This document shows positions 1 to 57,992 of a stretch of 57,992 nucleotides of DNA, piece after piece (positions within the stretch are counted from its first letter, which is position 1; each line of letters starts with the position of its first letter). The stretch lies in the IMG/VR virus record IMGVR_UViG_3300033141_003442; one strand, given 5' to 3'. Origin of the DNA: a virus. The notes below the pieces were generated by a model that worked only from the letters and a program-made list of their open reading frames with translations, had not been told where the DNA came from and ran no database searches. A program made the position numbers and the translations under genes.

Positions 1-114
1 AAAATGATTGCTGGTATGTCAGAAAGAGAAAAAGAAGAGCTTGCACCAATTATTGAAGATTATGAAAGATATAAAAAATCTTTAGAACCAGGGTTAAAAT
101 CAGTTCCATTATCG
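1..114. repeat. Terminal duplication: window 1-114 is identical to 57879-57992 (circular or terminally redundant assembly overlap)
   Basis: Direct comparison of the first 114 nt with the last 114 nt; an ORF continues in frame across the junction. Confidence 0.9.
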
Positions 115-480
115 CTTGGTGGTAGATATATAGGTAGTGCTTTCCCAGCTAGAAGGGCAGATTTCTTACGCTTATTATTAGGAGAAGAAGCAAAAACCAT
201 AACACAATCTTATAATAGATTATTACAAGAAGCTCAAGAAAGAGAACGCTTAGCTGGTGCAAGATTGGGATTATTTGAATATCCTTATAGTTTGTATAAA
301 ACAATGCTTACTGCACGATATGGAGTTTCTCCAGTGCAAACGACAGGAGTATTACCAGGGCTTTTTGCAGGATTAGGAACGGCAGGAGGACAAATTTTGG
401 GACAAATTTTAACTAAAAAGCCAACTACAACAAATTTAGGGGCTAAATTCCCTACTAATTATGTGCCCTTAACTTATTAA
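1..480 (+). CDS. Virion-module hypothetical protein, C-terminal portion (ORF starts at 57573 and crosses the circular junction; about 261 aa in total)
   Basis: ORF track 4..480 is in frame with the ORF opening at ATG 57573 (SD AGGGGGTGA upstream); Gly/Ala-rich N-terminus. Confidence 0.6.
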   Translation, partial: KMIAGMSEREKEELAPIIEDYERYKKSLEPGLKSVPLSLGGRYIGSAFPARRADFLRLLLGEEAKTITQSYNRLLQEAQERERLAGARLGLFEYPYSLYKTMLTARYGVSPVQTTGVLPGLFAGLGTAGGQILGQILTKKPTTTNLGAKFPTNYVPLTY

Positions 481-490
481 GGAGGTAATA

Positions 491-2083
491 ATGGCTTTTT
501 CAGATTTTATAAAAAGTCCAGAATTTTTAGGATTACTTTTAGCAGGGTTAGGTGGAGCTTCTATGGCTAATTTGCCTCCCAGTATTGGCATTCCTGCTGC
601 CCAAAGTTTAGGAGCTGGTATAGGTGCAGGATTAGCCAAATATAGAGAAGCAAAGGATTTTAAAGAAAAGGTAAGAATTATTAGTGATGCTGTTAAAAAT
701 AAAAATATATCTATCTCTGAAATAAATGCAATGTTAAATGAAATTCCTGATGAAGATAGACGGAAAAAGATAGAACTTCTTATTAAGCCTTACTTAGAGC
801 AAAAAAAATTACAAGTAATGGATGAGATGTATAAAAGATATATAAATGGAGATATAAGTGGGGCTGAACAATTAGGGATGTTAAATGGTATTAATTTATA
901 TGATAAAGAAGTGCAAAATTATTTTGCTACAAAACATGCACTAGGGCCAGCAGGTATTACTCAAAATATATTTAGGCAGAACATCCCTCAAACGCCAATG
1001 GTTAATATAAATATTCCACAGACACGTCAAGAATTTATGAGAACTCCTGTAACTCAAGCAATAACTCCAATTGTTAGGTCAACAAGGCCATTAACATCTA
1101 TAACAGGGCAACCTACACAGCAACCGTCAATAGCAAGTATGCCTCCTAGTGGGATGGAGAGATTTCCTGCTAAAACAAGCTCTTATAATGTTCCTAGCAC
1201 AGGATTAGGGCAAGGAATTGCTAGTTATTTAAGTAGGCTTTCTGGCCCAGAATTATTATTAGCAAGCAAAAGTCCAGCTTTTCATCCTTTAGTAGATTAT
1301 CTATTTAAAGACATATTAGCAAGAGAACGATGGGTAAGAGAAAGGAAAGGAAAAGAATTAGATTGGCAAATAAAGATGCAAACTCCTAAAACAGAATTTA
1401 GAGTTATTAATAGTGAAGGTTATACAATAACTTATCTCCCAACTGGAGATATTGTGAATGTAAACAAAACAAAACTTTCAGAAGATTTAGGCAAGATTGA
1501 AAATATCATTGCTTATAATGATAAGGTTTATATTATTCCGCAAGGAAGAAAAGCTGTATCAATAAGTGATATTAAAGATAAAACACTTAAAAGAGACTAT
1601 TTAATGACAGCTCTAGGATTTGTAGATAATGAAATAAAGGCTCTTTTATCTAAAATAGGAACGGCTAAATTATCAGCTTCTGAATTGAGAAATTTAAGAA
1701 ATTTTGCTATGAGACTTAATATTAGTGATGAAGATTTAGATAAATTAATGAAAGAAGCAGAAGCACAAGGCGTTAATATAGGATTACCTAAAACAGAAGA
1801 AGTTAAAGACCCAGAAGAAATAATAAGGTATATGAATAAATTAGAAAATACAAGGCAAGTAATTTTAGATAATCTTAGTAAATTAGGAATGAAGAAAAAA
1901 GAAATAGAAAGGATTAAACGGTTAGATGCAGAAAAAATACCGCAGGGGATAGAAATTACTGAGAAAACTTCTACGCAAACCCTTAGTGATGAAGAAGTGC
2001 TTAAACGCTATCCAGATGCAAAGAAAGCACCTGATGGAAATTGGTATGTTAAAAGAAATGGGAAATGGTATAGAATTGAGTAA
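491..2083 (+). CDS. Hypothetical virion protein (530 aa) with Gly-rich hydrophobic N-terminus
   Basis: Long ORF, SD AAGGAGGT 7 nt before ATG; N-terminal GLLLAGLGGASMANLPPSIGIPAAQSLGAGIGAGLA segment; sits directly upstream of the giant ORF. Confidence 0.6.
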   Translation: MAFSDFIKSPEFLGLLLAGLGGASMANLPPSIGIPAAQSLGAGIGAGLAKYREAKDFKEKVRIISDAVKNKNISISEINAMLNEIPDEDRRKKIELLIKPYLEQKKLQVMDEMYKRYINGDISGAEQLGMLNGINLYDKEVQNYFATKHALGPAGITQNIFRQNIPQTPMVNINIPQTRQEFMRTPVTQAITPIVRSTRPLTSITGQPTQQPSIASMPPSGMERFPAKTSSYNVPSTGLGQGIASYLSRLSGPELLLASKSPAFHPLVDYLFKDILARERWVRERKGKELDWQIKMQTPKTEFRVINSEGYTITYLPTGDIVNVNKTKLSEDLGKIENIIAYNDKVYIIPQGRKAVSISDIKDKTLKRDYLMTALGFVDNEIKALLSKIGTAKLSASELRNLRNFAMRLNISDEDLDKLMKEAEAQGVNIGLPKTEEVKDPEEIIRYMNKLENTRQVILDNLSKLGMKKKEIERIKRLDAEKIPQGIEITEKTSTQTLSDEEVLKRYPDAKKAPDGNWYVKRNGKWYRIE

Positions 2084-2096
2084 ATAGGAGAAAAAC

Positions 2097-5000
2097 ATGC
2101 CATTAACCCCAGTTGACTATGACCCTTTTAAAGAAGAAAAACAATCTTCAAAAAAATTAACAAAAAAACAAAAAGCAAAATTAGTTCCCGTTGATTATGA
2201 CCCTTTTGCTTCTGAAAAAAAGCAACCAGAAATCAGTGCTGAAAAAGGTATCCCACAATACCTCATCCCTTTTAGTAAATACCTAGGTATAGAACCAACT
2301 TATGTAAAACCAGGCTCATTTCTTGGTAATTTATTGGCTGTGCCTCATGCCTTTTTTGAAGCTGGAACGACTGCATTTGAAAGCCCTTATTATATTTTAA
2401 AAGGGCTAGGGAAAATATTACGATTACCTTCTTTAGAAAAAGCTGGCGAATGGGGGATTAAAGGACTTGAACCTACAAGAAGACATCATGAATTAATGCG
2501 TAAACAATTATATGTGCCACCTACTTCACCAACAGCACGATTAGCCCATTCCATTAGTAAAAAAGTAGCAGAAGCAATAGGAAGTTTTGCCCGTCCTGAT
2601 TTGCCTGTTTTAGTAGCTAGTCCTACAGCTTATGGTTTTCTTAGTGGATTAGAAACATTAGGAGCAGGAGCTCCACCTACACAAGCTTTAACAGCAGGCA
2701 TACATGGAATGATAGCAGGTAAAACTTTTGAAGCTGTTAGAGGATTAAGTCCTATGCAGGCACTTACTAGAGCCGGGGCTGTTGGAGCTACACCTGAAGT
2801 TGCAAGAGGTCTTATTACTGGTAAACCAGAGCAAATTGGTAAAGGAATAGAGGAAGGACTAAGCCTTGGTATATTTTCTGCATTGGCTACAATAAAAACT
2901 CCCTTAGCAAGAGAAATATATAGAAATAAAGTAAAAGCAGGCGTTCCAAGAGAAAAAGCATTACAAACAGCCTCTTTAGTAGAAGAAACAATTAAATCCT
3001 TAGATATTGATAAAGCTAAAAGTCTACCTCTTAAAGAAAAAGAAATACAAAAAGTAGAGAAAATCATTAGGGAGATAAGTAAACAAATAGAAGATTTACC
3101 AGAAGTTATAAAAGGTAAACGGGGATATAAGACAGAGAAAGGAGCTAAAATAGGGTTAAGATTGTTTGCTAAAGAAAATAAATTACCAAAAGATATGGAT
3201 TTAACCCAACATTACAATTTAGAGAAGGACGAAGCAGGTAATTTTGTTTGGAGAAAGATAACTGAAAAGCCAACGGAAATTAAACCTGCAATTAAACCTA
3301 AAGAAGAAGTAAAGCCTCCAGAGGTAGAAATTCCTAAAGAAGAAAAACCTCCAGCAAAAGAAATCAAAGAAAAGGTTGAAGAAAAGCCTAAGAAAGCCAA
3401 ACCTTATGAAAGCGTTGAACCTGGCAGTGCAGAATGGATGAAAATCTGGAAAGAGCATCCAGAGCTACAAAAGGAGATGGCTGAGATACGCCAGAAACAA
3501 ATAGTTGAGGAAGGTAAGAAAGAAGAAGCTTTACCAGAGGCTAAACCTGAAAAAGAACCTCCCAAAGAAAAACCTCCAGTAGTGCCTTTAACTAAGACAC
3601 TTTATGAAAATTCCTATCCCATTGAATTAAGTAAGGCCAGTGAGGTGTTTCCTAAACATAGACTTGGCGTTGATTATGTAGTTAAGCTGGTGGATAAAAA
3701 TACAGGTAAGGTTACTTGGGCTAGTTTAAGTGAGAAAAGGGCAAGAGAGTTATTTCCACGGTCTTTTGAAGAAAAGGCTAAGGAAGTTCCTAAAGCAGAA
3801 GCTGAATGGCAACCTGTAAAGGATTACAGCAAAGAAATAACTGAAGGAACTCATGTCAAATGGAAATATAAAGGCAAAGAGGGTGAAGGAATAGCCACAG
3901 GCAAGACAGGAAGGCGTAAGACAGGATTTGTTTATCATAAAGTTAAAACTCCAGAAGGCAAAACAAAATATATGCCTTGGACACCTAAAGCAGAATATTG
4001 GATTAAGGCAGAGAAAAAAGTTAAACCTGTTAAAGAAACAAAGGCAGAGGTTAAAGAAAAAGAACCTATAATAGCTATTTCTAAACGTGAACCTAATTTA
4101 CAATTTGAAATTGACCGTATAGAAGGAAATAAATTTATTGTAAAACGTCCTGTTATTATAAGCACATTGAAAGGAGAAGAAGGGAAAATAGTAGAAACAC
4201 CTGATAAATATTTAATAGGGCGAGAATATCCCGTTGAGAATTTTAGATTTGTAACACCCAAAGAATATGTAGCAGAAGTAAAAACAAAAGAAGCAAAAAT
4301 AAAAGCAGAAAGAGAAGCACAAAGGGAAACAGAACGAAAAAAACAGGAAGAAATTAAACAAGCACTTAAAGCCAAGCCAGTTACAGATAAGTATTATATT
4401 TATTTAAAGGACAAAGGTTTTGAGGAAGTTGAGAAAGCCTATCCTGTTAAAATCTCAGGGTTTGAAAAGTATGATTTATTTGCCCATAAGGTAGGTAAAA
4501 AATGGAAAGTTTCTGAAAGTAAAACTGGTGTTGCTATAACAAAAGCCCTTCCAACCCGTAAAGAAGCAATAAAACAAGCTACTGAAATTTTAAATAGGCA
4601 TAAAGAAAAATCTGATGAAATGATAGAAGATGCTATAGCCTATGCGTTATCTCAGACAGGAATTTCTCCACGATATAAGCCTATTTCTAAAGAACCTACA
4701 ATAACTCAACCCAAAGAAAATTTATATGAAGTGCGTCATCCAGAGAAAAAGACATGGTATCAAATCAAAGAAGACCCAGAAACAGAGCAATGGAGAGTTA
4801 TAAAGTTTGAGCCTTATGAAACTATACATGAAGGACAAAAAGTAACTGTTAATAAAGCTACTGAAACAAAGTTTTTTAAAACTTTAGAAGAAGCAAAAGA
4901 TTTTGCTCAAAAAGGAATTATAGGCAAGCCAGTAGAAGTAAAAATAAGTTCTTTTGTAAAAGATGCTTATCTGGAAGAATATGGCAAAGAAAAAGGCACA

Positions 5001-8000
5001 CAAGAATTATCAAATTTAAAAAATAAAGTTCAAAAAGCATGGGATATTTTAAAAAAGAAATATCCTCAATATGCTAATAAAATTACTTCAATTACTATTC
5101 ATAGAATGTCCCCAGAAGATATAGCATTAGGTGGTGTTTCTTCTATTGGTAAGAAAGGAGATGTTATTGTTGACCCAACTCATGCTAAAACAGAGCCTAT
5201 GGAAACGCTTGCTCATGAAATGTTACATGCAACAGGAGCTACTGAAAAAGAAGCTCGTGCTTTTGAAAAAACTATATCTAAAGAAACTAAATTTTATTCT
5301 GGTATCCCTATTGATGAAATAGTTAAAACAGTCAATGAAACAACTAAGAAGGTTGTTGATTATATTAAACAAAAAAAGATTGAAAAAGTTGATAAAGCAG
5401 AAATAGAACATACAGATAGATTTCTTTCTTTTTATGCTAAACAAATACCTAAAGTATTAACTAGACTATATGAAAAAGAACACCTCAAAACAGCTCATCC
5501 AGAAACTGTTTATAGAGAGGCTTTAGGTGAATTACCTACTACTATGCCTGAAAAAGTTAAAAAGCCAATAGTTAATGCTTTGGATGCTTCAAGAGAACAC
5601 GATTATAAGCTTAGTGGTTATGAAATAAAAGTTAAAGAAAAATTATTAGGTAGTTACAATGCTATTTATAAAATATATGGCAAAAAAGGAATAAAAAGAT
5701 TTTTTGATTTACTTTCTGCTGAAGCACATAAACGCCATGCAATTAGTGAAAAACAGTTAAAAGAATTACCACCTGAGTTTCAATTAGCTTATAAAAGAAC
5801 AAAAGAATATTTATTAAACCCATTAAAAGAATATATGAAGTTTTTAGAAGAAAAATATCCTGAAGGATATAAAACAGAAGAAATGGCTAAAAAAGCATTA
5901 GCTGAAGTTGCAGAAAAGAAACAAATAGAAAATATAGAAAGCTTATATACTTTAAAACAAAATAAAGCCAACCTATTTTATTGGGAGAAAAACCCTAATG
6001 CTGAAAAAATAGCTAAAAAGAAATTACCTCAAATTATTACAAAATGGAATAAAGAATATCAAAAAGTAAAAGAGTTATTAAAACAGGCAGAAAAAGATTA
6101 TTTTTATCAACCTACTGTTAGAACTCATGAAGATATTATCCTTGTTCTTAAAAAACCTAAAAAAGAAGGTGCTAAATCTACCGTTGTAGGAGCTTTTGAA
6201 TTCCCTAATGAAAGGAAAGCTAAACAACAATACAATAGAATGCTTAAAGGTGATTATACAGCTATTCTTAATTGGTTTAGACGGGTAGGAGATTTAGAAG
6301 CTGGAAGAGATTTTGTAAATAACATTAAAAAGGGTGATTATACATTAAAGCTTATCAAATTTAAAACAGAGCCTACTTATACTCCTGAAGATATACCTCT
6401 ACAAAGTGTAATGGGCATTTTATCTAAATACAAAGGGAAACAAATCAAAGCTAAAAATCTTCAGGCTAAAGCTATTGCTGAAGATATACAGCGGTTTATT
6501 GAGAAGTTTGTTAATCCTATTAGTGTTAAAAGTTTTCATTTAGAAAAGAAGAATATCCCTGGATGGAGCTTAGACCCTCTTGATAGAAATGATATTTTAC
6601 TTAGAAGGGTGCTTTCTGAAAAATCTCTTATTGAGAAATTAAAACTTTCTGATGTTATAACTAATTCTTTTGCTCAAATAGACCCAGAACAACATCCACA
6701 ATATTATAAATGGCTTTCTGATTTTAATAAATATATGATGACGCCTAGAGAACCTGAAACTACTCGCCGTATTCTTTCTGCTTGGAGTATGTGGGGCAAT
6801 GCAATGTCTGTTATAGCTAATGCTACTCAGTCTTATATTTTAGGCCCCGCTGTAATAATAGAAAATAAATTAAATCCTGCTAAGTTTTTAAAATATGAAA
6901 CTGAGTATTTAAGAAAGTATATTGAAAGTGATTACGATAGTAAAGACTTAGCTTATCTTGAATGGGGAAAGAAAAACGGTGTATTTGCTCCTACAGCATG
7001 GAAAGAAGCTATGCTTGGTTTAACGGGAGAGAGAGGAGGAGTAATACCCAAGATAGAAGATATAGGTTATGCGGGATTTACTTTTGTTGAGTCTGTTAAA
7101 AACAGAATGAATACTTTTCTCTCTGTAGCTAAAATGCTTGAAGAAAAAGGAATGCCTTTTGAAGAAGCTATGAAAAAAGCTCGTGATATTACTTTTGATA
7201 TTCATTTTGATATGAATAAATGGAATACGTTGATTAGAAAGAAATATCCTAGATTATTTCAAACCTTAATGAGTTTTACATTTCATTCCTTTAAAACATT
7301 AAGAAGACTTATTTTTAAATCTTTTCCTTCTGCTAGAGAAAGAAAATATGCTATAGGTGCATTAGCTACTTTTTATTTAACTCATTTTTTAGTTGGCGGA
7401 ATGGCAGCTACTCCAGGCGGAGAACTTTTCTGGCAGATGGTTGATATTCCCTTTAAAAAAGTTTTTAGGCAATCTATAAAGACTTATTTAATGAATGAAT
7501 TTTCTGATAAAGAACGCAAAAAATTACGTTTGTTCATACAATATGGATTGTTGGGATTGGCAGGATTACCAAGTGTAGCAGATAGAATTGGATTTGGTTA
7601 TAGAGAAGTAAGTAAACTTAATAATTTTATAGCAGATGCAATGGCTCATTTAGCTCCTATTCCAGTAATGGTTGCTAATCAAGCTGTTAAAGCTATTAGA
7701 ATGACGCAAAAGGGATATTCTTGGCCGACTGCTATTTCTCAACAATTCTCTCCTACCGTTGTAAGGAATATTTCTAGAACGCTGTATGCAATTAAAAAAG
7801 GTTATTTGCCAACATCCTATGGTAAACCTCTGCAAGATATATATGGTAATAACTTTGTGCCTACTGGATTAGAAGAAATTGCTATGTCTTTTATTGGTGC
7901 AATTCCACCTGAACAACAAGAGATTTATGAAATTAAAGAAGCTCAAAGAAAAAAAGAAGATATAAGATTGGCTCACTTACACGATATTACTAATGATATA

Positions 8001-8324
8001 GTATTAGGATACCTTGATAAAGATTATGCACGAATAGGAAGAGGGTTTGCAAAATGGACAAAATATAATAAAGAAATAATTAAAAAGATAATTAAGGCAA
8101 AAAAAGAGAAAAGAAATGATTTAGCTCGCTTCTGGTCAACTCAGTTAATAGAGCAAAAAGCAGTTGAAACATCTATTAGAAATAGATTAGGAAGACATGA
8201 AAGTGCACCAAATTTGTTAATGATGAGCTGGTGGAAAAAAGGACAAAAAGGTTATGAAGAAGCTGTTAAAGTTATTCTCTTAAGGGAATATTTACGCAGG
8301 CTTAAACAAAGGTTAAGGAGGTAA
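2097..8324 (+). CDS. Giant protein (2075 aa): candidate tape-measure or ejected polyvalent virion protein with HExxH zincin-like motif
   Basis: Uninterrupted 6.2-kb ORF with SD; duplicated N-terminal motif PVDYDPF x2; K/E/P-rich low-complexity stretch; HEMLH motif (LAHEMLHATG); hydrophobic C-terminal segments. Confidence 0.6.
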   Translation: MPLTPVDYDPFKEEKQSSKKLTKKQKAKLVPVDYDPFASEKKQPEISAEKGIPQYLIPFSKYLGIEPTYVKPGSFLGNLLAVPHAFFEAGTTAFESPYYILKGLGKILRLPSLEKAGEWGIKGLEPTRRHHELMRKQLYVPPTSPTARLAHSISKKVAEAIGSFARPDLPVLVASPTAYGFLSGLETLGAGAPPTQALTAGIHGMIAGKTFEAVRGLSPMQALTRAGAVGATPEVARGLITGKPEQIGKGIEEGLSLGIFSALATIKTPLAREIYRNKVKAGVPREKALQTASLVEETIKSLDIDKAKSLPLKEKEIQKVEKIIREISKQIEDLPEVIKGKRGYKTEKGAKIGLRLFAKENKLPKDMDLTQHYNLEKDEAGNFVWRKITEKPTEIKPAIKPKEEVKPPEVEIPKEEKPPAKEIKEKVEEKPKKAKPYESVEPGSAEWMKIWKEHPELQKEMAEIRQKQIVEEGKKEEALPEAKPEKEPPKEKPPVVPLTKTLYENSYPIELSKASEVFPKHRLGVDYVVKLVDKNTGKVTWASLSEKRARELFPRSFEEKAKEVPKAEAEWQPVKDYSKEITEGTHVKWKYKGKEGEGIATGKTGRRKTGFVYHKVKTPEGKTKYMPWTPKAEYWIKAEKKVKPVKETKAEVKEKEPIIAISKREPNLQFEIDRIEGNKFIVKRPVIISTLKGEEGKIVETPDKYLIGREYPVENFRFVTPKEYVAEVKTKEAKIKAEREAQRETERKKQEEIKQALKAKPVTDKYYIYLKDKGFEEVEKAYPVKISGFEKYDLFAHKVGKKWKVSESKTGVAITKALPTRKEAIKQATEILNRHKEKSDEMIEDAIAYALSQTGISPRYKPISKEPTITQPKENLYEVRHPEKKTWYQIKEDPETEQWRVIKFEPYETIHEGQKVTVNKATETKFFKTLEEAKDFAQKGIIGKPVEVKISSFVKDAYLEEYGKEKGTQELSNLKNKVQKAWDILKKKYPQYANKITSITIHRMSPEDIALGGVSSIGKKGDVIVDPTHAKTEPMETLAHEMLHATGATEKEARAFEKTISKETKFYSGIPIDEIVKTVNETTKKVVDYIKQKKIEKVDKAEIEHTDRFLSFYAKQIPKVLTRLYEKEHLKTAHPETVYREALGELPTTMPEKVKKPIVNALDASREHDYKLSGYEIKVKEKLLGSYNAIYKIYGKKGIKRFFDLLSAEAHKRHAISEKQLKELPPEFQLAYKRTKEYLLNPLKEYMKFLEEKYPEGYKTEEMAKKALAEVAEKKQIENIESLYTLKQNKANLFYWEKNPNAEKIAKKKLPQIITKWNKEYQKVKELLKQAEKDYFYQPTVRTHEDIILVLKKPKKEGAKSTVVGAFEFPNERKAKQQYNRMLKGDYTAILNWFRRVGDLEAGRDFVNNIKKGDYTLKLIKFKTEPTYTPEDIPLQSVMGILSKYKGKQIKAKNLQAKAIAEDIQRFIEKFVNPISVKSFHLEKKNIPGWSLDPLDRNDILLRRVLSEKSLIEKLKLSDVITNSFAQIDPEQHPQYYKWLSDFNKYMMTPREPETTRRILSAWSMWGNAMSVIANATQSYILGPAVIIENKLNPAKFLKYETEYLRKYIESDYDSKDLAYLEWGKKNGVFAPTAWKEAMLGLTGERGGVIPKIEDIGYAGFTFVESVKNRMNTFLSVAKMLEEKGMPFEEAMKKARDITFDIHFDMNKWNTLIRKKYPRLFQTLMSFTFHSFKTLRRLIFKSFPSARERKYAIGALATFYLTHFLVGGMAATPGGELFWQMVDIPFKKVFRQSIKTYLMNEFSDKERKKLRLFIQYGLLGLAGLPSVADRIGFGYREVSKLNNFIADAMAHLAPIPVMVANQAVKAIRMTQKGYSWPTAISQQFSPTVVRNISRTLYAIKKGYLPTSYGKPLQDIYGNNFVPTGLEEIAMSFIGAIPPEQQEIYEIKEAQRKKEDIRLAHLHDITNDIVLGYLDKDYARIGRGFAKWTKYNKEIIKKIIKAKKEKRNDLARFWSTQLIEQKAVETSIRNRLGRHESAPNLLMMSWWKKGQKGYEEAVKVILLREYLRRLKQRLRR

Positions 8325-8328
8325 TATA

Positions 8329-8586
8329 ATGGGAGAGAACAAAGATAAACAGGCAGGATTACAGTGGCTTTGGCAACATGCTCTTTTCTTGCCTAAGAAT
8401 AGTGTAAGGGCAATTGCATTTCTGTTTACACTTATGCTTCTTGGTTATCTAGCATTAAATTTAAAAGGGCAAGTTCAAATGACGATTATAGGTGGACTTA
8501 TTAGCGTGCTTACAAGTGCTCTGCATTATTATTTTGGAGGAAGAGAAAAACAAGAGGAGAGAAATAATGAGCAAAGTAATAGCTGA
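8329..8586 (+). CDS. Small membrane protein with two predicted TM helices (holin-like)
   Basis: 85-aa ORF; hydrophobic stretches AIAFLFTLMLLGYLAL and MTIIGGLISVLTSALHYYF followed by a charged C-terminus. Confidence 0.35.
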   Translation: MGENKDKQAGLQWLWQHALFLPKNSVRAIAFLFTLMLLGYLALNLKGQVQMTIIGGLISVLTSALHYYFGGREKQEERNNEQSNS

Positions 8587-8884
8587 AAATGAGAATTGGA
8601 GAATAAGACAAGCAGAAGGAGACAATTATGCTCTTACTTGTGCAAAAGGCCACTTCACATTCTACATTAAGGGTAAAAATGAAAAGCTGGTATTCTATAA
8701 TACTCTTAAATCAGTAGAAGCAAAAATGAAAGAGGTAGCTTTTCTTACTTTTGGCGGATGGTTTGCTTTATGGTTAACTACAGAAGATGTAGCATTTCTT
8801 TTAGCAAATCTTCCTATGACTGATGCAGAAAAACAGGCAAGTATAAATGCTGAAGTAGTAGATGAAAAGATAACTATTCAGTAA
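8567..8884 (+). CDS. Hypothetical protein (start moved to ATG 8567, which has an SD)
   Basis: ORF track 8492..8884; an in-frame ATG at 8567 is preceded by GGAGAG and avoids most of the overlap with the holin-like ORF. Confidence 0.4.
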   Translation: MSKVIAENENWRIRQAEGDNYALTCAKGHFTFYIKGKNEKLVFYNTLKSVEAKMKEVAFLTFGGWFALWLTTEDVAFLLANLPMTDAEKQASINAEVVDEKITIQ

Positions 8885-9541
8885 ATGATGGAAAATAAAA
8901 AGATAATTTGTATCAGCGACCTTCACATTCCTTATACTAGCCGATATTTTATTCCTTTTGCTGGTTATGCTTGTAAAGCGGATAAGGTAATTTTTAATGG
9001 AGATATTCTGGATTTAGTGAGATGCAATACAAACGAAATTAAAAATAGCTATATTGGACAAAAGTTGATTAGTGCATTGAAAAAGATTGTAAAATCAACC
9101 CAAACAATGTTCATTGAGGGTAATCATGACCCAGAATTAGAAAAAAGTCTAACTGAATTATTAGGAATGGAAATTGCTACATTCCCTTTTTATCGTATAG
9201 GCAGGATAGGATTTGTGCATGGACATCAATTTGACCCCTTCTGCAAACATTGGAATTGGCAATTACTATCAAAGTTTGGGCCTTGGTTTTTTAATCCACC
9301 TTCTAGATGGAAACAGAAAGATAGAGAAAAATGGAAAGAGAAAATAGGAAAAATATATACAGAAGCATTTTCTTTCTTAGAAAAAGCTAGTTGGTGTAGA
9401 ATATTAGTTATTGGACATACTCATTATCCTTCTGTCCATAAATTGGAAACAGGACAAAAGCTAGCTGATTGTGGAGATTGGATAGATAGTAAGAGTTGGG
9501 TGGAAATTGAAAGAGGTAAAGTGGAAATTAAAACATTGTAA
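8885..9541 (+). CDS. Calcineurin-like metallophosphoesterase
   Basis: Motifs in order: ISDLH, GDILD, GNHD, GHQFD, GHTHYP. Confidence 0.75.
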   Translation: MMENKKIICISDLHIPYTSRYFIPFAGYACKADKVIFNGDILDLVRCNTNEIKNSYIGQKLISALKKIVKSTQTMFIEGNHDPELEKSLTELLGMEIATFPFYRIGRIGFVHGHQFDPFCKHWNWQLLSKFGPWFFNPPSRWKQKDREKWKEKIGKIYTEAFSFLEKASWCRILVIGHTHYPSVHKLETGQKLADCGDWIDSKSWVEIERGKVEIKTL

Positions 9542-9544
9542 GCT

Positions 9545-10815
9545 ACCCCTTTTTTACGGAAGGGGCTTTATCAGTGAGGAATAATCCTCCTGATTTAGGG
9601 CAGGCTTACAAACTGCCCAGCCCAAGAAGGAACTTTTGCCTTCAAGGGCAAAGATAGCAAGATTTTTGGAGGCATTGTAATCAGCATGGACTTGATAGCC
9701 ACAAGCCTTACAACAAAAAACAGAACCATTACGATTAGAAGATTGAATATGGCCACACTTACTACATCTTTGAGAACTGTATTTAGGGTCAACAAACCAA
9801 ACATCAATACCCTCTTCAAGTGCTTTGTATTGAATATAATTTGGGAGTTTAGAAAATGCCCAGAGAGAAACTTTATGTTTTTCAGCTTTTCTCCATTTTT
9901 TTACACTTCCTCTAATACTATTAAGATTTTCCATAGCAATTACTTGAGCACCAATCCTTTTTGCCTTCTCAACAATTTGCCGAGAAATATTATGCAAAAC
10001 CCAGTTAACAAAGCGGTTTTCTCGCCCACTCATTCTCTTAAGCAAGAGATGGGCAGAGCGAGTGCCTTTCTTTTGGATTTTGCTTCTCCGTTCGGCAAAC
10101 TGTCTTCTTTTATCATTAAGCATTCCTGCTTTAAAAAATTTGCCTATAGAGGTTACAGCAATATTCTTAACTCCCAAATCAACTCCCATAACAGTTTCAG
10201 GTTTTCTAACAAGAGCGGGTTTAATTATTGTAATATTAAGAAAGAAATCTTTGCCATTATAAGAAAGTGTAGCAGTCCTAAATTCATAATTTGTATTATC
10301 AAGTATTTTCTTTTGATAATCTCCAAGAAGATATTTGGCTTTTACTCTACCATTTACAGTAGAAAAAGTGCATTCTCTATTTTTAATAGTTACAGTTCTT
10401 TTATCAAGTTGAATTGCAGAAAAAGGCCTGAAGGTTGGTTTAGTTGCTTTTCTCTTTTTACTCCAATTGATAACACAAAGTTTAACCGCATCACAAGCTT
10501 TATTCCGAGCAGAACATATCAAATTAGCTTGAAGATTGGTTTGCTTTTTAAGTGGATAGTAAACAAGTTTATGGAGTTTAGATTTATTGATTATCTTCTT
10601 TTCAGGCTTCCATGCTTCATTTATGCAAAAATTAAGAGCAAAATTATATTGTCTAAAAGTTTCAAGAACATCTTGCTTTCTTTCTTGTGGAATATCCAGT
10701 TTTACTTTACAAGTCTTGATTATTTTTCTCATCGTGGTAAAATTATATCATGTTTATCTGAAATGTCAAGAAAGGAGTAAAAAGGCAATTCCTCCCCACC
10801 CTTACGGATGGGGTC
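9545..10815. mobile_element. Putative IS200/IS605-family (IS1341-like, tnpB-only) insertion bounded by similar subterminal hairpins
   Basis: Hairpin CCCCTTTTTTACGGAAGGGG at 9546-9565 and CCCCACCCTTACGGATGGGG at 10794-10813, same orientation, flanking tnpB; no tnpA present. Confidence 0.45.
9554..10732 (-). CDS. tnpB: TnpB-like RNA-guided endonuclease (IS200/IS605 OrfB family)
   Basis: 392 aa; RuvC-I (GVDLGVKNIAV), RuvC-II (IAMENLNS), zinc finger CSKCGH...CCKACG, RuvC-III (HADYNASKNLA). Confidence 0.85.
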   Translation of the reverse strand: MRKIIKTCKVKLDIPQERKQDVLETFRQYNFALNFCINEAWKPEKKIINKSKLHKLVYYPLKKQTNLQANLICSARNKACDAVKLCVINWSKKRKATKPTFRPFSAIQLDKRTVTIKNRECTFSTVNGRVKAKYLLGDYQKKILDNTNYEFRTATLSYNGKDFFLNITIIKPALVRKPETVMGVDLGVKNIAVTSIGKFFKAGMLNDKRRQFAERRSKIQKKGTRSAHLLLKRMSGRENRFVNWVLHNISRQIVEKAKRIGAQVIAMENLNSIRGSVKKWRKAEKHKVSLWAFSKLPNYIQYKALEEGIDVWFVDPKYSSQRCSKCGHIQSSNRNGSVFCCKACGYQVHADYNASKNLAIFALEGKSSFLGWAVCKPALNQEDYSSLIKPLP

Positions 10816-10832
10816 TCCTTGCCTAATTCTAG

Positions 10833-11018
10833 ATGAACCAGCAAGAGATAGAAGCAAGAAGACTTACTACTTTAATCAAGCAGTGGGCAATAGAAATTAG
10901 GACTAGATGTTCTGAAACAGAAGACCCAGAAGAGTGCAAAAGACTTATAGAACAATTACTTAAAGCATGTGAAAAGTTTGAACGGTTGATAAATTTAATT
11001 GGATATTTTAAAAATTAA
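10833..11018 (+). CDS. Hypothetical protein (61 aa)
   Basis: ORF immediately after the putative IS left end; no clear SD. Confidence 0.3.
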   Translation: MNQQEIEARRLTTLIKQWAIEIRTRCSETEDPEECKRLIEQLLKACEKFERLINLIGYFKN

Positions 11019-11031
11019 GCAGGAGGCAAAA

Positions 11032-11406
11032 ATGAAGAAATTACCTATTATTTTTCTCTGCTTTATATTTTTGGGTTGTGCTGGGCATACAGGTAAGCTT
11101 GTCAAGAATTATGATGATTTTATGAAACAGGCTAATGAGTTGGCCATTGTTCTTTGCACACATAGTGAATTCTCCACTTGTTATTGGCAGGCTGCACTAG
11201 GAGATGATATAAACAAACTGCCTGCTGAAGCTTTAAACATTCTGGATGAGATTGAACAAACAGTTAAAGGTAAAACGGTAGATGAACTAACGGAATGTGA
11301 AAAAGGGAAGTTATTAGGTTTATGGCAGAGATTTACTTATCTTGTAGGCAAGGATATAATAGAGAAGGTCGTGCCTTATATGATTAAGTTTGTAGGGGCT
11401 TTGTAA
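11032..11406 (+). CDS. Putative lipoprotein (signal peptide plus Cys)
   Basis: In-frame ATG at 11032 preceded by AGGAGG; N-terminus MKKLPIIFLCFIFLGCAG has a lipobox-like FLGC. Confidence 0.5.
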   Translation: MKKLPIIFLCFIFLGCAGHTGKLVKNYDDFMKQANELAIVLCTHSEFSTCYWQAALGDDINKLPAEALNILDEIEQTVKGKTVDELTECEKGKLLGLWQRFTYLVGKDIIEKVVPYMIKFVGAL

Positions 11407-11567
11407 TGACATGGAAAGAATTTAAAGAGAAAGTTGATAAAGAATTAAAAGAGCTTGAGATTAATGAGGATACTAATATTTGTTGGATTGATGTTACCTT
11501 TTATATTTCTACGGAAGTGAAAATTAGATATGACCGTGGTGGGAAGTGTTTAATAATTGAAAATTGA
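11406..11567 (+). CDS. Small hypothetical protein (about 53 aa, below the ORF-track cutoff)
   Basis: ATG overlaps the upstream stop (TAATG) and its stop overlaps the next start; fills a gap that would otherwise be non-coding. Confidence 0.3.
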   Translation: MTWKEFKEKVDKELKELEINEDTNICWIDVTFYISTEVKIRYDRGGKCLIIEN

Positions 11568-11752
11568 GATGGAAAATAGAGAAACATGCTGACGAATGGT
11601 GGATTAGAATTAAATATAACATGTTTCAGTTAAGGGAAACAGAGATAGTAGTTATAGAAATAGAGGACTTGCTTTATGCTGGCCCAAATAAAAAGATAAA
11701 AAATAAAATGGTTAGATTATTTAGGAAATTATATGGGAAGGAGGTTCGGTAA
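11564..11752 (+). CDS. Hypothetical protein (62 aa, TTG start)
   Basis: ORF track; tightly packed with neighbours. Confidence 0.35.
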   Translation: MRWKIEKHADEWWIRIKYNMFQLRETEIVVIEIEDLLYAGPNKKIKNKMVRLFRKLYGKEVR

Positions 11753-12270
11753 TGCCTGCTGAATTGCTTATAAAGGCTTGTGATGCAACCCACAGTAATG
11801 AGGTAAAAGACCTGCGGGGTTGTTATAAAAAAGGTTATGTGGTTGTAATTAAGCCTGATGGTTGGAAATGGGGCAAAGAAGAACTAAACAAGGAAAAGTT
11901 TTACATTGTCCGAGTTAAGGATGCTAATCCTGAAGACTTGCAACATCTAATACAATTCCATGAAATAAGCCTTGGAACTAGATACCATGCTATGTCAGAT
12001 AAACTCGGTGTTTTTGTTAGCAGTCCAGACAAGGATGCTGCCGAGAGTGAGTGTTTGAAGAAATGTCAACTTGTGGCTCAAGAGTTAACTCGCTTTGGGA
12101 TTAATGTAGGTGAAGAAGACTATAATATTAAAATTAAAGAAGAACCAGAAATCCATACAATAGCACGGAGGCGGTATAAAATTGATATTAGTGGAATGGA
12201 AGATAGTTTAAAGAAAGGCATAATTGAGGTAAATGCAAAAGATTTAAAAATCATTGACCAGAGACAATAA
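11752..12270 (+). CDS. Hypothetical protein (172 aa)
   Basis: ORF with SD GGAAGGAGG; start overlaps the upstream stop. Confidence 0.5.
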   Translation: MPAELLIKACDATHSNEVKDLRGCYKKGYVVVIKPDGWKWGKEELNKEKFYIVRVKDANPEDLQHLIQFHEISLGTRYHAMSDKLGVFVSSPDKDAAESECLKKCQLVAQELTRFGINVGEEDYNIKIKEEPEIHTIARRRYKIDISGMEDSLKKGIIEVNAKDLKIIDQRQ

Positions 12271-13868
12271 TGGCAACTGAAGTAGTAAAAGTGATTGACC
12301 CAGACAATGGCACGGGAGCGGATTATACCTCTCTTTCTGCTTGGGAAGCAGGAGAGGAGAAAGATTTACAACAGGCAGATGAGATAGCTGTTGCCAAGTG
12401 CCGATGCACAGGTGGAAGTGCAGATACTGATGCTGTGGTTATTGATGGTAGTTGGAATCCAGATGCTACTCGTTACATTAAAATCTGGACTGACCCAAGT
12501 GAAGGATATAGGCATGATGGGAAATGGAATGACAGTAAATACAGGTTAGTTAATAATGCTGATTCTTATGCACTTGATGTTAATGAGCCTTATACGAAAA
12601 TTGAGGGACTTCAAATCAGACAAACAGGGCCTGGTGATTACAATCACGCTTTGGATGTTAGGAATGCTTCTTATTTTGAAGTTTCATATACTATCGTTCG
12701 TGGATGCAACGGAAATAATGCAAAGGGGATTTATGGAAGTGTATCTGAAGGTCCTGTAAAACTTTGGAATAACATTGTTTATGATTTTAATAGCTCAGAT
12801 GGAATAGTATTAAGTATATCCACGGCAGGACAAAAAGCTTATGTTTATAACAACACAGTTTATAATTGCAATATAGGTATTTATTCAGGAGGATACCAAG
12901 ATATTGTAGCTAAAAATAACCTCGTTCAAGACTGCACTGATGGATATGAAGGTGATTTTGACTCTGATTCTGATTACAACATCTCAGACATCTCTGGCGA
13001 CGCACCAGGTGCAAATAGTAAGACCTGCACAGTTTCCTTTGTTGATGAAGCTAATGATGATTTCCATCTTGCATCCAGTGATACTTGTGCAAAGGATTCA
13101 GGTGTAGATTTATCCTCTGACACAAACTTGGCCTTTTCAGATGACATAGATGGCGAGACACGGAGCGGGACTTGGGATATTGGAGCGGATGAGTATGTAG
13201 TGGCTGGAGGCTTAATCAAAATAATGGATGAGACTGTTTCAATATCAGAGACTTTAATAAGAAGACTTTATGCAAATCGTTTTATCGGAGAGACAGTTGC
13301 AATTACTGAAACTATGCCAAGGAGAGGATATTCAAATCGTTTAATAAACGAGACAATTACTATATCTGAAGGAATATTAAGAAGGTTAAGGTCAAATAGG
13401 ATTATAAACGAGACAATATCAATTGCTGAGGCAATATCTCGTAGAGCATTCTCAAGTAGAGTTATAAATGAAACATTAAGCATAGCTGAAGCAGTGCTTA
13501 AGCGATTAAGGGCTGTAAGGATTATCAGTGAGACTGTATCTGTATCTGAAAGCTTAGTAAGAAGATTACGGTCGATAAGGATAATTAGTGAGACAATTGG
13601 TATAACAGAGAACTTTGTCCGTTCATGTGTTGCTACATTAGTAAAAATAATGAATGAAGTCATATCAATTACAGAAAATTTAGTTAAAATTAAAACTTTT
13701 ATTGAAACAGTAAGTGAAGTAACAATAGGTAAAATAATTTTTCATGCTCATCGTGCATCTATAGGGTTTAAAAATTTTTATTCATCTATAGAATTTAAGA
13801 AGTTTTGTTCGTCTATAAGTTTTAAAAAGTTTATGGCTAAAATAAGCTTTAAAAGAAAAGGAGATTAA
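12270..13868 (+). CDS. Beta-helix (pectin-lyase-fold-like) protein with C-terminal array of 20-aa tandem repeats; candidate receptor-binding or depolymerase protein
   Basis: NN/N-x-G-rich beta-helix-like middle region (YNNTVYNCNIGIYSGG); nine imperfect 20-aa repeats ET-x-SI-x-E...RR...R-I-N. Confidence 0.5.
   Translation: MATEVVKVIDPDNGTGADYTSLSAWEAGEEKDLQQADEIAVAKCRCTGGSADTDAVVIDGSWNPDATRYIKIWTDPSEGYRHDGKWNDSKYRLVNNADSYALDVNEPYTKIEGLQIRQTGPGDYNHALDVRNASYFEVSYTIVRGCNGNNAKGIYGSVSEGPVKLWNNIVYDFNSSDGIVLSISTAGQKAYVYNNTVYNCNIGIYSGGYQDIVAKNNLVQDCTDGYEGDFDSDSDYNISDISGDAPGANSKTCTVSFVDEANDDFHLASSDTCAKDSGVDLSSDTNLAFSDDIDGETRSGTWDIGADEYVVAGGLIKIMDETVSISETLIRRLYANRFIGETVAITETMPRRGYSNRLINETITISEGILRRLRSNRIINETISIAEAISRRAFSSRVINETLSIAEAVLKRLRAVRIISETVSVSESLVRRLRSIRIISETIGITENFVRSCVATLVKIMNEVISITENLVKIKTFIETVSEVTIGKIIFHAHRASIGFKNFYSSIEFKKFCSSISFKKFMAKISFKRKGD
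13229..13710 (+). repeat. About nine imperfect 60-nt tandem repeats inside CDS 12270..13868
   Basis: Periodic repetition in both nucleotide and protein sequence; also generates the spurious antisense ORF 13268..13663. Confidence 0.7.
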
Positions 13869-13988
13869 ATGTTTAAAAAATTACTTAGAAAAATCTTACG
13901 ATATGTAAGAGAGAAAATGATAAGAGAAAAGATTGATATTTCAGATAATATGATTGTAGTTTTTAAATCTAAAGAAAAGAGGTGAAAC

Positions 13989-14240
13989 ATGAATGAATTA
14001 AATGATTTTTTTAAATTTTTGGAAGAAAAAGAAGAGAATAAGTCTGTATTTAGTTTTGAAGCTCTTAAACTTATTTTTATGAAACTAGTAGCTCAAGAGA
14101 TTAAGGATAGTGGTTTTGACAGTTCAGTAGCATTTGAGGGTGATTTAGTAAAATGCAAACAGGTAGGCCATGACCAATTTCTTATGTTATTGAATGGAAA
14201 ACAATTAGACAGAATATTTAAAATGATTAAGGAGAAATGA
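13989..14240 (+). CDS. Hypothetical protein (83 aa)
   Basis: ORF with SD AGAGGTGA. Confidence 0.45.
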   Translation: MNELNDFFKFLEEKEENKSVFSFEALKLIFMKLVAQEIKDSGFDSSVAFEGDLVKCKQVGHDQFLMLLNGKQLDRIFKMIKEK

Positions 14241-14273
14241 AATTAAAATTATTTTAGAAGGAGGGAAAGAAGA

Positions 14274-14846
14274 ATGTTACTCGGTAAGAAAATTAAGTTA
14301 GGTAGGTTTGGAAAAATTTGGGTGCCGTTAAGGGTAATGTTTAATGAAGACTTAGCTTTACTGTCTGATGCTCTAGTTGTTCTTGTAAATGAAAAAACAG
14401 CAGACCGCATAATTATCCCTGGACGCAATATTGTAACTGATGAGGGTGATAAATATTATGCTCAAAAGGCTTGTGGTGAAACTCCAGATAATGACTTTAA
14501 TTCTCTTTATCTAGCGACGGCAGGTCCTGACCCTGTTGGTAAATCAGATAATTATGGCAGTTTTACTGTAGCTAGCGGTAGCGAAAAAGCCGTAAGTTCG
14601 GGTTATCCCAAGACCAATGACAGTGATAGTGATAATACAGGTGCTGGTGTTGATGTAATAACTTGGTTATTTCAATATTCAACCAGTGATGGGCCTTTTA
14701 GTAATATAACTCATTCATTTATTTCAATAGCTAGTGCTAGTGGCACTGACCCGATATTGAATAGTTACAAATGGGCATCTAGTTGGGATAAGGACGGCTC
14801 AACCTCTTGTAAAATATTTGCAAACCATACTGAAAATGGGACATAA
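14274..14846 (+). CDS. Hypothetical protein (190 aa), Ser/Thr/Asp-rich
   Basis: ORF with SD GGAGGG. Confidence 0.5.
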   Translation: MLLGKKIKLGRFGKIWVPLRVMFNEDLALLSDALVVLVNEKTADRIIIPGRNIVTDEGDKYYAQKACGETPDNDFNSLYLATAGPDPVGKSDNYGSFTVASGSEKAVSSGYPKTNDSDSDNTGAGVDVITWLFQYSTSDGPFSNITHSFISIASASGTDPILNSYKWASSWDKDGSTSCKIFANHTENGT

Positions 14847-14849
14847 AAG

Positions 14850-15203
14850 ATGCCGATAGATTTAAGTTTTAATATTACAGAGCAAAGCGGTGTAGTTATT
14901 GAAGCTAATTTTATGGATGTGGATGGTTCTACTATTCCTGTGGCTAATATCAAATCTATAAAGTGGACGTTGAAGGATGTGCTTACTGGTAATATTGTAA
15001 ATAATAGAGAAGATGTATCTGAAGATATAGATAATCCTGTTTATATTTTTCTGTCTGATGATGATTTAGCGATTGTTGATAGAACAAACAAATCAGAAAA
15101 GAAAGAGCTAATAGTAACTGTAATTTATGATAGTAAATATAAGACAAACGCAAAGCTTAATGAGTCATGTTTATTTAAAGTTGATAGGCTAACTTCTGGT
15201 TAA
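14850..15203 (+). CDS. Hypothetical protein (117 aa)
   Basis: ORF packed tightly against neighbours. Confidence 0.45.
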   Translation: MPIDLSFNITEQSGVVIEANFMDVDGSTIPVANIKSIKWTLKDVLTGNIVNNREDVSEDIDNPVYIFLSDDDLAIVDRTNKSEKKELIVTVIYDSKYKTNAKLNESCLFKVDRLTSG

Positions 15204-15212
15204 AGAGATTGG

Positions 15213-15704
15213 ATGATTAAATTTCTTGCATACAAAGGCACTGATTGGCTGGCTAAAGTAATTAAGTGGGAAACTCAGTCAGATTATTCCCACATAGCAT
15301 ATCTTTATGATGACAACCATATAATAGAATGTTGGCCTGAGCATTGGTATCAATTGTTGAATGTAAGGTGGAATATCAGGCCAATGTTTAAAGGATACAA
15401 AAAGGGTGATGAATACGAGATATGGGGCTTAGAGGTTTCGGACGGACAAGCTTGTGTTATTCATAATTTCTTTCTAGGGCTTGTAGAGAAGAAAGCCAAA
15501 TTTGATTATGTAGCTGGATTTGGATTATTTACAAAATGGAAGAAAGAAAAAATAGGACAATATTTTTGCAGTGAAGGATGTATTACTCCACTTGTAAGAA
15601 TATTTGATTGGACACATATTAAGCCTTGGAAAGTAACGCCTGAAAATTTCATACAAATTATTCAGGCTTGTGGTGGGAAGTTAATAGAAAAAGGTAAAGT
15701 TTAA
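15213..15704 (+). CDS. Putative permuted papain-fold hydrolase (YiiX/YaeF-like); assignment tentative
   Basis: His-containing motif (SHIAYLYDD) precedes a Cys motif (QYFCSEGC), consistent with permuted NlpC/P60-like enzymes. Confidence 0.35.
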   Translation: MIKFLAYKGTDWLAKVIKWETQSDYSHIAYLYDDNHIIECWPEHWYQLLNVRWNIRPMFKGYKKGDEYEIWGLEVSDGQACVIHNFFLGLVEKKAKFDYVAGFGLFTKWKKEKIGQYFCSEGCITPLVRIFDWTHIKPWKVTPENFIQIIQACGGKLIEKGKV

Positions 15705-16405
15705 TGTCAAATTCTAACAAGCCATATAGAGTTGTCTATTTTTCTGGTGGTAAAGATAGCACTGCCATGTTAATAGTGTTATTGGAAAACCAAATACCTT
15801 TTGATGAAATAATTTTTAATGATACTGAGGTAGAATTTCCAGAAATATACACACATATAAATTTAGTTCAAAAGAAGCTTGAGGTTAAAATAACATATTT
15901 AAAACCTAAGAAACATTTTGAATACTGGATGTGTGAACACAGAACTAGAAAAGGGAATATTGGTTATGGATGGCCTCGGATAAAATTGCGATGGTGCACT
16001 AAACTTTTTAAGCAACGAGCAGAAAGTTCATACTTTAAGAAAAAACAATTAAAAAATATCCGTAAACTAATAGGAATAAGTACAAGTGAAATAAATAGAA
16101 TGAAAAAATATTATAAGCAAGAAATTTATCCTCTTGTAAAATTTGGAATTGACAGCCAAGAAGCGTTAAAAATATGTTATCGTTATGGTTTTGATTGGAA
16201 TGGATTATATGAGAAATTAAGCCATACAGGCTGTTTTTGGTGTCCATTTCGGAGACTGAGAGAATTAGAAAATATTTATCGTTTTTATCCTCATTTATGG
16301 GTAAAAATGATGGAACTAGATGGTAAGTGTTGGAATAAATTTAGAGAAAATTGGACTTTGAAAGAATTAGAAAAACGATTTAAAAACACAGTTTATCTTT
16401 TTTAA
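15704..16405 (+). CDS. PP-loop ATP-pyrophosphatase family protein (PAPS reductase-like)
   Basis: N-terminal PP-loop SGGKDS (VVYFSGGKDSTAM); C-terminal Cys cluster; about 230 aa. Confidence 0.6.
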   Translation: MSNSNKPYRVVYFSGGKDSTAMLIVLLENQIPFDEIIFNDTEVEFPEIYTHINLVQKKLEVKITYLKPKKHFEYWMCEHRTRKGNIGYGWPRIKLRWCTKLFKQRAESSYFKKKQLKNIRKLIGISTSEINRMKKYYKQEIYPLVKFGIDSQEALKICYRYGFDWNGLYEKLSHTGCFWCPFRRLRELENIYRFYPHLWVKMMELDGKCWNKFRENWTLKELEKRFKNTVYLF

Positions 16406-16505
16406 GGCAATAAACTGCCACATATTTAGCCTCTGAGGCAGGTTTGAATTGAAACAGGATGTTTGATATGGGTAAGGCCGAGAAAATGCAATACGGGGCA
16501 ATCTC

Positions 16506-17075
16506 GTGCAAAAAACAGCTTTAGGAGAAAAAATTACACAACAAGACCATAATTTAAAAGTTAAGATTTATAAATATTTACTTTCTCTGCCTTTTGATGT
16601 TGTTCCTACTTCAGCAGAGATTGCAGAAAAGTTCCAGGTAGATGTTAAGGATGTTGAGAGGGTTCTTGGTTTATTATTGGAACGACTTTACGAATATAGA
16701 AGTAAGCATGTTAATAGAGTTCTGCTTATGCTTGAAAGCAAGTTACTTGAAAAAGCTATGGAAGGCAAACTTGGTGCTATTGAATTAGGATTAAAAATAT
16801 ATAATAAATTAAAAGAAACTTTAGAAATCAGACATAATATAAATGTTGATACTCCTTTATCTCAATACAATATAAATATTTTTACAGAGCAAGATAAGAA
16901 TTTAATAGATAGAATAAACAGAGCATTAAGTTCCATTCCTTCTCTATCTGATAAAGAGAAAGATAAAGGAGTAATTGATGCAGAAGTGGTTAAAGAAGAG
17001 GGGGGGAATATAAAATTTCCAGAGCGTCAATTTGTTAAAAATTTGATTAAGAAGGACAAAAAGAAAAAGAAATAA
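16506..17075 (+). CDS. Hypothetical protein (189 aa, GTG start), possible DNA-binding
   Basis: ORF track; convergent with terL; no ATG in frame upstream. Confidence 0.4.
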   Translation: MQKTALGEKITQQDHNLKVKIYKYLLSLPFDVVPTSAEIAEKFQVDVKDVERVLGLLLERLYEYRSKHVNRVLLMLESKLLEKAMEGKLGAIELGLKIYNKLKETLEIRHNINVDTPLSQYNINIFTEQDKNLIDRINRALSSIPSLSDKEKDKGVIDAEVVKEEGGNIKFPERQFVKNLIKKDKKKKK

Positions 17076-18764
17076 TTATTTACCTATCCAATGTCTTCTC
17101 TCTTTTTCTTGGTTTTGTAATTCTCTCCATCTATCTTTTCTTTTTTTAGCCATTTCACGGCGTTCAAAATAAGGGAATAAATATAAAATTATATATCCAA
17201 TACAATCCATGCCATGAGCTAAATATTCATCTCTTTCCCAAGTTAATTCATTAGTCTTTTTAGTTTTAAGATATTGGAAACATCTATGAATATAAGCACA
17301 ACTTTCTGTTGAAATAAAATTTTCTACAGGGTTATCAGGAATTTCATCATTTATCAAAAGCCCAGGTTTCCCATTATATTCATCAGTTAATTTATTTCTT
17401 ATTTGCACGGTCATCCGTTCTTTTCTGTTAGGAATAGGTATAACAGGAGATAAGCCAGCAGCTATTAAAGCTTCTACACTCATTCCTTTATCGGTTCTTT
17501 GTTGTCCTGCTTCATCTGCAAGATAAATAAATGATGCTGCTTTTCCAAACCATTGTTTTAATTTACTTTTTACATATTTAGCAAAGGGAAATATATCTAT
17601 TTGTTTACCAAGAATACATTTTAAAATAAGAAGACAATCATCATCATCTACTTGAGCACATACCACGCAGGGATGTAGAAAGCCATAATCTATGCCTACA
17701 TATACAGGTTTTTCTTTAATATATGTAAGCTGTCTTATATGCTTAAATTTATCATATTGGGGAAAATGTTTGCCTGATTGTGGAATATCAAAAGTTCCTA
17801 ATACATTTATAGCAAAGTCAATAGCTCCTCTTTGTTGTTTTTCTCTTTCCACATCCTTTTTAGACATCTCATCATCATATCTCCAATCAAACTCATAAAT
17901 ACTAGGTAACTTTAAATTTGGATTTGTCCTTAACGGTTGTCTTTTACTGAATAATTGATAGAAATAATAAGAAGTATAATCATTATCAGCAGGTATAAGT
18001 CTTTCTCTAGCAGGAGTTCCACAAGCTATTCTACATGATACTGTATCAGTTAATGTTGACCATGCTGCGGCGTCTGTATGATACCATAAAGTATATTCAT
18101 CTAAAAAGGCTGCTCTTGCTCTACCACCAGCTCCAAAATCTGCTGTATTTGCCTTTCCTCTAATAGATACTCCAGTTTCAGGATTGATTAAAAGGCGTGT
18201 CCTGTCATGTTCTCTCCATTTAAATCCTTTAGGTAATAACCAATCAGGTAGTGATTTCAATAAATATCTTACTTTTTCAAAAAGACTATCCATATCTCCT
18301 CTTCTATCTACTGTTTCTTCATTCACTGAACCAAGAAGAAAATCACTAGGAAAGAATGGATTAAGAAAAAAGAAAAGAAAAACTCCTGCTACTGTAAAAG
18401 TAAATCCGATACTTCTTTTTTTAAGAGCTATTAAATCGCCTCCATATAATATTCTTTCAACAATAGCTGGGACTAATATTTCTCTTTGATATTTCCATAA
18501 AATATATGGTCTATGAGGACTATTAGGATGTCTTACTGGACAATATATATAAAGAAAACAATCAAAGAAAAAGATTATATCTTTAAAAGTATATAATTTA
18601 ATATCCTGTCTGAATTTACTATCTTTCCTTGCTTTTTTGAGAAGTTCTCTTCTAAATTCTAAATTTGCCTTATATTCTATTGGATATTTTATCTTATTTT
18701 TAGGAAAAACAGCATTTAAATGTTCAATAGAGGGTGCAAACTCAGAGAATTTTTGGGATTTCAT
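17076..18764 (-). CDS. terL: Terminase large subunit
   Basis: 562 aa; ATPase motifs (LWKYQREIL, GGDLIALKKRSIGFT, Walker B-like AAFLDEYTLW); nuclease-domain acidic motifs (VGIDYG, LADEAG, HGMDCIGY). Confidence 0.75.
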   Translation of the reverse strand: MKSQKFSEFAPSIEHLNAVFPKNKIKYPIEYKANLEFRRELLKKARKDSKFRQDIKLYTFKDIIFFFDCFLYIYCPVRHPNSPHRPYILWKYQREILVPAIVERILYGGDLIALKKRSIGFTFTVAGVFLFFFLNPFFPSDFLLGSVNEETVDRRGDMDSLFEKVRYLLKSLPDWLLPKGFKWREHDRTRLLINPETGVSIRGKANTADFGAGGRARAAFLDEYTLWYHTDAAAWSTLTDTVSCRIACGTPARERLIPADNDYTSYYFYQLFSKRQPLRTNPNLKLPSIYEFDWRYDDEMSKKDVEREKQQRGAIDFAINVLGTFDIPQSGKHFPQYDKFKHIRQLTYIKEKPVYVGIDYGFLHPCVVCAQVDDDDCLLILKCILGKQIDIFPFAKYVKSKLKQWFGKAASFIYLADEAGQQRTDKGMSVEALIAAGLSPVIPIPNRKERMTVQIRNKLTDEYNGKPGLLINDEIPDNPVENFISTESCAYIHRCFQYLKTKKTNELTWERDEYLAHGMDCIGYIILYLFPYFERREMAKKRKDRWRELQNQEKERRHWIGK

Positions 18765-18811
18765 ATATATTTTTTATATTAAATCGTTCTTTTTGTCAAT
18801 TTACCATTGCC

Positions 18812-18840
18812 TTGACAAAATTATGATTATAATTTATCAT
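18812..18840 (+). promoter_or_regulatory. Sigma70-like promoter TTGACA-N17-TATCAT upstream of the portal gene
   Basis: TTGACA at 18812-18817, 17-nt spacer, TATCAT at 18835-18840; lies in the divergent terL/portal intergenic region. Confidence 0.4.
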
Positions 18841-18857
18841 ATCCATAATAAATTCTT

Positions 18858-20774
18858 ATGAGAAAAAAGAAAGAAATAGATGTTATTTTAGAACGATATG
18901 AAGAAACAAAGTCTGCCTATAAGGATTTTTGGAAAAAGGCTGAAGAAAGCTACGGCTTTGTTTATGGCAACAAATATCAATGGTATGTAGATGGAAGCGA
19001 CAAATACTATAAAGATTTAAAAGATGCAGAGCGCCCTACTTTATCTATAAATAGAATACAGGCCAAATTAAATCTCCTTGATGGTTATTTTCTTACTACC
19101 AGATATGATATTAAATTCCGTCCACAACAAAAGAAAGACCAAGAAATAGTTGATATAGCTAATCAATTATATAAATTAGTTTGGTATCAAATAAAAGGCG
19201 ATGCGATTGAAGGAGAAGTTTTTTATAATGGCATAATTTCAGGAGAGCATTATTTTTATATTTATCCTGATTATTCTAAAGATATTATTCGTGGTGATGT
19301 AGGTCTTTGTGCTTGTTCTCCATGGGAGATAATGTTTGACCCACGAGCAAAACGATATGATAAAACAGATGCTGAATATGTCTTTAGGTCTGTATGGCTT
19401 CCCATAGAAACAATTAAACGAAGATGGCCTCAAAAAGCCAGACAAATAGATAAATTAGTTAAAGTTTTAACTATTATCTCTACTGAAGGATTTGAAGCTC
19501 TTAAACAAAGCGTTCATATTACACATCCTTACGATAGATGGAGAGATGCTTTATCACGGCCTTATAATATTAAAGCAAATGAAGGAAGAATAGATGAGTA
19601 TTGGTATAAAACTTGGGAAAAAGTTGAAATTATTGTTGATGCTATTACAAAAAAAGTCATTGATGAAAGTGAAATAGACAAAGAAACCTTGGAAATTAGG
19701 AAAAAAGCTGGAGATATAGAAGTTTTAACCAGATATATTCCTAAAGTAAGAGTTAAATATTTGTTTGGAGATATAGAGCTTAGTGATGAACCTTCTCCTT
19801 GGACAAAAGGAGAATTAGCAAAGAATTTCCCTTTTGTTCCTTTTACAATATATAAAATATATTTACCTACAGAAAAGAAATATTTAATCTGGGGTGCTGT
19901 AGAAGTTCTTAAAGATGTTCAAAGAGAGATAAATAAAAGGCATAGTTATCTTGTAGAGGCTATGCTTAATGCTCCTTATAGTGTTTTAATATATGAAGAC
20001 CAAACTTTTACTCCTGAAAGTGAAGAAGCTTTAAGCAAAAAAGGTTTCCGCCCAGGTATGTCTTTAAAAACTTATCCAGGGAAAATAAATAGTTATAAAA
20101 TTGAAAACACTGTGCAATTCCCTGTAGGTTTATTGGAATTAGAAAATTTAGCTCTTAAAGACGCTGATATAGTTTCTCCTATTATTCCGCCTTCTGGTAA
20201 AGTTAAATCTGGTTCTGCAATGCTTCAAGAAGAAAGAATTATGCTTACAGATAAAGCAAGAATATTTAATAATTTCAAAGATACAAAAATACTTTTAGCT
20301 AGATATTTATTTAATGCTATTCAGCAAACTTATGATTATGAGAAAACTTTTAAGGCTGTTGACAGCGATGAAGAATATACTATAAATCAAGTAGTTTTTG
20401 CTACCAAAACAGAGCCTCATCCACTTACTGGTTCTCCTGTTGAAACTGTTGTTAGAGATAAATTTGGCAGGCCTGTAATAGAAAAAATAGTAAATGATAT
20501 TACAAATGAAGCTCTTGATTTTGATATTATTGCTACTGAAGTTAATGCTTCACCAAGTTATAGATTAGCAGTAGCCAATGATTTATTAAAAATAATTCAG
20601 ACAACGCCAAATCCGATTTTTATTAAAATGTTGTTTGAATATCTAGATTTACCTTCCCATATTAAAAAAGAATTAGAGCAACAAATGAATGCTCAAACGC
20701 AGCAAGCATTACAACAACAAAATTTGCCACAAAATATAAGACAGTTACAAACCCCATTCAAGCAAGGAGGATAA
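18858..20774 (+). CDS. Probable portal protein
   Basis: 638 aa, size and position next to terL; general resemblance to portal proteins; not verified by search. Confidence 0.5.
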   Translation: MRKKKEIDVILERYEETKSAYKDFWKKAEESYGFVYGNKYQWYVDGSDKYYKDLKDAERPTLSINRIQAKLNLLDGYFLTTRYDIKFRPQQKKDQEIVDIANQLYKLVWYQIKGDAIEGEVFYNGIISGEHYFYIYPDYSKDIIRGDVGLCACSPWEIMFDPRAKRYDKTDAEYVFRSVWLPIETIKRRWPQKARQIDKLVKVLTIISTEGFEALKQSVHITHPYDRWRDALSRPYNIKANEGRIDEYWYKTWEKVEIIVDAITKKVIDESEIDKETLEIRKKAGDIEVLTRYIPKVRVKYLFGDIELSDEPSPWTKGELAKNFPFVPFTIYKIYLPTEKKYLIWGAVEVLKDVQREINKRHSYLVEAMLNAPYSVLIYEDQTFTPESEEALSKKGFRPGMSLKTYPGKINSYKIENTVQFPVGLLELENLALKDADIVSPIIPPSGKVKSGSAMLQEERIMLTDKARIFNNFKDTKILLARYLFNAIQQTYDYEKTFKAVDSDEEYTINQVVFATKTEPHPLTGSPVETVVRDKFGRPVIEKIVNDITNEALDFDIIATEVNASPSYRLAVANDLLKIIQTTPNPIFIKMLFEYLDLPSHIKKELEQQMNAQTQQALQQQNLPQNIRQLQTPFKQGG

Positions 20775-20777
20775 GGC

Positions 20778-21752
20778 ATGGGTGAAGAAGAAACCAAAGA
20801 AACAATAGAAAACCCTGAGGAAACTTTATCTCCAGAAGGAACTGAAGAAACTACAAAGCCACAAGTATCTTCTGAAGAAACTGAAAAAGAACCTGAAACA
20901 CCGCCAGAGAAAAAAGATAAAGAATATAATTTTAAAGTTTTAAGAAATGAATTAGAAAAACAGAAGAAGTTAGTTGATTATTATGCTAATCTAGCAAAAC
21001 AAACACAAACTCAGCCAGTTCAACCACCTTATGATATTCCTAAGCAACCATTTCCACAGAATATTCCACAAACTCCTCTTATTCCTACACCAACAATGCC
21101 TACTTCTTTTAGTCCTGTGCCACCTAATGTTACTCCAACTTCGCCTACTTTATCTAAAGATATAACTGAGTTTAGCCCTGAAGAAGAAACACAAATAGCT
21201 GAAGCAGATGATCCTGCTGCTAAAGCAAAAGAAATTTTACAAAATAAAATTCGTGCTTATACTGATTATATTTATCAAGCACAAGCCCTACAGCAACCAC
21301 AAATCTCTCCAACAGATATTGCTCGTTTAATAGATGAAAAGGTAAATGAAAAATTAGAAATGGATAGAGTGCAAAGAGGATTAGAAGAAGTAAGCCAAAA
21401 CCCAGAATTTATTGAACTTGTTAAGAAACATGTAGAACCTACTAAAGATAGATTAGCATCTTTCTGGAATAGTTTTTATGTATTTGGAGAAAATGCAGGT
21501 AAGGTTTTGTATGAAGTTTTAAAGGCTTTAGATAAAAGTGAGCCAGAGGTAGCTAAGGAAGCTTTTAAAGCTGGGCAAAAACAAATTGTTGAAAAGTTAC
21601 AGCAAAGAGCAACAGCTCCAACTCCACCTATGGGTAGAGTATCTACAAAAACAGAATATACAGCAGAAGATTTAGAAAATATGTCTGTTGATGAGATAAT
21701 GAATGTTCCACCTGAAATAATAGAGAAATGGAGAAAAGGAGAATTGGATTAA
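20778..21752 (+). CDS. Hypothetical protein, acidic N-terminus and Pro/Gln-rich (scaffold-like?)
   Basis: 324 aa directly after the putative portal; low-complexity P/Q/T-rich region. Confidence 0.3.
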   Translation: MGEEETKETIENPEETLSPEGTEETTKPQVSSEETEKEPETPPEKKDKEYNFKVLRNELEKQKKLVDYYANLAKQTQTQPVQPPYDIPKQPFPQNIPQTPLIPTPTMPTSFSPVPPNVTPTSPTLSKDITEFSPEEETQIAEADDPAAKAKEILQNKIRAYTDYIYQAQALQQPQISPTDIARLIDEKVNEKLEMDRVQRGLEEVSQNPEFIELVKKHVEPTKDRLASFWNSFYVFGENAGKVLYEVLKALDKSEPEVAKEAFKAGQKQIVEKLQQRATAPTPPMGRVSTKTEYTAEDLENMSVDEIMNVPPEIIEKWRKGELD

Positions 21753-22183
21753 TCTTTTTTTGCTAAGTTTTTAAGTTGTTTTAATTTTCTCATAAGTTGT
21801 ATTTCTTTTTTTCTTTCTAACTGTATCATTTTATACATTTCCTGTTTGCTTAAACGGGCTTTTTCTTTTTCTTGTTCTATTTCTTTCACTCTCTTTTTCA
21901 CATCCATCTTAGCCAATTCCATTAATTCTAATACTTTTAAAAGAGGATTACCAAATTCTTTTGGATACAGCCAACATAATCTACTAACTCCTGTTACTTG
22001 TTCTAGCTTTTTTGCTAATTCTAAAGAAGGTCTTGTATCCTGATGAGCCCATCTACATAAAGAGCCAAATGAGGCCCCAGTTGCCTGAGACAACTTCTTT
22101 AAAATTTCATAATATTGCTTTCTTAGTTTGCGGTATCGTCTTTTTGGTTTTTCTATTGGTTCGTCAAACCACTTATTCTTCAT
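21749..22183 (-). CDS. HTH DNA-binding protein with coiled-coil, basic C-terminus
   Basis: Predicted HTH (SLELAKKLEQVTGVSRLCW); last gene of the minus-strand block; its stop overlaps the stop of the convergent plus gene. Confidence 0.5.
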   Translation of the reverse strand: MKNKWFDEPIEKPKRRYRKLRKQYYEILKKLSQATGASFGSLCRWAHQDTRPSLELAKKLEQVTGVSRLCWLYPKEFGNPLLKVLELMELAKMDVKKRVKEIEQEKEKARLSKQEMYKMIQLERKKEIQLMRKLKQLKNLAKKD

Positions 22184-22322
22184 TAGCAGTGCAACAGATT
22201 ATATATACTTGCCCATCAATAGTGCACATTCCTGATGGGAATGTCCCAATAGGACATATTTCACCTGCTGGCACTATAATACAAAAATAAAGAGCAAATA
22301 AAAGTGCAAGTATTCTTTTCAT
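22173..22322 (-). CDS. Small Cys-rich protein with signal peptide (49 aa, below ORF-track cutoff); possible lysis accessory
   Basis: Strong SD AGGAGG 6 nt before ATG; MKRILALLFALYFCIIVPAG hydrophobic N-terminus; next to the amidase. Confidence 0.5.
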   Translation of the reverse strand: MKRILALLFALYFCIIVPAGEICPIGTFPSGMCTIDGQVYIICCTANEE

Positions 22323-22337
22323 TTTTAACCTCCTAAT

Positions 22338-22565
22338 TTAATATTCTACTTCTTCTTTTTCCATCCAAATTCTAAATTTCCAACCACATTCGCTACAATT
22401 GAAGTTAATTGCATTGTCAGAAATATTTTTTTTATTTGGGCAAGAAAATATTATTTTAAGTTCTTCTCCTTCTGGCCAATGCCCAAATGTATATATTTTA
22501 CCACAATTTGGACACTGCCAAATAAGTTTACAAAGTTTTTCTTTCATTTTTTTCTCCTTATTCAA
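22338..22565 (-). CDS. Small Zn-ribbon protein
   Basis: CxxC pairs (CPNCGK, CSECG). Confidence 0.5.
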   Translation of the reverse strand: MNKEKKMKEKLCKLIWQCPNCGKIYTFGHWPEGEELKIIFSCPNKKNISDNAINFNCSECGWKFRIWMEKEEVEY

Positions 22566-23094
22566 TATTTAACAAATATCTTTTAATCCCATTATTAATT
22601 AAAAATGCTGCTTTTATTTGGGCATCGGAAGAATGTAATGGGAGAAGGGGATTATCTATAAAACCTACTTCAATTAAAACAGCAGGCATTTTGGTTTTCC
22701 TTAATACATAAAAATTTCCTTCTTTAATTCCTCTGAACTTGCCTGGGACAATCTCATCAATAAATGTAGCAATATTATCTGCTAGTTTAGCACTTTTAAT
22801 TGAACCAGGATAAATCCAGATTTCCTCTCCCTTAGCATTATGTTTAGGAGAAGCATTAACATGAATACTAACAAAGGCATCTGCTTTTACACTATTTGCA
22901 ATAAAAACCCTATCTCGCAATGGCACATATATATCAGCCGTTCTGGTATAAATACAGTTTACCATATTGGATAAAAAACCACCCAAATATAATGCAATAG
23001 GCAAAACTATATCTTTTTCTTTGTATCCTGCATAAACAGCCCCTGGGTCTTTACCTCCATGCCCTGGGTCAATTACTATGGTGTATTTTTTCAT
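22558..23094 (-). CDS. N-acetylmuramoyl-L-alanine amidase (Amidase_3-type endolysin)
   Basis: N-terminal IVIDPGHGGKDPGA and downstream Zn-ligand pattern typical of Amidase_3 / CwlV-like enzymes. Confidence 0.8.
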   Translation of the reverse strand: MKKYTIVIDPGHGGKDPGAVYAGYKEKDIVLPIALYLGGFLSNMVNCIYTRTADIYVPLRDRVFIANSVKADAFVSIHVNASPKHNAKGEEIWIYPGSIKSAKLADNIATFIDEIVPGKFRGIKEGNFYVLRKTKMPAVLIEVGFIDNPLLPLHSSDAQIKAAFLINNGIKRYLLNIE

Positions 23095-23282
23095 ATCTTT
23101 TCTACCTCACTTAACAACAAATAAAACTTCCCTCTATTTGGCACTTCAACCCTTACTTGTTTAGGCTCGTCATTGCATATATGCACTACAGTGGCCTCCT
23201 CTCCACATATATTAAGCTCCTTAGTGTAAAAATTAGGTAAAATCCTTACTTTATCACCTATTTTAAAGCTGGTTTGACTCAT
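23091..23282 (-). CDS. Hypothetical protein (start moved to ATG 23282)
   Basis: ORF track 23091..23345, but the first 21 codons overlap the neighbouring gene in another frame; the in-frame ATG at 23282 has an SD-like GGAGA..AAAGG. Confidence 0.4.
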   Translation of the reverse strand: MSQTSFKIGDKVRILPNFYTKELNICGEEATVVHICNDEPKQVRVEVPNRGKFYLLLSEVEKI

Positions 23283-23466
23283 TACCTTTCTCCATCTCCA
23301 ATTCAGGAATATAATTAGAACAATACTCAATAAAAGGCCCTCCATTTTTTGTCCCAGCTGAACAATTTTGACTAAAAAGATTATTCCAATATTTACATTT
23401 TGTATTAATACAGGGGGTTTCAGCAGATTTTGCTCTTTCCACTAATTCCATCTTTTTACCTTTCAT
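23263..23466 (-). CDS. Small Cys-rich hypothetical protein
   Basis: 67-aa ORF with several Cys (CINTKCKYW, CSAG, YCSNY). Confidence 0.4.
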   Translation of the reverse strand: MKGKKMELVERAKSAETPCINTKCKYWNNLFSQNCSAGTKNGGPFIEYCSNYIPELEMEKGNESNQL

Positions 23467-23995
23467 TACTTATTTCCTCCATCTCCAAAATTTTATCTGC
23501 AATTATCTTAGCAGTTTCTTTTGGCTTATTTTCAATAATATACACTTCCTCATAAGGCAATGTAAACCGCACTAACACTTTCCTAACTGCCTCGGTTACT
23601 TCAGCGTCCTCTCTTTCCTTAGACCTCATAAAGAAAGTATATAAATTAACTCCATGAAAATCCAATAAATGAATTGTATTTAATGGCAACTTGGCTAATA
23701 AACGGTAAGCACACATATCAACTATGCTTCTGTCTGCTACAATTATCTTGTCTCTATGAACCAAATAGCTACTAATAGTGCAAAAATCTAATGCATTTTC
23801 AAAGTAATTGTAAGCTGGACGGTTAGTAAAAATCTTTTCTTTCCAAGTATCCCTTATTCCCATTTGCACCAATATCCAATGAGCAAACTCACCTACAAAG
23901 GCAAACTTTTCAGGTGGCAATAGCTTTTCAAGATAGACAAATGTCATTGTCTTGCCAATACCGTGACTTCCGCTTAATGCGTAAACTTTAATCAT
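23456..23995 (-). CDS. P-loop kinase, deoxynucleoside/nucleotide kinase-like
   Basis: Walker A SGSHGIGKT; DRS-type motif (IVADRSIVD) as in dNK-family kinases. Confidence 0.5.
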   Translation of the reverse strand: MIKVYALSGSHGIGKTMTFVYLEKLLPPEKFAFVGEFAHWILVQMGIRDTWKEKIFTNRPAYNYFENALDFCTISSYLVHRDKIIVADRSIVDMCAYRLLAKLPLNTIHLLDFHGVNLYTFFMRSKEREDAEVTEAVRKVLVRFTLPYEEVYIIENKPKETAKIIADKILEMEEISNER

Positions 23996-24007
23996 AATTT
24001 AGCTCCT

Positions 24008-24232
24008 TTACCATTTAAAAGCATTCTCTATTATTCTTACCCGTGTTACCAATCTAGGATAATCTTCCTTAAACAACTCCAGTGCTTCTTGGCTCATTAA
24101 AAATCGGTTAAATCTCTCCACATCCTCCAATTCAATAGAGCTACGCACAAGAGAAATAATTGAATCTACCTGCAATGCAATGCGTAACCAATAGTCTATG
24201 TCTGGTTTTAATTGAGTTACTTTGTTTGGCAT
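24008..24232 (-). CDS. Hypothetical protein (74 aa)
   Basis: ORF in co-directional minus-strand block. Confidence 0.4.
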   Translation of the reverse strand: MPNKVTQLKPDIDYWLRIALQVDSIISLVRSSIELEDVERFNRFLMSQEALELFKEDYPRLVTRVRIIENAFKW

Positions 24233-24235
24233 AGT

Positions 24236-24493
24236 TTACTCCTTTTTAAATAAATTTCTTACCGAATTTGATATAAATAGTTTTTTACACTCTTCTTCAG
24301 CTTTCGTGTAAAATTTAGCTACCAATTCTATTTTCTCTAATTCTCTTTCATGCTCAAATCCATAATCTTTTATATCTAAGAAATCCCGATAAGTTTGATA
24401 AGCATCATCCAAATTATCAGATATTACATATACAGTCTTATATTGACTACCAAACCCTTTAACTGTTACTTTAAAAAGACAAAGTGTATTCAT
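24236..24493 (-). CDS. Hypothetical protein (85 aa)
   Basis: ORF in co-directional block. Confidence 0.4.
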   Translation of the reverse strand: MNTLCLFKVTVKGFGSQYKTVYVISDNLDDAYQTYRDFLDIKDYGFEHERELEKIELVAKFYTKAEEECKKLFISNSVRNLFKKE

Positions 24494-24809
24494 TTATTTC
24501 CTCCTTTTTTAAATATTCTAATGTAAACAATTTTGCACAATCAGGGCATAAAATCATAACTGGCATATCCAAGGAAAATAAATCACCCTCTTCAAATGCT
24601 TGATCAAATTCTTCTTCAGTTAATTCCCATGTTACGTAAAAACATTGTTCGATAGGATACCAAAGCCGTCTAGGATGTAAAATATGGTCATTATCACAAC
24701 GTAACTTTTTAGGCAATTTACCTTCCTTATATTCTTTCGTTTCTGTTACTGGTTTGGGTTTGCTCCACCTACCACGCCTTGGACCGCAAATGAAGCCTTT
24801 AATCTCCAT
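24471..24809 (-). CDS. Zn-ribbon-containing hypothetical protein
   Basis: CGPRRG ... CPDC cysteine pairs. Confidence 0.4.
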   Translation of the reverse strand: MEIKGFICGPRRGRWSKPKPVTETKEYKEGKLPKKLRCDNDHILHPRRLWYPIEQCFYVTWELTEEEFDQAFEEGDLFSLDMPVMILCPDCAKLFTLEYLKKEEINEYTLSF

Positions 24810-25353
24810 TTACTTTTCCTCCTTTAACTTTCCATTTTCCCTCTTTTCTATCATAATAATATCCCTGTTTTTTTAGATAAATTGCCAAATTAATAGAATG
24901 AACTTTACAAACTTTACTGAATTTTGCCATGCTTCCAAATTGTTTCAAAACTGCTTCTATTCCGCCATATTTTTCAAATGCTTCGCTAGCTAAACCATGT
25001 GGAGCGTTATTATATATTGGCGGTTTGATTTTAATACCCATTTTTTTAAGTCCTTCCTGTATTGTATGATAATCAAATCCCCATAATTTCCCCATTTCTA
25101 TCGTGCCTTTTTCTTTGTATTGCTTCCTTAATTCTTCCCTTACCTTTTCTGCATCACACTCATAATGATAAAATGCGTTCCAAAGAAAAGATCCTCTGGA
25201 ATATCCAGATAAAGCACAAGCAAGGGCATCTTTGACTTTTTTAGCAAGAGTAGGATTAAGCTTGTCAGCCCACTTAAATAATTCCTTGCCTTCTTGATTT
25301 GAGATATTTAGTTTAAGTTGTTTCCACATTTTTTCTCCTCTCCCAATCTTCAT
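24799..25353 (-). CDS. Hypothetical protein (184 aa)
   Basis: ORF in co-directional block. Confidence 0.45.
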   Translation of the reverse strand: MKIGRGEKMWKQLKLNISNQEGKELFKWADKLNPTLAKKVKDALACALSGYSRGSFLWNAFYHYECDAEKVREELRKQYKEKGTIEMGKLWGFDYHTIQEGLKKMGIKIKPPIYNNAPHGLASEAFEKYGGIEAVLKQFGSMAKFSKVCKVHSINLAIYLKKQGYYYDRKEGKWKVKGGKVNGD

Positions 25354-25561
25354 TTACAAGCAACTGCAACATTTTAACGGTTCTTGAATTTTTAAACTTT
25401 ACAGGCTTTTTCCTTCTACTAGCATACCTTATATACTGGTTTAACCAACATCCAACACAATACCTTCCCTTTGGAATAGCTGGCTTTCCACAGAGGATAC
25501 ATCTACCCTCTTCCATCATTTTCCTCTGCCATTTTAACTGTCTTGATATAATTTCTTTCAT
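25313..25561 (-). CDS. Zn-ribbon protein; N-terminus paralogous to the adjacent 25564..25755 gene
   Basis: CILCGK...CVGCW; N-terminus MKEIISRQLKW resembles MKEIISSQIKW of the neighbouring ORF. Confidence 0.45.
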   Translation of the reverse strand: MKEIISRQLKWQRKMMEEGRCILCGKPAIPKGRYCVGCWLNQYIRYASRRKKPVKFKNSRTVKMLQLLVNEDWERRKNVETT

Positions 25562-25563
25562 AA

Positions 25564-25755
25564 TTACCTCCTATAATATTCTCTCTTAGCAAGTTCAATC
25601 ACTAATTGGGTAAATTTCTTTTCAAAATTCTCAATAAAATTCTTTATTTCAAACATATCTTTTTTAAGCTCTTCAAGCTCTTTTTTTATTTCTTCTTTAG
25701 ATTCTTGCTCTATCTTCTTCGGCCATTTAATTTGGCTTGAGATAATTTCCTTCAT
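25564..25755 (-). CDS. Small coiled-coil protein; N-terminus paralogous to 25313..25561
   Basis: Shared N-terminal motif MKEIIS-Q-KW. Confidence 0.4.
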   Translation of the reverse strand: MKEIISSQIKWPKKIEQESKEEIKKELEELKKDMFEIKNFIENFEKKFTQLVIELAKREYYRR

Positions 25756-25777
25756 GATTGTCCTCCATTTAATTTAT

Positions 25778-26083
25778 TTACCATTTCATCCAACTCTCTA
25801 TTACTAACTGGATTCTTCTCAATACTGCCTTTCTACAATCATTCCAACCATCTTTGTATGCACGAAGTTCGTTTTCAGGAATTTTCCAATCTTTTTTCAT
25901 TTCTTTAAGATGTGCTTCAGGGGGCAGGAAGTCAAAAAAACAGCAATGTGCATAAACATTCATTATTTCTCTTACAAATGCTTCCCAACTAAAATTTCTA
26001 CTCCAAATTTTTCTTAATTCTTCTTCAAAATCCATTGATGTCTTTACTACAATAATCTTTCCTTCATTAACTTCTTGTCCCAT
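25778..26083 (-). CDS. Hypothetical protein (101 aa)
   Basis: ORF with SD. Confidence 0.45.
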   Translation of the reverse strand: MGQEVNEGKIIVVKTSMDFEEELRKIWSRNFSWEAFVREIMNVYAHCCFFDFLPPEAHLKEMKKDWKIPENELRAYKDGWNDCRKAVLRRIQLVIESWMKW

Positions 26084-26159
26084 TTTTTCCTCCTAGGCTC
26101 AAGACAAATAGTTATCTTTTTTCCTTAATAATATCCCAATCTCGCTTATACTCATCATA

Positions 26160-26423
26160 CTAAGCAAATATGAGGGTTGAGATATCATCAATTTTCTTAT
26201 ATCTCTTTTGTAAATACTTCTGTATTTTTTCAAATACAAACGGATAAAATAATCTTTCTTTGTCTTTATTCGTTAATTTTCTAAATTCTTTTTTGGAATA
26301 AGTTGAATTAATGATTATTATTCTTTTATGAGTTCTAACAGTATCATAAATAAATGATGGATTTTGTAAGTAATTTTTTTGACCAGCAACTCTAACTTTT
26401 ATTCCGAAAGTAATTCGCATCAT
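26160..26423 (-). CDS. Hypothetical protein (87 aa)
   Basis: ORF in co-directional block. Confidence 0.35.
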   Translation of the reverse strand: MMRITFGIKVRVAGQKNYLQNPSFIYDTVRTHKRIIIINSTYSKKEFRKLTNKDKERLFYPFVFEKIQKYLQKRYKKIDDISTLIFA

Positions 26424-27057
26424 GGCCTCCTATAATCATTAATAATTTAATTACCAATAACTCAATATACCTATCCCACTCTTTCTTTCTTCTAAGATGG
26501 TGATAACAAACTGTGCATAAACCTGCACTATGGTGTTTTCTCAATCTTTTACAATGGGTGCAAATTATCTTATTACCTCTTGTTACCTCTCTTATTCCAT
26601 ATCTTATTTTTTTATCCCGCTTGAGATATCCATAACAATGGACGCACATCCCTTTGCTTTTATGAATACGCAGTTGCCCACATCTCTTACAGATAATAAA
26701 ACGGATATGCCTTCTTCTGGGGTCATTAAAAAGAATTTCTTTGAAGTAATACTGAGGCTCGCCTAATAATATGGCAAAAAGGTATGTATCATCCTCAATT
26801 ATTTTGGGTATTAATGCTAATTTATCATCAAAAGTCATTTTCTTAATCTTAGCAACCATTTTTTCTATCAGCTTCATTTTGTTATTTTTTCTGGTGTTCA
26901 TTCCAACAAATTTAATCCTCGTCCATAACTCCATAATTTCTCCACTAACTCTTTTCTCTAATATCCAATCTAGTTGTCTCTCCGTAAAACATGCCTTTGC
27001 CGTGCTTAAATCAATAGGTGCATCAAGTTGTATTGATGGCTGTGGGCAAATCATCAC
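26392..27057 (-). CDS. Multi-Zn-ribbon protein
   Basis: Repeated CxxC...CxxC units (CKRCGQ...CVHCYGY; CTHCKR...CTVCYHH). Confidence 0.5.
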   Translation of the reverse strand: MMICPQPSIQLDAPIDLSTAKACFTERQLDWILEKRVSGEIMELWTRIKFVGMNTRKNNKMKLIEKMVAKIKKMTFDDKLALIPKIIEDDTYLFAILLGEPQYYFKEILFNDPRRRHIRFIICKRCGQLRIHKSKGMCVHCYGYLKRDKKIRYGIREVTRGNKIICTHCKRLRKHHSAGLCTVCYHHLRRKKEWDRYIELLVIKLLMIIGGHDANYFRNKS

Positions 27058-27441
27058 TCACCAGATATATTTACCTGCTATATCTACCAAAGCAAGAAAC
27101 ACATCATCCTTCACCTTTTCTCTTGGGTCTAATTTTTCATAGGGAACAAGGTCTGGATGTATTTTCCTATCTGGGTCATAAACTTTGCCATACTTCCATC
27201 CCATTTCCTTATACTTTCTCATCCAAGAGTCATGAGCAGTTTTGGGGTCAGAAAATGCCCGTTTCCCTGTAATTAAATCATCAACAAGCTCAATAAATTG
27301 TGATTTAAACTCACCTTCTCGTTCATTCCAAGGTTTAGGGATTACTGGGCAATTAAGCATCCTTGCATGTAGTCTTGCTCCTTCATAAACAAAGATTGCC
27401 CTACGAATTGCCTTACTCATTTCTAATGCATCTTTTTTCAT
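27058..27441 (-). CDS. RyR-domain (ryanodine-receptor-like domain) protein
   Basis: Motif AHDSWMRKYKEMGWKYGKVYDPDRKIHPDLVPYEKL fits the RyR-domain pattern known from phage proteins. Confidence 0.45.
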   Translation of the reverse strand: MKKDALEMSKAIRRAIFVYEGARLHARMLNCPVIPKPWNEREGEFKSQFIELVDDLITGKRAFSDPKTAHDSWMRKYKEMGWKYGKVYDPDRKIHPDLVPYEKLDPREKVKDDVFLALVDIAGKYIW

Positions 27442-27489
27442 TTGTTCCTCCTTATACTCGTTGTCTTAATTGCTTAACTTTTCTTGCAT

Positions 27490-27750
27490 TCATTTTTTGT
27501 CCTCTCCAATTTTGTATTTTGGCTCAGTAATTTCCAACCCTCTTTCAAGGCTAACTTCTATCCATGCCCTCTTTGCTTCTTGCAATCTTTTTAGAGCTTC
27601 TTCTCTAGTCTTGCCCTCAGCTCCACAACCAGGTAATTCAGGTATTTCTGCACCAAAATATTTCTCGCCATTGTATTCAGTGTATTTGAATATTCTGATA
27701 GTATAAGGCAAATTTAAATAATATTTTAAATCTTTCTTTAAAACTCCCAT
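27490..27750 (-). CDS. HicB-like (UPF0150 family) protein, orphan antitoxin-type domain
   Basis: YTEYNGEKYFGAEIPELPGCGAEGKTREEALKRLQEAKRAWIE matches the HicB/UPF0150 signature; no HicA partner seen. Confidence 0.6.
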   Translation of the reverse strand: MGVLKKDLKYYLNLPYTIRIFKYTEYNGEKYFGAEIPELPGCGAEGKTREEALKRLQEAKRAWIEVSLERGLEITEPKYKIGEDKK

Positions 27751-28169
27751 ACCACATATTCTCCTTTATAAAACTTCCTTCTAATTATTTTTCCAATCAA
27801 ATGTAAACTATCACATCCCAGCATAAAAATATCCACATGCCCATCTTCTCTTTTAACCCATATTTGCACCATGTCCTCTTTGCCCCAAGGCACTGTTTGC
27901 AAGGCTTTCTTTTTTTCTCCTAGACCTGTATGTAGTGTAGCTTGTATCCATAAAGTAGGCTTATTCTCTTTTTTAGCAATTAAATCCACACAACCAAATA
28001 CATCGTTTCGTTGGCTAATATAGATTTGTTTCTTTTTACCAAACTTATCTTTTGTAACAATCATCCGTCCCACAGGTTTCTGGTTATGAATAATCCACCC
28101 TAATTCCTCAAGCCATTTTTTAATCCAGTCTTGAAAGGCTAGTCCTTTTTTTCTGCGAGTGTCTTTCAT
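27738..28169 (-). CDS. Hypothetical protein (143 aa); possible nuclease-like fold, unassigned
   Basis: Start-overlap coupled to the HicB-like gene. Confidence 0.45.
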   Translation of the reverse strand: MKDTRRKKGLAFQDWIKKWLEELGWIIHNQKPVGRMIVTKDKFGKKKQIYISQRNDVFGCVDLIAKKENKPTLWIQATLHTGLGEKKKALQTVPWGKEDMVQIWVKREDGHVDIFMLGCDSLHLIGKIIRRKFYKGEYVVWEF

Positions 28170-28712
28170 TTATTTCTCCCTACACAATTTTTCTTTCAAA
28201 GCTTTATAATCTTCATCAGATACTTCAATTTCTATACCATCAATAATTATTGTATGCTTTTTAGGAATGGGGCGGGCATACTCATAAAATACACAGTCAA
28301 AACTCTTACCTTCTCTAAATCTATTCTCATCAAGTGAGTGCACGCATACATAAGGACGACTACTTCCATCAGCATAAGCTACATAAATTCTTTTTTTCCA
28401 TTCTCCATCAGGCTGAGTAATTTCAATACCAGACCGACTAACTTCAATAAGTTCTCCAAATTTAAAGGCGTAACCTTCAAACATTTCATCAATCCAACAG
28501 CACCGCCCATTGTCTTCTTCAATATGATAATAGTCGTCCCTGACTTCTCTTATAGTTACAACTTGTCCGCAAAATTTCCTGTTCGTCTTGAGAAATAGGA
28601 ATGATTTCCCAAGAAAGCTAATGTTATCACATACCAATTTATTTCCTCTTAACATTGCTTTCCACTGACGAACCCTTACTCTATTTCCTACTTTATAACG
28701 CATTCTATTCAT
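28170..28712 (-). CDS. Hypothetical protein (180 aa)
   Basis: ORF in co-directional block. Confidence 0.45.
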   Translation of the reverse strand: MNRMRYKVGNRVRVRQWKAMLRGNKLVCDNISFLGKSFLFLKTNRKFCGQVVTIREVRDDYYHIEEDNGRCCWIDEMFEGYAFKFGELIEVSRSGIEITQPDGEWKKRIYVAYADGSSRPYVCVHSLDENRFREGKSFDCVFYEYARPIPKKHTIIIDGIEIEVSDEDYKALKEKLCREK

Positions 28713-29640
28713 CCTCCTTCTCTCTTAATATTTCTTTTAATTGTCCTCTATGATGACAATCCTCTAAATGAACTAAACGACCATTCTCTTCAAACTGCAA
28801 GTAAATTTCTTTACCCTCTGTATAATATTCGCTCTGCCTAACCTTTGTAAATTGCAGGATAGGATATTCTTTCCGTTTATCTTCGCCGTCATACAGAATT
28901 TCAAAACCATAGGCAGGCCGCTGCAATGAGCTTTCCCTGCCATAAGGTTTTAACTTCCCATATTCTTCTTTGGCCTGCCAGAATAAAAAGATTAAACTTC
29001 TATGTCCTTCCTGTAACTTACGAATAAACTTATTTACTCTATCATACCTGCCAGTTAAATCTGCCCAGTCCCAAATGATTATGCTGTTTTTACTTATTGC
29101 TAAAGGTTTCATGAAAGGGTCTGTAATGGGAATAAATCTAACTTTTCCTTGTTCTTCCCATTCAATCATTTGTTCTACATCAACCAGTTTAGCAAATCTG
29201 TAAGCGATATTTTCCTTACATTCAGAATAATAGTAATGGACGGTCAATCCTCTTTGTAAATAAAAAAGAGCTATGTTAATAGCAAAGTAACTCTTTCCCT
29301 GTCCATAACTCGCATAAATCAAAATGATGTCTGAAGGAAACAATAAACATTTATATCTAATGCCAAACGGTAAGGGTATCTTAAGCTCTGGCTTTAACAT
29401 ATCTTGGAAAGAAGTGGGCGTGGTATGCTTGATGATGCGGTAATCTCTTGAATTGACTTTCTCTACCTTGCCAAATTCAACAGCCTTGTTCAATATTTTA
29501 TATGCCGTTGAATATTGACTGCTGTTTAGTCCTAAAGTTTGCATCATCTCTTTTATAGTAAAAACAAATTCACCGTCATAGTCTTGGAAACTGTCTAAAT
29601 ACTCCAAGACCAACTTTAAAACAGAACCTTTCTGCGTCAT
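28705..29640 (-). CDS. RecA-superfamily P-loop ATPase (DnaB-C/KaiC-like) with N-terminal wHTH-like region; putative replication protein
   Basis: Walker A ASYGQGKSYF; Walker B-like IIIWDWADL. Confidence 0.5.
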   Translation of the reverse strand: MTQKGSVLKLVLEYLDSFQDYDGEFVFTIKEMMQTLGLNSSQYSTAYKILNKAVEFGKVEKVNSRDYRIIKHTTPTSFQDMLKPELKIPLPFGIRYKCLLFPSDIILIYASYGQGKSYFAINIALFYLQRGLTVHYYYSECKENIAYRFAKLVDVEQMIEWEEQGKVRFIPITDPFMKPLAISKNSIIIWDWADLTGRYDRVNKFIRKLQEGHRSLIFLFWQAKEEYGKLKPYGRESSLQRPAYGFEILYDGEDKRKEYPILQFTKVRQSEYYTEGKEIYLQFEENGRLVHLEDCHHRGQLKEILREKEDE

Positions 29641-29663
29641 TCAGCTCAAGTCCAGATGCCACT

Positions 29664-29816
29664 TTAGTCTTTGATTTTAAAATATTGCTTCAATGCCTGC
29701 CTTATTATATAGCTCCGATTGACATCTTTTTTCTCGCATTCTTTATCAATCCTTACCAAATAATCAAGAGGTAAAGAAACAGTTACCGTGGTATTTCTTC
29801 CTCGTTGCATTTTCAT
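29664..29816 (-). CDS. Ribbon-helix-helix (CopG/Arc-like) DNA-binding protein (50 aa, missed by ORF track)
   Basis: Manual translation gives MKMQRGRNTTVTVSLPLDYLVRIDKECEKKDVNRSYIIRQALKQYFKIKD; ATGA overlap with the upstream stop. Confidence 0.5.
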   Translation of the reverse strand: MKMQRGRNTTVTVSLPLDYLVRIDKECEKKDVNRSYIIRQALKQYFKIKD

Positions 29817-30454
29817 TTTGTTTTGTCCTCCTTATCAATTTTAATATATTCTTTTAAAGCCTGTCTTGTTAATTGTTCAATTAACATTCTTCCAACTGGC
29901 ATTCTGATAGGATGTGGTATCACAAAAGTTTCTTGATATATATCAAGGGCTACAGTAAGAGCCTGTCTTAATTCAAAAGGAGTAAGTGAACAATCCAAAA
30001 TAAGATTTAACATAAAATCAACCACTTCTTTAAATTCATCATCATAAAGATACCTTTCTCTTGGATTATCCTTTCTAATTGCATTTCTTTCATTATTAAA
30101 TTGTTTTATACAAAATGAGCTAAAATTATATGTATGTCTTATATCTTCTAATTGCTTTTCATCCAATACCATCAAATACTTTTCTGTATCTATATCAAAC
30201 ATCATACTTTTCAATGTTTCGCCTGCAACTTCCAATGCTCCAAATCCATTTTCTTCTATTTCTTGAGCGATTAATTTCATAATCTCACGCAGTATTCTCA
30301 CTCTTGACCTACGCTTTATTTCTTCTTCAAATTGTGCATACTCATATTTATTAAATGTTTCTATTATTTTAAGAGCAAATATTCTTTCAATACTAACACC
30401 AAAACTTTCATTTCTAATTCTTAAATCCAAATAATCATCTATTTTCTTACTCAT
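29813..30454 (-). CDS. Hypothetical protein (213 aa)
   Basis: ORF in co-directional block. Confidence 0.45.
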   Translation of the reverse strand: MSKKIDDYLDLRIRNESFGVSIERIFALKIIETFNKYEYAQFEEEIKRRSRVRILREIMKLIAQEIEENGFGALEVAGETLKSMMFDIDTEKYLMVLDEKQLEDIRHTYNFSSFCIKQFNNERNAIRKDNPRERYLYDDEFKEVVDFMLNLILDCSLTPFELRQALTVALDIYQETFVIPHPIRMPVGRMLIEQLTRQALKEYIKIDKEDKTK

Positions 30455-30713
30455 AAGCTTTCCTTTATTAAAATAAGTTTTTCTTTTATTTCAAGTTTGC
30501 TTAATAAATTGAAATAATGTTTATTCTTCATTTCCTCCTTTAATCTTCTTTAATTCCATTGGGTGCAAATAAAAAATGTTATCACCTATCTTTACTTTAA
30601 TTTTGACTATTGTGTTGAAAAAGGAAATACCTCCAATTACTTTCGCCGTCTTCCCTATATGGGCAGGGCAAAACTTCAACAATGTCTCCTATTTCAAAAG
30701 GGTGTTCCATTTT

Positions 30714-31130
30714 TTAAAGCCCTTCAAAACTACTTGGTATGTCATTCTCTGTTACAATTGGATTTATGGTCTTTTCTGGCAAAGATTTAACCCACTTTAT
30801 AAATTTTTTTCTTAAAGTATTAGGTATCCCAAACCAATTATCCTTATCACTCCACCCGTAAGTTGCTATTCCAAAAAGTTTTTTACTAGTGTTTGGGTCA
30901 TCAACAATTACAAATATAGCATCGTAAGACAATTTAAAGCGTTCTATATATAAATAAAAAGAGTTACCTTCTAATTCTCCATTATAAACAGAAATTGTTT
31001 TGCCTTCAATTCTCAAATAAATCCGATTTTTATATAATTCTATTAATGTGCCATCTAAGCATTTGATAATCGGCACGGTATTCTTCCCATTTTCATCCCA
31101 TGCCATATAGTCCCAATTAAAAGAAGACAT
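30714..31130 (-). CDS. Hypothetical protein (138 aa)
   Basis: ORF with SD AAGGAGGA. Confidence 0.5.
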   Translation of the reverse strand: MSSFNWDYMAWDENGKNTVPIIKCLDGTLIELYKNRIYLRIEGKTISVYNGELEGNSFYLYIERFKLSYDAIFVIVDDPNTSKKLFGIATYGWSDKDNWFGIPNTLRKKFIKWVKSLPEKTINPIVTENDIPSSFEGL

Positions 31131-31228
31131 TTTATCCTCCTTAATACAATAATTTAATTTCGTGAAAAAGTTTGAATTTGCTAACTTCTCTATAATCCAT
31201 TAAAAACTTAACCAATTTTACCTCGTTA

Positions 31229-31241
31229 TTCAAACTTTGAA
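31229..31241. promoter_or_regulatory. Perfect 13-bp palindrome TTCAAACTTTGAA (operator-like) upstream of gene 30714..31130
   Basis: Palindrome read directly; related half-site AGTTTGAATTT at 31168-31179; overlaps a candidate minus-strand -35 (TTGAAT). Confidence 0.4.
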
Positions 31242-31354
31242 TTTCACCACTTTAGCTAAATATCCAATATATCATTCTTAAAAGCACCTTTTAAAATTTT
31301 GCTCAAAATGTATGAGGGTAATAGTAATAAATAATAAATATATATAATAACTTA

Positions 31355-31537
31355 CTATGTTTCATCCTTTTCAAGCTCGTCAATAATTCTTTTAATATCA
31401 AGTAATGTATCTGCACAAATATTTACTACTCCATTACCTTGGTATGTAGCTGTATAAGTTGCACTACTTGCTGTTAATTCTCTATTGTCTTCTAGATAGA
31501 TATGATAGCCTTTATAAACTTCTATAAAGGTTTTCAT
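31355..31537 (-). CDS. Hypothetical protein (60 aa)
   Basis: ORF track. Confidence 0.35.
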   Translation of the reverse strand: MKTFIEVYKGYHIYLEDNRELTASSATYTATYQGNGVVNICADTLLDIKRIIDELEKDET

Positions 31538-31878
31538 TTAAAAGCTCCTTTATATTTGCTTTCAATTAGTAATATTTCCTCATAAGTTTCTATTGCAACC
31601 TTAAAATAATCTTCTATCTTTTGAATGTTCTCATATCTCGTTTTAAAATTACTTATTATTCTTGTAAGGTCTTCAGAGCTAAATGGTGTTGACTTTGGAC
31701 TATGTTTAAGTTCTATTTTAATAAGACCAAGAGAAGTTGGAATTATTTGTGTTTTAATTCTCATCTCCCATATTTTATCTTGCATTTCTTCAACAAATAT
31801 ATCTACATTGGCTTTTATCCATTGTTCTTTTGCATTATAATTACCTACACTATCAATCAAGTCCTTTGTTATTTTCAT
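31534..31878 (-). CDS. Hypothetical protein (114 aa)
   Basis: ORF with SD GGAGGAG; preceded by a roughly 150-nt structured leader. Confidence 0.5.
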   Translation of the reverse strand: MKITKDLIDSVGNYNAKEQWIKANVDIFVEEMQDKIWEMRIKTQIIPTSLGLIKIELKHSPKSTPFSSEDLTRIISNFKTRYENIQKIEDYFKVAIETYEEILLIESKYKGAFK

Positions 31879-32044
31879 TTATTAAACTCCTCCATATTTT
31901 GTTTCTGAGCGAGGTTTAATGGCTTAGACAATGTTTTTATATGTCTTTTGGGTTGAAACTAGCTCAGCGGTTAAATATGTGCGTCTGAGAGCGGATGAGA
32001 TGTTGTTTAGATACCCGATTTTAAATTGGCTTTTCATTATCTTA

Positions 32045-32073
32045 ATGATAAAACAAGTAATTTATTTTGTCAA
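32045..32073 (-). promoter_or_regulatory. Sigma70-like promoter TTGACA-N17-TATCAT (minus strand)
   Basis: Plus-strand tgtcaa 32068-32073 and atgata 32045-32050, 17-nt spacer; part of a 35-bp element also present at 39935-39965. Confidence 0.45.
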
Positions 32074-32607
32074 GGGTCTAATTTTTTTAAGTATAATTTT
32101 TTTCCCTTCCTGTGTTGTCCTGATGCCTGTGATAAAGTAATTAACCTTTCTTAACTGTTTCCACCATTTCGTTGCTATTTCACTGTCTGCCATGGTTATT
32201 GAATGAACCTTATTGCTGTCATAGGCACTTATCACTCGCAATAGTGCATTATATTCCATATCATTAGGGTTAGGTAGTTTGCAATTTTTTACTTTAAATC
32301 TATTATAAGGGTTTGGCTGAGGTTCTTCTGGATGTTTGTGGTGATATTTAATTCTAATTTTATTTATGACTTGTTGTGAGGATAATATACCTTTTTTTAA
32401 CTTATCATATAAAAACAAACAGAAAGCTGCAAAACAATTTTTCTTGGCTCTAAGCTTGCAAAGGTTTTCCACTGCCTCAATGAATTGCAGGTCTGTATAA
32501 TCATCACTAATAGTAATCAACCTTATCATTTCTTTCTCATGAACCACTACATCATTTTTTTTGGCAATATCCTTAAAAATTTCAAGCCTGCTGTCTGAGT
32601 TAGTCAT
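32062..32607 (-). CDS. Hypothetical protein (181 aa)
   Basis: ORF with SD GGAGG. Confidence 0.5.
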   Translation of the reverse strand: MTNSDSRLEIFKDIAKKNDVVVHEKEMIRLITISDDYTDLQFIEAVENLCKLRAKKNCFAAFCLFLYDKLKKGILSSQQVINKIRIKYHHKHPEEPQPNPYNRFKVKNCKLPNPNDMEYNALLRVISAYDSNKVHSITMADSEIATKWWKQLRKVNYFITGIRTTQEGKKIILKKIRPLTK

Positions 32608-32610
32608 TAT

Positions 32611-33039
32611 TCAGCCTCCTTGGTTGAAGGTTATGTATCCATTTTCTCTTAACCAAATTGCCATTTTGGCTCGTGCATTAGCTTCAATTTTTTCTATAGC
32701 ATACCATTCTGTAATATTTAATCTATCATAGTAATAATCGAAACCATCTTCATTTTTTTCTATTCTTAAAAATCCCAGTTCTGGCAAATAAAATGGCAAC
32801 CATTCACCCAATTCTGAGTTAGTAGGAGCTTTAATTACTTCTCTATAACTAGGGTTGCAATTTCTTAGCATCTGCCAAAACTTTTTGTCCCGTTCTCTTT
32901 CAAGCAGCAATTGGACTCTATCCCCATCTTTATCATGATAAACTACCCAAAACCAGCCTGGCTCTTTTTGAGGAAACCCTAATTCTTTTAGCCTCCTACT
33001 TAATTCCAAACTAGTTACTTCTTTTTCTGCCCAATGCAT
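32611..33039 (-). CDS. Hypothetical protein (142 aa)
   Basis: ORF in co-directional block. Confidence 0.5.
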   Translation of the reverse strand: MHWAEKEVTSLELSRRLKELGFPQKEPGWFWVVYHDKDGDRVQLLLERERDKKFWQMLRNCNPSYREVIKAPTNSELGEWLPFYLPELGFLRIEKNEDGFDYYYDRLNITEWYAIEKIEANARAKMAIWLRENGYITFNQGG

Positions 33040-33040
33040 T

Positions 33041-33316
33041 TTATCCCTCCTTATTAGGGTATAAATTATTCATAAGATTTAATCCGGGATATGTTTCAAG
33101 TTCTTTATATGTAGGTTCTTTTCCTTCCGCAATTCTGTTCATGATTGCATATATTTCATCATATTTTCGGCGTGCTTCTGCTGTTTGCTTCCTTAATGTT
33201 TCATATTTTTTGATATTCCGTTCTTTTAACAACTCAGCTCTTAATTTTTGCCAAGCTTCTCGGTATTTTTGCATAATAGTATGTGCTTGTTTAAAACTTA
33301 TTTCATTTTCTTTCAT
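33041..33316 (-). CDS. Hypothetical coiled-coil protein (91 aa)
   Basis: ORF with SD AAAGGAGG. Confidence 0.5.
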   Translation of the reverse strand: MKENEISFKQAHTIMQKYREAWQKLRAELLKERNIKKYETLRKQTAEARRKYDEIYAIMNRIAEGKEPTYKELETYPGLNLMNNLYPNKEG

Positions 33317-33368
33317 ATTTGCCTCCTTTATTCAAAAAAATTTCAAGTCTGCTGTCTGGATTGGTTAT
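33306..33368 (-). pseudogene. Vestigial duplicated gene start (paralogous to the 5' end of gene 32062..32607, ATG replaced by ATA)
   Basis: About 47 nt including GGAGG and the first 11 codons (ITNPDSRLEIF vs MTNSDSRLEIF) are about 80% identical to 32571-32620. Confidence 0.3.
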
Positions 33369-33652
33369 TGTTTATCCTCCTTATCCTTCATTTGTTTTCT
33401 ACATTCCAAATAAGATTGGCAAAAGAGTTCTAAAGTAAATTTATCTTGCTCGCTTAAAAAATCTACTTGTGCCAAATCCCGCCCAAATTTTTGGTAGCTT
33501 AATTGAGTAAAACTATTATCAAGATGTCTTCTACTATTTAAATTGCTAGTAATAGAAAATATTGGTCTCCCATTTCCATCCCTGTGAAACTGTAAGGACA
33601 AAAGTGCATCGGTATGTGCTTTGTGTTTGTATTTATATTTTGGCCATTTCAT
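33365..33652 (-). CDS. Hypothetical protein (95 aa)
   Basis: ORF track. Confidence 0.45.
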   Translation of the reverse strand: MKWPKYKYKHKAHTDALLSLQFHRDGNGRPIFSITSNLNSRRHLDNSFTQLSYQKFGRDLAQVDFLSEQDKFTLELFCQSYLECRKQMKDKEDKQ

Positions 33653-33855
33653 TATTTACTCCTTTCATTATAAATTGAATATATTGTTTCAGGTGGGGTT
33701 GCAGTTGAATTTTGGCGTCCCATTAATGGACGAATAAGAATTTCAAACAAAGGAGCAAGCAGGGGCATTTCCTTTTTTAATTCTATCCATGCAGTGCTCT
33801 GTAAATTTCCTGAAGAAGATATTAGTTTTGCTATCTCTCTTTTAATTTCTTTCAT
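33652..33855 (-). CDS. Hypothetical protein (67 aa)
   Basis: ORF track. Confidence 0.35.
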   Translation of the reverse strand: MKEIKREIAKLISSSGNLQSTAWIELKKEMPLLAPLFEILIRPLMGRQNSTATPPETIYSIYNERSK

Positions 33856-34036
33856 AATTGTCTCCTTTGCTTAAACTTAAATAAGCCCTTCGGAGAAGCT
33901 TTAAATCTTGGATATATTCTGGGCAGTAGTTGTTGTTTTTTAAGGCTTCATTGTAACTAGCTTCGTTTGTAATATCTTTATAAACCTCGTGATGAAGCCA
34001 TCTTAAAGCAGCTTCAAAAGCTATTTTGTAATCCAT
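33842..34036 (-). CDS. Hypothetical protein (64 aa)
   Basis: ORF track. Confidence 0.35.
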   Translation of the reverse strand: MDYKIAFEAALRWLHHEVYKDITNEASYNEALKNNNYCPEYIQDLKLLRRAYLSLSKGDNYERN

Positions 34037-34045
34037 TTTTACCTC

Positions 34046-35173
34046 CTATATATCCTTTAAAATGCCTGAAATGACAGGTTTAATATAGCTATCGTATAAA
34101 CCGTCTCTTTCTTCTTCAGTAGTCGTCCAGACTTTTTCAGGTTTGGGATATTGAACGCCTGGCTTATCCTCCCACCGCCGTTGAGCAAGGAATGTGCTGG
34201 GATATATAATATATTCTAGTTCCATATTAGGCCATTCATACTTTATGTAATTATCTAAGCCTTCCATTATTTGGTTAAATAAAGCTTCATCAGGATTTAT
34301 TTTTAACCACTCTGCTAAAGCTCCTACTTTGTTTACTTTTCTGGGATAGTTTAGCCAAAACTTCTCAAATAGAATTCGTTGCTTTTTAATATTTTGTAGT
34401 AGTAAATTATCTGGTGGTTTATAGGGCGGAAAAGGTTGTTGTTTTTCTTTTCCACTGATGAATTCACTTTTCTTATTTGAATCTTTAGAGCTATATAGAT
34501 TATTATTTATATATTTTTTATTATTTTCTTTAAAAGAGTTATTTAAAGAAGATTTTATATCTGTAGTATTCTTTGTAGTATTCTTTGTATTTGTCCTAAC
34601 TTCAGGAGAAGGAGGTGGTAACTTTGAAGTAGGGGGGTGGTTACTTTGAAGTAAAGAGGTATTTACTTCGGAATTAGGAGGTGGTGATTCTGAAGTAGGA
34701 AGGTGGTTATCTTGAGGTAAAGAGGGGGTTTTTTTAGATTTGCGTTGGTCGTATGTAATTTTAAGGACATTGTCAATAATTGGTTCTATAAACATGACAT
34801 TTGAAAGTTTTAAACCTTCGTTAGTTTCTATTGTTTTAAATTCTCTTTTAACAAGTTTTAATCTTATCAAATCATCAAAAGCTCTTTTAACCTGTATTTT
34901 TGTGAAACCAAATAAATCCACATAAGACTGGTAATTCTTTTGTAATCTATCAGCTTTAAACTTTTGTCTATAACCAATTACTTCGCCTGTTTCTGGATTT
35001 CTTTCTTCAACTGGCCTATACCAAAAAACAATGTCCGCCAATAATGTTATAGCTACATGATTCACTGTTCCGTTTTGAGTTTTTATATATCTATACCAAC
35101 TTAAGGGGACAGTATTACCAGAAAATTCAACGCCAATTAGTTTTTTACATTGTTCATTTATTTCATTTCTCAT
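34046..35173 (-). CDS. Putative replication initiator / replisome organiser (DnaD-like C-terminal region) with internal low-complexity linker
   Basis: 375 aa; N- and C-terminal globular parts separated by a P/S/T-rich linker encoded by iteron-like DNA repeats; C-terminal F..FW..YP...A.WLK pattern. Confidence 0.45.
   Translation of the reverse strand: MRNEINEQCKKLIGVEFSGNTVPLSWYRYIKTQNGTVNHVAITLLADIVFWYRPVEERNPETGEVIGYRQKFKADRLQKNYQSYVDLFGFTKIQVKRAFDDLIRLKLVKREFKTIETNEGLKLSNVMFIEPIIDNVLKITYDQRKSKKTPSLPQDNHLPTSESPPPNSEVNTSLLQSNHPPTSKLPPPSPEVRTNTKNTTKNTTDIKSSLNNSFKENNKKYINNNLYSSKDSNKKSEFISGKEKQQPFPPYKPPDNLLLQNIKKQRILFEKFWLNYPRKVNKVGALAEWLKINPDEALFNQIMEGLDNYIKYEWPNMELEYIIYPSTFLAQRRWEDKPGVQYPKPEKVWTTTEEERDGLYDSYIKPVISGILKDI
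34611..34722. repeat. Five imperfect roughly 22-bp direct repeats (iteron-like) inside the replication gene; adjacent 12-bp tandem repeat at 34564-34587
   Basis: ggaggtggtaactttgaagtagg / ggggtggttactttgaagtaaag / aggtatttacttcggaattagg / aggtggtgattctgaagtagg / aaggtggttatcttgaggtaaag. Confidence 0.6.
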
Positions 35174-35243
35174 TTAACTCCTCCTGAAATATATTATGGA
35201 ATTTTTTATGGCAATTATCACATAGCACTATTAAATCTTCTTT

Positions 35244-35777
35244 TCATGTTAAATATTCTCTTCCTCTATTTTCATAGGTTTTATGGTGAACATTTAAATT
35301 TTGGTTTGAACCACATAATGAGCAAGTAGGGTTTTTCCATTTGACATATCTAGATACAACTCGCCAATAAAGGGTCTGGAGAAAATCTTTATAATTCATA
35401 CTAGATAGGATTTCTATATCCTCTTTAGTTATTAAATCAAATAATAAATAAAAATCACAAGCTGGAGTATTTTTGCCTGTCCCAAAATTTGCTAGTTTTC
35501 TCTGTTGTCTTTCTTTTTCTCTTTTCTGGCGTTCTAATTCGGCTTTTTCTTCTCTTTCTTTGCGTTTTTCGTATCGTATTCTTTTACATTCAGGGCAAAT
35601 TGCATTTTTGAAATCCCATTTATTATTTACAATTATAGTTTTCCCACAAATTGAACAAGCGATTTTATATTGTCTTAGTTTTAAAAATTCTCTTACTTTA
35701 TTAAAAACTTCTGTTTGATTTACTTCAATAGGCACTAATAAACAGGCTTCTTTTAATGCCTCTTCCCATTTCTCCAT
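35244..35777 (-). CDS. Zn-ribbon protein with C-terminal HNH-like motif
   Basis: CSICGK...CPECK and C-terminal CSLCGSNQNLNVHHK; coiled-coil K/E/R-rich middle. Confidence 0.4.
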   Translation of the reverse strand: MEKWEEALKEACLLVPIEVNQTEVFNKVREFLKLRQYKIACSICGKTIIVNNKWDFKNAICPECKRIRYEKRKEREEKAELERQKREKERQQRKLANFGTGKNTPACDFYLLFDLITKEDIEILSSMNYKDFLQTLYWRVVSRYVKWKNPTCSLCGSNQNLNVHHKTYENRGREYLT

Positions 35778-35828
35778 TTTAATTCCCTAAAAATAAAAAA
35801 CCCACACAGACAGAACAAGACTTTTTTG

Positions 35829-35894
35829 ACATGGTGAAAGGCCAAGGTGTCTTGCTTGTCCGTGCGGGCTTGGTTTCAAAATGCCTTTCACCAT
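35829..35894. promoter_or_regulatory. 12-bp perfect inverted repeat (ATGGTGAAAGGC ... GCCTTTCACCAT) with 40-nt GC-rich spacer, just downstream of a candidate minus-strand promoter
   Basis: Arms at 35831-35842 and 35883-35894; candidate promoter TTGACA-N17-TAAGAA at 35904-35932 (minus); related GC-rich motifs CCGTGCGGGC / CCCGTGCAGGC. Confidence 0.45.
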
Positions 35895-36012
35895 ATTGAT
35901 TTATTCTTACCAGATTATTTTTAACTTGTCAATATCAAAAATGCCTACACAAGCAAACAGGTGAGAAAGGGAGGAGAAAAGGTGGGACCTGTCTGCCCGT
36001 GCAGGCTGTGAT

Positions 36013-37260
36013 TTAAAATAATTCTTCTAATTCTTTTGCTTTGGTGTCAATCATCAAGTAGATTTCTGTAGCTTCCGCCTCATCCGAAATATCATAAATA
36101 CTATTATAACCCTTTTCTTTCAAAACCTCATTCACTAGTTCACGGTCATAATTTGACAATTGCTCTTCTAATTCCACAAGCCATTGTGCGGGAGGTTGAG
36201 CTTTCTTTTCTGGTTTAGCCTTTTTAGGTTTTGGAGGAGAAGTAGCAGGCTTATTCTTTGCTTCCCATTCCTTAAATTTTTCTACAAACCTATCTATTTT
36301 CTTTGTAGCTTTTTCTTTTACATATTCCATCGAGCAATTAACACTCTTTGCTACTGTTTCAATGTATTCTTCTACTCTTTCTTTATCTAATTTTTTTTTA
36401 GCAATCACATCATCAAAAAATATTATTCGTTCAGGTTCAGGAGCTTGGTCTTCAATTTGTTTGGGTTTGTCGTCCTTTTTTTCTTTTCCAGCCTCCATAT
36501 CCTTTATATCAATCACTTTACCTTGGAAAGTTACTTCTTCCTTTTTAGGTTCTTCTTCAATTGTAGACAATACAATGTCCTCTTCTTCCTCAGAAATTGC
36601 TATATCTAATTCAGGTGTTTTGCGTTTCATTTTAAGCATTTTCAAAACTGCACTCTTTCTCATCATAGCTTCAGGCCATAAATGCCAAGGACTATCTTTA
36701 GTTCCAGCTTGTTCAGCCTTTCTCCATGAAAGAGACATTTTTCTTCTTTTTTCAATTTCTTCCATTCTGATTATATCGAAATCCACTCTATCATCCTTTT
36801 TCCAAAGAGCGTAAGCACAAACAGCTTTCCCTCTGTCTTTTAATGCAATTTTATGGTGCAAATAAGCATCAGTGCCCAATTGATAATTAAACTCATCATT
36901 CTCATAAACTACATGGGCTTCCACTTCAGCATCTGTTACTCTGTTTACCAACTCAATAAGACCTTGATAACCAATTTGGGCATTGCATTCTATTGGATGT
37001 CCTTGTTTTCTATTATTACGCCTAGGTATCAAATAAACATTATCTCCGCCTGGTAGTAATCCCCACTCTGCACATTTCAATAATGCACTGAGCAAACTTT
37101 CAGGAGTGCATTGTTGCAATTGAGGGTTTTTGAAAAGAGCGTTCCAAAAGGCTGCAATCAGGACATCTTTCTTCATTCCTTTAGGTAGCACTTTTAACTT
37201 CTCACTTGTTTCAGGAGAAACTAATTTGGCCTTGATTTCTGCTAGTTGATTTTTTTTCAT
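36013..37260 (-). CDS. recT: RecT-family single-strand annealing recombinase
   Basis: N-terminal region (TPESLLSALLKCAEWGLLPGGDNVYLIPRRN) fits the RecT family; acidic/basic C-terminal tail. Confidence 0.65.
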   Translation of the reverse strand: MKKNQLAEIKAKLVSPETSEKLKVLPKGMKKDVLIAAFWNALFKNPQLQQCTPESLLSALLKCAEWGLLPGGDNVYLIPRRNNRKQGHPIECNAQIGYQGLIELVNRVTDAEVEAHVVYENDEFNYQLGTDAYLHHKIALKDRGKAVCAYALWKKDDRVDFDIIRMEEIEKRRKMSLSWRKAEQAGTKDSPWHLWPEAMMRKSAVLKMLKMKRKTPELDIAISEEEEDIVLSTIEEEPKKEEVTFQGKVIDIKDMEAGKEKKDDKPKQIEDQAPEPERIIFFDDVIAKKKLDKERVEEYIETVAKSVNCSMEYVKEKATKKIDRFVEKFKEWEAKNKPATSPPKPKKAKPEKKAQPPAQWLVELEEQLSNYDRELVNEVLKEKGYNSIYDISDEAEATEIYLMIDTKAKELEELF

Positions 37261-37263
37261 TGC

Positions 37264-37458
37264 CTATCCTCCTACATTTATTATTTTAAAAACTAAATCT
37301 ATTGCTACGACAATACAAGAAAAAAGGATAATAGAAAATAATACCATACCAAGAAAGAAAAAAGGTGGACTTAGTTCTTCAAATTTTGTTTCTATTTTAA
37401 GCCCAATATTATTAAGCAAGATAAAAAATATAACTACAAAATAACAAAATGTTTTCAT
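37264..37458 (-). CDS. Small membrane protein (two TM segments)
   Basis: Two hydrophobic segments in 64 aa. Confidence 0.4.
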   Translation of the reverse strand: MKTFCYFVVIFFILLNNIGLKIETKFEELSPPFFFLGMVLFSIILFSCIVVAIDLVFKIINVGG

Positions 37459-37667
37459 TATTTTTCTCCTTTATTTATTAAATCTTCAAGAGCTTCTCTT
37501 TCTTTCACATAGTCTATCCATAGTTTAACTTCATCAACAGTCTTTCCATAGATATTTGTAAATTTTGGTTTTGGCACAGCTATATATTCATTGCCTTCCA
37601 AATAAATTGCATAATTCCGATACTTTTCTATAAATCTTTTTCCTTCTTTGGTTTTTATTTTCCCCAT
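37458..37667 (-). CDS. Hypothetical protein (69 aa)
   Basis: ORF track. Confidence 0.4.
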   Translation of the reverse strand: MGKIKTKEGKRFIEKYRNYAIYLEGNEYIAVPKPKFTNIYGKTVDEVKLWIDYVKEREALEDLINKGEK

Positions 37668-38342
37668 TCAAATCCTCCTTGTTGCTATTTCTACTTCTTG
37701 ATATATTTCAAGGCCATCAATATTTCTTACTCCTGCCCTAATAGCTGCATTAACTTTTTTGTTATCTACCATTAAATATTCTTTTGGTATTTTGTCAAAG
37801 TCCACTATTTTAAATGTCCAATATTTTCTTTCATATACAGTGCCATTGTCCGTGCTTACTTTTAATTTTTCTTTAGGCATAGCAATTTCAGGTAGCTTGA
37901 CTGGTTCAATACCTTTTTCTTTAGCTTCCTTATCCAGTTGCTCTTGTAATTTTTTCCTTTCTTCTTCAGCTTTCTTTTCCATTTCTCTGCGTTCCATTTC
38001 AAGACGAGTTTTGTAATTTTTTAACTTCAATTTTACTATTTTCTTTGAATTAGAAAGAGGTTTAACTACTTCATTAACCCTAGCTTTCACCTTTTTTATA
38101 AATGTTTTAGGGACAATTATTCTTTTCTCACACTCTTCATTAATTCGTTTTTCGTATTTTGCTATTGTAGCCAATAGCTCAGCAGCCTTTTGGCAATTTT
38201 CTTCATTTGTTATTTCTAGCATCTTTACTTCTTTTTCTAACTGAGTAAATCTTTTCTTCCAAACCAAAAAGGCATTTTGTGCCTCTATTAAAGCTAAATT
38301 AGCCTTGAATTCCGTAAATACTCCATTACTTTTCTCCATCAT
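37668..38342 (-). CDS. Coiled-coil protein associated with the recombination module
   Basis: 224 aa, heptad-like K/E-rich sequence, adjacent to recT. Confidence 0.45.
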   Translation of the reverse strand: MMEKSNGVFTEFKANLALIEAQNAFLVWKKRFTQLEKEVKMLEITNEENCQKAAELLATIAKYEKRINEECEKRIIVPKTFIKKVKARVNEVVKPLSNSKKIVKLKLKNYKTRLEMERREMEKKAEEERKKLQEQLDKEAKEKGIEPVKLPEIAMPKEKLKVSTDNGTVYERKYWTFKIVDFDKIPKEYLMVDNKKVNAAIRAGVRNIDGLEIYQEVEIATRRI

Positions 38343-38689
38343 TTATCTCCTTTTAATAAATTTGGATTTTCCCATACATTTCCTATTACTTCTAAATCAT
38401 ACCAATTTATTATCTCGCTTGATAAATCCATATAACTGCTGGTTATGGGATTTTTTAAATAAAAAGAACCGTTCCCAAAGCTAACTATCCATTTATCATA
38501 AAAAGAAGATATAATATCTTCTTCATAAATTTCTTTGCCGTTTATATCGGTCAATCCAGTAAATAGCATAAGAATAACATTTTTATAAAAACAACCTTCT
38601 ATACTTATTTCTTGATGTTTTAACCATATAGCATCAGGGTATAACATTTTTCTATTCTTTTTATCCCAAGCCCTAACTTTAATCTGCAT
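38339..38689 (-). CDS. YopX-family protein
   Basis: N-terminus MQIKVRAWDKKNRKMLYPD and C-terminus EVIGNVWENPNLL match the YopX pattern. Confidence 0.65.
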   Translation of the reverse strand: MQIKVRAWDKKNRKMLYPDAIWLKHQEISIEGCFYKNVILMLFTGLTDINGKEIYEEDIISSFYDKWIVSFGNGSFYLKNPITSSYMDLSSEIINWYDLEVIGNVWENPNLLKGDK

Positions 38690-39203
38690 TTAAATACCTC
38701 CATCCATTCAAAAAATTTAAAAATGCCTGAAAGCCCTTATTCAGGTCATCAATAAAAATAGTGTCAACAATAGCAGGTTTCCCGTCTTTTTTAAGCCTTA
38801 CCGCCGCCACTTTATTAGGTTTCAATTCTTCAGGCAGAGCATAATAATAAGCACTTAACTGCATTATCCATGCCTTGTTAGCTACCTCAGAGGTTTTTAA
38901 ATCCCATAGCCATTTTTCACCTTTCCATTCAACCAACATATCTGGATGCCCGATGTAGCCAAACTGCTTATGTTTAACTTCAAATTCAGCCTTGATTAGT
39001 TTCACAGGTAACAAGTTTCTAAAGGATTGAATATATCCTTCCAACTCTCCATATTCAGGCACAAACAAATTTTCAAGTTCAGCTACACAATACTTATGAA
39101 TTAGCTTGCCTCTTTCACAAGCTAGCTCTAGCGTATTGCTTGAAACAGGAAATTCTAGGAAAGGTGATATTACTTCTGTAACTCTGGGATAACGCATAAT
39201 CAC
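38679..39203 (-). CDS. PD-(D/E)xK-family nuclease (recombination exonuclease-like)
   Basis: Motif GHPDMLV...LWDLKTS (D...D-x-K) ; co-located with recT. Confidence 0.45.
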   Translation of the reverse strand: MIMRYPRVTEVISPFLEFPVSSNTLELACERGKLIHKYCVAELENLFVPEYGELEGYIQSFRNLLPVKLIKAEFEVKHKQFGYIGHPDMLVEWKGEKWLWDLKTSEVANKAWIMQLSAYYYALPEELKPNKVAAVRLKKDGKPAIVDTIFIDDLNKGFQAFLNFLNGWRYLNAD

Positions 39204-39208
39204 TCCTT

Positions 39209-39409
39209 TTAAGCTAAGTCTCTTATTCTTCCTTCTTCTTCTGAAACTTCGTGCAGAAAAGAACTAATCCTTTCAATTTCTGTATCAGAAAGCCGTTTTT
39301 CTATAGGCAAAAGATTATTTAAGGCGTAAAGGAAATTATGAACTCTACGTTTGTGGTCAAGTGGAATGTATTTTCCATTTTTTTCTTTGTAATTAATTTC
39401 GTAATTCAT
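39209..39409 (-). CDS. Hypothetical protein (66 aa)
   Basis: ORF track. Confidence 0.35.
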   Translation of the reverse strand: MNYEINYKEKNGKYIPLDHKRRVHNFLYALNNLLPIEKRLSDTEIERISSFLHEVSEEEGRIRDLA

Positions 39410-39424
39410 ATTTGCCTCCTTTTT

Positions 39425-39652
39425 TTATTCTACAAATGAATGATTACAAATAATACATCCTGTAATCCGTTTATTTGACACAATGAAAGCTCCACAAATA
39501 GGACAGCTATCCCAGTTAAACAAATCCCACTTCTGTTGCACTTTTTCTAAATGCCCTGTTTCCCATAACTCTACCACTTCAGAAGCCTCTTTTTCAGTAA
39601 AGCCTTCAAAGTGGTAATTTGACCGTCTTGCTACAATCTTTCTTCCATTCAT
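39425..39652 (-). CDS. Zn-ribbon protein
   Basis: CPICGAF...CIICNH. Confidence 0.45.
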   Translation of the reverse strand: MNGRKIVARRSNYHFEGFTEKEASEVVELWETGHLEKVQQKWDLFNWDSCPICGAFIVSNKRITGCIICNHSFVE

Positions 39653-39665
39653 TCCGACCTCCCTC

Positions 39666-39911
39666 TTATATAAAAACTTTCAATCTAATTCCATCCGTTC
39701 CATATTTTGAATACCTAAAATTTTTACACCAAATAATTCCTGATTCCATAATTCCAATAAAGTCTTCAATACCATCCTCATCTAAAGCAAAAATAAAAAC
39801 AGGGATTACAGTGTAGGATACTGGGATAATGAAGAATTCTTTAGAAAGAGCTGGATAATAATGACAAAATACGCCTTCCTCATTAATTGTAATCAATTTT
39901 AATTCATCCAT
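39666..39911 (-). CDS. Hypothetical protein (81 aa), first gene downstream of promoter 39935-39963
   Basis: ORF with SD GGGAGGAG; consensus promoter immediately upstream. Confidence 0.5.
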   Translation of the reverse strand: MDELKLITINEEGVFCHYYPALSKEFFIIPVSYTVIPVFIFALDEDGIEDFIGIMESGIIWCKNFRYSKYGTDGIRLKVFI

Positions 39912-39934
39912 CTTTCTCCTCCCTTTTTTTCTTT

Positions 39935-39963
39935 ATTATAAAACAGTTAAATTATTTTGTCAA
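39935..39963 (-). promoter_or_regulatory. Consensus sigma70 promoter TTGACA-N17-TATAAT (minus strand)
   Basis: Plus-strand tgtcaa 39958-39963 and attata 39935-39940 with exact 17-nt spacer. Confidence 0.6.
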
Positions 39964-39996
39964 GGGTAAATTTAAATTAAATCCCCAAAAACTATC

Positions 39997-40025
39997 TTGC
40001 ACCTTGTATGCTGTTAGGTTATAAT
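39997..40025 (+). promoter_or_regulatory. Divergent plus-strand promoter TTGCAC-N17-TATAAT driving gene 40075..40350
   Basis: TTGCAC 39997-40002, 17-nt spacer, TATAAT 40020-40025; back-to-back with the minus-strand promoter. Confidence 0.5.
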
Positions 40026-40074
40026 CTTCTTTTAAGTATTCTACTGTATGCTTCTTATGGAGGGATAGTAAATC

Positions 40075-40350
40075 ATGCCAAAACGGCTTGTTTACCACAC
40101 CAAAACAGAAGAAAATAAAATCGTAACCCTCTATCCGCCAAGGCTTCATTCTTTTGAACAGATTTTGAATTACATTGCATTCATTTGCAAAGGAGTAGAG
40201 AAAGGTTTGATTTCTGAAACTCAAGCCACCACAGTTAAGGAGTTGATTAGCATTGCAATAGAGGCCGTCCGTAAGAAACAAGAATTTGAGAAGTATGATG
40301 AAGTAGTAAGGTTCAGAGAGAAAGATGAAGAGGAAGACGAGGAAGAATAA
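40075..40350 (+). CDS. Small protein with acidic C-terminal tail (EEEDEEE); lone plus-strand gene inside the minus-strand block
   Basis: SD GGAGGG 9 nt before ATG; own promoter; the antisense minus ORF 39952..40374 looks spurious. Confidence 0.5.
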   Translation: MPKRLVYHTKTEENKIVTLYPPRLHSFEQILNYIAFICKGVEKGLISETQATTVKELISIAIEAVRKKQEFEKYDEVVRFREKDEEEDEEE

Positions 40351-40373
40351 ATTTATATTGGCACTATTTAGCA

Positions 40374-40706
40374 TTATTTATCTTCCCTCCAAATTACCCA
40401 AACATTTGTTTTGACTGTATATAAAATAGTAATTCGCTTTATCTTAGCCGTTTTACATCTCTGCTTAACAAAATATTGTGCTATTTTTATTGCATCAATA
40501 GGAGAAAGGTTAGGTTTAAGGGAAATAGAAGTTTTATAAGTGTTTCTGGTAATTTTTCTAGTGGAAACCCAGTTTGCAGGCTCACTATTTACTATTTGGT
40601 CTTGGGATGGAAAGTTATGGGGCAATTCTATTTCTTGCCAGATATGGTAACCTATAGCAACTGAGGCAATCCAGAGAGCAATTAGTAAGATAATTAAGTC
40701 TTTCAT
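40374..40706 (-). CDS. Membrane-anchored hypothetical protein (N-terminal TM helix)
   Basis: N-terminus MKDLIILLIALWIASVAIGY. Confidence 0.45.
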   Translation of the reverse strand: MKDLIILLIALWIASVAIGYHIWQEIELPHNFPSQDQIVNSEPANWVSTRKITRNTYKTSISLKPNLSPIDAIKIAQYFVKQRCKTAKIKRITILYTVKTNVWVIWREDK

Positions 40707-40969
40707 TAATCAACTCCTAGAATTGCTTTTAAACATTCAACCTCAGTTTCTACTTGGCAGACAATACATAATTTGCCAAGGTGAAGACCATATCGCCATT
40801 CAGTACACCATACTCCACCTTTCTCTAAGTCTCCGATATAGACTAAACTATTATACATTTCCACTTTCAATGGCGAAAAAGAGAGAGGCACGCCTATAAT
40901 TTTATCTTCACAAAAATATAAAATAGTTTCATTTTTTGTTACATGAATATTGTAAGGTGGCAATTTCAT
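40706..40969 (-). CDS. Hypothetical protein (87 aa)
   Basis: ORF track; ATGA overlap with the upstream small ORF. Confidence 0.45.
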   Translation of the reverse strand: MKLPPYNIHVTKNETILYFCEDKIIGVPLSFSPLKVEMYNSLVYIGDLEKGGVWCTEWRYGLHLGKLCIVCQVETEVECLKAILGVD

Positions 40970-41142
40970 TTAACAAGCTCCTTTTCCAGTCTTTTGCATT
41001 GATTATGTAGGGCACTTTCAATTACTTTCCTAAACGATTTATTTGCCATTATCCGTCTTGTGCCTTTTACATGCGACCTATGTCCATAACGGCTAAACCC
41101 CACCTTGGGCAATTTCTTCTTGAGTATTTTTTCTTTAAACAT
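40966..41142 (-). CDS. Small basic protein (about 58 aa, below ORF-track cutoff)
   Basis: SD GGAGG 6 nt before ATG at 41142; stop overlaps the next start. Confidence 0.45.
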   Translation of the reverse strand: MFKEKILKKKLPKVGFSRYGHRSHVKGTRRIMANKSFRKVIESALHNQCKRLEKELVK

Positions 41143-41144
41143 TG

Positions 41145-41765
41145 CTAGCCTCCTTTTTCATCTAAGCAAACTAATAAACCTTTCATTTTTTGCTCCGTTA
41201 TAGTGTTAACGACTTCAAACTTAATAAATTTGTTATATTCATCTTGATAAATAGAAATAGTAACGGGTTTATTTTTCTCATCATTAAATTTTTCAACTTG
41301 AGTGGCTATTTCTTTTAAGAGCTTTGCATTTACAGTTAGTGTTATAATTGGATTTTCTTTAGGATATGCTTTATCTGTATCAGGATATGAAATATCTTTG
41401 TTTTTTATGGACATTGTAAAGACATTATCTAAATCTGTTGTTACCAAGATTGTCTTATCTTCTTTTTGAGATACCATGACATTTTCAAGAATAGGAAGAG
41501 GGCTTTTAGGGATTAACTTTCGAATTTTTGTTACTTCATTTTTGCTAAGATAGAAATCTCGCTCTTGTTTATATTCAAGCCCAGTTTCAGGATATTCCTC
41601 ATAAGGTAAATTTGGCCTTGTTACTTCTATTAATAAATACCTATCAGTAACAACTGTTTTTTCTTTAGTCACTTTAATAACTTGTGAAATATCAAAGTCA
41701 TCTGAACTGTAATCACTTTCCTTTTCAAGTAAATTTGCTATTTGAAGATTGTATTTATTTAGCAT
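41145..41765 (-). CDS. Hypothetical protein (206 aa)
   Basis: ORF with SD. Confidence 0.5.
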   Translation of the reverse strand: MLNKYNLQIANLLEKESDYSSDDFDISQVIKVTKEKTVVTDRYLLIEVTRPNLPYEEYPETGLEYKQERDFYLSKNEVTKIRKLIPKSPLPILENVMVSQKEDKTILVTTDLDNVFTMSIKNKDISYPDTDKAYPKENPIITLTVNAKLLKEIATQVEKFNDEKNKPVTISIYQDEYNKFIKFEVVNTITEQKMKGLLVCLDEKGG

Positions 41766-41789
41766 TTTTATTACCTCCTTCTCTTTTTT

Positions 41790-42311
41790 TTATAAATAAA
41801 ATTCTTTTCCCAAAACATACTGCAATGCTTCAGCAATATGGGTTGTCTTGATATTATCTTCTTTGTCTATTTCGCTAATAGTTTTAGCAACTCTTAAAGT
41901 TGTCTCTAATTCAGAAGGAAGCATCCCTTTGGTTTTATATGCAGTTTCCAGAAGATTTAACCCTTCTTTATCTATTTTGCTTTTATCAAATTCAAGATAC
42001 TCAAAGTTAAAGCAGTTAATTGCTGTAAAAGTCATATCCGTTTGAGGAAGATTTATTTGATACTTTTTAATTTCTTCTGGCGTGCATTTACATATTCTAT
42101 TTGTGGAATTGAAGTTACCGCAAGGGCAAGGTTTTTTGACATAAATGATTTCTTCCAAAAGGTATCTTTGTTCTTCAGGAATGGTCTTTTTTAATCCGAA
42201 TACTACTTGTTGAATGAAATATACATCACTCGTAATAATCAATAATGAATGTTTGCCATTTAAAGCAACATCTAAAACTCTTAAAAAATGTGGTGAATTA
42301 AATTTAATCAT
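41790..42311 (-). CDS. ComM/YifB (Mg-chelatase-like AAA+) C-terminal-domain-like protein; tentative
   Basis: CPCGNFNSTNRICKCT Zn-binding-like motif and C-terminal helix TTHIAEALQYVLG. Confidence 0.35.
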   Translation of the reverse strand: MIKFNSPHFLRVLDVALNGKHSLLIITSDVYFIQQVVFGLKKTIPEEQRYLLEEIIYVKKPCPCGNFNSTNRICKCTPEEIKKYQINLPQTDMTFTAINCFNFEYLEFDKSKIDKEGLNLLETAYKTKGMLPSELETTLRVAKTISEIDKEDNIKTTHIAEALQYVLGKEFYL

Positions 42312-42396
42312 TTTAGCCTCCTTTCTTAATCATTTATCCATTTACAAATAATCCATCCTGTTAACCAAAACGCTATTAAATAACCAAAAAAATCAA

Positions 42397-42588
42397 TCAT
42401 CTTTGCTTCCTCCTTGTTTCTTTTGCAATTTTGTTTCTTCTTCTTCGTTTTAGAAATGTCTTTATAAGATGTCCTCTTTTTCTAGTAGAAGGCCTTTTAC
42501 CAGTAAGATTGAATTTATTTTGGCCAAATAAAATGTCATGATATTCAAAGAATTTTGTTAATAGTTGTTGGTATGTTTTATAATTCAT
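42397..42588 (-). CDS. Small basic protein (63 aa)
   Basis: ORF track; Arg/Lys-rich C-terminus. Confidence 0.35.
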   Translation of the reverse strand: MNYKTYQQLLTKFFEYHDILFGQNKFNLTGKRPSTRKRGHLIKTFLKRRRRNKIAKETRRKQR

Positions 42589-42857
42589 TTTGTTCTCCTT
42601 TTCACAAGCAATTTAGTCAAGCCGTCCTCTGCACCATCAACTTGCTTTCTTCTTTGTTCTTCCCTAATTTCTGCCTGTAAATAATAAATAGCACTTTCAA
42701 TATTATTTAATTCTCTTTGTTTAGCTACCTCAGTCATCATAGTATGCGATTTTTCTAATATTTCTTTTGTTTTTAGCAATCTTTGTAAAGTTTCTAATTT
42801 CCCCATTTCAAGCCCTCCTTTCAAAATAAAAAAGCCCGATGCTCCATAAAGGAACAC
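42585..42857 (-). CDS. Hypothetical protein (90 aa)
   Basis: ORF track. Confidence 0.4.
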   Translation of the reverse strand: MFLYGASGFFILKGGLEMGKLETLQRLLKTKEILEKSHTMMTEVAKQRELNNIESAIYYLQAEIREEQRRKQVDGAEDGLTKLLVKRRTK

Positions 42858-42893
42858 CGAGCCTAAATTTTTAGGGTGGGTGCTTAATTATTC

Positions 42894-43082
42894 TTATAAA
42901 TCAACTTCTGAATGCTTCCCGCAATACTCTTTTTCCATTTCCTCCCATTTTTGTTTTTCTTTATAATAGCAATCTTCACAAAGTCCGTGTGCCCATTCTG
43001 CTTGAGGTGGAAAAATCCTTCCACATCTTTTACAAGTAAAAGTTTCTTCTTCCCATCCTATTTCTTCTTTTTCTTTTGTCAT
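42894..43082 (-). CDS. Zn-ribbon protein
   Basis: CKRCGR...CEDCY. Confidence 0.45.
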   Translation of the reverse strand: MTKEKEEIGWEEETFTCKRCGRIFPPQAEWAHGLCEDCYYKEKQKWEEMEKEYCGKHSEVDL

Positions 43083-43262
43083 TTACTTTACCTCCTTTCT
43101 CTTAAATTCTTAGATATTCAACGCTTCTTTTATTTTTGCTATTTTCTCTGCTTCAGTTTCAAATGTTTTCATTTTTGAGATATTTTCAAGAAACTCTTCA
43201 AGTGCGACGCTGGCATCCTTTATATTGATATATGTCAGTTCAATAATATATACAGGCACAAC

Positions 43263-43526
43263 TCAATCTGATATTTCAATCACCGCTTTACCATTTCTCA
43301 AGGCGAAATTAGCCTCCCCACCACAATTATTATGCCAATTATGTCCATCCCAGTAGTCATATTTAACAATGAATTTCTGCTTTGTATCATATCCTGTTAC
43401 AGCATCAGGCACTTGCTTAGACACCCAATCCAATATTGCTTGGATATCTTCTTTAGCCTTTTTGGTTGCTCTTTCCCTTCTTTTCATTCTTTCAATTATC
43501 CCTGTAATTCTTTCTATTTCTTGCAT
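43263..43526 (-). CDS. Hypothetical protein (87 aa)
   Basis: ORF track. Confidence 0.4.
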   Translation of the reverse strand: MQEIERITGIIERMKRRERATKKAKEDIQAILDWVSKQVPDAVTGYDTKQKFIVKYDYWDGHNWHNNCGGEANFALRNGKAVIEISD

Positions 43527-43541
43527 TGTTACTTACCTCCT

Positions 43542-43790
43542 TTAAATAAATTTAGCTAAATTATTTACTTCTTTGGCAAAAGGTGAAAATAAAGGCGGTT
43601 TATAAGGTCTTTTTCTACACCAAATGTCAATTATGGCCTTAGCTAATAAATAGTTGTCTTCTAGCATGTCATTTGAACAAGCTCCGCTATTTAGTGCTTG
43701 CTGAGCCATTTCATACATTGTTTGTTTAGAGTTTTCTAGCATTTCATTTATTTGCTCTTTAACTTGTTTGAGTTTTTGTTCTTCAGTCAT
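43542..43790 (-). CDS. Hypothetical protein (82 aa)
   Basis: ORF track. Confidence 0.4.
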   Translation of the reverse strand: MTEEQKLKQVKEQINEMLENSKQTMYEMAQQALNSGACSNDMLEDNYLLAKAIIDIWCRKRPYKPPLFSPFAKEVNNLAKFI

Positions 43791-43809
43791 TTTTACTTAC
43801 CTCCTTTCT

Positions 43810-44040
43810 TTATATAGTATTATTTAATGCATTTTTAATAGCTTGTATCTTGCCTCTTTCATAATCATTGTAAGGTTTATGCTTTACAACTTTCTTTAAA
43901 ATATTCATAGATGCTCTTTTAGCGATTTGACAGCCATGATAATACCCCAATTTATACGTTTTTTCCCCATCGTTGTTTGTTACAAACTCTCCATTATGAT
44001 AATAGCCTTTTCCTATATAATGTTTACCATTTTGATACAT
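43810..44040 (-). CDS. Hypothetical protein (76 aa)
   Basis: ORF track. Confidence 0.4.
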   Translation of the reverse strand: MYQNGKHYIGKGYYHNGEFVTNNDGEKTYKLGYYHGCQIAKRASMNILKKVVKHKPYNDYERGKIQAIKNALNNTI

Positions 44041-44042
44041 CG

Positions 44043-44255
44043 TTACTCCTCTCCTTTCTTCAAAATTTTCTCCGTCACCCGCTCAGTACCAATAAGATGC
44101 CGACGGAGAGTAGTTATTTCAGCCTGCAATTTGGCAAGGCATTGAGGGCAAATTCCATGTGTTACGCCCGTGCCTTGCTTTTGCCCTATTACCTTTTTGC
44201 ACCAAGCACAGATGATAGTCATAGTATCACCTCCCTTCAAAATATTCCTTTTCAC
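44043..44255 (-). CDS. Zn-ribbon protein
   Basis: CAWCKK...CPQC. Confidence 0.45.
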   Translation of the reverse strand: MKRNILKGGDTMTIICAWCKKVIGQKQGTGVTHGICPQCLAKLQAEITTLRRHLIGTERVTEKILKKGEE

Positions 44256-44430
44256 AATGCCTAGAGCAGAAAACTAAATGCAAATCCGTTTCAAAAGCAC
44301 GCCGTATTTTTACGGGATAGCGTGCTTTCTTTTCATAGCAATTAGAACAAACATCAGGATAGTTTCCCTTTTTGAGCCAGTCCCGATGAGGATGAAATAC
44401 TTCCCAGTTTTCAGGATATTTGATTTTCAT
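44227..44430 (-). CDS. Zn-ribbon protein
   Basis: CSNCYEKK...CSRHCEKE. Confidence 0.4.
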   Translation of the reverse strand: MKIKYPENWEVFHPHRDWLKKGNYPDVCSNCYEKKARYPVKIRRAFETDLHLVFCSRHCEKEYFEGR

Positions 44431-44447
44431 TTTATCACCTCCTTTTT

Positions 44448-44744
44448 TTATTTCAACGGGATAACTATCCCGTCATACCGCCAGTATTTCAATTTATCTT
44501 TGTCAGAATGCAAACAAAGAGGCATTCCTCTAGGGTCTGAGCAAATATCAACATGAAGTCCCCATTTCTTGGCTATTTCCTTAACTTTCTTTTCAAGTTT
44601 TATTACTCTTTTTTCTTGTCTAGGAGTTAGGCCGTAATTGCAATGCTGTGTGTATAGATTGTGTAGAGAGCGAGCCAACCTTTTCAATTCTTCATAATCT
44701 GCTAGAAACTCTTTTAAATCCTCAATGTTTTTGATGTTTTTCAT
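44448..44744 (-). CDS. Hypothetical protein (start placed at ATG 44744, which has an SD)
   Basis: GGGAGG 6-7 nt upstream of ATG at 44742-44744; the ORF track used an upstream TTG. Confidence 0.45.
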   Translation of the reverse strand: MKNIKNIEDLKEFLADYEELKRLARSLHNLYTQHCNYGLTPRQEKRVIKLEKKVKEIAKKWGLHVDICSDPRGMPLCLHSDKDKLKYWRYDGIVIPLK

Positions 44745-44757
44745 TTTCAAACCTCCC

Positions 44758-44889
44758 TTATTGTTCTTTCTTTAAAAAGCTTACGATTAATATTTTCCTG
44801 TCTTCAAAGCACCACCACATTAAAAAGTGTAATCTTTCAAGCCTTAGTCCTTTTGTTACCTTTACCACTTCTTTGATTTTTTCTAACAT
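44758..44889 (-). CDS. Small hypothetical protein (43 aa), first ORF of the leftward early transcript
   Basis: SD GGAGGTGA 7 nt before ATG; lies just downstream of promoter 44922-44951. Confidence 0.4.
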   Translation of the reverse strand: MLEKIKEVVKVTKGLRLERLHFLMWWCFEDRKILIVSFLKKEQ

Positions 44890-44921
44890 TTTTTAATCAC
44901 CTCCCTTTCTCATGATACCCT

Positions 44922-44951
44922 ATTTTAGCATAATTAAATTTTGTTTGTCAA
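44922..44951 (-). promoter_or_regulatory. Sigma70-like promoter TTGACA-N18-TAAAAT (leftward, early)
   Basis: Plus-strand tgtcaa 44946-44951 and atttta 44922-44927. Confidence 0.45.
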
Positions 44952-45172
44952 GCCCTATTTTAAATTTCTTTGAAAACCACATTAGACAAGGCTTTGAAAA
45001 GAATTTGCACATAACTAGCCTGTAAGCTTGATTAAAACTTATATACCTTAGCCTTCAACCCTTGCTCACAATTGAAATATGACAATATATGTCAATATAT
45101 TTATTTGCTGACCTGCTTAGCTTGCTTATGTCTTCTGCTTCCTTTTATTTTGTCTTGCCTAAATAAATTAAA

Positions 45173-45235
45173 ACCATTCCTAGTCTAAAATAATTCCTAA
45201 TTTAGAACCATTCTAAACTAACACTCATTCTAAAT
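45173..45235. promoter_or_regulatory. Cluster of four ATTC(C)TAA(A/T) half-sites (operator-like) in the early control region
   Basis: aaccattcctag, aattcctaattt, gaaccattctaaac, ctcattctaaat; same half-site forms a perfect palindrome at 46142-46160. Confidence 0.45.
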
Positions 45236-45323
45236 AATATGTTTCCTTTGTTTCTGTAGAAATGATGCGTGTTTTATAAGATATGGCTGACTTAAAAAGT
45301 GTGGGAAAGGATGTCTTGCCCGC

Positions 45324-45351
45324 GTTAACCTCGTTAACTCACTTGGTTAAC
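45324..45351. promoter_or_regulatory. Three GTTAAC palindromic hexamers within 28 bp
   Basis: GTTAAC at 45324-45329, 45333-45338, 45346-45351, upstream of the HNH gene. Confidence 0.3.
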
Positions 45352-45420
45352 CAGTTTAGTCTAGTAAAATTGCCTAATTATATTGATTAAATAAGGGTTT
45401 TAGGGTATTATAATAGTATT

Positions 45421-45936
45421 ATGAAGCAAGGATATAAAGTAAAAAAGGAAGAAATTAGAGAAATTGTAAGACTTTATGTTAAAGAGCATTTGTCTTGTGG
45501 GAAGATTGCCAAAAAGATAGGAAAGATTAGCAGACAACAAGTATGGAATGTATTGAAAAGTTATGGAGTAAATACAACTAAAAAAGATAATGCAGAAGTT
45601 GAGGTTAGATGTGAGTATTGTGGCCAAGTTTTTAAACGGAAACGCTATATTTATTTGAAAAGTCATAAACATTTCTGTTCTTTATCATGTTACCACAAAT
45701 ATTTAAAATTGTCTTCTTATTTTGAGTGGAGACAAGGCCAAAGGATTGCTAGAAAAGTAATTCAATCACACTTTCCTGAAATTGATAGTTTATATCCTAA
45801 TTGGGTAGCCCATCACATTGACGGTGATTGCACTAACAATCATATTTCTAATCTTATGGCTTTTAAATGCCAAGGAGACCATATTAAATGGCATCGTTCC
45901 AAAAATAAACCTAAGCCAATTTGGCCAAAGCAATAG
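45421..45936 (+). CDS. HNH endonuclease with N-terminal HTH and Zn-finger
   Basis: HTH-like SCGKIAKKIGKISRQQVWNVL; CEYCGQ...CSLSC; HNH motif WVAHHIDGDCTNNHISNLMAFKCQGDHIKWH. Confidence 0.7.
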   Translation: MKQGYKVKKEEIREIVRLYVKEHLSCGKIAKKIGKISRQQVWNVLKSYGVNTTKKDNAEVEVRCEYCGQVFKRKRYIYLKSHKHFCSLSCYHKYLKLSSYFEWRQGQRIARKVIQSHFPEIDSLYPNWVAHHIDGDCTNNHISNLMAFKCQGDHIKWHRSKNKPKPIWPKQ

Positions 45937-46059
45937 CCTGCCTTTTTAATTCCTGTCAAACTGTGCCCATGTGCCCTATTTTACTTTGCTTTTCACAACC
46001 AGAGCATTGCCCTTATGCGTTCTAGTTTACTTTGTTGCTTGATTGCTTGGCTGTTTTTT

Positions 46060-46125
46060 TAGGCAGATGGGGGGGTAGGAAAAGGCAGGGGTGAGGGGCG
46101 TTATGAGGGGGTTATATTCCCACCT
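46060..46125. other. G-rich tract cluster followed by a C-rich partially complementary segment (potential G-quadruplex or strong hairpin)
   Basis: gatgggggggtaggaaaaggcaggggtgaggggcgttatgagggggttat then tcccacctcactctccacgcc; stands out in an AT-rich genome. Confidence 0.4.
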
Positions 46126-46141
46126 CACTCTCCACGCCATG

Positions 46142-46160
46142 ATTTAGAATAATTCTAAAT
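46142..46160. promoter_or_regulatory. Perfect 19-bp palindrome ATTTAGAAT-A-ATTCTAAAT immediately upstream of the late-operon -35
   Basis: Read directly; followed by taagaatggttc and TTGACA at 46173-46178. Confidence 0.55.
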
Positions 46161-46172
46161 TAAGAATGGTTC

Positions 46173-46201
46173 TTGACAAACAGTTACAAATGTGTTATAG
46201 G
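46173..46201 (+). promoter_or_regulatory. Candidate late promoter TTGACA-N17-TATAGG (TG at -15/-14) upstream of the capsid gene
   Basis: TTGACA 46173-46178, 17-nt spacer, TATAGG 46196-46201; capsid gene follows with a strong SD. Confidence 0.4.
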
Positions 46202-46347
46202 ATATATATCTGGCAGTATAGGAGTTCGCCACTCCGTTCTTTTATTTCTTAGTTTTCCTATTATTGGCTGTAGTAGGTTTCGCCAGCCTAAAGATAAATG
46301 GGTTTACGTGTAAACGTATAATAAATTTATATAGGAGGTAAAGAAAG

Positions 46348-47352
46348 ATGGCAGATTGGAAACCTGGGAGTTCAATGTATGCAAAGAGGTATGCCACATC
46401 TACCTTTATTGAATATAAGACTGGTATTTGGTGGGACAAGCATGGATATGTGGGGAAGGATGAGAACAATGTAATACAGTTAATAGAGGATTTCACGAGG
46501 GAACCTGGTAATAGTATGAGGTTTTATTTGACTATGGTGCCTGAAGGAGACCCGATTGTTGATGATGATACCTTAGAAGGCAACGAGATGAATATTACCA
46601 ATTACTATCAGGACGTAACGCTTCATGAGTATCGTGGTGGTATTCGTCTTTATGGTAATATGGAAGAGAAGGCGGTTGCCTTTAATATGAGGGAGACAGC
46701 GAGGAGAGTATTAGGAATTTGGAAGAGGCAGGAAACGGGTGATGCTATATTTAGTGCATTAGCCAGTTCTCCGACCAAGGTTATATATGGTGGGGATGCT
46801 ACTTCTACTTCTACTTTAGAGTCTAGTGATTTATGCAATCTTAAGCTTTTATTGCATGCTGCTACTTATGCGGAAAGTGTAGCTGACCCTCGTATTCCTC
46901 CGTTAATAATAGATGGTGAGGAGAAGTATATAGTTATTTTGCACAAGCATTGTTTATCTGATATGCAGTTATATGATAGTGATTTTCGTGCATTAGGGCA
47001 GAGTGTATATCAGAGAAATAGTGATAATCCTTTGATTAAGAGGGCTGCTTTTGTTTACAATAATCTTATTGTTTATTCTACTGATAAGATACCCACTGCT
47101 GATAATTGGGGTTCTGGCGGTGATGTTCATGGAGCTACCAATTTATTGCTTGGTGCTCAAGCAGCTCTTTTAGGTAGGGGCAAGACCAAAGGTGGAGTTA
47201 TTCCTCAATTTGATTGGAGAGAGCAGACTTGGGATTATGGGCATAAATATGGTATTGCTGTTGGTGAAACCAGAGCATTAGCCAAGACTGTTTTTAATTC
47301 CAAGGACTTTTCTACTGTAGCTATTAGGACTGCTGCTAATAGTTATGCTTAA
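46348..47352 (+). CDS. Probable major capsid protein
   Basis: 334 aa; very strong SD (TATAGGAGGTAAAGAAAG-ATG); first gene after the late promoter; size typical of capsid proteins; not verified by search. Confidence 0.45.
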   Translation: MADWKPGSSMYAKRYATSTFIEYKTGIWWDKHGYVGKDENNVIQLIEDFTREPGNSMRFYLTMVPEGDPIVDDDTLEGNEMNITNYYQDVTLHEYRGGIRLYGNMEEKAVAFNMRETARRVLGIWKRQETGDAIFSALASSPTKVIYGGDATSTSTLESSDLCNLKLLLHAATYAESVADPRIPPLIIDGEEKYIVILHKHCLSDMQLYDSDFRALGQSVYQRNSDNPLIKRAAFVYNNLIVYSTDKIPTADNWGSGGDVHGATNLLLGAQAALLGRGKTKGGVIPQFDWREQTWDYGHKYGIAVGETRALAKTVFNSKDFSTVAIRTAANSYA

Positions 47353-47369
47353 TAAACAAGGAGGATTTT

Positions 47370-47906
47370 ATGCCAAAAAGTAAATTATCCGAGGAAGAAT
47401 TGGAAAAGATTAAGGAAGAAGTAATAAAGGAAGCTTCTCCTTATTCTGAAGGTAATCTTATAATTAAGGCAAAAAAACTGCGTGAGCCAGCTCCTCCACT
47501 TGAAAAATTAGGAATAAAAGCTTCTGATGTAATTAAATGGGTTGGTCCCGTTTCAGAGGATTATCAAAATTATCCATCTATACCTGTTAAGATAAGAGGC
47601 AGGTTTGTAGATGTGGTTTTTGATAGAGTTTATAAAGGATATAAGTATTGTGCTCATGTTCCTAATGATGTTATTAAGGCTGAAATATTTTGTAAATTCT
47701 TTTTTAATCCAGCGACAGATAGGACTGAGGTAGTTGTTAATAAGGATGTAGCTTTTGTTCTTCCCAAAGCTCAGGCAAAACAAAAGATTAGGCAGTTAAA
47801 GAGCATTTTTCTTAAAAGACATCGCAATTCTCCTGAAGCTTATGATATAGCAGACCATGTGGTGACTGTAGCTGATGTTGCAGCAGCCTTAGGGGAGGGT
47901 TTGTGA
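47370..47906 (+). CDS. Hypothetical structural-module protein (178 aa)
   Basis: ORF with SD AAGGAGGA. Confidence 0.5.
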   Translation: MPKSKLSEEELEKIKEEVIKEASPYSEGNLIIKAKKLREPAPPLEKLGIKASDVIKWVGPVSEDYQNYPSIPVKIRGRFVDVVFDRVYKGYKYCAHVPNDVIKAEIFCKFFFNPATDRTEVVVNKDVAFVLPKAQAKQKIRQLKSIFLKRHRNSPEAYDIADHVVTVADVAAALGEGL

Positions 47907-48223
47907 TGGCTAGGGCTAAAAAGAAAAAGAAGGTTAAAGAAGGCCCTTTTTTACAAACGCCAAGAGCTAAAAAAAGACCTGGGAAGACAGTTGCTCCTAG
48001 TGGAATACAGGTAATTAAGCCTGTTAAAAAAGGGCAGAAGCCTATTGCTTTTAAAAAAGGAGCATTAACAAAACAGGCTGCCAAATATGGTATGACGCCT
48101 AGAGAGTTTTGCCAGAGCAAAAAAGGAGATTCTCCTTTAAAACGCAAGAGATGCACTCTTGCCTTTAAGGGAGCATTAGCTGCGGGAAGAAAAACATTAG
48201 CTGCTAAAAGGAAGAAAAAATAG
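47903..48223 (+). CDS. Highly basic Lys/Ala-rich protein (histone- or protamine-like; candidate DNA-binding internal protein)
   Basis: 106 aa with KKKKK runs throughout; no hydrophobic core; embedded in the structural module. Confidence 0.5.
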   Translation: MMARAKKKKKVKEGPFLQTPRAKKRPGKTVAPSGIQVIKPVKKGQKPIAFKKGALTKQAAKYGMTPREFCQSKKGDSPLKRKRCTLAFKGALAAGRKTLAAKRKKK

Positions 48224-48237
48224 GGGAGGTTAAGGTT

Positions 48238-48699
48238 ATGGGAATAGAAAAATATATTATCAGTCCATATGAGCCTGCTTCTGCATGGGCTGGTTTAATC
48301 TGGGTGGATACTTCTGCTACTCCTTATATAGTGAAGATGAGAAATAGCACTAATACAGCTTGGATTAATATATTTGGTAAAGCTAGAATAGTGGATAAGA
48401 CAAGTAATTACACTGTTACTAAAGAGGATTCGTTTACTGTTTTTACCAATAAAGGTGCTACCAGCACAGTTACATTTACATTGCCTGCTGCTGAAGCTGG
48501 ATTGAAATATACTTTTGTTAGAATAGCAAGCCAAGAAGTTCGTATTGACCCTAATGGAAGTGAAACTATTGCTGGTGGTAGTGCTGGTAAATATGCTATT
48601 TTGGATGCTGACTATGAAAGTATTACTGTTCAAGCTACCCAGACAGGCAAATGGGAAGTTGTGGCTTATTATGGCTGGGGAGGAACTTTTGAATCTTAA
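48238..48699 (+). CDS. Hypothetical structural-module protein (153 aa)
   Basis: ORF with SD GGGGAGG. Confidence 0.5.
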   Translation: MGIEKYIISPYEPASAWAGLIWVDTSATPYIVKMRNSTNTAWINIFGKARIVDKTSNYTVTKEDSFTVFTNKGATSTVTFTLPAAEAGLKYTFVRIASQEVRIDPNGSETIAGGSAGKYAILDADYESITVQATQTGKWEVVAYYGWGGTFES

Positions 48700-48729
48700 T
48701 TAAAATAAAAATAAAGGAGGAAATAGCAA

Positions 48730-49149
48730 ATGGCAACTGATAGTTATTTTTTAAAACATTGCAGGACAAATTTACAAGTAGGGGCAGTTGAGGGTAATTG
48801 TCTTTGTTATGTAGATACCAGTGAACATAATCTTGCCAGTGGAGATACCTGCCCAGTGCTTTATATTCCTGAGAATTGTCTTGTTAGGCGTGTTACTGTG
48901 ATAAATGTTACTGCTGAAGGTGCGGCTGCTACCCTTAAAGTAGGTGATGGTAGCGATGATGATGGTTGGGATACCGATGCTAATGTGAACTCTGCTGGAA
49001 CGATTACCATTGGTGATGGTGCTTATGCCAGTGCTAATGGGAAAATATATGCTTCAGCGGATACAATTGATGTTATTCCAAGCACTGATTTAGACCAAGC
49101 TACTTTTTGGGTAATAGCAGAATTTTTCAAACTGCCTGATAATGATTAA
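48730..49149 (+). CDS. Hypothetical structural-module protein (139 aa)
   Basis: ORF with SD AAAGGAGG. Confidence 0.5.
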   Translation: MATDSYFLKHCRTNLQVGAVEGNCLCYVDTSEHNLASGDTCPVLYIPENCLVRRVTVINVTAEGAAATLKVGDGSDDDGWDTDANVNSAGTITIGDGAYASANGKIYASADTIDVIPSTDLDQATFWVIAEFFKLPDND

Positions 49150-49155
49150 GTTTTG

Positions 49156-49216
49156 TTGGGGAATAAGGTATAAAAAGTGTTGATTTTTACCCATTAACTT
49201 CTGCCTTATTCCCCAA
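49156..49216. other. 13-bp perfect inverted repeat (TTGGGGAATAAGG ... CCTTATTCCCCAA) with 35-nt loop inside the late operon
   Basis: Arms 49156-49168 and 49204-49216, followed by TTTTAAAAT; candidate attenuator, terminator or RNA element. Confidence 0.45.
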
Positions 49217-49237
49217 TTTTAAAATAGGAGAAGTTAA

Positions 49238-49882
49238 TTGTCTCAAGTATCTACTATAATTCAATATATTGGGGATGAATTAGGGCAGGGTATAACAATA
49301 ACTTCTACTTCAAGACCTTCTACCGCAGAGATTATAAGGCGGATAAATAGAACAACCAAAACTTTTGCTAAAATTCTTGCTCAATACCAGAGTGATTTAT
49401 CTAGAGAAGAAGGCACTATAACAACTATTGCTGGCACGGCAGAATATGCTGATTTAGCAAGTGAAATGTTAACTCCAGATGACACAGCTTATTATATAGA
49501 TGGAGATAGTAAAGTTCCTATTTATAAAAAAAATTACCAAGAAATTCTTTATTTACCAACTGATTCTGCTGCACCTTATTACTTTTATGTAACTAAAAAC
49601 AATCATATAGGATTTTATCCTACTCCAGATGATACTTATACAATAAAAGTGCCGTATTGGCATATTGGAAAAGAAGTTTCAAGTGAGAATGATGATATGC
49701 CATTTAAAGGAATGTTAGATGATATTTATGTGGAAGCTATTGTAAGACGGCTTTTGAATAGAGATGAATTTAATGTTGATTTTGAAAGTAAATGGTTACA
49801 GTTTGTAACTATGAATATATTAAGCACACTTAACTTAAGGAGAGAAAATTTAACACAATTAGGGAAGAATGACTACTTATGA
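49238..49882 (+). CDS. Hypothetical structural protein (214 aa, TTG start)
   Basis: ORF with SD GGAGAAG before TTG. Confidence 0.45.
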   Translation: MSQVSTIIQYIGDELGQGITITSTSRPSTAEIIRRINRTTKTFAKILAQYQSDLSREEGTITTIAGTAEYADLASEMLTPDDTAYYIDGDSKVPIYKKNYQEILYLPTDSAAPYYFYVTKNNHIGFYPTPDDTYTIKVPYWHIGKEVSSENDDMPFKGMLDDIYVEAIVRRLLNRDEFNVDFESKWLQFVTMNILSTLNLRRENLTQLGKNDYL

Positions 49883-51483
49883 GCATACGGTCTTCTAAAC
49901 ATCAAGGACAAACATATATATTTATTAAAAAATTTAAAGGAGTAAATATTGCCAATAGTCCTTGGTATGTAAGTGAAGAAGATGTTGGTTCTCTTTCAGT
50001 AGGAACTAATGTTATTTTTGATAGAAATGGGGTTTTAAGAACTCGCTACGGTTTAACTCAAAAAACTTCCACTGCTTTATCAAATCCGATAGATTGTATT
50101 CATTATTTTATATATGATAAAGTAAATAATAAAAAACAATATTTAGTTACTTCAGGACATAAATTATATAAAGTCGTTCAAGGCACTACAGATTGGTCAT
50201 TTACTTCAATAGGAAATTTAACAGGAACTAATCGCCCTACTATATTTTCTTCAGAAGCTTTATTTAATGGCAAAGCTATTATAGCTTCTGGAGGTAAATT
50301 ACAATCTTATGATTATACTAATTTAGAGACTATAACAGGTGTGAGTTTACCAGAGTTTACCAGTGGTGATGGAACGCTGGACGATTTAAGTGCTCAGGGA
50401 ACTTATACAGGCTCTGCTGATTATACAGATTATGTAGTTAAAATAGATGCTAAGGGTAGTCCTGATACTTTTAAATGGTCTGATGATGGTGGTGATACTT
50501 GGGAAGCTACAGGAGTAAGTATTACTGGTGATTGGCAGGATTTAAATAATGGTATTCAAATTAAATTTGATAACACTACTGGGCATGAAGTAGATGATTA
50601 TTGGACTTTTAGGGCTTATTACGCTCCTAAAGCAAAATGGGTAATAATGCAAACAGCCTCTTTAATTGTTTCTGGAGATTCAAATAATCCAAGTTATGTA
50701 TATGCCAGTGGAGTAGGAGATGAAACAGGATGGTATACAGATAATCCAGTTAACTGGGCAAAGCGTATAGATACAGGAAATGTTATTGGATTAACTTCAG
50801 TTGGTGATTATGTTATTGCTTTTTGCCGAGACCCAGAAGAAATAAATTTATTAGATTTTATTGATTGTAAATTACGCCAGTTAGTTAAAGGTGTATCTGC
50901 AATAAATCATTATTCTATTGTTACTATTGGCTCGTTTGTTTTTATTATTGATAATGATGGAATAAAACAAATTGCTTTAGGACGGTCAACAGGTAAAGGT
51001 AGATTAAGTGACCCTATAGGAGAAAATTTTGTTTCTCCAGATGAAGACCATGCTTTTGCTTTTTATTATCCTCCACATGCCCAATTATGGTTTATTTTTG
51101 AAAACTCAAATTATGCTTGGTGTTATCATGTTATACATAAAGCTTGGACTAAATTAGTTTTCCCAATTACTATAACATCAGCTTATTACAATCCAGATGC
51201 CCAAGAGCTTATTTTAGGTGGGAATGATGGGCATCTTTATTTATATGACCCTGATAATTTTATAGAAAGTTTTGATGTAGAAATAATTACCAAATTCTTT
51301 GAAGCAGACCCTCTTAATGAGGCTTTATATGATGTATTGGAATATACATTTGAAAAATTAAGACCAGGAACTATTACAGCTTATGCTGTTGATGAATTAG
51401 AAAATGAAACTGAAATCGGCTCTACTACATTTGGTGGTTATGGTAGAGGAACTTATGGAAGTAGTAATTATGGAGAAGGATAG
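49879..51483 (+). CDS. Hypothetical tail/baseplate-like structural protein (534 aa)
   Basis: Long ORF with start/stop overlap to neighbours; Gly/Thr/Ser-rich. Confidence 0.5.
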   Translation: MSIRSSKHQGQTYIFIKKFKGVNIANSPWYVSEEDVGSLSVGTNVIFDRNGVLRTRYGLTQKTSTALSNPIDCIHYFIYDKVNNKKQYLVTSGHKLYKVVQGTTDWSFTSIGNLTGTNRPTIFSSEALFNGKAIIASGGKLQSYDYTNLETITGVSLPEFTSGDGTLDDLSAQGTYTGSADYTDYVVKIDAKGSPDTFKWSDDGGDTWEATGVSITGDWQDLNNGIQIKFDNTTGHEVDDYWTFRAYYAPKAKWVIMQTASLIVSGDSNNPSYVYASGVGDETGWYTDNPVNWAKRIDTGNVIGLTSVGDYVIAFCRDPEEINLLDFIDCKLRQLVKGVSAINHYSIVTIGSFVFIIDNDGIKQIALGRSTGKGRLSDPIGENFVSPDEDHAFAFYYPPHAQLWFIFENSNYAWCYHVIHKAWTKLVFPITITSAYYNPDAQELILGGNDGHLYLYDPDNFIESFDVEIITKFFEADPLNEALYDVLEYTFEKLRPGTITAYAVDELENETEIGSTTFGGYGRGTYGSSNYGEG

Positions 51484-51498
51484 TTAGGAGGTTTAAAT

Positions 51499-53004
51499 AT
51501 GGCAAGGTTACCAGTAATTGGTCAAGATGAAGATAGCTGGGGTGGTATTTTAAATGAGTTTTTACAAGTAGGACATTATGAAGATGGAACATTAAAGAGT
51601 GGATTAGGAGCATATTCAGCAATTGTTTATATTGATGGTAGTTCTGTAATTGCAAGGGATTATAAAGGCGATTTGATTGCTTCAGGCACAGCAGGCACAG
51701 ATGATTACTCTGTATTACAGGCTGCTATAAACAATCAATCAGGTCTAATCAAAGTTATAAGTGATTTGACTTTGACTAATAAAGTAGAACCTGCAAGCAA
51801 TATAATTTTAGATTTCCGTGGGCAGACTATAAAATCTGCCTTTACTAATGCCATCATTCAAAAAACAACTACGGGTAATGATATTACTATAATTGGAGGG
51901 ATTTTTGATTCTCAAAACAGCTATGCCACTCCAATTGCCTTTTACAATATAACTAATTTGAGAATAATTGATGTAGAGGTTAAAGATGTCAATGTTACAG
52001 ATGGTGGATATGGGATATACATTGAGGATTGTGATTATGTTTGGATAATAAATCCAAAAATCTCAAATATAACTTCAAGAGATGGATTACAATTCAAGGG
52101 CGTGCATAATGGTTGGATTATCAATCCTTATGTGAATTCGGCTTCTATTTATGGGATTGATTGCCATGCTTCCACAACTCCAAGATATTGTGAGGATATT
52201 TATATTGTTAATCCTAAAGTTTATAACTCTCAGAATGGAATTCATCTTGCTGATACATCCTTTCATTTAATTAATCCCCGAATTACTGGGTCATCTGCTA
52301 ATGGATTGACCATTGATGGTGATGGAACTGTAGTATATATAATTTCTCCTTACATTTATAATTCGGGTCAAAATGGTATTAATACTTACGATGCTACTAG
52401 TATAAGCTTTCTTCAGGTGATAGGTGGTGAAATAGATACGACGGGAGCAGATAAGGATGGAATGTATCTTAAGAACATAACTAAGACAAAAATTGAGAAT
52501 ATTTTTATTCATAATGCAGGAAGATATGGAGTGAATGTTCAGAGTGATAATATTGATATTAGTTTTGCTGAAATAAAAGATTGTGGTAATCATGGTATTT
52601 TCATTGGAGGAAAAAGTCATACTCGTATAATCAACAATGTCATTAAAAATAATGGAGGATATGGCATTCTTGAATACACTGGTAGCGATAATAATGTGAT
52701 AGAATTGAATGAATTTAGCGGTAATACTTCTGGTGCTGTTTCTAAGGTTGGCAGTAATACTAAAGTGCAAAATAATATTGGTTATGTTACCGAAAATGAA
52801 AGTTCAGCTACAATCACTAATGGCAATACCTCTGTAACGGTAAATCATGGCCTTGTTGATACTCCTACTAATATTCAGTTGACTGGCACTCATAGCGAAG
52901 TAAAAGATGCTTATGTTACAAACCCGGGTGCTACGAGTTTTGATATTACTGTAGATGCTGCAGTAACAGCAGACAGAACAGTTTATTGGAAAGCTAAGGT
53001 ATGA
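51499..53004 (+). CDS. Tailspike / tail fibre with right-handed beta-helix (pectate-lyase-like) repeats
   Basis: Recurrent beta-helix motifs (GGYGIYIED, NGIHLAD, NGLTIDG, NGINTYD, GRYGVNVQ, NHGIFIGG, GGYGILEYTG). Confidence 0.6.
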   Translation: MARLPVIGQDEDSWGGILNEFLQVGHYEDGTLKSGLGAYSAIVYIDGSSVIARDYKGDLIASGTAGTDDYSVLQAAINNQSGLIKVISDLTLTNKVEPASNIILDFRGQTIKSAFTNAIIQKTTTGNDITIIGGIFDSQNSYATPIAFYNITNLRIIDVEVKDVNVTDGGYGIYIEDCDYVWIINPKISNITSRDGLQFKGVHNGWIINPYVNSASIYGIDCHASTTPRYCEDIYIVNPKVYNSQNGIHLADTSFHLINPRITGSSANGLTIDGDGTVVYIISPYIYNSGQNGINTYDATSISFLQVIGGEIDTTGADKDGMYLKNITKTKIENIFIHNAGRYGVNVQSDNIDISFAEIKDCGNHGIFIGGKSHTRIINNVIKNNGGYGILEYTGSDNNVIELNEFSGNTSGAVSKVGSNTKVQNNIGYVTENESSATITNGNTSVTVNHGLVDTPTNIQLTGTHSEVKDAYVTNPGATSFDITVDAAVTADRTVYWKAKV

Positions 53005-53143
53005 AATTAACAAGATGGAGAATATTTCCACCTACTTTATTAAGAGATAGAAGTTATAAATTTAAAATAACCAGTAGTGGAATTATGTTTAAATTATATT
53101 CTTTAAGTATAAGTATTAAAACAGTTAAAAAGGTAGGAAATTA

Positions 53144-54331
53144 ATGACTATTACGGACGGGAAAGGTGATTTAATTTATTCCAGTAGAGATTTAAAAAGA
53201 AAATTTCCAGAACAAGGTTTTTATAACCATATCAAAATTGATACTAGTGGTATAGTTTTAAGTAATAGTTGCCGTCCTTTTTTAGATATAGATGGGAATG
53301 CTATAAATGATGGTAGTATTCCTGATAGTAAAATAATAGATGTAGATTTTGCCAAAATAAAAAATGTTTTAATAGATACAGCACAAATTAAAGATGCTGC
53401 CATTACAACTGCTAAGATAGCCGACCTTGCCGTAACAAATGCCAAAATAGCAAATGCTGCTATTACTAATGCCAAAATAGCTAATTTAGCCGTAACAAAT
53501 GCTAAAATAGCTGACTTATCTGCTTCAAAAATCAATGCAGGATATATTGTTACTACTCAATTAGAGGCAGGTTCTAATCCTTCCACTGGATGTATTTTGG
53601 ACGGTAATGGTTTACGAGCCTATAAATCAGGCACAAAGATGGTGGATATAAGCGAAGACCCATTTTTTAGAGGTGTAGGGCATTTTGGGGATGATAATTT
53701 TTTTATAGAAATAGGGAATGATACTTATCCAGGATATATTTTGTTTGAAAAAGATAGTGAATACAAAACGCAGATTTATATAGCAGGGACAAATTATAAT
53801 GAGTTATATATTACTGCAAAAAGTAGAATACACTTTTTCCCTGGAAGCGCAGTGCGGTTTAGGGTCACTGATACAGAAAATATTTCAATCACTCTTCGTC
53901 CTTGGTCAGATGCCGCTTCTGACCTTGGAACATCCTCTTATGCATGGAACAATGTTTATTATTGTGTGGCAAATGATGTTTGCTCGCTTGGAGTAGTAGA
54001 AGAAATATCAAATCCACTTGAACTGCTTAAAAATATTAAGGTCAGTAAAGACAAATATACCCCAAAAGAAATCCCTAAGGCAGATTACAAAACTCTACCC
54101 AAATTTATTAAAACGGTAAAGTATAGTGATTTAAAAAAGAGTAAGAAAAACTTTAAAGAACATTTACAAAGCGTTTTATCTAAAAATGCAGAAGTAACTT
54201 ATGAGGATGATAAAAAAGTAACTGTAAAAATAGAGGCATTAGATATAACAGCAACAATAAGTCTATTATTAGGGGCTATAAGACAATTAAGTGAGAAGAT
54301 AGAAGCATTAGAAAGGGGTAATATACAATGA
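53144..54331 (+). CDS. Tail fibre protein with tandem A/T-K-I-A repeats
   Basis: Repeats AAITTAKIADLAVTNAKIANAAITNAKIANLAVTNAKIADL; C-terminal coiled-coil-like region. Confidence 0.55.
   Translation: MTITDGKGDLIYSSRDLKRKFPEQGFYNHIKIDTSGIVLSNSCRPFLDIDGNAINDGSIPDSKIIDVDFAKIKNVLIDTAQIKDAAITTAKIADLAVTNAKIANAAITNAKIANLAVTNAKIADLSASKINAGYIVTTQLEAGSNPSTGCILDGNGLRAYKSGTKMVDISEDPFFRGVGHFGDDNFFIEIGNDTYPGYILFEKDSEYKTQIYIAGTNYNELYITAKSRIHFFPGSAVRFRVTDTENISITLRPWSDAASDLGTSSYAWNNVYYCVANDVCSLGVVEEISNPLELLKNIKVSKDKYTPKEIPKADYKTLPKFIKTVKYSDLKKSKKNFKEHLQSVLSKNAEVTYEDDKKVTVKIEALDITATISLLLGAIRQLSEKIEALERGNIQ
53389..53520 (+). repeat. Tandem roughly 30-nt coding repeats in the tail fibre gene
   Basis: Repeated gccgtaacaaatgccaaaatagc-like units; these create the spurious antisense ORF 53221..53535. 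Confidence 0.65.
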
Positions 54332-54516
54332 AAGAATTAAAACAAAAAATTATGGAAATACTTGCTGTATTTAAACAAGAAGAATTAGGTAATAGGCTTT
54401 CTCAATTTTCTATAAATGGTCTAATTATAGCAATTGATAATGTATTTGAGGAAGAAATGAAGAAAGATAAAAAGGAGGAAAAGATAAATGGCAAAGATGT
54501 TCAAAAGAACAAGTGA
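54328..54516 (+). CDS. Hypothetical protein (62 aa)
   Basis: ORF track; stop/start overlaps. Confidence 0.35.
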   Translation: MKELKQKIMEILAVFKQEELGNRLSQFSINGLIIAIDNVFEEEMKKDKKEEKINGKDVQKNK

Positions 54517-55099
54517 TACTGATATGGTAGGAACTTTTCTTGCACTGCAAAAAGTAAGTGATAAGTATCCCTGGGGTAATGGTTTTACTTATCTTTTAAT
54601 GCTTAATCCTTCTCCTTCAGATTTGGATGGTGATGATACATTGGATTATGAAGAAAAAACAAATATTACTGATACTTCTGAAGCATTACAAATTGGTAAG
54701 ACTTTTGTATTTGCAGATTTATTACCTGCAGATGGTAATTTACCAAGAGTTGCACGTGGCGGTTATGTTAGGGCTGTGGTGCAGGCTGGCATTGCAAGAA
54801 CAGGTAGCACTGATGGAAATGTTTATCTGACTAAAATCACTTTTGACCTGGGCTATGTAGATTCCAGCAGCAACTTTATTTCTAAATCTAGTGCAAACGC
54901 AACACCTAATTTTCACACAAATGAGACGGATTATCAGCTTTGTAGTAGCCAAGTTTGGCTTGATTATAATTTTGATATACCTAGCGGGTATATGCTTGCT
55001 CTGCGAGTAAGGCTTTATGGTTATATTGCTACAACTGAAAGTGGTAAGATGAAATTGTGTTGTAGTAGGGGCTCTTCCGACAGTTATCTGGAGTTTTAG
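54488..55099 (+). CDS. Hypothetical structural protein (203 aa)
   Basis: ORF with SD AAAAGGAGGAAAAG. Confidence 0.5.
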   Translation: MAKMFKRTSDTDMVGTFLALQKVSDKYPWGNGFTYLLMLNPSPSDLDGDDTLDYEEKTNITDTSEALQIGKTFVFADLLPADGNLPRVARGGYVRAVVQAGIARTGSTDGNVYLTKITFDLGYVDSSSNFISKSSANATPNFHTNETDYQLCSSQVWLDYNFDIPSGYMLALRVRLYGYIATTESGKMKLCCSRGSSDSYLEF

Positions 55100-55102
55100 G
55101 AG

Positions 55103-55291
55103 GTGAATATGAAAGTTTTGGGCTTGTCATATTATCCACTGGATTGCAGGTTAGGAAAATGGTCGCCAGATGAAGTCCGTGAAAACATGTATCGCTCACC
55201 AATTTACAGAATGTTGCGAAGCTTGCCACACAGCATGATATATACGAGAGTGCCTTGGAAACAGATACAAGGAGGAAATTGTGCCAAGTAG
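55103..55291 (+). CDS. Hypothetical protein (62 aa)
   Basis: ORF with SD AGGAGGTGAATATG. Confidence 0.4.
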   Translation: MNMKVLGLSYYPLDCRLGKWSPDEVRENMYRSPIYRMLRSLPHSMIYTRVPWKQIQGGNCAK

Positions 55292-55487
55292 AAGTAGGGC
55301 TCAACACCGTTTAATGAGTATGGCTTATTGTTATAAGAAAGGACAATGCAAATTATCAAATTTTCCTATAGGTGTAAGAAAGAAAATACAAAAAATAGCT
55401 AAGAATATGACTTTGAGCCAATTAAGAGATTTTGCTAAGACAAAAGAAACTGGATTGCCATATAGAAAGAAAAAACGGAGGAAATGA
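55281..55487 (+). CDS. Small basic protein (68 aa)
   Basis: ORF track; Lys/Arg-rich C-terminus. Confidence 0.35.
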   Translation: MPSRSRAQHRLMSMAYCYKKGQCKLSNFPIGVRKKIQKIAKNMTLSQLRDFAKTKETGLPYRKKKRRK

Positions 55488-55708
55488 AAATGCCATCTAA
55501 CAGTAATAATCTTATTGGGATTATTAACAGAGAGACATTTGAAACATTAGATACTGAACAAAAGTTGCAATTGATTTATGGAATTTTACTTGAGATACAA
55601 AAAGAAATGAAAACAAAAAAGCGAGCAGATAAATTTTTTAGTTTTGTTGGCGGAGTTATAGGTGGCATTCTTTTTTGGTTAGGCATAAAAATAAATAAAG
55701 GAGGATAG
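55484..55708 (+). CDS. Small protein with C-terminal TM helix
   Basis: C-terminus FFSFVGGVIGGILFWLGIKI. Confidence 0.4.
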   Translation: MKMPSNSNNLIGIINRETFETLDTEQKLQLIYGILLEIQKEMKTKKRADKFFSFVGGVIGGILFWLGIKINKGG

Positions 55709-55716
55709 AATATATT

Positions 55717-56688
55717 ATGTATCAGGCAAGTGGTTATTTAGAAGTAAATGGCACTAAATTTCCTGTTGTTATGGATAATGGTATTTATTATTTAATGGAC
55801 CCAAATACAGAACAAGCCATTGCTTATTTTAATCCTAGCGACCCTAATTTACAAATTATGGATTATAATACAAATCAACCTATAGGAGTATTTGACTATA
55901 ATAATAACAGAGTAATTGGTATTGGTGCTTATGAAGGGATTGTAGGTTCTTATAGACCTTTTACATCTGCAACAATAAATGAAGTTTTTACTCCTATTGG
56001 AGAAACTGTTATAGGCAATACTCAATATTTTGTTGCTCCATATCAAGGTAAGAATTGGCTTATAAATCCACAAACAGGTGAAGCTCCTTTTTATGCAGAT
56101 GATAATGGGAATATTTATGATGCTGTAACAGGCCAAATAGTGGGGAAAGGACAACCAGACCCAACTTCACCTACTGGTGCATGGACTGTTACTATTGGTA
56201 ATGCCATAGGTGCTTATCAGCCTTATCAAGCAGGATTTAATATTCCTACTAATTTATTTCCTTTTACCACAAGAGAGCAAGAAGAGCAAAGTTGGCAAGA
56301 AAGTCAAAGCCGTCAATATTTGCCTGAATGGGCAGCTAAATTATTAGAAGAAATAGTAACTACTTTAAAAAATCCATCTGCTTTTGCTTATTCTGTTAAA
56401 CCTGCAATAAATCAAGCATTTACTAGAACATTAGGAGAGTTAGCTAAAAGAGGAGTGATAGGTGGACGTGCTGGCGGTAGTAGTGTTGTTTCTAAAGCGT
56501 TAGGAGAAGTAGGTAGAGCTATACCTCAAGCATGGGGACAAACATTAATAGGTGCAGGAGGGTTGTTAGGGCAGGCAAGAGAAGCTACTGCACAAAGTAG
56601 TGGTGGTGGTTGGGGACGGTCTTATACTTACCAGGCCAATCCTTTAGCACCATATACTTTAATGGGAAGTTTATTAGACTTATTATAG
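55717..56688 (+). CDS. Hypothetical virion protein (323 aa), Gly-rich C-terminus
   Basis: ORF with SD AAAGGAGGATAG. Confidence 0.5.
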   Translation: MYQASGYLEVNGTKFPVVMDNGIYYLMDPNTEQAIAYFNPSDPNLQIMDYNTNQPIGVFDYNNNRVIGIGAYEGIVGSYRPFTSATINEVFTPIGETVIGNTQYFVAPYQGKNWLINPQTGEAPFYADDNGNIYDAVTGQIVGKGQPDPTSPTGAWTVTIGNAIGAYQPYQAGFNIPTNLFPFTTREQEEQSWQESQSRQYLPEWAAKLLEEIVTTLKNPSAFAYSVKPAINQAFTRTLGELAKRGVIGGRAGGSSVVSKALGEVGRAIPQAWGQTLIGAGGLLGQAREATAQSSGGGWGRSYTYQANPLAPYTLMGSLLDLL

Positions 56689-56698
56689 GAGGCTAAAG

Positions 56699-57097
56699 AT
56701 GGATTATATTAAAATTAAAGCTATATTAACAAATGCTTTAATGAATGGAGATATGCAAACTACTGCAGCTATTCTTGCTCAATTAGGTATTGACCCTAAT
56801 ATTGCTTTAACATATATGAATGCTATTACTCCAAGGATACCAGGTGAAGTTCCAGCAAATAGTTTATTTGATTTATTAGGAGCAACTCCTAGAATGTCTC
56901 AATTACAGCCTCCCCCTGCTACTACTCAGCAACAACAACCACAAATTCCTACTCTTCCTCAATCTCAATTTAAATTAAATCTTAAATCTTCTACTCCTGA
57001 TATAAATAAGAATTTGTATTGGCAACCTGGGCAAACGCCTAATACTACAACTACTACCAGTCGTAAGAAAGACCTTATTTCTTTATTAGGGCTATAA
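56699..57097 (+). CDS. Hypothetical protein (132 aa), Gln/Pro/Thr-rich
   Basis: ORF with SD GGAGG. Confidence 0.45.
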   Translation: MDYIKIKAILTNALMNGDMQTTAAILAQLGIDPNIALTYMNAITPRIPGEVPANSLFDLLGATPRMSQLQPPPATTQQQQPQIPTLPQSQFKLNLKSSTPDINKNLYWQPGQTPNTTTTTSRKKDLISLLGL

Positions 57098-57099
57098 AA

Positions 57100-57558
57100 A
57101 TGAAAGGCATTTTAATTGCAAATGATGCTATTTGGCAAAAGTATAAAGAGCAATTACTTCCCTTAATGGAAGATTATAATAAAAGAGCTAAAAAGCATTG
57201 TGTATTTAATGATTATAAAGATTGGGATATGGTAGAGTGGATAGATAATTTTATAAATTATCCACAAATTATGATGTGTGCTATTTGGGATGAAGAAAAA
57301 GATAAATTTATTGGATTTGTTGTTTTTGAGATAGTAAATTTCGTAGATATGATAATCTTATTCTGGAGACAAACTTATGTTATTCCTGAAATAAACTTTT
57401 CAAAAATTATTGGGAATATAATAGAAATTATAACGCCAATTTCTTTATTTTTAGGAATAAATTTATGGATAACTTTAAGTTTGAGTGATTCAATAAATAA
57501 AGTTTTAAAGAAATATGATGTTACTCATAGTGGATATTTTTGGAAGATAAAAATATAG
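57100..57558 (+). CDS. Membrane protein (hydrophobic C-terminal segments)
   Basis: IITPISLFLGINLWITLSL segment. Confidence 0.4.
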   Translation: MKGILIANDAIWQKYKEQLLPLMEDYNKRAKKHCVFNDYKDWDMVEWIDNFINYPQIMMCAIWDEEKDKFIGFVVFEIVNFVDMIILFWRQTYVIPEINFSKIIGNIIEIITPISLFLGINLWITLSLSDSINKVLKKYDVTHSGYFWKIKI

Positions 57559-57572
57559 TAAGGGGGTGAATT

Positions 57573-57992
57573 ATGCCAGCACCAGTAGCTGCAGCAGGAA
57601 TAATTGGAGCGAGCACTTTAGGTGCAGCAGCTTTGAGTAAAGGAGGCCAAAAAGCAGGTAAAGTTCCTAGACCTTCAGCAGAAGAAAGGTCACTTCAAAA
57701 AGCTTTATTACCTTTATTATTATCTTCTTTATATGAAAAACCTGAAGATGCTTTACGTGCTCCTAAAAGTTGGACACAAGAAGAATGGGAAGCTTATTTA
57801 AGGGAAACAGGTATCCCTGTTGATTTAGTTAAATCAGGTATTTTAAGTAAGTATAAAAAAACAATTGATGAGATTGAGAAAATGATTGCTGGTATGTCAG
57901 AAAGAGAAAAAGAAGAGCTTGCACCAATTATTGAAGATTATGAAAGATATAAAAAATCTTTAGAACCAGGGTTAAAATCAGTTCCATTATCG
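57573..57992 (+). CDS. N-terminal portion of the junction-spanning ORF (continues at window position 115-480)
   Basis: ATG 57573 with SD AGGGGGTGA; open to the window end, in frame with ORF 4..480 through the duplicated 114 bp. Confidence 0.6.
   Translation, partial: MPAPVAAAGIIGASTLGAAALSKGGQKAGKVPRPSAEERSLQKALLPLLLSSLYEKPEDALRAPKSWTQEEWEAYLRETGIPVDLVKSGILSKYKKTIDEIEKMIAGMSEREKEELAPIIEDYERYKKSLEPGLKSVPLS

What the first reader, a model, noticed from the sequence alone, without database searches (positions are those of the whole stretch)
44890..46210. Control region with a shared operator half-site: four direct copies in the early leader and a perfect 19-bp palindrome abutting the late promoter
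The half-site ATTC(C)TAA(A/T), often extended to GAACCATTCTAA, occurs four times at 45173-45235 (just past the leftward early promoter 44922-44951) and as a perfect palindrome ATTTAGAATAATTCTAAAT at 46142-46160, immediately upstream of the -35 of the rightward late promoter. A single DNA-binding regulator could coordinate early and late transcription through these sites. The HTH-HNH gene between them (45421..45936) or the HTH protein at 21749..22183 are candidate binders.
Basis: seen in the sequence. Interest (0 to 1): 0.6.

Follow-up and report, generated by a model that had tools for sequence, protein, structure and literature searches.

The report
Operator repeats controlling phage capsid promoter
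A short DNA motif repeated at two spots in the control region of an uncultured phage is a real, conserved array of protein-binding sites that most likely lets one phage regulator control the capsid-gene promoter; this is a familiar kind of phage switch in an unfamiliar phage.

Summary
The repeat is a 17-bp unit (consensus TAGAACCATTCTAAATT) with an internal 7-3-7 dyad, TTTAGAA-N3-TTCTAAA. Four units lie in exact 17-bp phase at 45169-45236. Two more lie inverted at 46143-46176, and the proximal one overlaps the -35 TTGACA of the capsid-operon promoter.

The perfect dyad occurs exactly twice in the 58-kb genome (0.01 expected). The bare half-site is common and not enriched.

Related contigs keep the core units at 94-98% identity against 69-76% flanks. 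Only the dyad's central triplet varies. One lineage lacks exactly one 17-bp unit, the "perfect palindrome".

The four-unit array is not in an early leader. It lies 218 bp upstream of the leftward promoter, with no promoter beside it.

The HTH-HNH ORF is a genome-specific insertion and is not the binder. The XRE-type HTH protein at 21749-22183 is kept at 91-92% identity, has an invariant HTH, and belongs to the same conserved block as the late genes. It is the best candidate.

Most likely mechanism: a dimeric regulator bound at about -41 controls the late promoter, and the remote array is an auxiliary site. Activation versus repression is unresolved. This is an ordinary kind of system in a new phage lineage.

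The parts
44922..44951 (-). Leftward early promoter P_L (TTGACA-18-TAAAAT with TG); the first early gene starts at 44889
   Evidence: 11/12 match plus TG. Relatives keep it with a compensating change, TTGACA-17-TAGAAT. More distant relatives L051/52/57/58/61 also have it.
45169..45236 (+). Distal array of four 17-bp units in exact phase (45169, 45186, 45203, 45220). Unit 3 carries the perfect dyad TTTAGAA-CCA-TTCTAAA (45201-45217). The other units keep mainly the right arm, (C)ATTC(C)TAA.
   Evidence: Pairwise identity of units 2-4 among 5 sequences is 91-94%, against 69-76% for the flanks.
45237..45263 (+). 27-nt block contiguous with the array, equally conserved (ATATGTTTCCTTTGTTTCTGTAGAAAT). 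It contains a further TTTCT-GT-AGAAA dyad.
   Evidence: 95% pairwise identity, 24 of 27 columns invariant. Its role is unknown.
45421..45936 (+). HTH / zf-FCS / HNH homing-endonuclease-like ORF; genome-specific cargo between the two motif clusters, not part of the conserved system
   Evidence: Pfam/PHROG HNH hits. No relative in IMG/VR. L001 has four small minus-strand ORFs in its place and L004 has one.
46143..46159 (.). Late-promoter distal unit: perfect dyad TTTAGAA-TAA-TTCTAAA, centre 46151, about -57 relative to the inferred start site
   Evidence: Arms are kept and the central triplet varies (TAA/TTA/TGA). It is absent as an exact 17-bp deletion in L004/L005. Homology in L025/L032 starts exactly at its left edge.
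46160..46176 (.). Late-promoter proximal unit TTAAGAA-TGG-TTCTTGA (rc GAACCATTCTTAA), centre 46168, about -41. Its right arm overlaps the -35 by 4 bp.
   Evidence: 16 of 17 columns are invariant in 8 sequences, 98.5% pairwise identity.
46173..46201 (+). Rightward promoter of the capsid/structural operon (P_late): perfect -35 TTGACA, 17-bp spacer, TG-extended but weak -10 (TATAGG; TATTGG or TATAGA in relatives; never T at -7)
   Evidence: The major capsid gene starts at 46348 (Phage_capsid_3, 9e-27).
21749..22183 (-). Best candidate binder: 144-aa XRE-type HTH (about residues 29-67) followed by a 64-residue C-terminal helix, a plausible coiled-coil dimeriser
   Evidence: PHROG transcriptional regulator 1.2e-4. 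The 91%-identical cluster representative P0091 passes HTH_3 (27.8 bits); the window's own copy scores 14.3 bits. AF2 mean pLDDT is 84. All top Foldseek hits are Cro/C1 HTH domains, but E is about 0.6. It is 91-92% identical with an invariant HTH in both relative lineages. It lies in the ~90% nucleotide block that continues from the late genes.

Best explanation
The repeats are operators for a sequence-specific, dimeric DNA-binding regulator of the phage.

- Each full site is a 17-bp 7-3-7 dyad (TTTAGAA-N3-TTCTAAA). Its half-sites lie 10 bp apart, the geometry of a helix-turn-helix dimer.
- Two contiguous sites sit immediately upstream of, and overlapping, the -35 of the only conserved promoter in front of the capsid gene. 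Their centres are at about -41 and -57.
- A four-unit array with one perfect site and three half-strength sites lies 0.7-1.15 kb away. It most likely works as an auxiliary, cooperative site that raises occupancy at the promoter by looping or local concentration.
- I favour positive control. The regulator would be made at the far end of the 23-kb leftward unit, bind at about -41, and help host sigma70 RNA polymerase on a promoter whose -10 is defective in every relative. This resembles lambda cI at OR2 activating PRM, or a class II activator.
- The most likely regulator is the XRE-HTH/long-helix protein encoded at 21749-22183.

Shown: the sites, their specificity, their phasing, their conservation pattern and their position relative to the promoter hexamers.
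Inferred: protein binding, the identity of the binder, the start site, the sign of regulation and looping.
For: - The perfect dyad occurs twice in 58 kb against 0.01 expected, both times in this region. TAGA-N5-TCTA occurs only at these two places.
- Phasing is exactly 17 bp in both clusters.
- The conservation is footprint-like. Units 2-4 and the proximal late unit are 91-98% identical, against 69-76% for the flanks. The arms are fixed while the central triplet varies (CCA/TCA/CTA; TAA/TTA/TGA).
- An indel of exactly one unit is seen in two independent contigs, L004 and L005.
- Insertions and replacements in L025 and L032 stop exactly at the edge of the distal unit.
- In relatives, the dyad occurs once per locus and only in the control region.
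- The proximal unit overlaps a perfect -35. The -10 lacks T at -7 in all 8 sequences.
- The HTH protein is co-conserved with the motif-bearing late module.
- More distant relatives share the early genes and P_L but carry a different late module. In the sequence held for them, they lack the array, the late sites and any HTH homologue.
Against: - There are no binding data.
- The binder assignment rests on co-inheritance in only two relative lineages, and on contigs that are incomplete for the negative cases.
- The window's own HTH copy is below the Pfam threshold, and the structural matches are weak (E about 0.6).
- A site overlapping a perfect -35 is equally typical of a repressor.
- Remote auxiliary operators are better known for repressors.
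- The distal array has no adjacent promoter, so its function is assumed rather than derived.
- The start site is inferred, not mapped.
- A terminator-like hairpin at about +13 to +28 suggests late control might instead act mainly by antitermination.
Confidence: 0.45

Rival explanations
1. The sites and the binding are the same, but the protein is a repressor. It occludes the -35 of an intrinsically active late promoter (perfect TTGACA, TG-extended -10). It uses the remote four-unit array for cooperative looping, as lambda, 186 and TP901-1 CI or Lac/Gal repressors do. This would keep the structural operon silent early in infection or in a carrier or lysogenic state.
For: - The proximal unit overlaps the -35 by 4 bp, and the -35 is a perfect consensus.
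- The system has two clusters 0.7-1.15 kb apart.
- XRE-family HTH proteins are mostly repressors, and the top structural neighbours are P22 c2, SinR and DdrO.
Against: - No integrase or other lysogeny function was found among about 65 proteins scanned.
- The candidate gene lies at the far end of the leftward unit, which is late for a protein that must silence a promoter from the start.
- The -10 is defective in all relatives, which argues for low intrinsic activity.
- The early promoters carry no site.
Confidence: 0.27
2. The binder is not the XRE-HTH protein. It could be the 50-aa ribbon-helix-helix protein (29664-29816), binding as a dimer of dimers to TAGA-N5-TCTA as P22 Arc does, or it could be a host regulator.
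For: - RHH_1 scores 2.1e-9, above threshold.
- The dyad can be read as two inverted TAGA boxes. The TAGA box of the 21-bp Arc operator is described in PMC12645479; the full Arc operator sequence is from my memory.
- The RHH protein is 100% identical in both relative lineages.
- Contiguous repeat arrays are typical of RHH proteins.
Against: - The identical RHH protein is also encoded on contig 3300021495_000009. The 20.5 kb held from that contig (L057) includes P_L but has no AGAA-N3-TTCT and no TAGA-N5-TCTA.
- 80%-identical RHH copies occur in two ~60-kb relatives that also lack the motif in the parts held.
- The RHH gene is 15 kb from the sites and belongs to the early module, not to the module that carries the sites.
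- I could match no known host regulator motif, from memory only.
Confidence: 0.12
3. The repeats serve a non-transcriptional function, such as replication-origin iterons, a partition or packaging recognition site, or a nucleoprotein scaffold, and their position next to the late promoter is incidental.
For: - Four regularly spaced direct repeats with internal dyads resemble lambda-type iterons.
- The surrounding 470 bp is non-coding and repeat-rich. It has CGTTAAC 9-bp repeats at 45321-45352, and CCTATT repeats sit at the same place in other lineages.
- No promoter adjoins the distal array.
Against: - A separate 22-bp x 5.2 array lies inside the O-like replication initiator gene (34612-34725), which is the classical place for the origin.
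- The second cluster is welded to a -35 hexamer, and that junction is invariant.
- The terminase gene is 28 kb away.
- The distance and content between the two clusters vary freely among relatives, which is unlike a pac site.
Confidence: 0.08
4. The two clusters are terminal inverted repeats of a mobile or invertible cassette carrying the HNH gene, or relics of an inverted duplication of promoter-upstream DNA with no present function.
For: - The 35-nt arms are 80% complementary and 900-925 bp apart, flanking a lone endonuclease-like ORF (I1/I2).
- The interior cargo differs between relatives.
Against: - The breakpoints of the swapped cargo do not coincide with the repeats. Homology continues about 130 bp inside the left cluster (to ~45365) and 75-190 bp inside the right one (from ~46069, or ~45954).
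- No relative shows the interior inverted.
- There is no transposase or invertase.
- The repeats are under stronger constraint than their flanks.
Confidence: 0.04

Closest known systems
Lambda OR operators with cI at OR2 activating PRM, and long-range OL-OR cooperation (textbook knowledge, not tested here)
   Same: The operators are 17 bp long and partially symmetric, for an XRE/Cro-C1-type HTH dimer. Several operators lie side by side. One is centred at about -41/-42 and touches the -35. A second cluster lies at a distance.
   Different: The units abut with no spacers (17-bp centre-to-centre, against 23-24 bp in lambda). The regulator gene is 24 kb away rather than flanking the operators. Only one promoter is overlapped. 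The target is the structural (late) operon, not an immunity region.
Late-transcription activators of Gram-positive phages (RinA, ArpU, LtrC; Alt of TP901-1), which bind direct repeats just upstream of the late promoter (PMC3753634)
   Same: [quoted passage not shown]
   Different: In those phages the repeats are three 7-nt direct repeats and the activator gene sits directly upstream of them. Here the units are 17-bp dyads, the upstream neighbour is exchangeable cargo, no RinA/ArpU/LtrC-type protein was detected, and there is a second, remote cluster.
Phage phi29 p4 early/late switch (own knowledge)
   Same: There is a compact divergent early/late control region. In relatives, P_L2 and P_late are about 215 bp apart. 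One protein could turn the late promoter on while affecting leftward transcription. A leftward promoter-like site (46179 to 46152) has its -10 inside the distal unit.
   Different: p4 sites are inverted repeats separated by 15 bp and centred at -82, and the late A3 promoter lacks a -35. Here the -35 is perfect, the site is at -41, and the early promoters carry no site.
CI repressors with remote auxiliary operators (TP901-1 OR/OL/OD; coliphage 186 FL/FR) (own knowledge)
   Same: A primary operator at a promoter is combined with distant weaker sites that could be bridged by an oligomeric regulator.
   Different: Those systems control lysis-lysogeny promoters next to the repressor gene. No lysogeny module was found here.
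P22 Arc operator (TAGA boxes; PMC12645479)
   Same: The core reads TAGA-N5-TCTA, and an RHH_1 protein is encoded in the genome.
   Different: The RHH gene is not adjacent, and it occurs unchanged in a relative whose held 20 kb lacks the motif. The half-site conservation extends over 7 bp per arm, which fits an HTH dimer better.

Membership tests
Lambdoid CI/Cro-type operator region | Operators of 14-18 bp, partially palindromic, with half-sites about 10 bp apart | tested here: met
   TTTAGAA-N3-TTCTAAA occurs twice perfectly and once with 3 mismatches beside the -35.
Lambdoid CI/Cro-type operator region | Adjacent operators overlap the core elements of two divergent promoters | tested here: inconclusive
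   Only P_late is overlapped, at its -35. P_L is 218 bp from the array. A leftward promoter-like site at 46179-46152 overlaps the units but is lost in L004/L005.
Lambdoid CI/Cro-type operator region | Repressor and cro genes flank the operators | tested here: not met
   The flanking genes are the capsid gene, an HNH ORF or small exchangeable ORFs, and a 43-aa ORF. The HTH gene is at 21749-22183.
Lambdoid CI/Cro-type operator region | Cooperative binding or looping between operator clusters | not testable with these tools
   This needs EMSA, footprinting, AFM or 3C.
Ltr/Alt late-activator systems (RinA, ArpU, LtrC, Alt) | Repeats immediately upstream of the promoter of the structural operon | tested here: met
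   Two units at 46143-46176 abut the -35.
Ltr/Alt late-activator systems (RinA, ArpU, LtrC, Alt) | [quoted passage not shown] | tested here: not met
   The upstream DNA is a G-rich non-coding block plus exchangeable cargo.
Ltr/Alt late-activator systems (RinA, ArpU, LtrC, Alt) | A protein of the RinA/ArpU/LtrC/Alt families is encoded | tested here: not met
   No such hit was found in Pfam or PHROG scans of about 65 proteins. Sensitivity is limited for small, divergent proteins.
Replication-origin iterons (lambda ori type) | Four or more regularly spaced direct repeats of about 17-22 bp | tested here: met
   4 x 17 bp at 45169-45236.
Replication-origin iterons (lambda ori type) | Located in or beside the initiator gene and specific to it | tested here: not met
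   The O-like initiator gene at 34046-35173 has its own 22-bp x 5.2 array at 34612-34725. The 17-bp units are 10 kb away, and a second set sits on a promoter.
Arc/Mnt-type RHH operator | Inverted TAGA boxes within an operator of about 21 bp | tested here: met
   TAGA-N5-TCTA occurs only at 45203 and 46145 in the window. The TAGA box is described in PMC12645479.
Arc/Mnt-type RHH operator | The cognate RHH gene is adjacent and co-occurs with the operator | tested here: not met
   The RHH gene is at 29664-29816. An identical RHH gene is on a contig whose held 20.5 kb (L057) has no such motif. That contig is incomplete, so absence is not proven.
TIR-bounded mobile or invertible cassette | Inverted repeats lie exactly at the boundaries of the variable or invertible segment | tested here: not met
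   The homology breakpoints are at ~45365 and at ~45954-46069, not at the repeats. The orientation is the same in all relatives.
TIR-bounded mobile or invertible cassette | A transposase or invertase is associated | tested here: not met
   There is only an HNH ORF, and only in the window.

The most novel reading that the evidence does not exclude
The late module of this phage lineage may carry its own self-contained timer-and-enhancer. An XRE-HTH/coiled-coil protein is encoded at the very end of the 23-kb leftward unit. It would bridge a remote four-unit array and the promoter-proximal units, looping out the intervening early promoter P_L2 and whatever cargo sits there. That loop would switch off leftward transcription and switch on a sigma70 late promoter by contact at -41. 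The regulator, both site clusters and the structural genes would then move together as one recombination module between phages that share a different early module.
Probability: 0.15. Interest if true: 0.5.

Novelty: new member of a known kind. Interest (0 to 1): 0.3.

Why it matters
This gives a concrete and cheaply testable regulatory map for a phage lineage with no cultured relative. The closest capsid outside the clade is 36% identical, and cultured phages are about 25% identical. The map consists of one promoter for the structural operon, two defined operator positions, a remote auxiliary array and a named candidate regulator.

It also shows how far footprint-style comparison of metagenomic contigs can go. 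The evidence here was arms fixed while the centre varies, a whole-unit indel, and insertion breakpoints at the site edge. The region is also a hot spot where cargo genes are swapped between fixed regulatory elements. As biology, though, it is a familiar kind of phage switch.

Tried and rejected
- A nucleotide search of 44600-46500 against 50,697 GenBank phages found no match.
- An Rfam scan of 44000-47000 gave only a sub-threshold DUF2815 RNA hit at 44428-44480.
- The capsid protein in genome contigs found no prophage relative, so no host could be assigned.
- The 17-mer AAGAATGGTTCTTGACA in IMG/VR gave 15 contigs. Only the 4 already known are relatives; the rest are chance hits.
- Capsid homologues at 34-36% identity (P0003, P0005) have portal and scaffold genes upstream of the capsid gene on the same strand, so they cannot be used to compare the control region.
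- Pfam and PHROG scans of the ten first early genes and the ten best-conserved early genes found no DNA-binding family.
- The window HTH protein matches no PDB sequence. The HNH ORF gives only weak (E~0.04) PDB matches to its zinc-finger region.
- Hexamer-cluster statistics alone do not support enrichment.
- The late leader (46206-46350) folds no better than shuffled sequence, z = -0.76.
- A promoter next to the distal array was looked for on both strands and not found (and by eye).
- The TIR/invertible-segment, ori and pac readings were considered and rejected for the reasons given under the rival explanations.
Full report
**What the window is**

The 57,992-nt window is a circularly closed phage contig. 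Its ends repeat 114 nt, and GC content is 33%.

Plus-strand genes run from the major capsid gene (46348-47352; Phage_capsid_3, 9e-27) through the window end to about 21752. This stretch includes the portal gene at 18858-20774.

Minus-strand genes run from 44889 down to 21749. They include:
- a RecT-like protein,
- an exonuclease,
- an O-like replication initiator at 34046-35173,
- an Amidase_3 endolysin at 22558-23094.

No phage RNA polymerase was seen. Strong sigma70-type promoters sit in intergenic gaps. The nearest cultured phages are Bcep22-like and KPP25-like podoviruses, at about 23-28% identity for portal and capsid. The nearest capsid outside the clade in a 5.8-billion-protein set is 36% identical. 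The finding therefore lies in the one divergent junction of an otherwise uncharacterised phage.

**Checking the observation**

Three things were missed.
- The four copies start exactly 17 bp apart (ATTC at 45176, 45193, 45210, 45227). They form four units of a 17-bp tandem repeat at 45169-45236.
- Unit 3 with its neighbours forms TTTAGAA-CCA-TTCTAAA (45201-45217).
- The 12 bp between the palindrome and the -35 are not spacer. TTAAGAATGGTTC is the reverse complement of GAACCATTCTTAA. It is another unit, 17 bp from the first, and its right arm runs 4 bp into TTGACA (46173-46178).

The late cluster is therefore two units in the opposite orientation to the four distal ones. It aligns with distal units 2-3 at 28 of 35 positions (I2).

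Statistics depend on how the motif is defined.
- The 9-mer ATTCTAAAT gives 5 hits against 3.6 expected.
- The 12-mer at up to 2 mismatches gives 5 against 9.7 expected.
- The hexamer TTCTAA/TTAGAA occurs 86 times, and its clustering is not significant on its own.
- The 14 specified bases of the dyad occur exactly twice, both here, against 0.01 expected. There are no matches with 1 or 2 mismatches anywhere else.
- TAGA-N5-TCTA occurs only at these two places.
- The five matches of up to 3 mismatches to the 17-mer consensus are all in the two clusters, against 0.8 expected. That consensus came from these sites, so the test is partly circular.

**Position relative to promoters**

The leftward promoter P_L (TTGACA-18-TAAAAT with TG; 44951-44922) fires away from the distal array. 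The array begins 218 bp upstream of its -35. It is therefore not in an early leader.

No promoter-like site adjoins the array on either strand. The nearest are a weak plus-strand site ending at 45101 and sites at about 45383-45438.

The rightward promoter has a perfect -35, a 17-bp spacer, a TG motif and a poor -10 (TATAGG). If transcription starts about 7 nt after the -10, which is an inference, the proximal and distal dyad centres (46168 and 46151) lie at about -41 and -57.

**Relatives**

Capsid-based and pattern-based searches recovered seven distinct related sequences from IMG/VR and JGI metagenomes: L001/L022, L004/L005, L024, L025, L026, L030 and L032. Their capsids are 97-98% identical, but the control region is only about 75% identical. 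That is a useful distance for footprinting. Seven observations follow.

1. Distal units 2-4 plus the next 27 nt (45186-45263) are 91-95% identical pairwise, against 69-76% for the flanks. The proximal late unit is 98.5% identical.
2. Within the dyads the arms are fixed and the central triplet varies. It is CCA, TCA or CTA in distal unit 3, and TAA, TTA or TGA in the late distal unit.
3. L004 and L005 come from two samples, and both lack exactly 17 bp, the whole late distal unit. The 'perfect palindrome' is therefore dispensable. It is also degraded at a core base (TTCT to TTTT) in L001, L024, L025 and L030.
4. In L025 and L032, homology upstream of the promoter ends exactly at the left edge of the distal unit. 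L032 has a 790-bp, two-ORF insertion there.
5. The DNA between the clusters is exchangeable.
   - The window has the HNH ORF.
   - L001 has four small minus-strand ORFs, driven by a second strong leftward promoter (TTGACA-18-TAGAAT plus TG) and closed by a 9-bp-stem terminator.
   - L004 has one small ORF.
   - In the window only the -35 of that second promoter survives (TGTCAA at 45954-45959), and the HNH ORF replaces the rest.
6. In every relative locus the dyad occurs only in the control region.
7. Cargo breakpoints (~45365, and ~45954-46069) do not coincide with the repeats.

**Who binds**

The HNH ORF has no relative in IMG/VR and is absent from relatives that keep both clusters. It is excluded as the conserved binder.

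Pfam and PHROG scans of about 65 proteins, covering nearly the whole leftward unit, found only two clear DNA-binding candidates.

*Candidate 1: the 144-aa protein at 21749-22183.*
- It has a PHROG transcriptional-regulator hit at 1.2e-4.
- Its 91%-identical cluster representative passes HTH_3 at 27.8 bits. The window copy scores 14.3 bits over the same residues.
- The AF2 model (mean pLDDT 84) shows an HTH domain followed by a 64-residue helix.
- All top PDB neighbours are Cro/C1-type domains (P22 c2, SinR, YdaS, DdrO), though with weak E-values of about 0.6.
- It is present at 91-92% identity, with an invariant HTH, on the two long relative contigs that span from the capsid gene to this gene.
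- Nucleotide identity of about 90% extends from the structural genes through this gene and stops abruptly at 22344. Beyond that, the lysis and early genes are replaced or only 68-80% identical.

*Candidate 2: the 50-aa RHH_1 protein at 29664-29816* (2.1e-9). It is 100% identical in both lineages, and the dyad can be read as two Arc-like TAGA boxes. However, the identical protein is also on contig 3300021495_000009. The 20.5 kb held from that contig (L057) includes P_L but has no such motif. 80%-identical copies sit on two ~60-kb relatives that also lack the motif in the parts held.

*More distant relatives.* L051, L052, L057, L058, L060 and L061 share the early genes, P_L and the block up to about 45083. 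They have neither the distal array nor the late sites nor this capsid gene. L058 starts a different rightward operon 170 bp from P_L. The distal array therefore travels with the late module and the HTH gene, not with the early module. This is a co-inheritance argument, not proof, because the negative contigs are only partly held.

**Rivals**

*Origin iterons.* A 22-bp x 5.2 array lies inside the O-like initiator gene (34612-34725). That is the classical location for an origin, and the second 17-bp cluster is welded to a -35.

*Packaging site.* The terminase gene is 28 kb away, and the spacing and content between the clusters vary freely.

*Mobile or invertible cassette.* The breakpoints do not match the repeats, no inversion is seen, and there is no recombinase.

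*Chance or relic.* This is contradicted by the constraint pattern.

**Mechanism**

I take the sites to be operators for a dimeric HTH regulator with half-sites 10 bp apart. The promoter-proximal site is the effector site and the remote array is an auxiliary one.

I lean towards activation for three reasons:
- the -10 lacks the -7 T in all eight sequences;
- the site centre at about -41 matches class II activators, and lambda cI at OR2 for PRM (textbook knowledge);
- the candidate gene is the last gene of a 23-kb unit, a natural delay.

Repression by -35 occlusion with looping is nearly as good. A promoter-like site on the other strand (TTGTCA-16-TAGAAT, 46179 to 46152) has its -10 inside the distal unit, so binding could also shut off a leftward start. 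That site is lost in L004/L005.

**Comparison, novelty and score**

The system works like known phage switches: lambda-type operators, Ltr/Alt late activators with repeats upstream of the late promoter (PMC3753634), phi29 p4, and CI proteins with remote sites. It fails defining features of each as a family:
- the regulator gene is not adjacent;
- there is no RinA/ArpU/LtrC protein;
- the -35 is perfect;
- the units are contiguous at 17 bp.

I rate it a new member of a known kind, with interest 0.3. It is solid and testable but unsurprising to a phage-regulation specialist.

Noticed in passing
window 9554-10732 (-): A TnpB / IS605 OrfB-like gene (Cas12f1-like_TNB 4.4e-22, OrfB_IS605 1.4e-9) is embedded antisense among the structural genes. 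A perfect TTGACA-16-TATAAT plus TG promoter lies at 10769-10742. The overlapping plus-strand ORF 9686-10780 has no hits.
   Followed up: partly
window 34612-34725: A 22-bp x 5.2 tandem array (GGTGGTTACTTTGAAGTA...) lies inside the O-like replication initiator gene (34046-35173). These are probably origin iterons.
   Followed up: partly
window 45321-45352; L001 4759-4860; L004 5185-5310; L051/L052/L057 at the equivalent place: A second repeat family, CTCGTTAAC / CGTTATT, has roughly 9-bp phase. The window has 3 copies, truncated by the HNH insertion; relatives have about 10. More distant relatives carry CCTATT repeats with similar phase at the same relative position. This suggests lineage-specific binding arrays for another protein.
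   Followed up: no
window 46062-46138: This conserved block (GGGGGGGTAGGAAAAGGCAGGGGTGAGGGGCGTTATGAGGGGG...CCCACCTCACTCTCCACGCC) overlaps the most G-rich 80-nt stretch of a 33% GC genome (46033-46112). It lies between the remnant leftward promoter and the late units. In L032 a 790-bp insertion separates it from the late promoter, so it is not part of the late-promoter module.
   Followed up: partly
window 46179-46245: Three features of the late promoter resemble a lambda PR'/Q-type antitermination set-up: an invariant direct repeat GTTAC-N6-GTTAT in the spacer, a -10-like TATATAT around the inferred start, and an invariant terminator-like hairpin GGAGT-TCGCC-ACTCC plus T-run at 46221-46245 (about +13 to +38). 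L032 has a T-G wobble in the stem. No Q-like protein was recognised.
   Followed up: partly
window 45937-46068; L001 4905-5620; L004 5350-5620; L032 170-959: The segment between the two motif clusters is a cargo-exchange hot spot. The window has the HNH ORF, L001 has four small ORFs with their own promoter and terminator, L004 has one small ORF, and L032 has an extra two-ORF insertion. In the window only the -35 (TGTCAA 45954-45959) of the second leftward promoter survives.
   Followed up: yes
L058 4250-4520 (contig IMGVR_UViG_3300017593_000582) and L051/52/57/60/61: Phages that share the early/replication module and P_L carry a different late module. L058 starts a rightward operon 170 bp from P_L. 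This is clear modular mosaicism, with the junction near window position 45083.
   Followed up: partly
window 44918-44927, 44953-44962, 45974-45983: The 10-mer CCCTATTTTA occurs three times within about 1 kb: at the -10 of P_L, just upstream of its -35, and upstream of the remnant second promoter. It is not conserved in relatives.
   Followed up: no
window 27490-27750 (-), 27058-27441 (-), 41790-42311 (-): The early region holds a HicB/UPF0150-like antitoxin-type protein (3.1e-9), a RyR-domain protein (1e-10) and a Mg-chelatase-like AAA fragment. It also holds several small CxxC zinc-ribbon proteins, for example 44043-44255, which is conserved in all relatives.
   Followed up: no
window 17076-18764 (-) and 18771-18840: The large terminase gene is on the minus strand inside the plus-strand structural block. 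Back-to-back sigma70-like promoters lie in the 93-bp gap before the portal gene.
   Followed up: no

What the first reader, a model, noticed from the sequence alone, without database searches (positions are those of the whole stretch)
46060..46125. G-tract cluster in an AT-rich genome upstream of the capsid operon
Four to five G runs (GGGGGGG, GGGG, GGGG, GGGGG) within about 50 nt are followed by a C-rich, partly complementary segment (cccacctcactctcc). This could form a G-quadruplex or a stable hairpin. It lies between the HNH endonuclease gene and the late promoter, a location where packaging (cos/pac) signals or transcription terminators are sometimes found.
Basis: seen in the sequence. Interest (0 to 1): 0.45.

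Follow-up and report, generated by a model that had tools for sequence, protein, structure and literature searches.

The report
Conserved G-rich boundary element, function unproven
A unique 71-base stretch that could fold into a four-stranded G-quadruplex sits where this uncultivated virus's early and structural gene blocks diverge and survives every rearrangement seen around it, but its function could not be established here.

Summary
Window 46069-46111 carries G7, G4, G4 and G5 runs, followed by an AT spacer (46112-46118) and a C/T-rich arm (46119-46139). It is the most G-dense 60-mer in the genome (31/60; 0 of 1000 simulated genomes reach this). It is the only region with a G4Hunter score of 2 or more.

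The 71-bp element is present in all nine related haplotypes recovered. This holds even though its left flank exists in three unrelated versions and its right flank in three. All breakpoints lie within a few bases of its edges.

- **Not an intrinsic terminator:** there is no T-tail.
- **Not a supported hairpin:** only the window's copy folds better than shuffles, and none of 17 pairs shows compensatory change.
- **Not a known RNA or conserved ORF.**
- **Not the likely origin:** 22-nt iterons lie at 34599-34747.

Its distance to the capsid promoter varies from about 17 nt to about 0.8 kb, and the leftward promoter beside it is truncated in the window. So it probably acts as DNA, independently of both promoters.

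My best guess (confidence 0.3) is a G-quadruplex-prone boundary and recombination joint. The main rival (0.2) is a packaging or terminus site, which I could not test. The adjacent HNH gene is a mobile insertion, not a packaging partner. Interest is moderate.

The parts
46069..46111 (+). G-run cluster (G7, GG, GG, G4, G4, G5), 83% purine. It includes the nearly invariant core AGGAAAAGGCAGGGGTGA at 46077-46094. This is the candidate G-quadruplex strand.
   Evidence: Sequence. Only G3+x4 motif in the window and maximal G density. G4Hunter 2.07. Nine-haplotype alignment A5.
46112..46118 (.). AT spacer TTATATT, the loop or centre of the imperfect dyad. It reads TTATAT(T) in all haplotypes.
46119..46139 (+). 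C/T-rich arm CCCACCTCACTCTCCACGCC, partly complementary to the G-runs. Position 46127 carries all four bases among the haplotypes. The right edge ...CTCTCCACGC is the breakpoint of an insertion and lies next to a deletion.
45955..46068 (-). Diverged remnant of the relatives' leftward promoter region. It has a -35 TTGACA (reverse complement of 45955-45960) and an AAAATAGGGC upstream motif also found at the main early promoter. The window differs from the relatives' consensus at roughly half of the aligned columns between 45980 and 46079 (48 of 104). The 25-30 nt next to the G-run are unalignable.
   Evidence: Alignments. Divergence bins. Repeats D3/D4.
45421..45936 (+). HNH-type endonuclease gene of 171 aa with an N-terminal HTH-like and zinc-finger-like part. 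It is a mobile insertion, present only in the window, L155, L154, L156 and L157, with two different junctions.
46143..46159 (.). Operator-like palindrome TTTAGAATAATTCTAAA. The only other copy in the window is at 45201-45217. It is deleted in L021/L022.
46173..46201 (+). Rightward (capsid) promoter-like site: TTGACA, 14 nt, TG-T-TATAGG. Its -10 is non-canonical and it was not called by the consensus scan.
   Evidence: Sequence. Near-invariant in relatives. Absent from the list.
46152..46179 (-). Leftward promoter-like site TTGTCA-16-TAGAAT, back to back with the rightward one. It would transcribe the C-rich strand of the element. Its -10 is deleted in L021/L022, and in L025/L148 it is separated from the element.
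46211..46285 (+). 5' leader of the capsid gene. It has a duplicated 21-nt motif TGGC..TTCGCCA and a terminator-like hairpin GGAGTTCGCCACTCC followed by a T-tract (46221-46244). This is a possible attenuator.
   Evidence: Repeat D6. Terminator scan. Conserved in relatives.
46348..47352 (+). Major capsid protein gene (N4-gp56 / Phage_capsid_3 family), the first gene of the rightward block in the window.

Best explanation
The element at 46069-46139 is a single-copy, strand-asymmetric DNA element. It has four G-runs on the + strand, an AT spacer, then a C/T-rich arm. It lies in the gap where the leftward (early) and rightward (structural) gene blocks diverge.

I think it most likely works as DNA, not RNA. 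When the duplex is unwound, the G-rich strand can fold into an intramolecular G-quadruplex. Unwinding could come from the negative supercoiling that builds up between divergently transcribed units, or from replication. This would make the site a structural boundary and a fragile joint at which neighbouring modules are swapped, inserted or deleted.

**Shown:** the composition, uniqueness and G4 propensity; presence in nine haplotypes; rearrangement breakpoints at both edges; variable distance to the flanking promoters; and the absence of terminator, RNA-family, ORF and iteron features.

**Inferred:** that a quadruplex really forms, that it causes the breakpoints, and that the boundary role is selected for.
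For: 1. **G4 propensity.** G density and G4Hunter score are extreme for this 33% GC genome.
2. **Kept in all haplotypes.** G4Hunter stays at 1.96-2.2 in all nine, and eight of nine keep four G3+ tracts.
3. **Retained through rearrangement.** The 71 bp survive although the left flank has three unrelated versions (window; C-rich in L155; the rest). The right flank also has three: operator plus capsid promoter; a 17-nt deletion; and a 0.6-0.8 kb insert carrying one or two extra genes.
4. **Sharp divergence boundary.** blastn homology between the window and its relatives restarts exactly at 46069. The window differs from the relatives' consensus at roughly half of the aligned columns in 45980-46079 (48 of 104). 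It differs at only 4 of 50 columns in 46080-46129.
5. **Independence from the rightward promoter.** Distance from the element to the capsid promoter is 34 nt in the window, about 17 nt in L021, and about 0.6-0.8 kb in L148/L025.
6. **Independence from the leftward promoter.** In the window and L155 that promoter has lost its -10 to the HNH insertion, yet the element is intact.
7. **No predicted transcript.** No conserved promoter is predicted to transcribe the G-rich strand, and no terminator, Rfam family or tRNA matches.
Against: - No experiment or read data shows that a quadruplex forms. The loops are long (12, 3 and 8 nt), and L025 has lost the third G3 tract.
- Loop positions are about as conserved as G positions (7 of 23 against 3 of 20 variable; my own count). 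This is not the pattern expected if only G4 formation were selected. The invariant core AGGAAAAGGCAGGGGTGA looks more like a protein-recognition sequence.
- All haplotypes are close relatives (capsid 97-98% identical). The 90% identity of the element is no higher than its coding neighbours, and among the relatives it varies about twice as much as its left flank.
- Breakpoints at the edges are equally expected if the element is simply a protected functional site of another kind.
Confidence: 0.3

Rival explanations
1. It is a packaging or terminus site: the sequence recognised or cut by terminase (a cos, pac or terminal-repeat boundary) at the start of the structural gene block. The G/C-rich dyad around TTATATT would serve as the cleavage or annealing region.
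For: - It is single-copy, and at 61% GC it is a GC-rich island in a 33% GC genome.
- The window has an imperfect dyad, GAGGGGG-TTATATT-CCCACCTC.
- It always lies at the left edge of the rightward block, whichever gene comes first.
- Its function appears independent of both promoters.
- The sharp change in divergence at 46069 fits end-initiated recombination in a genome that encodes RecT and a PD-(D/E)XK nuclease.
- From general knowledge, cohesive-end sites such as those of lambda and P2 are G/C-rich.
Against: - The large terminase gene is 29 kb away on the other strand, and no small terminase was found.
- The weak nearest terminase relatives (28% identity) are 9NA-like phages, which I recall as headful packagers.
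- The HNH gene is of the homing type and is absent from six of the nine haplotypes (seven of twelve loci that include this flank), so it is not a packaging partner.
- None of the contigs that reach this region ends within 50 nt of the element, and the circular assembly reads straight through it.
- The dyad is not kept in the relatives.
Confidence: 0.2
2. It is a binding site for a phage or host DNA-binding protein. It would be part of the switch region between the early and late promoters, alongside the two TTTAGAA-N3-TTCTAAA operator-like palindromes.
For: - The 18-nt core AGGAAAAGGCAGGGGTGA has only two single-base variants in nine haplotypes, including at non-G positions.
- Related motifs recur: GGGGT(G)AGG twice on the + strand and GTGAGGTGGG on the - strand (and reading).
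- It lies in a dense control region with operator-like palindromes and back-to-back promoter-like sites.
Against: - Its distance to the capsid promoter is not fixed, ranging from about 17 nt to about 0.8 kb.
- The neighbouring leftward promoter is truncated in the window.
- No regulator gene could be tied to it, and the first early genes have no informative family matches.
- The motif occurs nowhere else in the genome.
Confidence: 0.15
3. It has no selected function. It would be a relic or hitch-hiking piece of G-rich DNA that persists because all sampled genomes are recent relatives, with nearby breakpoints caused by chance or by homopolymer slippage.
For: - All haplotypes come from one tight clade. 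The next capsid relatives are only 36% identical and lack this intergenic region altogether.
- Among the relatives the element is more variable than its left flank, at 8 of 50 against 8 of 100 columns.
- G-run length varies from 6 to 8.
- The loose G4 pattern appears by chance in 23% of simulated genomes.
Against: - At least four independent rearrangements spare the 71 bp, with breakpoints within about 3 nt of its edges.
- No simulated genome reaches its G density.
Confidence: 0.15
4. It is an RNA element: the 5' leader of a leftward transcript from the TTGTCA-16-TAGAAT site (46179 to 46152). The C-rich, G-poor sequence would act as a Rho-loading or attenuator region. Alternatively, it is a short G-rich + strand RNA.
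For: - The leftward promoter-like site scores 10 of 12.
- The - strand RNA from 46111 leftward is strongly C-rich and G-poor.
- All one-sided changes in the putative stem are G-U compatible on the + strand.
Against: - The -10 of that promoter is deleted in L021/L022, and in L025/L148/L154 the promoter is 0.6-0.8 kb away.
- In the window the transcript would run antisense into the HNH gene.
- There is no covariation, folds are no better than shuffles, and there is no Rfam match.
- The 38-codon - strand ORF is not conserved: its ATG becomes ATA and the G-run indels shift the frame.
Confidence: 0.1
5. It is an intrinsic transcription terminator for the HNH gene, or else the replication origin.
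For: - The window's hairpin has a DNA free energy of -5.7 kcal/mol (z -3.0) and lies 170 nt downstream of the HNH stop codon.
- The element lies at the minimum of cumulative GC skew.
Against: - No T-run follows the stem, and the scan finds no terminator there.
- The element exists in genomes without the HNH gene.
- Six or seven 22-nt iterons inside the replication-initiator gene at 34599-34747 mark a lambda-like origin.
- The GC-skew minimum simply follows the switch in gene orientation.
Confidence: 0.05

Closest known systems
Canonical intramolecular G-quadruplex motifs in promoter-proximal or intergenic DNA (G3+ N1-7/12 x4; G4Hunter class). Examples recalled from general knowledge: the Neisseria pilE-linked G4 that initiates pilin recombination, and supercoil-responsive promoter G4s such as the one upstream of c-MYC.
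   Same: - Four G3+ runs on one strand.
- G4Hunter above 2.
- Location in an untranscribed gap beside promoters.
- Association with recombination and rearrangement breakpoints.
   Different: - The loops are long (12 and 8 nt).
- Formation is untested.
- No associated small RNA or recombination cassette system is evident.
- Loop sequence is as conserved as the G-runs.
Cohesive-end (cos) sites of tailed phages. These include the HNH-assisted cos systems of HK97 and of the staphylococcal phages phi12 and phiSLT
   Same: - A G/C-rich, partly symmetric, single-copy site in an intergenic region at the start of the structural genes.
- An HNH gene immediately upstream in the window.
   Different: - No terminase genes are adjacent.
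- The HNH protein has the homing-type build (HNH_3-like with HTH and zinc finger) and is absent from most relatives.
- No ends have been mapped.
- The symmetry is not conserved.
Intrinsic (Rho-independent) terminators.
   Same: A G/C-rich stem with a short AT loop in the window.
   Different: - There is no U-tract.
- The stem is not conserved beyond what the composition gives.
- In the relatives no upstream gene reads into it.
Mobile promoter/stem-loop cassettes that mark module junctions in T4-type phages (PeSLs; general knowledge).
   Same: It sits exactly at junctions where accessory genes and homing endonuclease genes come and go.
   Different: It is single-copy in the genome, so it cannot mediate recombination between repeated copies. 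It contains no promoter.

Membership tests
Putative G-quadruplex sequence (PQS) | Four or more runs of at least 3 G on one strand, separated by short loops | tested here: met
   The runs are G7-N12-G4-N3-G4-N8-G5 at 46069-46111. This matches with loops of 12 nt or less but not with loops of 7 nt or less. Eight of nine haplotypes keep the motif; L025 does not.
Putative G-quadruplex sequence (PQS) | High G4Hunter score (above 1.5-2) | tested here: met
   The score is 2.07 over 43 nt, with a maximum of 2.16 in 25-nt windows. The nine haplotypes score 1.96-2.2. 14 of 1000 simulated genomes reach 2.16.
Putative G-quadruplex sequence (PQS) | Cation-dependent folding into a quadruplex | not testable with these tools
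   This needs circular dichroism, DMS footprinting or polymerase-stop assays.
Intrinsic terminator | G/C-rich stem-loop immediately followed by a T/U-run | tested here: not met
   The stem at 46105-46126 is followed by ACTCTCCACGCC. The scan finds no terminator at the element. It does find one at 46221-46244.
Conserved RNA or DNA hairpin | Folding energy better than shuffled controls, and compensatory changes in relatives | tested here: not met
   The 111-nt RNA gives z -0.45 and -0.34. The 33-nt DNA core gives z -3.0 in the window but -0.63, -0.59 and -0.04 in relatives. None of 17 pairs changes on both sides, and the shuffle control shows no difference.
cos / pac / terminal-repeat boundary | Virion DNA ends or packaging-series start at the site | not testable with these tools
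   No reads were available. None of the contigs that reach this region ends within 50 nt of the element.
cos / pac / terminal-repeat boundary | Adjacent terminase genes (usual, not obligatory) | tested here: not met
   The large terminase is at 17076-18764 on the - strand. No small terminase was detected.
HNH-assisted cos system | Packaging-type HNH gene conserved next to the site | tested here: not met
   The HNH ORF is present in three of the nine haplotypes (five of twelve loci that include this flank), with two different junctions. It carries an HTH, a zinc finger and a weak HNH_3 match, which is homing-type architecture.
Iteron-type replication origin | Tandem direct repeats bound by the initiator, usually with an AT-rich stretch | tested here: not met
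   There are no direct repeats in the element. Six or seven 22-nt iterons lie inside the initiator gene at 34599-34747.
Known RNA family / tRNA-derived attachment site | Match to an Rfam model or a tRNA gene | tested here: not met
   There are no gathering-score hits in the window. The only hits in the region are chance-level, at E 2.4 and 3.7. No tRNA or tmRNA was found.
Small protein-coding gene | ORF with a conserved start and frame in relatives | tested here: not met
   The window has a 38-codon - strand ORF starting at 46140. Its ATG reads ATA in most relatives, and G-run lengths of 6 to 8 plus 1-nt indels shift the frame.

The most novel reading that the evidence does not exclude
The element is a functional G-quadruplex that acts as a programmed fragile site or recombination initiator at the early/late junction. 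It would drive exchange of accessory genes and homing endonucleases, or double as the signal for genome-end formation. The virus carrying it has an unresolved host, possibly outside well-studied groups: the contig is deposited in a Heimdallarchaeaceae bin, while a close relative is in an Omnitrophica bin.
Probability: 0.1. Interest if true: 0.65.

Novelty: new member of a known kind. Interest (0 to 1): 0.35.

Why it matters
If the quadruplex forms and causes the breakpoints at its edges, this would be a natural viral example of a non-B DNA structure organising modular genome exchange at a fixed joint. If it proves to be the packaging signal, it would define the genome ends of a poorly known podovirus-like lineage from hydrothermal sediments whose structural module is oddly split. 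Either way it gives a precise 71-bp target for simple biophysical and read-mapping tests. If neither holds, it is just an unusual but ordinary intergenic sequence.

Tried and rejected
1. **Nucleotide search against 50,697 phage records** (near and distant modes): no match.
2. **Scan of bacterial and archaeal genomes for the 17-mer GGAAAAGGCAGGGGTGA:** 120 or more hits. None extends beyond 20 nt, which is consistent with my own estimate of about 70 chance matches, so it was uninformative. The pattern was too short and the scan was wasted.
3. **Deeper conservation through capsid synteny:** the next relatives (36% identity or less) have the usual terminase-portal-scaffold-capsid order with no intergenic gap before the capsid gene, so no homologous region exists.
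4. **RNA structure:** RNAalifold on both strands gave covariation terms of about zero. A small - strand hairpin left of the G-run in the relatives has some G-U-compatible changes, but it is absent from the window and from L155.
5. **Small ORF on the - strand:** rejected, because neither the start codon nor the frame is conserved.
6. **Origin of replication:** rejected in favour of the iterons at 34.6 kb.
7. **Attachment site:** there is no tRNA, and no integrase was found among the ORFs scanned.
8. **Terminase typing:** no Pfam or PDB match, and only 28% identity to 9NA-like terminases.
9. **Sample identifiers in the literature:** no paper found. Two other literature searches gave nothing directly useful.
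10. **Host domain:** unresolved. The closest RecT relatives come from Geobacillus phages and from a Methanosarcina virus.

Full report
**1. What is there**

The window is a circularly assembled viral genome of about 57.9 kb and 33% GC. It has a 114-nt terminal overlap that falls inside a coding region.

Genes from 44889 down to 21749 lie on the - strand. These are the early and replication functions, and they include:
- a RecT-like protein at 36013-37260;
- a replication initiator at 34046-35173;
- YopX at 38339-38689.

Genes from 46348 onward lie on the + strand and continue through the end of the window round to 21752. These are the structural functions, and they include:
- an N4-gp56-type capsid at 46348-47352;
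- an SU10-type adaptor at 49238-49882;
- the portal at 18858-20774.

The finding lies in the control region where the two blocks diverge.

Read directly, the + strand has G7 at 46069-46075, G4 at 46088-46091, G4 at 46095-46098 and G5 at 46107-46111. TTATATT follows at 46112-46118, then the C/T-rich arm CCCACCTCACTCTCCACGCC at 46119-46138.

**2. Is it more than chance?**

Yes for density, no for the bare motif.
- The region holds the most G-rich 60-mers of the window: 31 G, against a mean of 10.05 and an sd of 4.2.
- It is the only G3+x4 (loops of 12 nt or less) match on either strand.
- G4Hunter is 2.07 over the 43 nt. It is the only region at or above 2.0.
- In first-order Markov simulations of the genome, 0 of 1000 reach 31 G or C per 60 nt, and 14 of 1000 reach G4Hunter 2.16.
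- However, 117 of 500 simulated genomes contain some match to the loose pattern.

**3. Structure tests**

- As RNA, the 111-nt region folds no better than dinucleotide shuffles on either strand (z -0.45 and -0.34).
- The 33-nt core GAGGGGG-TTATATT-CCCACCTC is a respectable DNA hairpin in the window (-5.7 kcal/mol, z -3.0).
- The corresponding sequences of three relatives give z -0.63, -0.59 and -0.04.
- On the nine-haplotype alignment, 89.5% of cells can pair in the window's structure. But none of 17 pairs changes on both sides, and the shuffle control is indistinguishable.
- No T-run follows the stem, and the terminator scan reports nothing at the element. It does report a hairpin plus T-tract at 46221-46244, in the capsid leader.
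- No Rfam family or tRNA matches.

**4. Relatives**

Nothing similar exists at the DNA level in the phage collection. The capsid protein is only 25-28% identical to those of Bcep22-like, Ralstonia and cyanobacterial podoviruses. In the large protein database there is one tight cluster at 97-98% identity, followed by a drop to 36%.

The 36%-and-below relatives have the usual terminase-portal-scaffold-capsid order, with no gap before the capsid gene. The intergenic region is therefore specific to the tight clade.

From that clade I recovered loci from JGI, IMG/VR, ENA, NCBI and Logan. They give nine distinct haplotypes of the element (alignment A5):
G6-8 [T/C]A[G/A]GAAAAG[G/A]CAGGGGTGA[G/A]GG[G/A]N GTT[A/G][T/C]G[A/G/-]GGGGG(T)TTATAT[T/C]C[C/T]C[A/C]C[C/T]TCNCTC[T/A]CCACGC.

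G4Hunter stays at 1.96-2.2 in all nine. Only L025 loses the third G3 tract.

**5. The flanks change while the element stays**

Left flank:
- In six of the nine haplotypes the left flank is a leftward promoter (TTGACA-17-TGgTAGAAT) serving four small ORFs.
- In the window and in L155 an HNH gene replaces these ORFs right up to the -35 box.
- In L154 the HNH gene sits further left.
- The 25-30 nt abutting the G-run exist in three unrelated versions: the window's, a C-rich one in L155, and the one shared by the rest.
- blastn homology between the window and its relatives restarts exactly at 46069.
- The window differs from the relatives' consensus at roughly half of the aligned columns between 45980 and 46079 (48 of 104). 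It differs at only 4 of 50 columns in 46080-46129.

Right flank. After ...CTCTCCACGC there is one of three arrangements:
- the palindrome TTTAGAATAATTCTAAA followed by the capsid promoter;
- a 17-nt deletion that removes the palindrome (L021, L022);
- a 0.6-0.8 kb insert with one or two extra genes and their own promoter (L025, L018, L148, L150, L154).

The distance from the element to the capsid promoter therefore ranges from about 17 nt to about 0.8 kb. In the window the adjacent leftward promoter has lost its -10.

I conclude that the element does not act through a fixed spatial relation to either promoter.

**6. What it is not**

- **Not the origin of replication.** Six or seven 22-nt iterons lie inside the initiator gene at 34599-34747.
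- **Not an attachment site.** There is no tRNA, and no integrase was found among the ORFs scanned.
- **Not a gene.** The window's 38-codon - strand ORF starting at 46140 has ATA in place of ATG in most relatives, and the G-run varies from 6 to 8.
- **Not shared with cellular genomes.** A 17-mer scan gave only chance-length matches.

**7. The HNH gene**

The gene at 45421-45936 matches HNH PHROG families at about 1e-7. It matches Pfam HNH_3 below the cutoff, and it has HTH-like and zinc-finger-like parts. It is present in three of the nine haplotypes (five of the twelve loci that include this flank), with two kinds of junction. It has no Shine-Dalgarno sequence, and a TATAAT box lies 6 nt before its ATG.

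This is the profile of a free-standing homing endonuclease, not of the small packaging-associated HNH proteins. Its position next to the element is therefore not evidence for a cos site.

**8. Packaging**

- The large terminase (17076-18764, - strand) is 29 kb away. It is only 28% identical, over its ATPase half, to the terminases of 9NA-like phages. It has no Pfam or PDB match.
- No small terminase was found.
- None of the contigs that reach this region ends within 50 nt of the element.

None of this excludes a terminus. Replicating or concatemeric DNA assembles straight through such sites, and the element does sit at the classical position, at the start of the structural block. The sharp change in divergence at 46069 would also fit end-initiated recombination in a genome that encodes RecT and a PD-(D/E)XK nuclease. 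Without reads this cannot be settled.

**9. Interpretation**

The facts that need explaining are these:
- extreme G-richness on one strand;
- a single copy in the genome;
- retention through at least four independent flank rearrangements, with breakpoints within about 3 nt of the edges;
- independence from the neighbouring promoters;
- no sign of an RNA or a protein product.

I rank the explanations as follows.

| Rank | Explanation | Confidence |
|---|---|---|
| a | G-quadruplex-prone DNA boundary and fragile joint | 0.30 |
| b | Packaging or terminus site | 0.20 |
| c | Protein operator belonging to the early/late switch | 0.15 |
| d | No selected function | 0.15 |
| e | Leader or Rho-loading region of a leftward RNA from the TTGTCA-16-TAGAAT site at 46179 to 46152 | 0.10 |
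| f | Terminator or origin | 0.05 |

Three points weigh against (a):
- Loop positions are conserved about as well as G positions (7 of 23 against 3 of 20 variable; my own count).
- The loops are long.
- Among close relatives the element varies about twice as much as its left flank.

**10. Comparison with known systems and verdict**

The sequence meets the sequence-level definition of a putative quadruplex. It fails the definitions of an intrinsic terminator, a conserved hairpin, an iteron origin, a known RNA and an HNH-assisted cos system. The defining test for a cos, pac or terminal-repeat site (mapped DNA ends) could not be run.

I file it as a new member of a known kind: a G4-prone intergenic element. 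Its function is unproven and its interest is moderate.

Noticed in passing
whole window; proteins at 9554-10732, 46348-47352, 45421-45936: The exact 57,992-nt contig is deposited at NCBI inside a 'Candidatus Heimdallarchaeaceae archaeon' MAG. A member of the same 90%-identity capsid cluster is deposited in a 'Candidatus Omnitrophica bacterium 4484_70.2' MAG. The host, and even its domain, is unresolved. Promoter-like sites look sigma-70-type, for example TTGACA followed by TATAAT at canonical spacing before the TnpB gene. Gene content (RecT, O/DnaD-like initiator with iterons, YopX) looks bacterial. However, the nearest TnpB relatives are mostly archaeal, and one RecT hit is from a Methanosarcina virus.
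   Followed up: partly
window 9554-10732 (-): There is a TnpB / IS605 OrfB-type RNA-guided nuclease gene (PF07282 E 4e-22, PF01385) inside the structural gene block. It has its own promoter-like site and a G/C-rich hairpin (CCCCATCCGTAAGGGTGGGG) just upstream. Homologues of 65-86% identity are found in Bathyarchaeota, Thermococcus, WS2 and Omnitrophota bins.
   Followed up: partly
window 34599-34747: Six or seven copies of a 22-nt iteron (consensus about GGTGGTTACTTTGAAGTA...) lie inside the replication-initiator gene 34046-35173. This resembles a lambda-type origin within the O gene.
   Followed up: yes
window 17076-21752 versus 46348 onward: The structural module is split and partly inverted. 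The large terminase lies alone on the - strand. Portal and a 324-aa ORF lie at 18858-21752. The 23-kb early block separates them from the capsid gene. More distant relatives keep terminase-portal-scaffold-capsid contiguous.
   Followed up: partly
window 46211-46285: The capsid 5' leader carries a duplicated 21-nt motif (TGGCAGTATAGGAGTTCGCCA / TGGCTGTAGTAGGTTTCGCCA). The first copy overlaps a terminator-like hairpin GGAGTTCGCCACTCC followed by GTTCTTTTAT. Mutually exclusive pairings suggest an attenuator or antitermination control of late genes. The region is conserved in relatives.
   Followed up: no
window 46143-46159 and 45201-45217: The palindrome TTTAGAA-N3-TTCTAAA occurs exactly twice in the genome, about 940 bp apart, flanking the HNH gene and the G-rich element. 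One copy abuts the capsid promoter and is missing in L021/L022. These are likely operators of an unidentified repressor.
   Followed up: partly
window 45421-45936; L154, L155, L156, L157: The HNH gene appears to be leaderless: a TATAAT box lies 6 nt before the ATG and there is no Shine-Dalgarno sequence. It occurs at two different junctions in the clade, which is typical of a free-standing homing endonuclease. The TnpB and terminase genes also have -10-like boxes about 9 nt before their ATG.
   Followed up: partly
window 2097-8324 (+): A 2075-aa ORF in the structural block has no Pfam match and only one marginal PHROG hit. It could be an ejection or internal virion protein, or something else.
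   Followed up: no
L147 1680-1715 and 2160-2200: A distant relative (capsid 30% identical; NCBI GCA_040960625.1) has G-clusters in the long, mostly non-coding gap between its replication and packaging modules. One of them, GGGGGGAGGGTGGGGGGTATGTTCCC, resembles GAGGGGGTTATATTCCC of the window. This could be a parallel or a coincidence.
   Followed up: no
window 17000-17006: A second G7 run lies inside ORF 16506-17075, 70 nt from the stop codon of the convergent terminase gene. G4Hunter there is 1.44.
   Followed up: no
L012 / L013 1864-3546: Relatives with 34% capsid identity carry a diversity-generating retroelement (an Avd-like protein plus a reverse transcriptase) upstream of their capsid gene.
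   Followed up: no

What the first reader, a model, noticed from the sequence alone, without database searches (positions are those of the whole stretch)
47903..48223. Lysine-rich histone/protamine-like protein encoded inside the structural module
A 106-aa ORF is dominated by K/R/A with no hydrophobic core and sits between capsid-module genes, with its start overlapping the upstream stop. Such proteins can act as packaged DNA-condensing or internal core proteins, which is uncommon in tailed phages.
Basis: inference. Interest (0 to 1): 0.45.

Follow-up and report, generated by a model that had tools for sequence, protein, structure and literature searches.

The report
Conserved super-basic small phage head-module protein
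The lysine-rich ORF is a real, selected gene from a large, unnamed family of tiny, very positively charged proteins that uncultured tailed phages keep among their head-assembly genes, most likely to bind the packaged DNA, although nobody has yet shown this experimentally.

Summary
The ORF is real. It runs 47906-48223 on the + strand from an ATG start: 105 aa, 33% K+R, 3% D+E, pI 11.5, net charge +32. It lies between the major capsid gene and the SU10-type adaptor gene of a complete 57.9-kb circular podophage genome.

It is not a chance low-complexity ORF. dN/dS is 0.10-0.18. More than 770 homologous protein clusters were found in metagenomes, none with Pfam, PHROG, PDB or fold matches. AlphaFold predicts a folded core (beta-hairpin plus four helices, pLDDT 80-92) flanked by K/R tails.

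Across about 16 unrelated phage lineages it is the only gene shared at BLASTP level. It moves around but nearly always stays beside terminase, portal, scaffold, capsid or adaptor genes. Separate small terminases exist in at least four lineages.

Charge is conserved, not lysine: R/(K+R) follows GC content. Only two of 50,697 cultured phage genomes carry it. One is HTVC027P gp44, which published RNA-seq classes as late.

A distant subfamily shows profile-profile similarity (84-90% probability) to fusellovirus VP2, a DNA-binding virion protein.

Best reading (about 0.45): a head-loaded, non-specific DNA-binding and charge-neutralising protein. Presence in the virion is untested.

The parts
47906..48223 (+). 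CDS of the 105-aa super-basic protein (ATG start, TAG stop at 48221-48223). The alternative GTG start at 47903 would add one residue.
   Evidence: ORF list and sequence; composition; homologues start at the equivalent Met; dN/dS 0.10-0.18.
47892..47899 (+). Shine-Dalgarno sequence GGGGAGGG, 6 nt upstream of the ATG. The same GGAGGGTTT leader precedes the homologue in L016, where it follows an unrelated gene.
   Evidence: Sequence; comparison of upstream regions.
47906..47995 (+). N-terminal basic arm (aa 1-30: MARAKKKKKVKEGPFLQTPRAKKRPGKTVA). It carries the 'long-form' motif K(E/A)GP(F/Y)xxTxRAKKxPGKTV. Model confidence is low here, so it is probably flexible.
   Evidence: Alignment A1; family sequences; pLDDT 59-69.
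47996..48187 (+). Conserved folded core (aa 31-94): beta-hairpin 34-37/47-50 with KKGxKPIxFKKGAL, then helices 53-60, 65-70 and 77-88, and the start of helix 90-104 with the invariant FAFKGALAAGRKT motif. A Cys69/Cys83 pair is specific to the window clade.
   Evidence: AlphaFold2 model, pLDDT 80-92; invariant columns; profile hits.
48188..48220 (+). C-terminal K/R tail (aa 95-105, RKTLAAKRKKK), modelled as the end of helix 90-104. Its length and K/R mix vary across the family.
   Evidence: Alignments.
46348..47352 (+). Context: major capsid protein, first gene of the same + strand gene string. No terminator-like site with a convincing position separates it from the K-rich gene.
   Evidence: PF13252 E 9e-27, phrog_334 E 1.5e-45; terminator scan.
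47370..47906 (+). Context: 178-aa protein of unknown function. Its stop codon overlaps the start of the K-rich gene. It is conserved only in the two closest relatives.
48238..49149 (+). Context: two small structural-module genes, of 153 aa (48238-48699) and 139 aa (48730-49149). The 139-aa protein resembles the gene that follows the capsid gene in L003.
49238..49882 (+). Context: SU10-type head-to-tail adaptor. It marks the downstream boundary of the head genes.
   Evidence: PF24175 E 2e-14.

Best explanation
The ORF is a genuine gene of the late, structural gene string. It encodes a member of a large, so far unnamed family of small proteins (median 86 aa) with very high positive charge (median pI 11.4), found in uncultured tailed phages.

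The protein has a small conserved core, a beta-hairpin plus four helices, flanked by flexible K/R tails.

The most likely mechanism is electrostatic DNA binding that does not depend on sequence. The protein would be made late together with the capsid proteins and loaded into the procapsid. That loading step follows because the packaging motor translocates naked DNA. It would then stay with the packaged genome as a protein counter-ion or condensing agent, and probably leave the head with the DNA.

It behaves as a self-contained cassette that moves between unrelated phages.

Shown here: the gene is real, selected and conserved; it is linked to the head module; charge is conserved; it is mobile; one homologue is expressed late; it is not the small terminase.

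Inferred: DNA binding, presence in the virion, copy number, and any role after ejection.
For: 1. Real and selected. dN/dS is 0.16, 0.095 and 0.18. It has its own SD and ATG. 133 representatives at 50% identity and at least 773 clusters at 90% identity match the profile.

2. Charge is the conserved property. Of 257 members, 94% have pI >10 and the median net charge is +19. R/(K+R) follows locus GC (rho 0.62, p 0.0065), while net charge per residue does not (rho -0.10).

3. Position. In about 13 of 16 independent lineages the gene lies within two genes of TerS/TerL, portal, scaffold, capsid or adaptor.

4. No co-conserved partner. It is the only BLASTP-shared gene among these lineages. A homologue 73% identical (L016) sits in a different place, in a phage with a related gene order but no other detectable similarity. 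This favours a generic ligand such as DNA.

5. Late expression. The homologue HTVC027P gp44 (HMM E 4e-10) is classed 'Late' in a published RNA-seq time course. Its final TPM is about 4,800 against about 75,000 for the capsid gene (PMC12753301 Table S3).

6. Possible homology to a known virion DNA-binding protein. The subfamily that includes gp44 (KFIQKAIKxPGxLHRxLG...) matches the fusellovirus VP2 profile. hhalign gives 84% over 70 columns and 90%. The score of 34.5 compares with 8.8 +/- 1.9 (maximum 14.4) in 200 column shuffles. That subfamily matches the window clade at 98.6-99%. VP2 was purified from SSV1 virions and binds DNA (PMC3367457). The order of helices in the two AlphaFold models is collinear after the conserved Gly.
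Against: - No member has been detected in a virion or shown to bind DNA.
- The VP2 link is only transitive. VP2 against the window clade gives 0.2% and against the whole family 3-6%. The window protein has no PF25632 hit. The significant part of the match is mainly a ~22-column motif.
- The HTVC027P gp44 transcript is only about 6% of the capsid transcript. That fits tens rather than hundreds of copies, which would neutralise little of the genome's charge.
- No capsid-targeting signal or protease site is recognisable.
- Five lineages place the gene just upstream of the terminase, which could point to a packaging role instead.
- SSV1 VP2 itself is dispensable.
Confidence: 0.45

Rival explanations
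1. A low-copy internal core or channel component, like T7 gp6.7 or gp7.3. In this reading 6-12 copies sit on the portal barrel or in the adaptor-nozzle channel, hold the DNA end through lysines, and are ejected first.
For: The gene is adjacent to the portal or adaptor in several lineages: directly after the portal in L001/L018/L019 and L022, and directly before the SU10 adaptor in L017. T7 gp7.3 contacts DNA through K84/K85, and gp6.7 is an 88-aa core protein (PMC11784390). The moderate mRNA level of HTVC027P gp44, about 6% of capsid, fits a low copy number.
Against: Such components must fit lineage-specific partners. Here the protein is 40-73% identical between phages whose portal, capsid and adaptor show no BLASTP similarity. 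A net charge of +20 to +43 along the whole chain is far more than a channel plug needs. There is no PHROG or Pfam similarity to known core proteins.
Confidence: 0.2
2. A late cytoplasmic DNA-binding accessory that is not packaged. It might bend or compact concatemeric DNA to help the terminase start packaging, or coat replicated phage DNA late in infection.
For: In L012, L020, L021, L023 and Tunturi_3 the gene lies just upstream of TerS/TerL. The homologue is expressed late. The strong positive charge fits DNA binding.
Against: In most lineages the gene is separated from the terminase and embedded between portal/scaffold/capsid/adaptor genes. In the window it is about 29 kb from TerL. Bona fide TerS genes are present alongside it. 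No HU, IHF or HTH-like domain was found.
Confidence: 0.2
3. A cationic membrane-active lysis factor (disruptin-like) that permeabilises the outer membrane at the end of infection.
For: The protein is small, cationic and partly helical, and the homologue is late. Lysis genes are nearby in two loci: lysozyme PF00959 in L016 and Peptidase_M15_3 in L002.
Against: Most copies sit inside head-gene strings far from any lysin. The conserved Gly/Pro turn motifs and a predicted globular core differ from amphipathic antimicrobial-type peptides. GRAVY is -0.9.
Confidence: 0.05
4. It is the small terminase subunit of these phages.
For: Its size, expected DNA binding, and position upstream of TerL in five lineages.
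Against: Separate proteins matching TerS profiles (phrog_309/1482, E 1e-7 to 1e-12) sit next to TerL in L001, L019, L021 and L024, which also carry the basic protein. There is no TerS profile hit. In the window the gene is about 29 kb from TerL and on the other strand.
Confidence: 0.03
5. A chance ORF produced by A-rich low-complexity sequence, or the shadow of a gene on the opposite strand.
For: The genome is 33% GC and K-rich codons are A-rich. A 114-aa antisense ORF overlaps the gene.
Against: dN/dS is well below 1. Differences from the 95%-identical relative are concentrated at third codon positions (10 of 18). Hundreds of homologues occur in genomes of 33-72% GC. The antisense ORF is interrupted in L015 and others.
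Confidence: 0.01

Closest known systems
Fusellovirus VP2 (Pfam PF25632, SSV1 'capsid protein VP2')
   Same: Both are small (74 aa for VP2) and very basic. VP2 was purified from virions and binds DNA (PMC3367457). It shares the motif W-I-Q-K-A-I-K-x-P-G-x-(L/V)-H-R-x-L and a collinear helix pattern with the 'FIQKAIK..GALH' subfamily of this phage family. hhalign gives 84-90%, about 13 SD above column shuffles. The gene is patchily distributed and is dispensable.
   Different: The window protein does not match PF25632, and VP2 against the window clade gives hhalign 0.2%. The link holds only through an intermediate subfamily. VP2 belongs to spindle-shaped archaeal viruses without a packaging motor. 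It lacks the beta-hairpin KKGxKP motif and the FAFKGALAAGRKT motif.
T4 internal proteins IPI, IPII and IPIII
   Same: They are small basic proteins loaded into the prohead before DNA, packed with the genome and injected with it. Their genes are variable and mobile among related phages. (Established knowledge, not tested here.)
   Different: No sequence or profile similarity was found (PHROG scan). No N-terminal capsid-targeting sequence or prohead-protease site is recognisable. This family is much more basic and occurs in podophage-type genomes.
T7 gp6.7 and gp7.3 small core/channel proteins
   Same: They are about 90-100 aa, encoded among head and neck genes, internal to the virion and ejected. 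Lysines of gp7.3 contact the DNA end (PMC11784390).
   Different: No sequence similarity was found. The T7 proteins are low-copy and shaped to fit specific partners. This family is shared among phages with unrelated partners.
Adenovirus core proteins VII and mu; phiX174 protein J
   Same: They are protamine-like, highly basic proteins that neutralise and condense the encapsidated genome. (Established knowledge; PMC5491326 for protein VII.)
   Different: The relationship is by analogy only. The virus realms and packaging routes differ, and there is no sequence or fold relation.
Small terminase subunit (TerS)
   Same: It is a small DNA-binding protein encoded in the packaging/head module, and the basic gene is sometimes found immediately upstream of TerL.
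   Different: True TerS genes coexist with the basic protein in at least four lineages. There is no TerS profile match.

Membership tests
Fusellovirus VP2 (PF25632) | Sequence matches the Pfam model above its gathering score (27 bits) | tested here: not met
   There is no hit for the window protein or for any of the 12 close homologues at E<=1. Distant subfamily members reach only 14-17 bits.
Fusellovirus VP2 (PF25632) | Profile-profile similarity to an alignment of VP2 sequences | tested here: inconclusive
   VP2 against the 'WIQ..GALH' subfamily gives 84-90%, E 2e-6 to 7e-6, far above shuffles. VP2 against the window clade gives 0.2%, and against the whole family 3-6%. The subfamily against the window clade gives 98.6-99%.
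Fusellovirus VP2 (PF25632) | Present in purified virions and binds DNA | not testable with these tools
   This needs virion proteomics and gel-shift assays.
New family defined here (KKGxKP-x-F-x-KG-x-L ... FAFKGALAAGRKT small basic phage proteins) | Significant match to the family profile and retention of the invariant Gly/Pro/Leu/Ala positions | tested here: met
   The window protein seeds A1. The invariant positions are G43 K45 P46 G52 L54 G74 A86 K88 G89 A90 L91 A92 G94 R95 T97. The window scores 54 bits, E 2e-15, against the broad-family HMM.
New family defined here | Small size, pI >10, and location in a phage head/packaging module | tested here: met
   105 aa, pI 11.5; located between the capsid and adaptor genes.
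T4-type internal proteins | Sequence similarity to IP families, and an N-terminal capsid-targeting sequence cleaved by the prohead protease | tested here: not met
   There is no PHROG hit. The N-terminus is a conserved basic arm with no recognisable CTS. Cleavage itself is not testable here.
Small terminase (TerS) | Matches TerS profiles and is the only TerS candidate next to TerL | tested here: not met
   There is no TerS hit. Independent TerS genes are present in L001, L019, L021 and L024.
Bacterial/eukaryotic histone-like proteins (HU/IHF, H-NS, linker histone, protamine) | Pfam domain match or a similar fold | tested here: not met
T7 gp6.7/gp7.3-like core proteins | Sequence similarity, or a location on the portal or in the channel | tested here: not met
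   There is no PHROG similarity. Location in the virion is not testable here.

The most novel reading that the evidence does not exclude
This may be a 'viral protamine' family: a self-contained, horizontally mobile cassette encoding a DNA counter-ion protein that is packed with the genome. It would be shared, through real homology, between motor-packaging tailed phages of bacteria with 33-72% GC and the spindle-shaped fuselloviruses of archaea (VP2). It may also shield the incoming DNA after ejection. That would show that many tailed phages do not package naked DNA alone, and would link the virion contents of two unrelated virus realms.
Probability: 0.2. Interest if true: 0.8.

Novelty: new variant of a known kind. 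Interest (0 to 1): 0.55.

Why it matters
Tailed phages are generally described as pumping naked DNA into the head, with charge balanced by Mg2+ and polyamines. A survey of capsid charge also found no arginine-arm-type domains in them (PMC7096446). Protein counter-ions are textbook only for T4.

A widespread, conserved and mobile family of +20 to +40 charged proteins in head modules of uncultured podophages would, if packaged, change estimates of internal pressure, packaging density and ejection energetics. It could also represent a co-injected protective or anti-defence factor.

The family has no annotation in Pfam, PHROGs or the PDB. It is directly testable because two cultured phages carry it: pelagiphage HTVC027P and Tunturiibacter phage Tunturi_3.

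The possible homology to SSV1 VP2 would give that orphan archaeal-virus protein its first relatives outside fuselloviruses.

Tried and rejected
- Pfam, PHROG and PDB-sequence searches with the protein, its 12 close homologues and 10 distant members. Nothing appeared except sub-threshold PF25632 hits.
- tblastn of six family members against 50,697 phage genomes. Only two weak hits came up, later confirmed by HMM. There was no member in BcepMigl or MW202512, which have the closest capsid proteins.
- A scan of 185,579 species-representative bacterial and archaeal genomes with window-clade patterns. No relative was found, so there is no prophage or host clue.
- The small terminase hypothesis was rejected.
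- A programmed -1 frameshift fusing the upstream 178-aa protein to this ORF at G GGT TTG (47897-47903) was rejected. The motif is the gene's own ribosome-binding leader, also present in L016 behind an unrelated gene, and every homologue has its own start.
- The antisense ORF as the real gene was rejected.
- Direct single-sequence comparison of VP2 with the broad family alignment gave hhalign 1.9%. Only the subfamily comparison was informative.
- A link to polyamine synthesis genes. They flank the homologue in L004, but none is in the window, so this is anecdotal.
- Ribosomal protein bS21/bL35-like identity was considered from memory. No Pfam hit supports it.
- The SU10 structure paper was searched for its virion proteome, ejection proteins and DNA-contacting residues. 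It names no small basic head protein in the passages found (PMC9509320).

Full report
**1. The observation**

The window contains an open frame at 47903-48223 on the + strand. The GTG at 47903 and the ATG at 47906 both overlap the TGA stop (47904-47906) of the upstream 178-aa gene. The ATG lies 6 nt after GGGGAGGG (47892-47899) and gives the N-terminus 'MARAKKKK', matching homologues that begin 'MA(K/R)...'. I therefore place the CDS at 47906-48223.

The 105-aa product has 27 K, 8 R, 14 A, 1 D and 2 E. Its pI is 11.5, net charge +32 and GRAVY -0.9. It is the most basic ORF of the window.

Upstream lies the major capsid protein (46348-47352; PF13252 E 9e-27, phrog_334 E 1.5e-45). Downstream lie two small genes, an SU10-type adaptor (49238-49882; PF24175 E 2e-14), a 534-aa protein and a beta-helix tailspike.

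The window carries an exact 114-bp terminal repeat, so it is a complete circular assembly of 57,878 bp. TerL (17076-18764, - strand; phrog_5989) and the portal (18858-20774; phrog_156) lie elsewhere on the circle.

**2. It is a real gene, not low-complexity noise**

- Nei-Gojobori dN/dS against three relatives is 0.16 (L015, 94% aa identity), 0.095 (L016, 73%) and 0.18 (L004, 57%).
- Ten of the 18 nucleotide differences from L015 fall at third codon positions. The overlapping antisense ORF (47812-48156) is interrupted in L015 and in several other relatives.
- A word-indexed search of 5.8 billion proteins gave 12 homologues at 42-95% identity.
- A profile of these, scored against 1.84 billion cluster representatives, gave 133 hits at E<=1e-3 and 47 at E<=1e-10.
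- A broader profile gave at least 773 clusters. All are 'hypothetical' and none has a Pfam domain.

**3. Anatomy of the family**

The consensus is M..KKK.VTI.KKGKKPI.F.KGGLH..LGVP.G.KIP..K..AAL.GKYGP.AKK.A.FAFKGALAAGRKTA, followed by a K/R tail. A long form, to which the window protein belongs, adds an N-terminal arm K(A/E)GP(F/Y)..T.RAKK.PGKTV..GGT.VI.

The window clade replaces the 'LH..LGVP.G..IP' stretch with 'LTKQAAKYGMTPREFC'. It also has two clade-specific cysteines.

The invariant positions in the close alignment are G, P, L, A, K, R and T, not simply K/R. AlphaFold2 with a 96-sequence alignment gives mean pLDDT 80.5 and pTM 0.61. The model has a beta-hairpin (34-37, 47-50) and helices 53-60, 65-70, 77-88 and 90-104. 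The first 30 residues have low confidence. The protein is therefore a small folded core with basic tails, not a structureless protamine.

**4. What is conserved is charge**

In a sample of 257 members the median length is 86 aa, the median pI 11.45 and the median net charge +19. 94% have pI >10.

Across 18 loci with 33-72% GC, the share of arginine among basic residues rises with GC (Spearman 0.62, p 0.0065). Net charge per residue is independent of GC (rho -0.10). The lysine richness of the window protein is thus the AT-rich way of writing a positive charge that is itself under selection.

**5. Genomic context**

I recovered about 16 independent lineages. The gene's position in each is:

| Lineage | Position of the gene |
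|---|---|
| window, L014, L015 | after the capsid gene plus one gene |
| L024 | directly after the capsid gene |
| L009-L011, L030 | after the capsid gene plus one or two small genes |
| L001, L018, L019 | directly after the portal and before the scaffold and capsid genes |
| L022 | after the portal plus one gene |
| L002, L003 | directly before the scaffold and capsid genes |
| L017 | directly before an SU10 adaptor |
| L032 | between TerL and the portal |
| L012, L020, L021, L023, Tunturi_3 | upstream of TerS/TerL |
| L004, L016 | after an 1,828-1,860-aa protein |
| HTVC027P (L007) | after two large proteins (893 and 835 aa), about 5 kb upstream of the capsid gene |
| L031 | context unknown |

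The head-gene calls rest on Pfam/PHROG hits and on similarity to the window TerL. About 13 of 16 lineages therefore have the gene within two genes of a head-morphogenesis gene.

In an all-against-all BLASTP of the neighbourhoods, this gene is the only cluster shared across lineages. Related phages place it differently. L021 and L024 share gene order from TerS to capsid, yet carry it before TerS and after the capsid gene respectively. L016 shares the order 'giant protein ... metallophosphoesterase' with the window and carries a 73%-identical copy between those genes. That copy has the same GGAGGGTTT leader as the window copy. The gene therefore moves as a cassette but stays in or near the head module.

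**6. Not the small terminase**

Proteins matching TerS profiles (phrog_309/1482, E 1e-7 to 1e-12) lie next to TerL in L001, L019, L021 and L024, and all four loci also carry the basic gene.

**7. Cultured phages and expression**

tblastn of six members against 50,697 phage records found only two weak hits. A local HMM confirmed both as members: HTVC027P gp44 (E 4e-10) and an unannotated ORF at the end of the circular Tunturi_3 record (E 1e-14). The Tunturi_3 ORF lies immediately upstream of TerL. The phages with the nearest capsid proteins lack the family. No relative of the window clade was found in 185,579 species-representative genomes.

A published RNA-seq time course classes HTVC027P_gp44 as 'Late'. 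Its TPM rises to about 4,800 at the last time point, against about 75,000 for the capsid gene gp59 and about 4,100 for the neighbouring gp43 (PMC12753301, Table S3). This is the only experimental datum on any member. It fits a virion or assembly role and argues against an early host-takeover function. It also suggests moderate rather than capsid-like abundance.

**8. The VP2 lead**

Distant members with the N-terminal motif (K/G)(W/F)IQKAIK.PGALHRQLGVP gave sub-threshold hits to Pfam PF25632, the fusellovirus VP2 family (E 0.011, 16.6 bits against a cut-off of 27). I fetched SSV1 VP2 and 40 relatives, then aligned 21 of these VP2-family sequences (A3) and 20 members of the phage subfamily (A4).

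| hhalign comparison | Result |
|---|---|
| A3 (VP2) vs A4 (phage subfamily) | 84%, E 7e-6, 70 columns; 90%, score 34.5, on trimmed alignments |
| A3 vs 200 column-shuffled versions of A4 | score 8.8 +/- 1.9, maximum 14.4 |
| A3 vs reversed A4 | score 8.5 |
| A4 vs A1 (window clade) | 98.6-99% |
| A3 vs A1 | 0.2% |
| A3 vs A2 (whole family) | 3-6% |

The similarity between VP2 and the subfamily is therefore not a composition artefact. The AlphaFold model of VP2 (pLDDT 84) has helices at 13-21, 35-47 and 52-73. After the conserved Gly these are collinear with helices 53-60, 65-70 and 77-104 of the window protein. HTVC027P gp44 belongs to this VP2-like subfamily (KFIQKAIKKPGSL...).

VP2 was purified from SSV1 virions, binds DNA, is patchily distributed among fuselloviruses, and is dispensable (PMC3367457). 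I rate homology between VP2 and the phage family as plausible but unproven, at roughly 0.5-0.6 for the subfamily. Membership of the window protein in PF25632 was tested and not met.

**9. Mechanism**

Shown here:
- The gene is real, conserved, selected and mobile.
- It belongs to the head module.
- Its product has a folded core and basic tails.
- Positive charge is the selected property.
- No protein partner is co-conserved.
- One homologue is transcribed late.

Inferred:
- A protein that stays 40-73% identical while moving between phages with unrelated capsid, portal and adaptor sequences most likely binds a ligand common to all of them, which is DNA.
- The terminase motor translocates bare duplex DNA (established knowledge). 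A DNA-associated virion protein must therefore enter the procapsid before packaging, as T4 internal proteins do. That would explain co-expression with capsid and scaffold genes.
- Inside the head the protein would act as a counter-ion. Each copy could neutralise about 32 phosphates. About 400 copies would offset about 11% of the 115,756 charges of this genome, but tens of copies would offset under 2%.
- The modest transcript level in HTVC027P leaves open a low-copy role at the portal or DNA end, like T7 gp6.7/gp7.3 (PMC11784390), or a non-packaged packaging accessory.

I assign 0.45 to the packaged DNA-binding reading, 0.2 to the low-copy core/channel reading and 0.2 to the non-virion DNA-binding accessory. 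Small residues go to a lysis factor, TerS and artefact.

**10. Novelty and score**

Basic internal or core proteins are a known kind: T4 IPs, adenovirus VII and mu, phiX174 J, and SSV1 VP2. This family matches none of them by sequence or fold. It has no entry in Pfam, PHROGs or the PDB, and is nearly absent from cultured phages although abundant in metagenomes.

I class it as a new variant of a known kind. The function is unverified, so interest is moderate at 0.55. It would rise sharply if the protein were found in virions or if homology to VP2 were confirmed.

Noticed in passing
window 1-114 and 57879-57992: An exact 114-bp direct terminal repeat is present. The window is therefore a complete, circularly closed assembly of 57,878 bp. 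No tRNA genes were found.
   Followed up: yes
window 17076-21752 versus 45421-57992: The morphogenesis genes are split. TerL (- strand), the portal and a 324-aa gene sit at 17-21.7 kb. The capsid gene starts at 46348, after a ~24-kb block of minus-strand early/replication genes. An HNH endonuclease gene (45421-45936) lies directly upstream of the capsid gene.
   Followed up: partly
window 2097-8324; L004 3767-9349; L016 3502-8988: A giant ORF of 2,075 aa has almost no family matches. Relatives carry 1,828-1,860-aa ORFs with a weak LAGLIDADG_3 hit. It may be an internal virion/ejection protein or may contain an intein.
   Followed up: no
L004 476-1375 and 10926-11417: A spermine/spermidine synthase (PF01564) and an AdoMet decarboxylase (PF02675) flank the basic-protein gene in one relative. 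Polyamines are the classical DNA counter-ion in phage heads. These genes are not present in the window.
   Followed up: partly
window 48110-48112 and 48152-48154 (Cys69, Cys83): Two cysteines are conserved only in the window clade (window, L015, L016, P0002-P0004). They might form a disulfide or an intersubunit metal site.
   Followed up: no
L008 5926-6183 (PP885686.1, about 97336-97593): The cultured Tunturiibacter phage Tunturi_3 has an unannotated ORF of this family (HMM E 1e-14) at the end of its circular record, immediately upstream of the large terminase gene at 1-2061.
   Followed up: yes
window 47897-47903: G GGT TTG is a slippery-type heptamer, 1 nt (one base) before the stop of the 178-aa gene. 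A -1 shift there would fuse that protein to the basic protein. It coincides with the gene's own SD-spacer leader, which is also seen in L016, so it is judged coincidental.
   Followed up: yes
window 47812-48156 (-): A 114-aa antisense ORF rich in F and L is the mirror image of the Lys codons. It is interrupted in the 95%-identical relative L015, so it is not a gene.
   Followed up: yes
window 9554-10732 (-) and 9686-10780 (+): Two long ORFs (392 and 364 aa) overlap almost completely on opposite strands. The + strand product has pI 10.2 and no family hit. The coding strand is unresolved.
   Followed up: no
window 15213-16405: A PAPS-reductase-like gene (phrog_424, E 1e-39) follows a 163-aa gene with an 'enoyl-CoA hydratase-like' PHROG hit. 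This may be a DNA- or nucleotide-modification module.
   Followed up: no
L027 1125-1628; L008 5162-5671: In the VP2-like subfamily a dual-specificity phosphatase gene sits near the basic gene, both in a metagenomic contig (directly adjacent) and in Tunturi_3 (one gene away).
   Followed up: no
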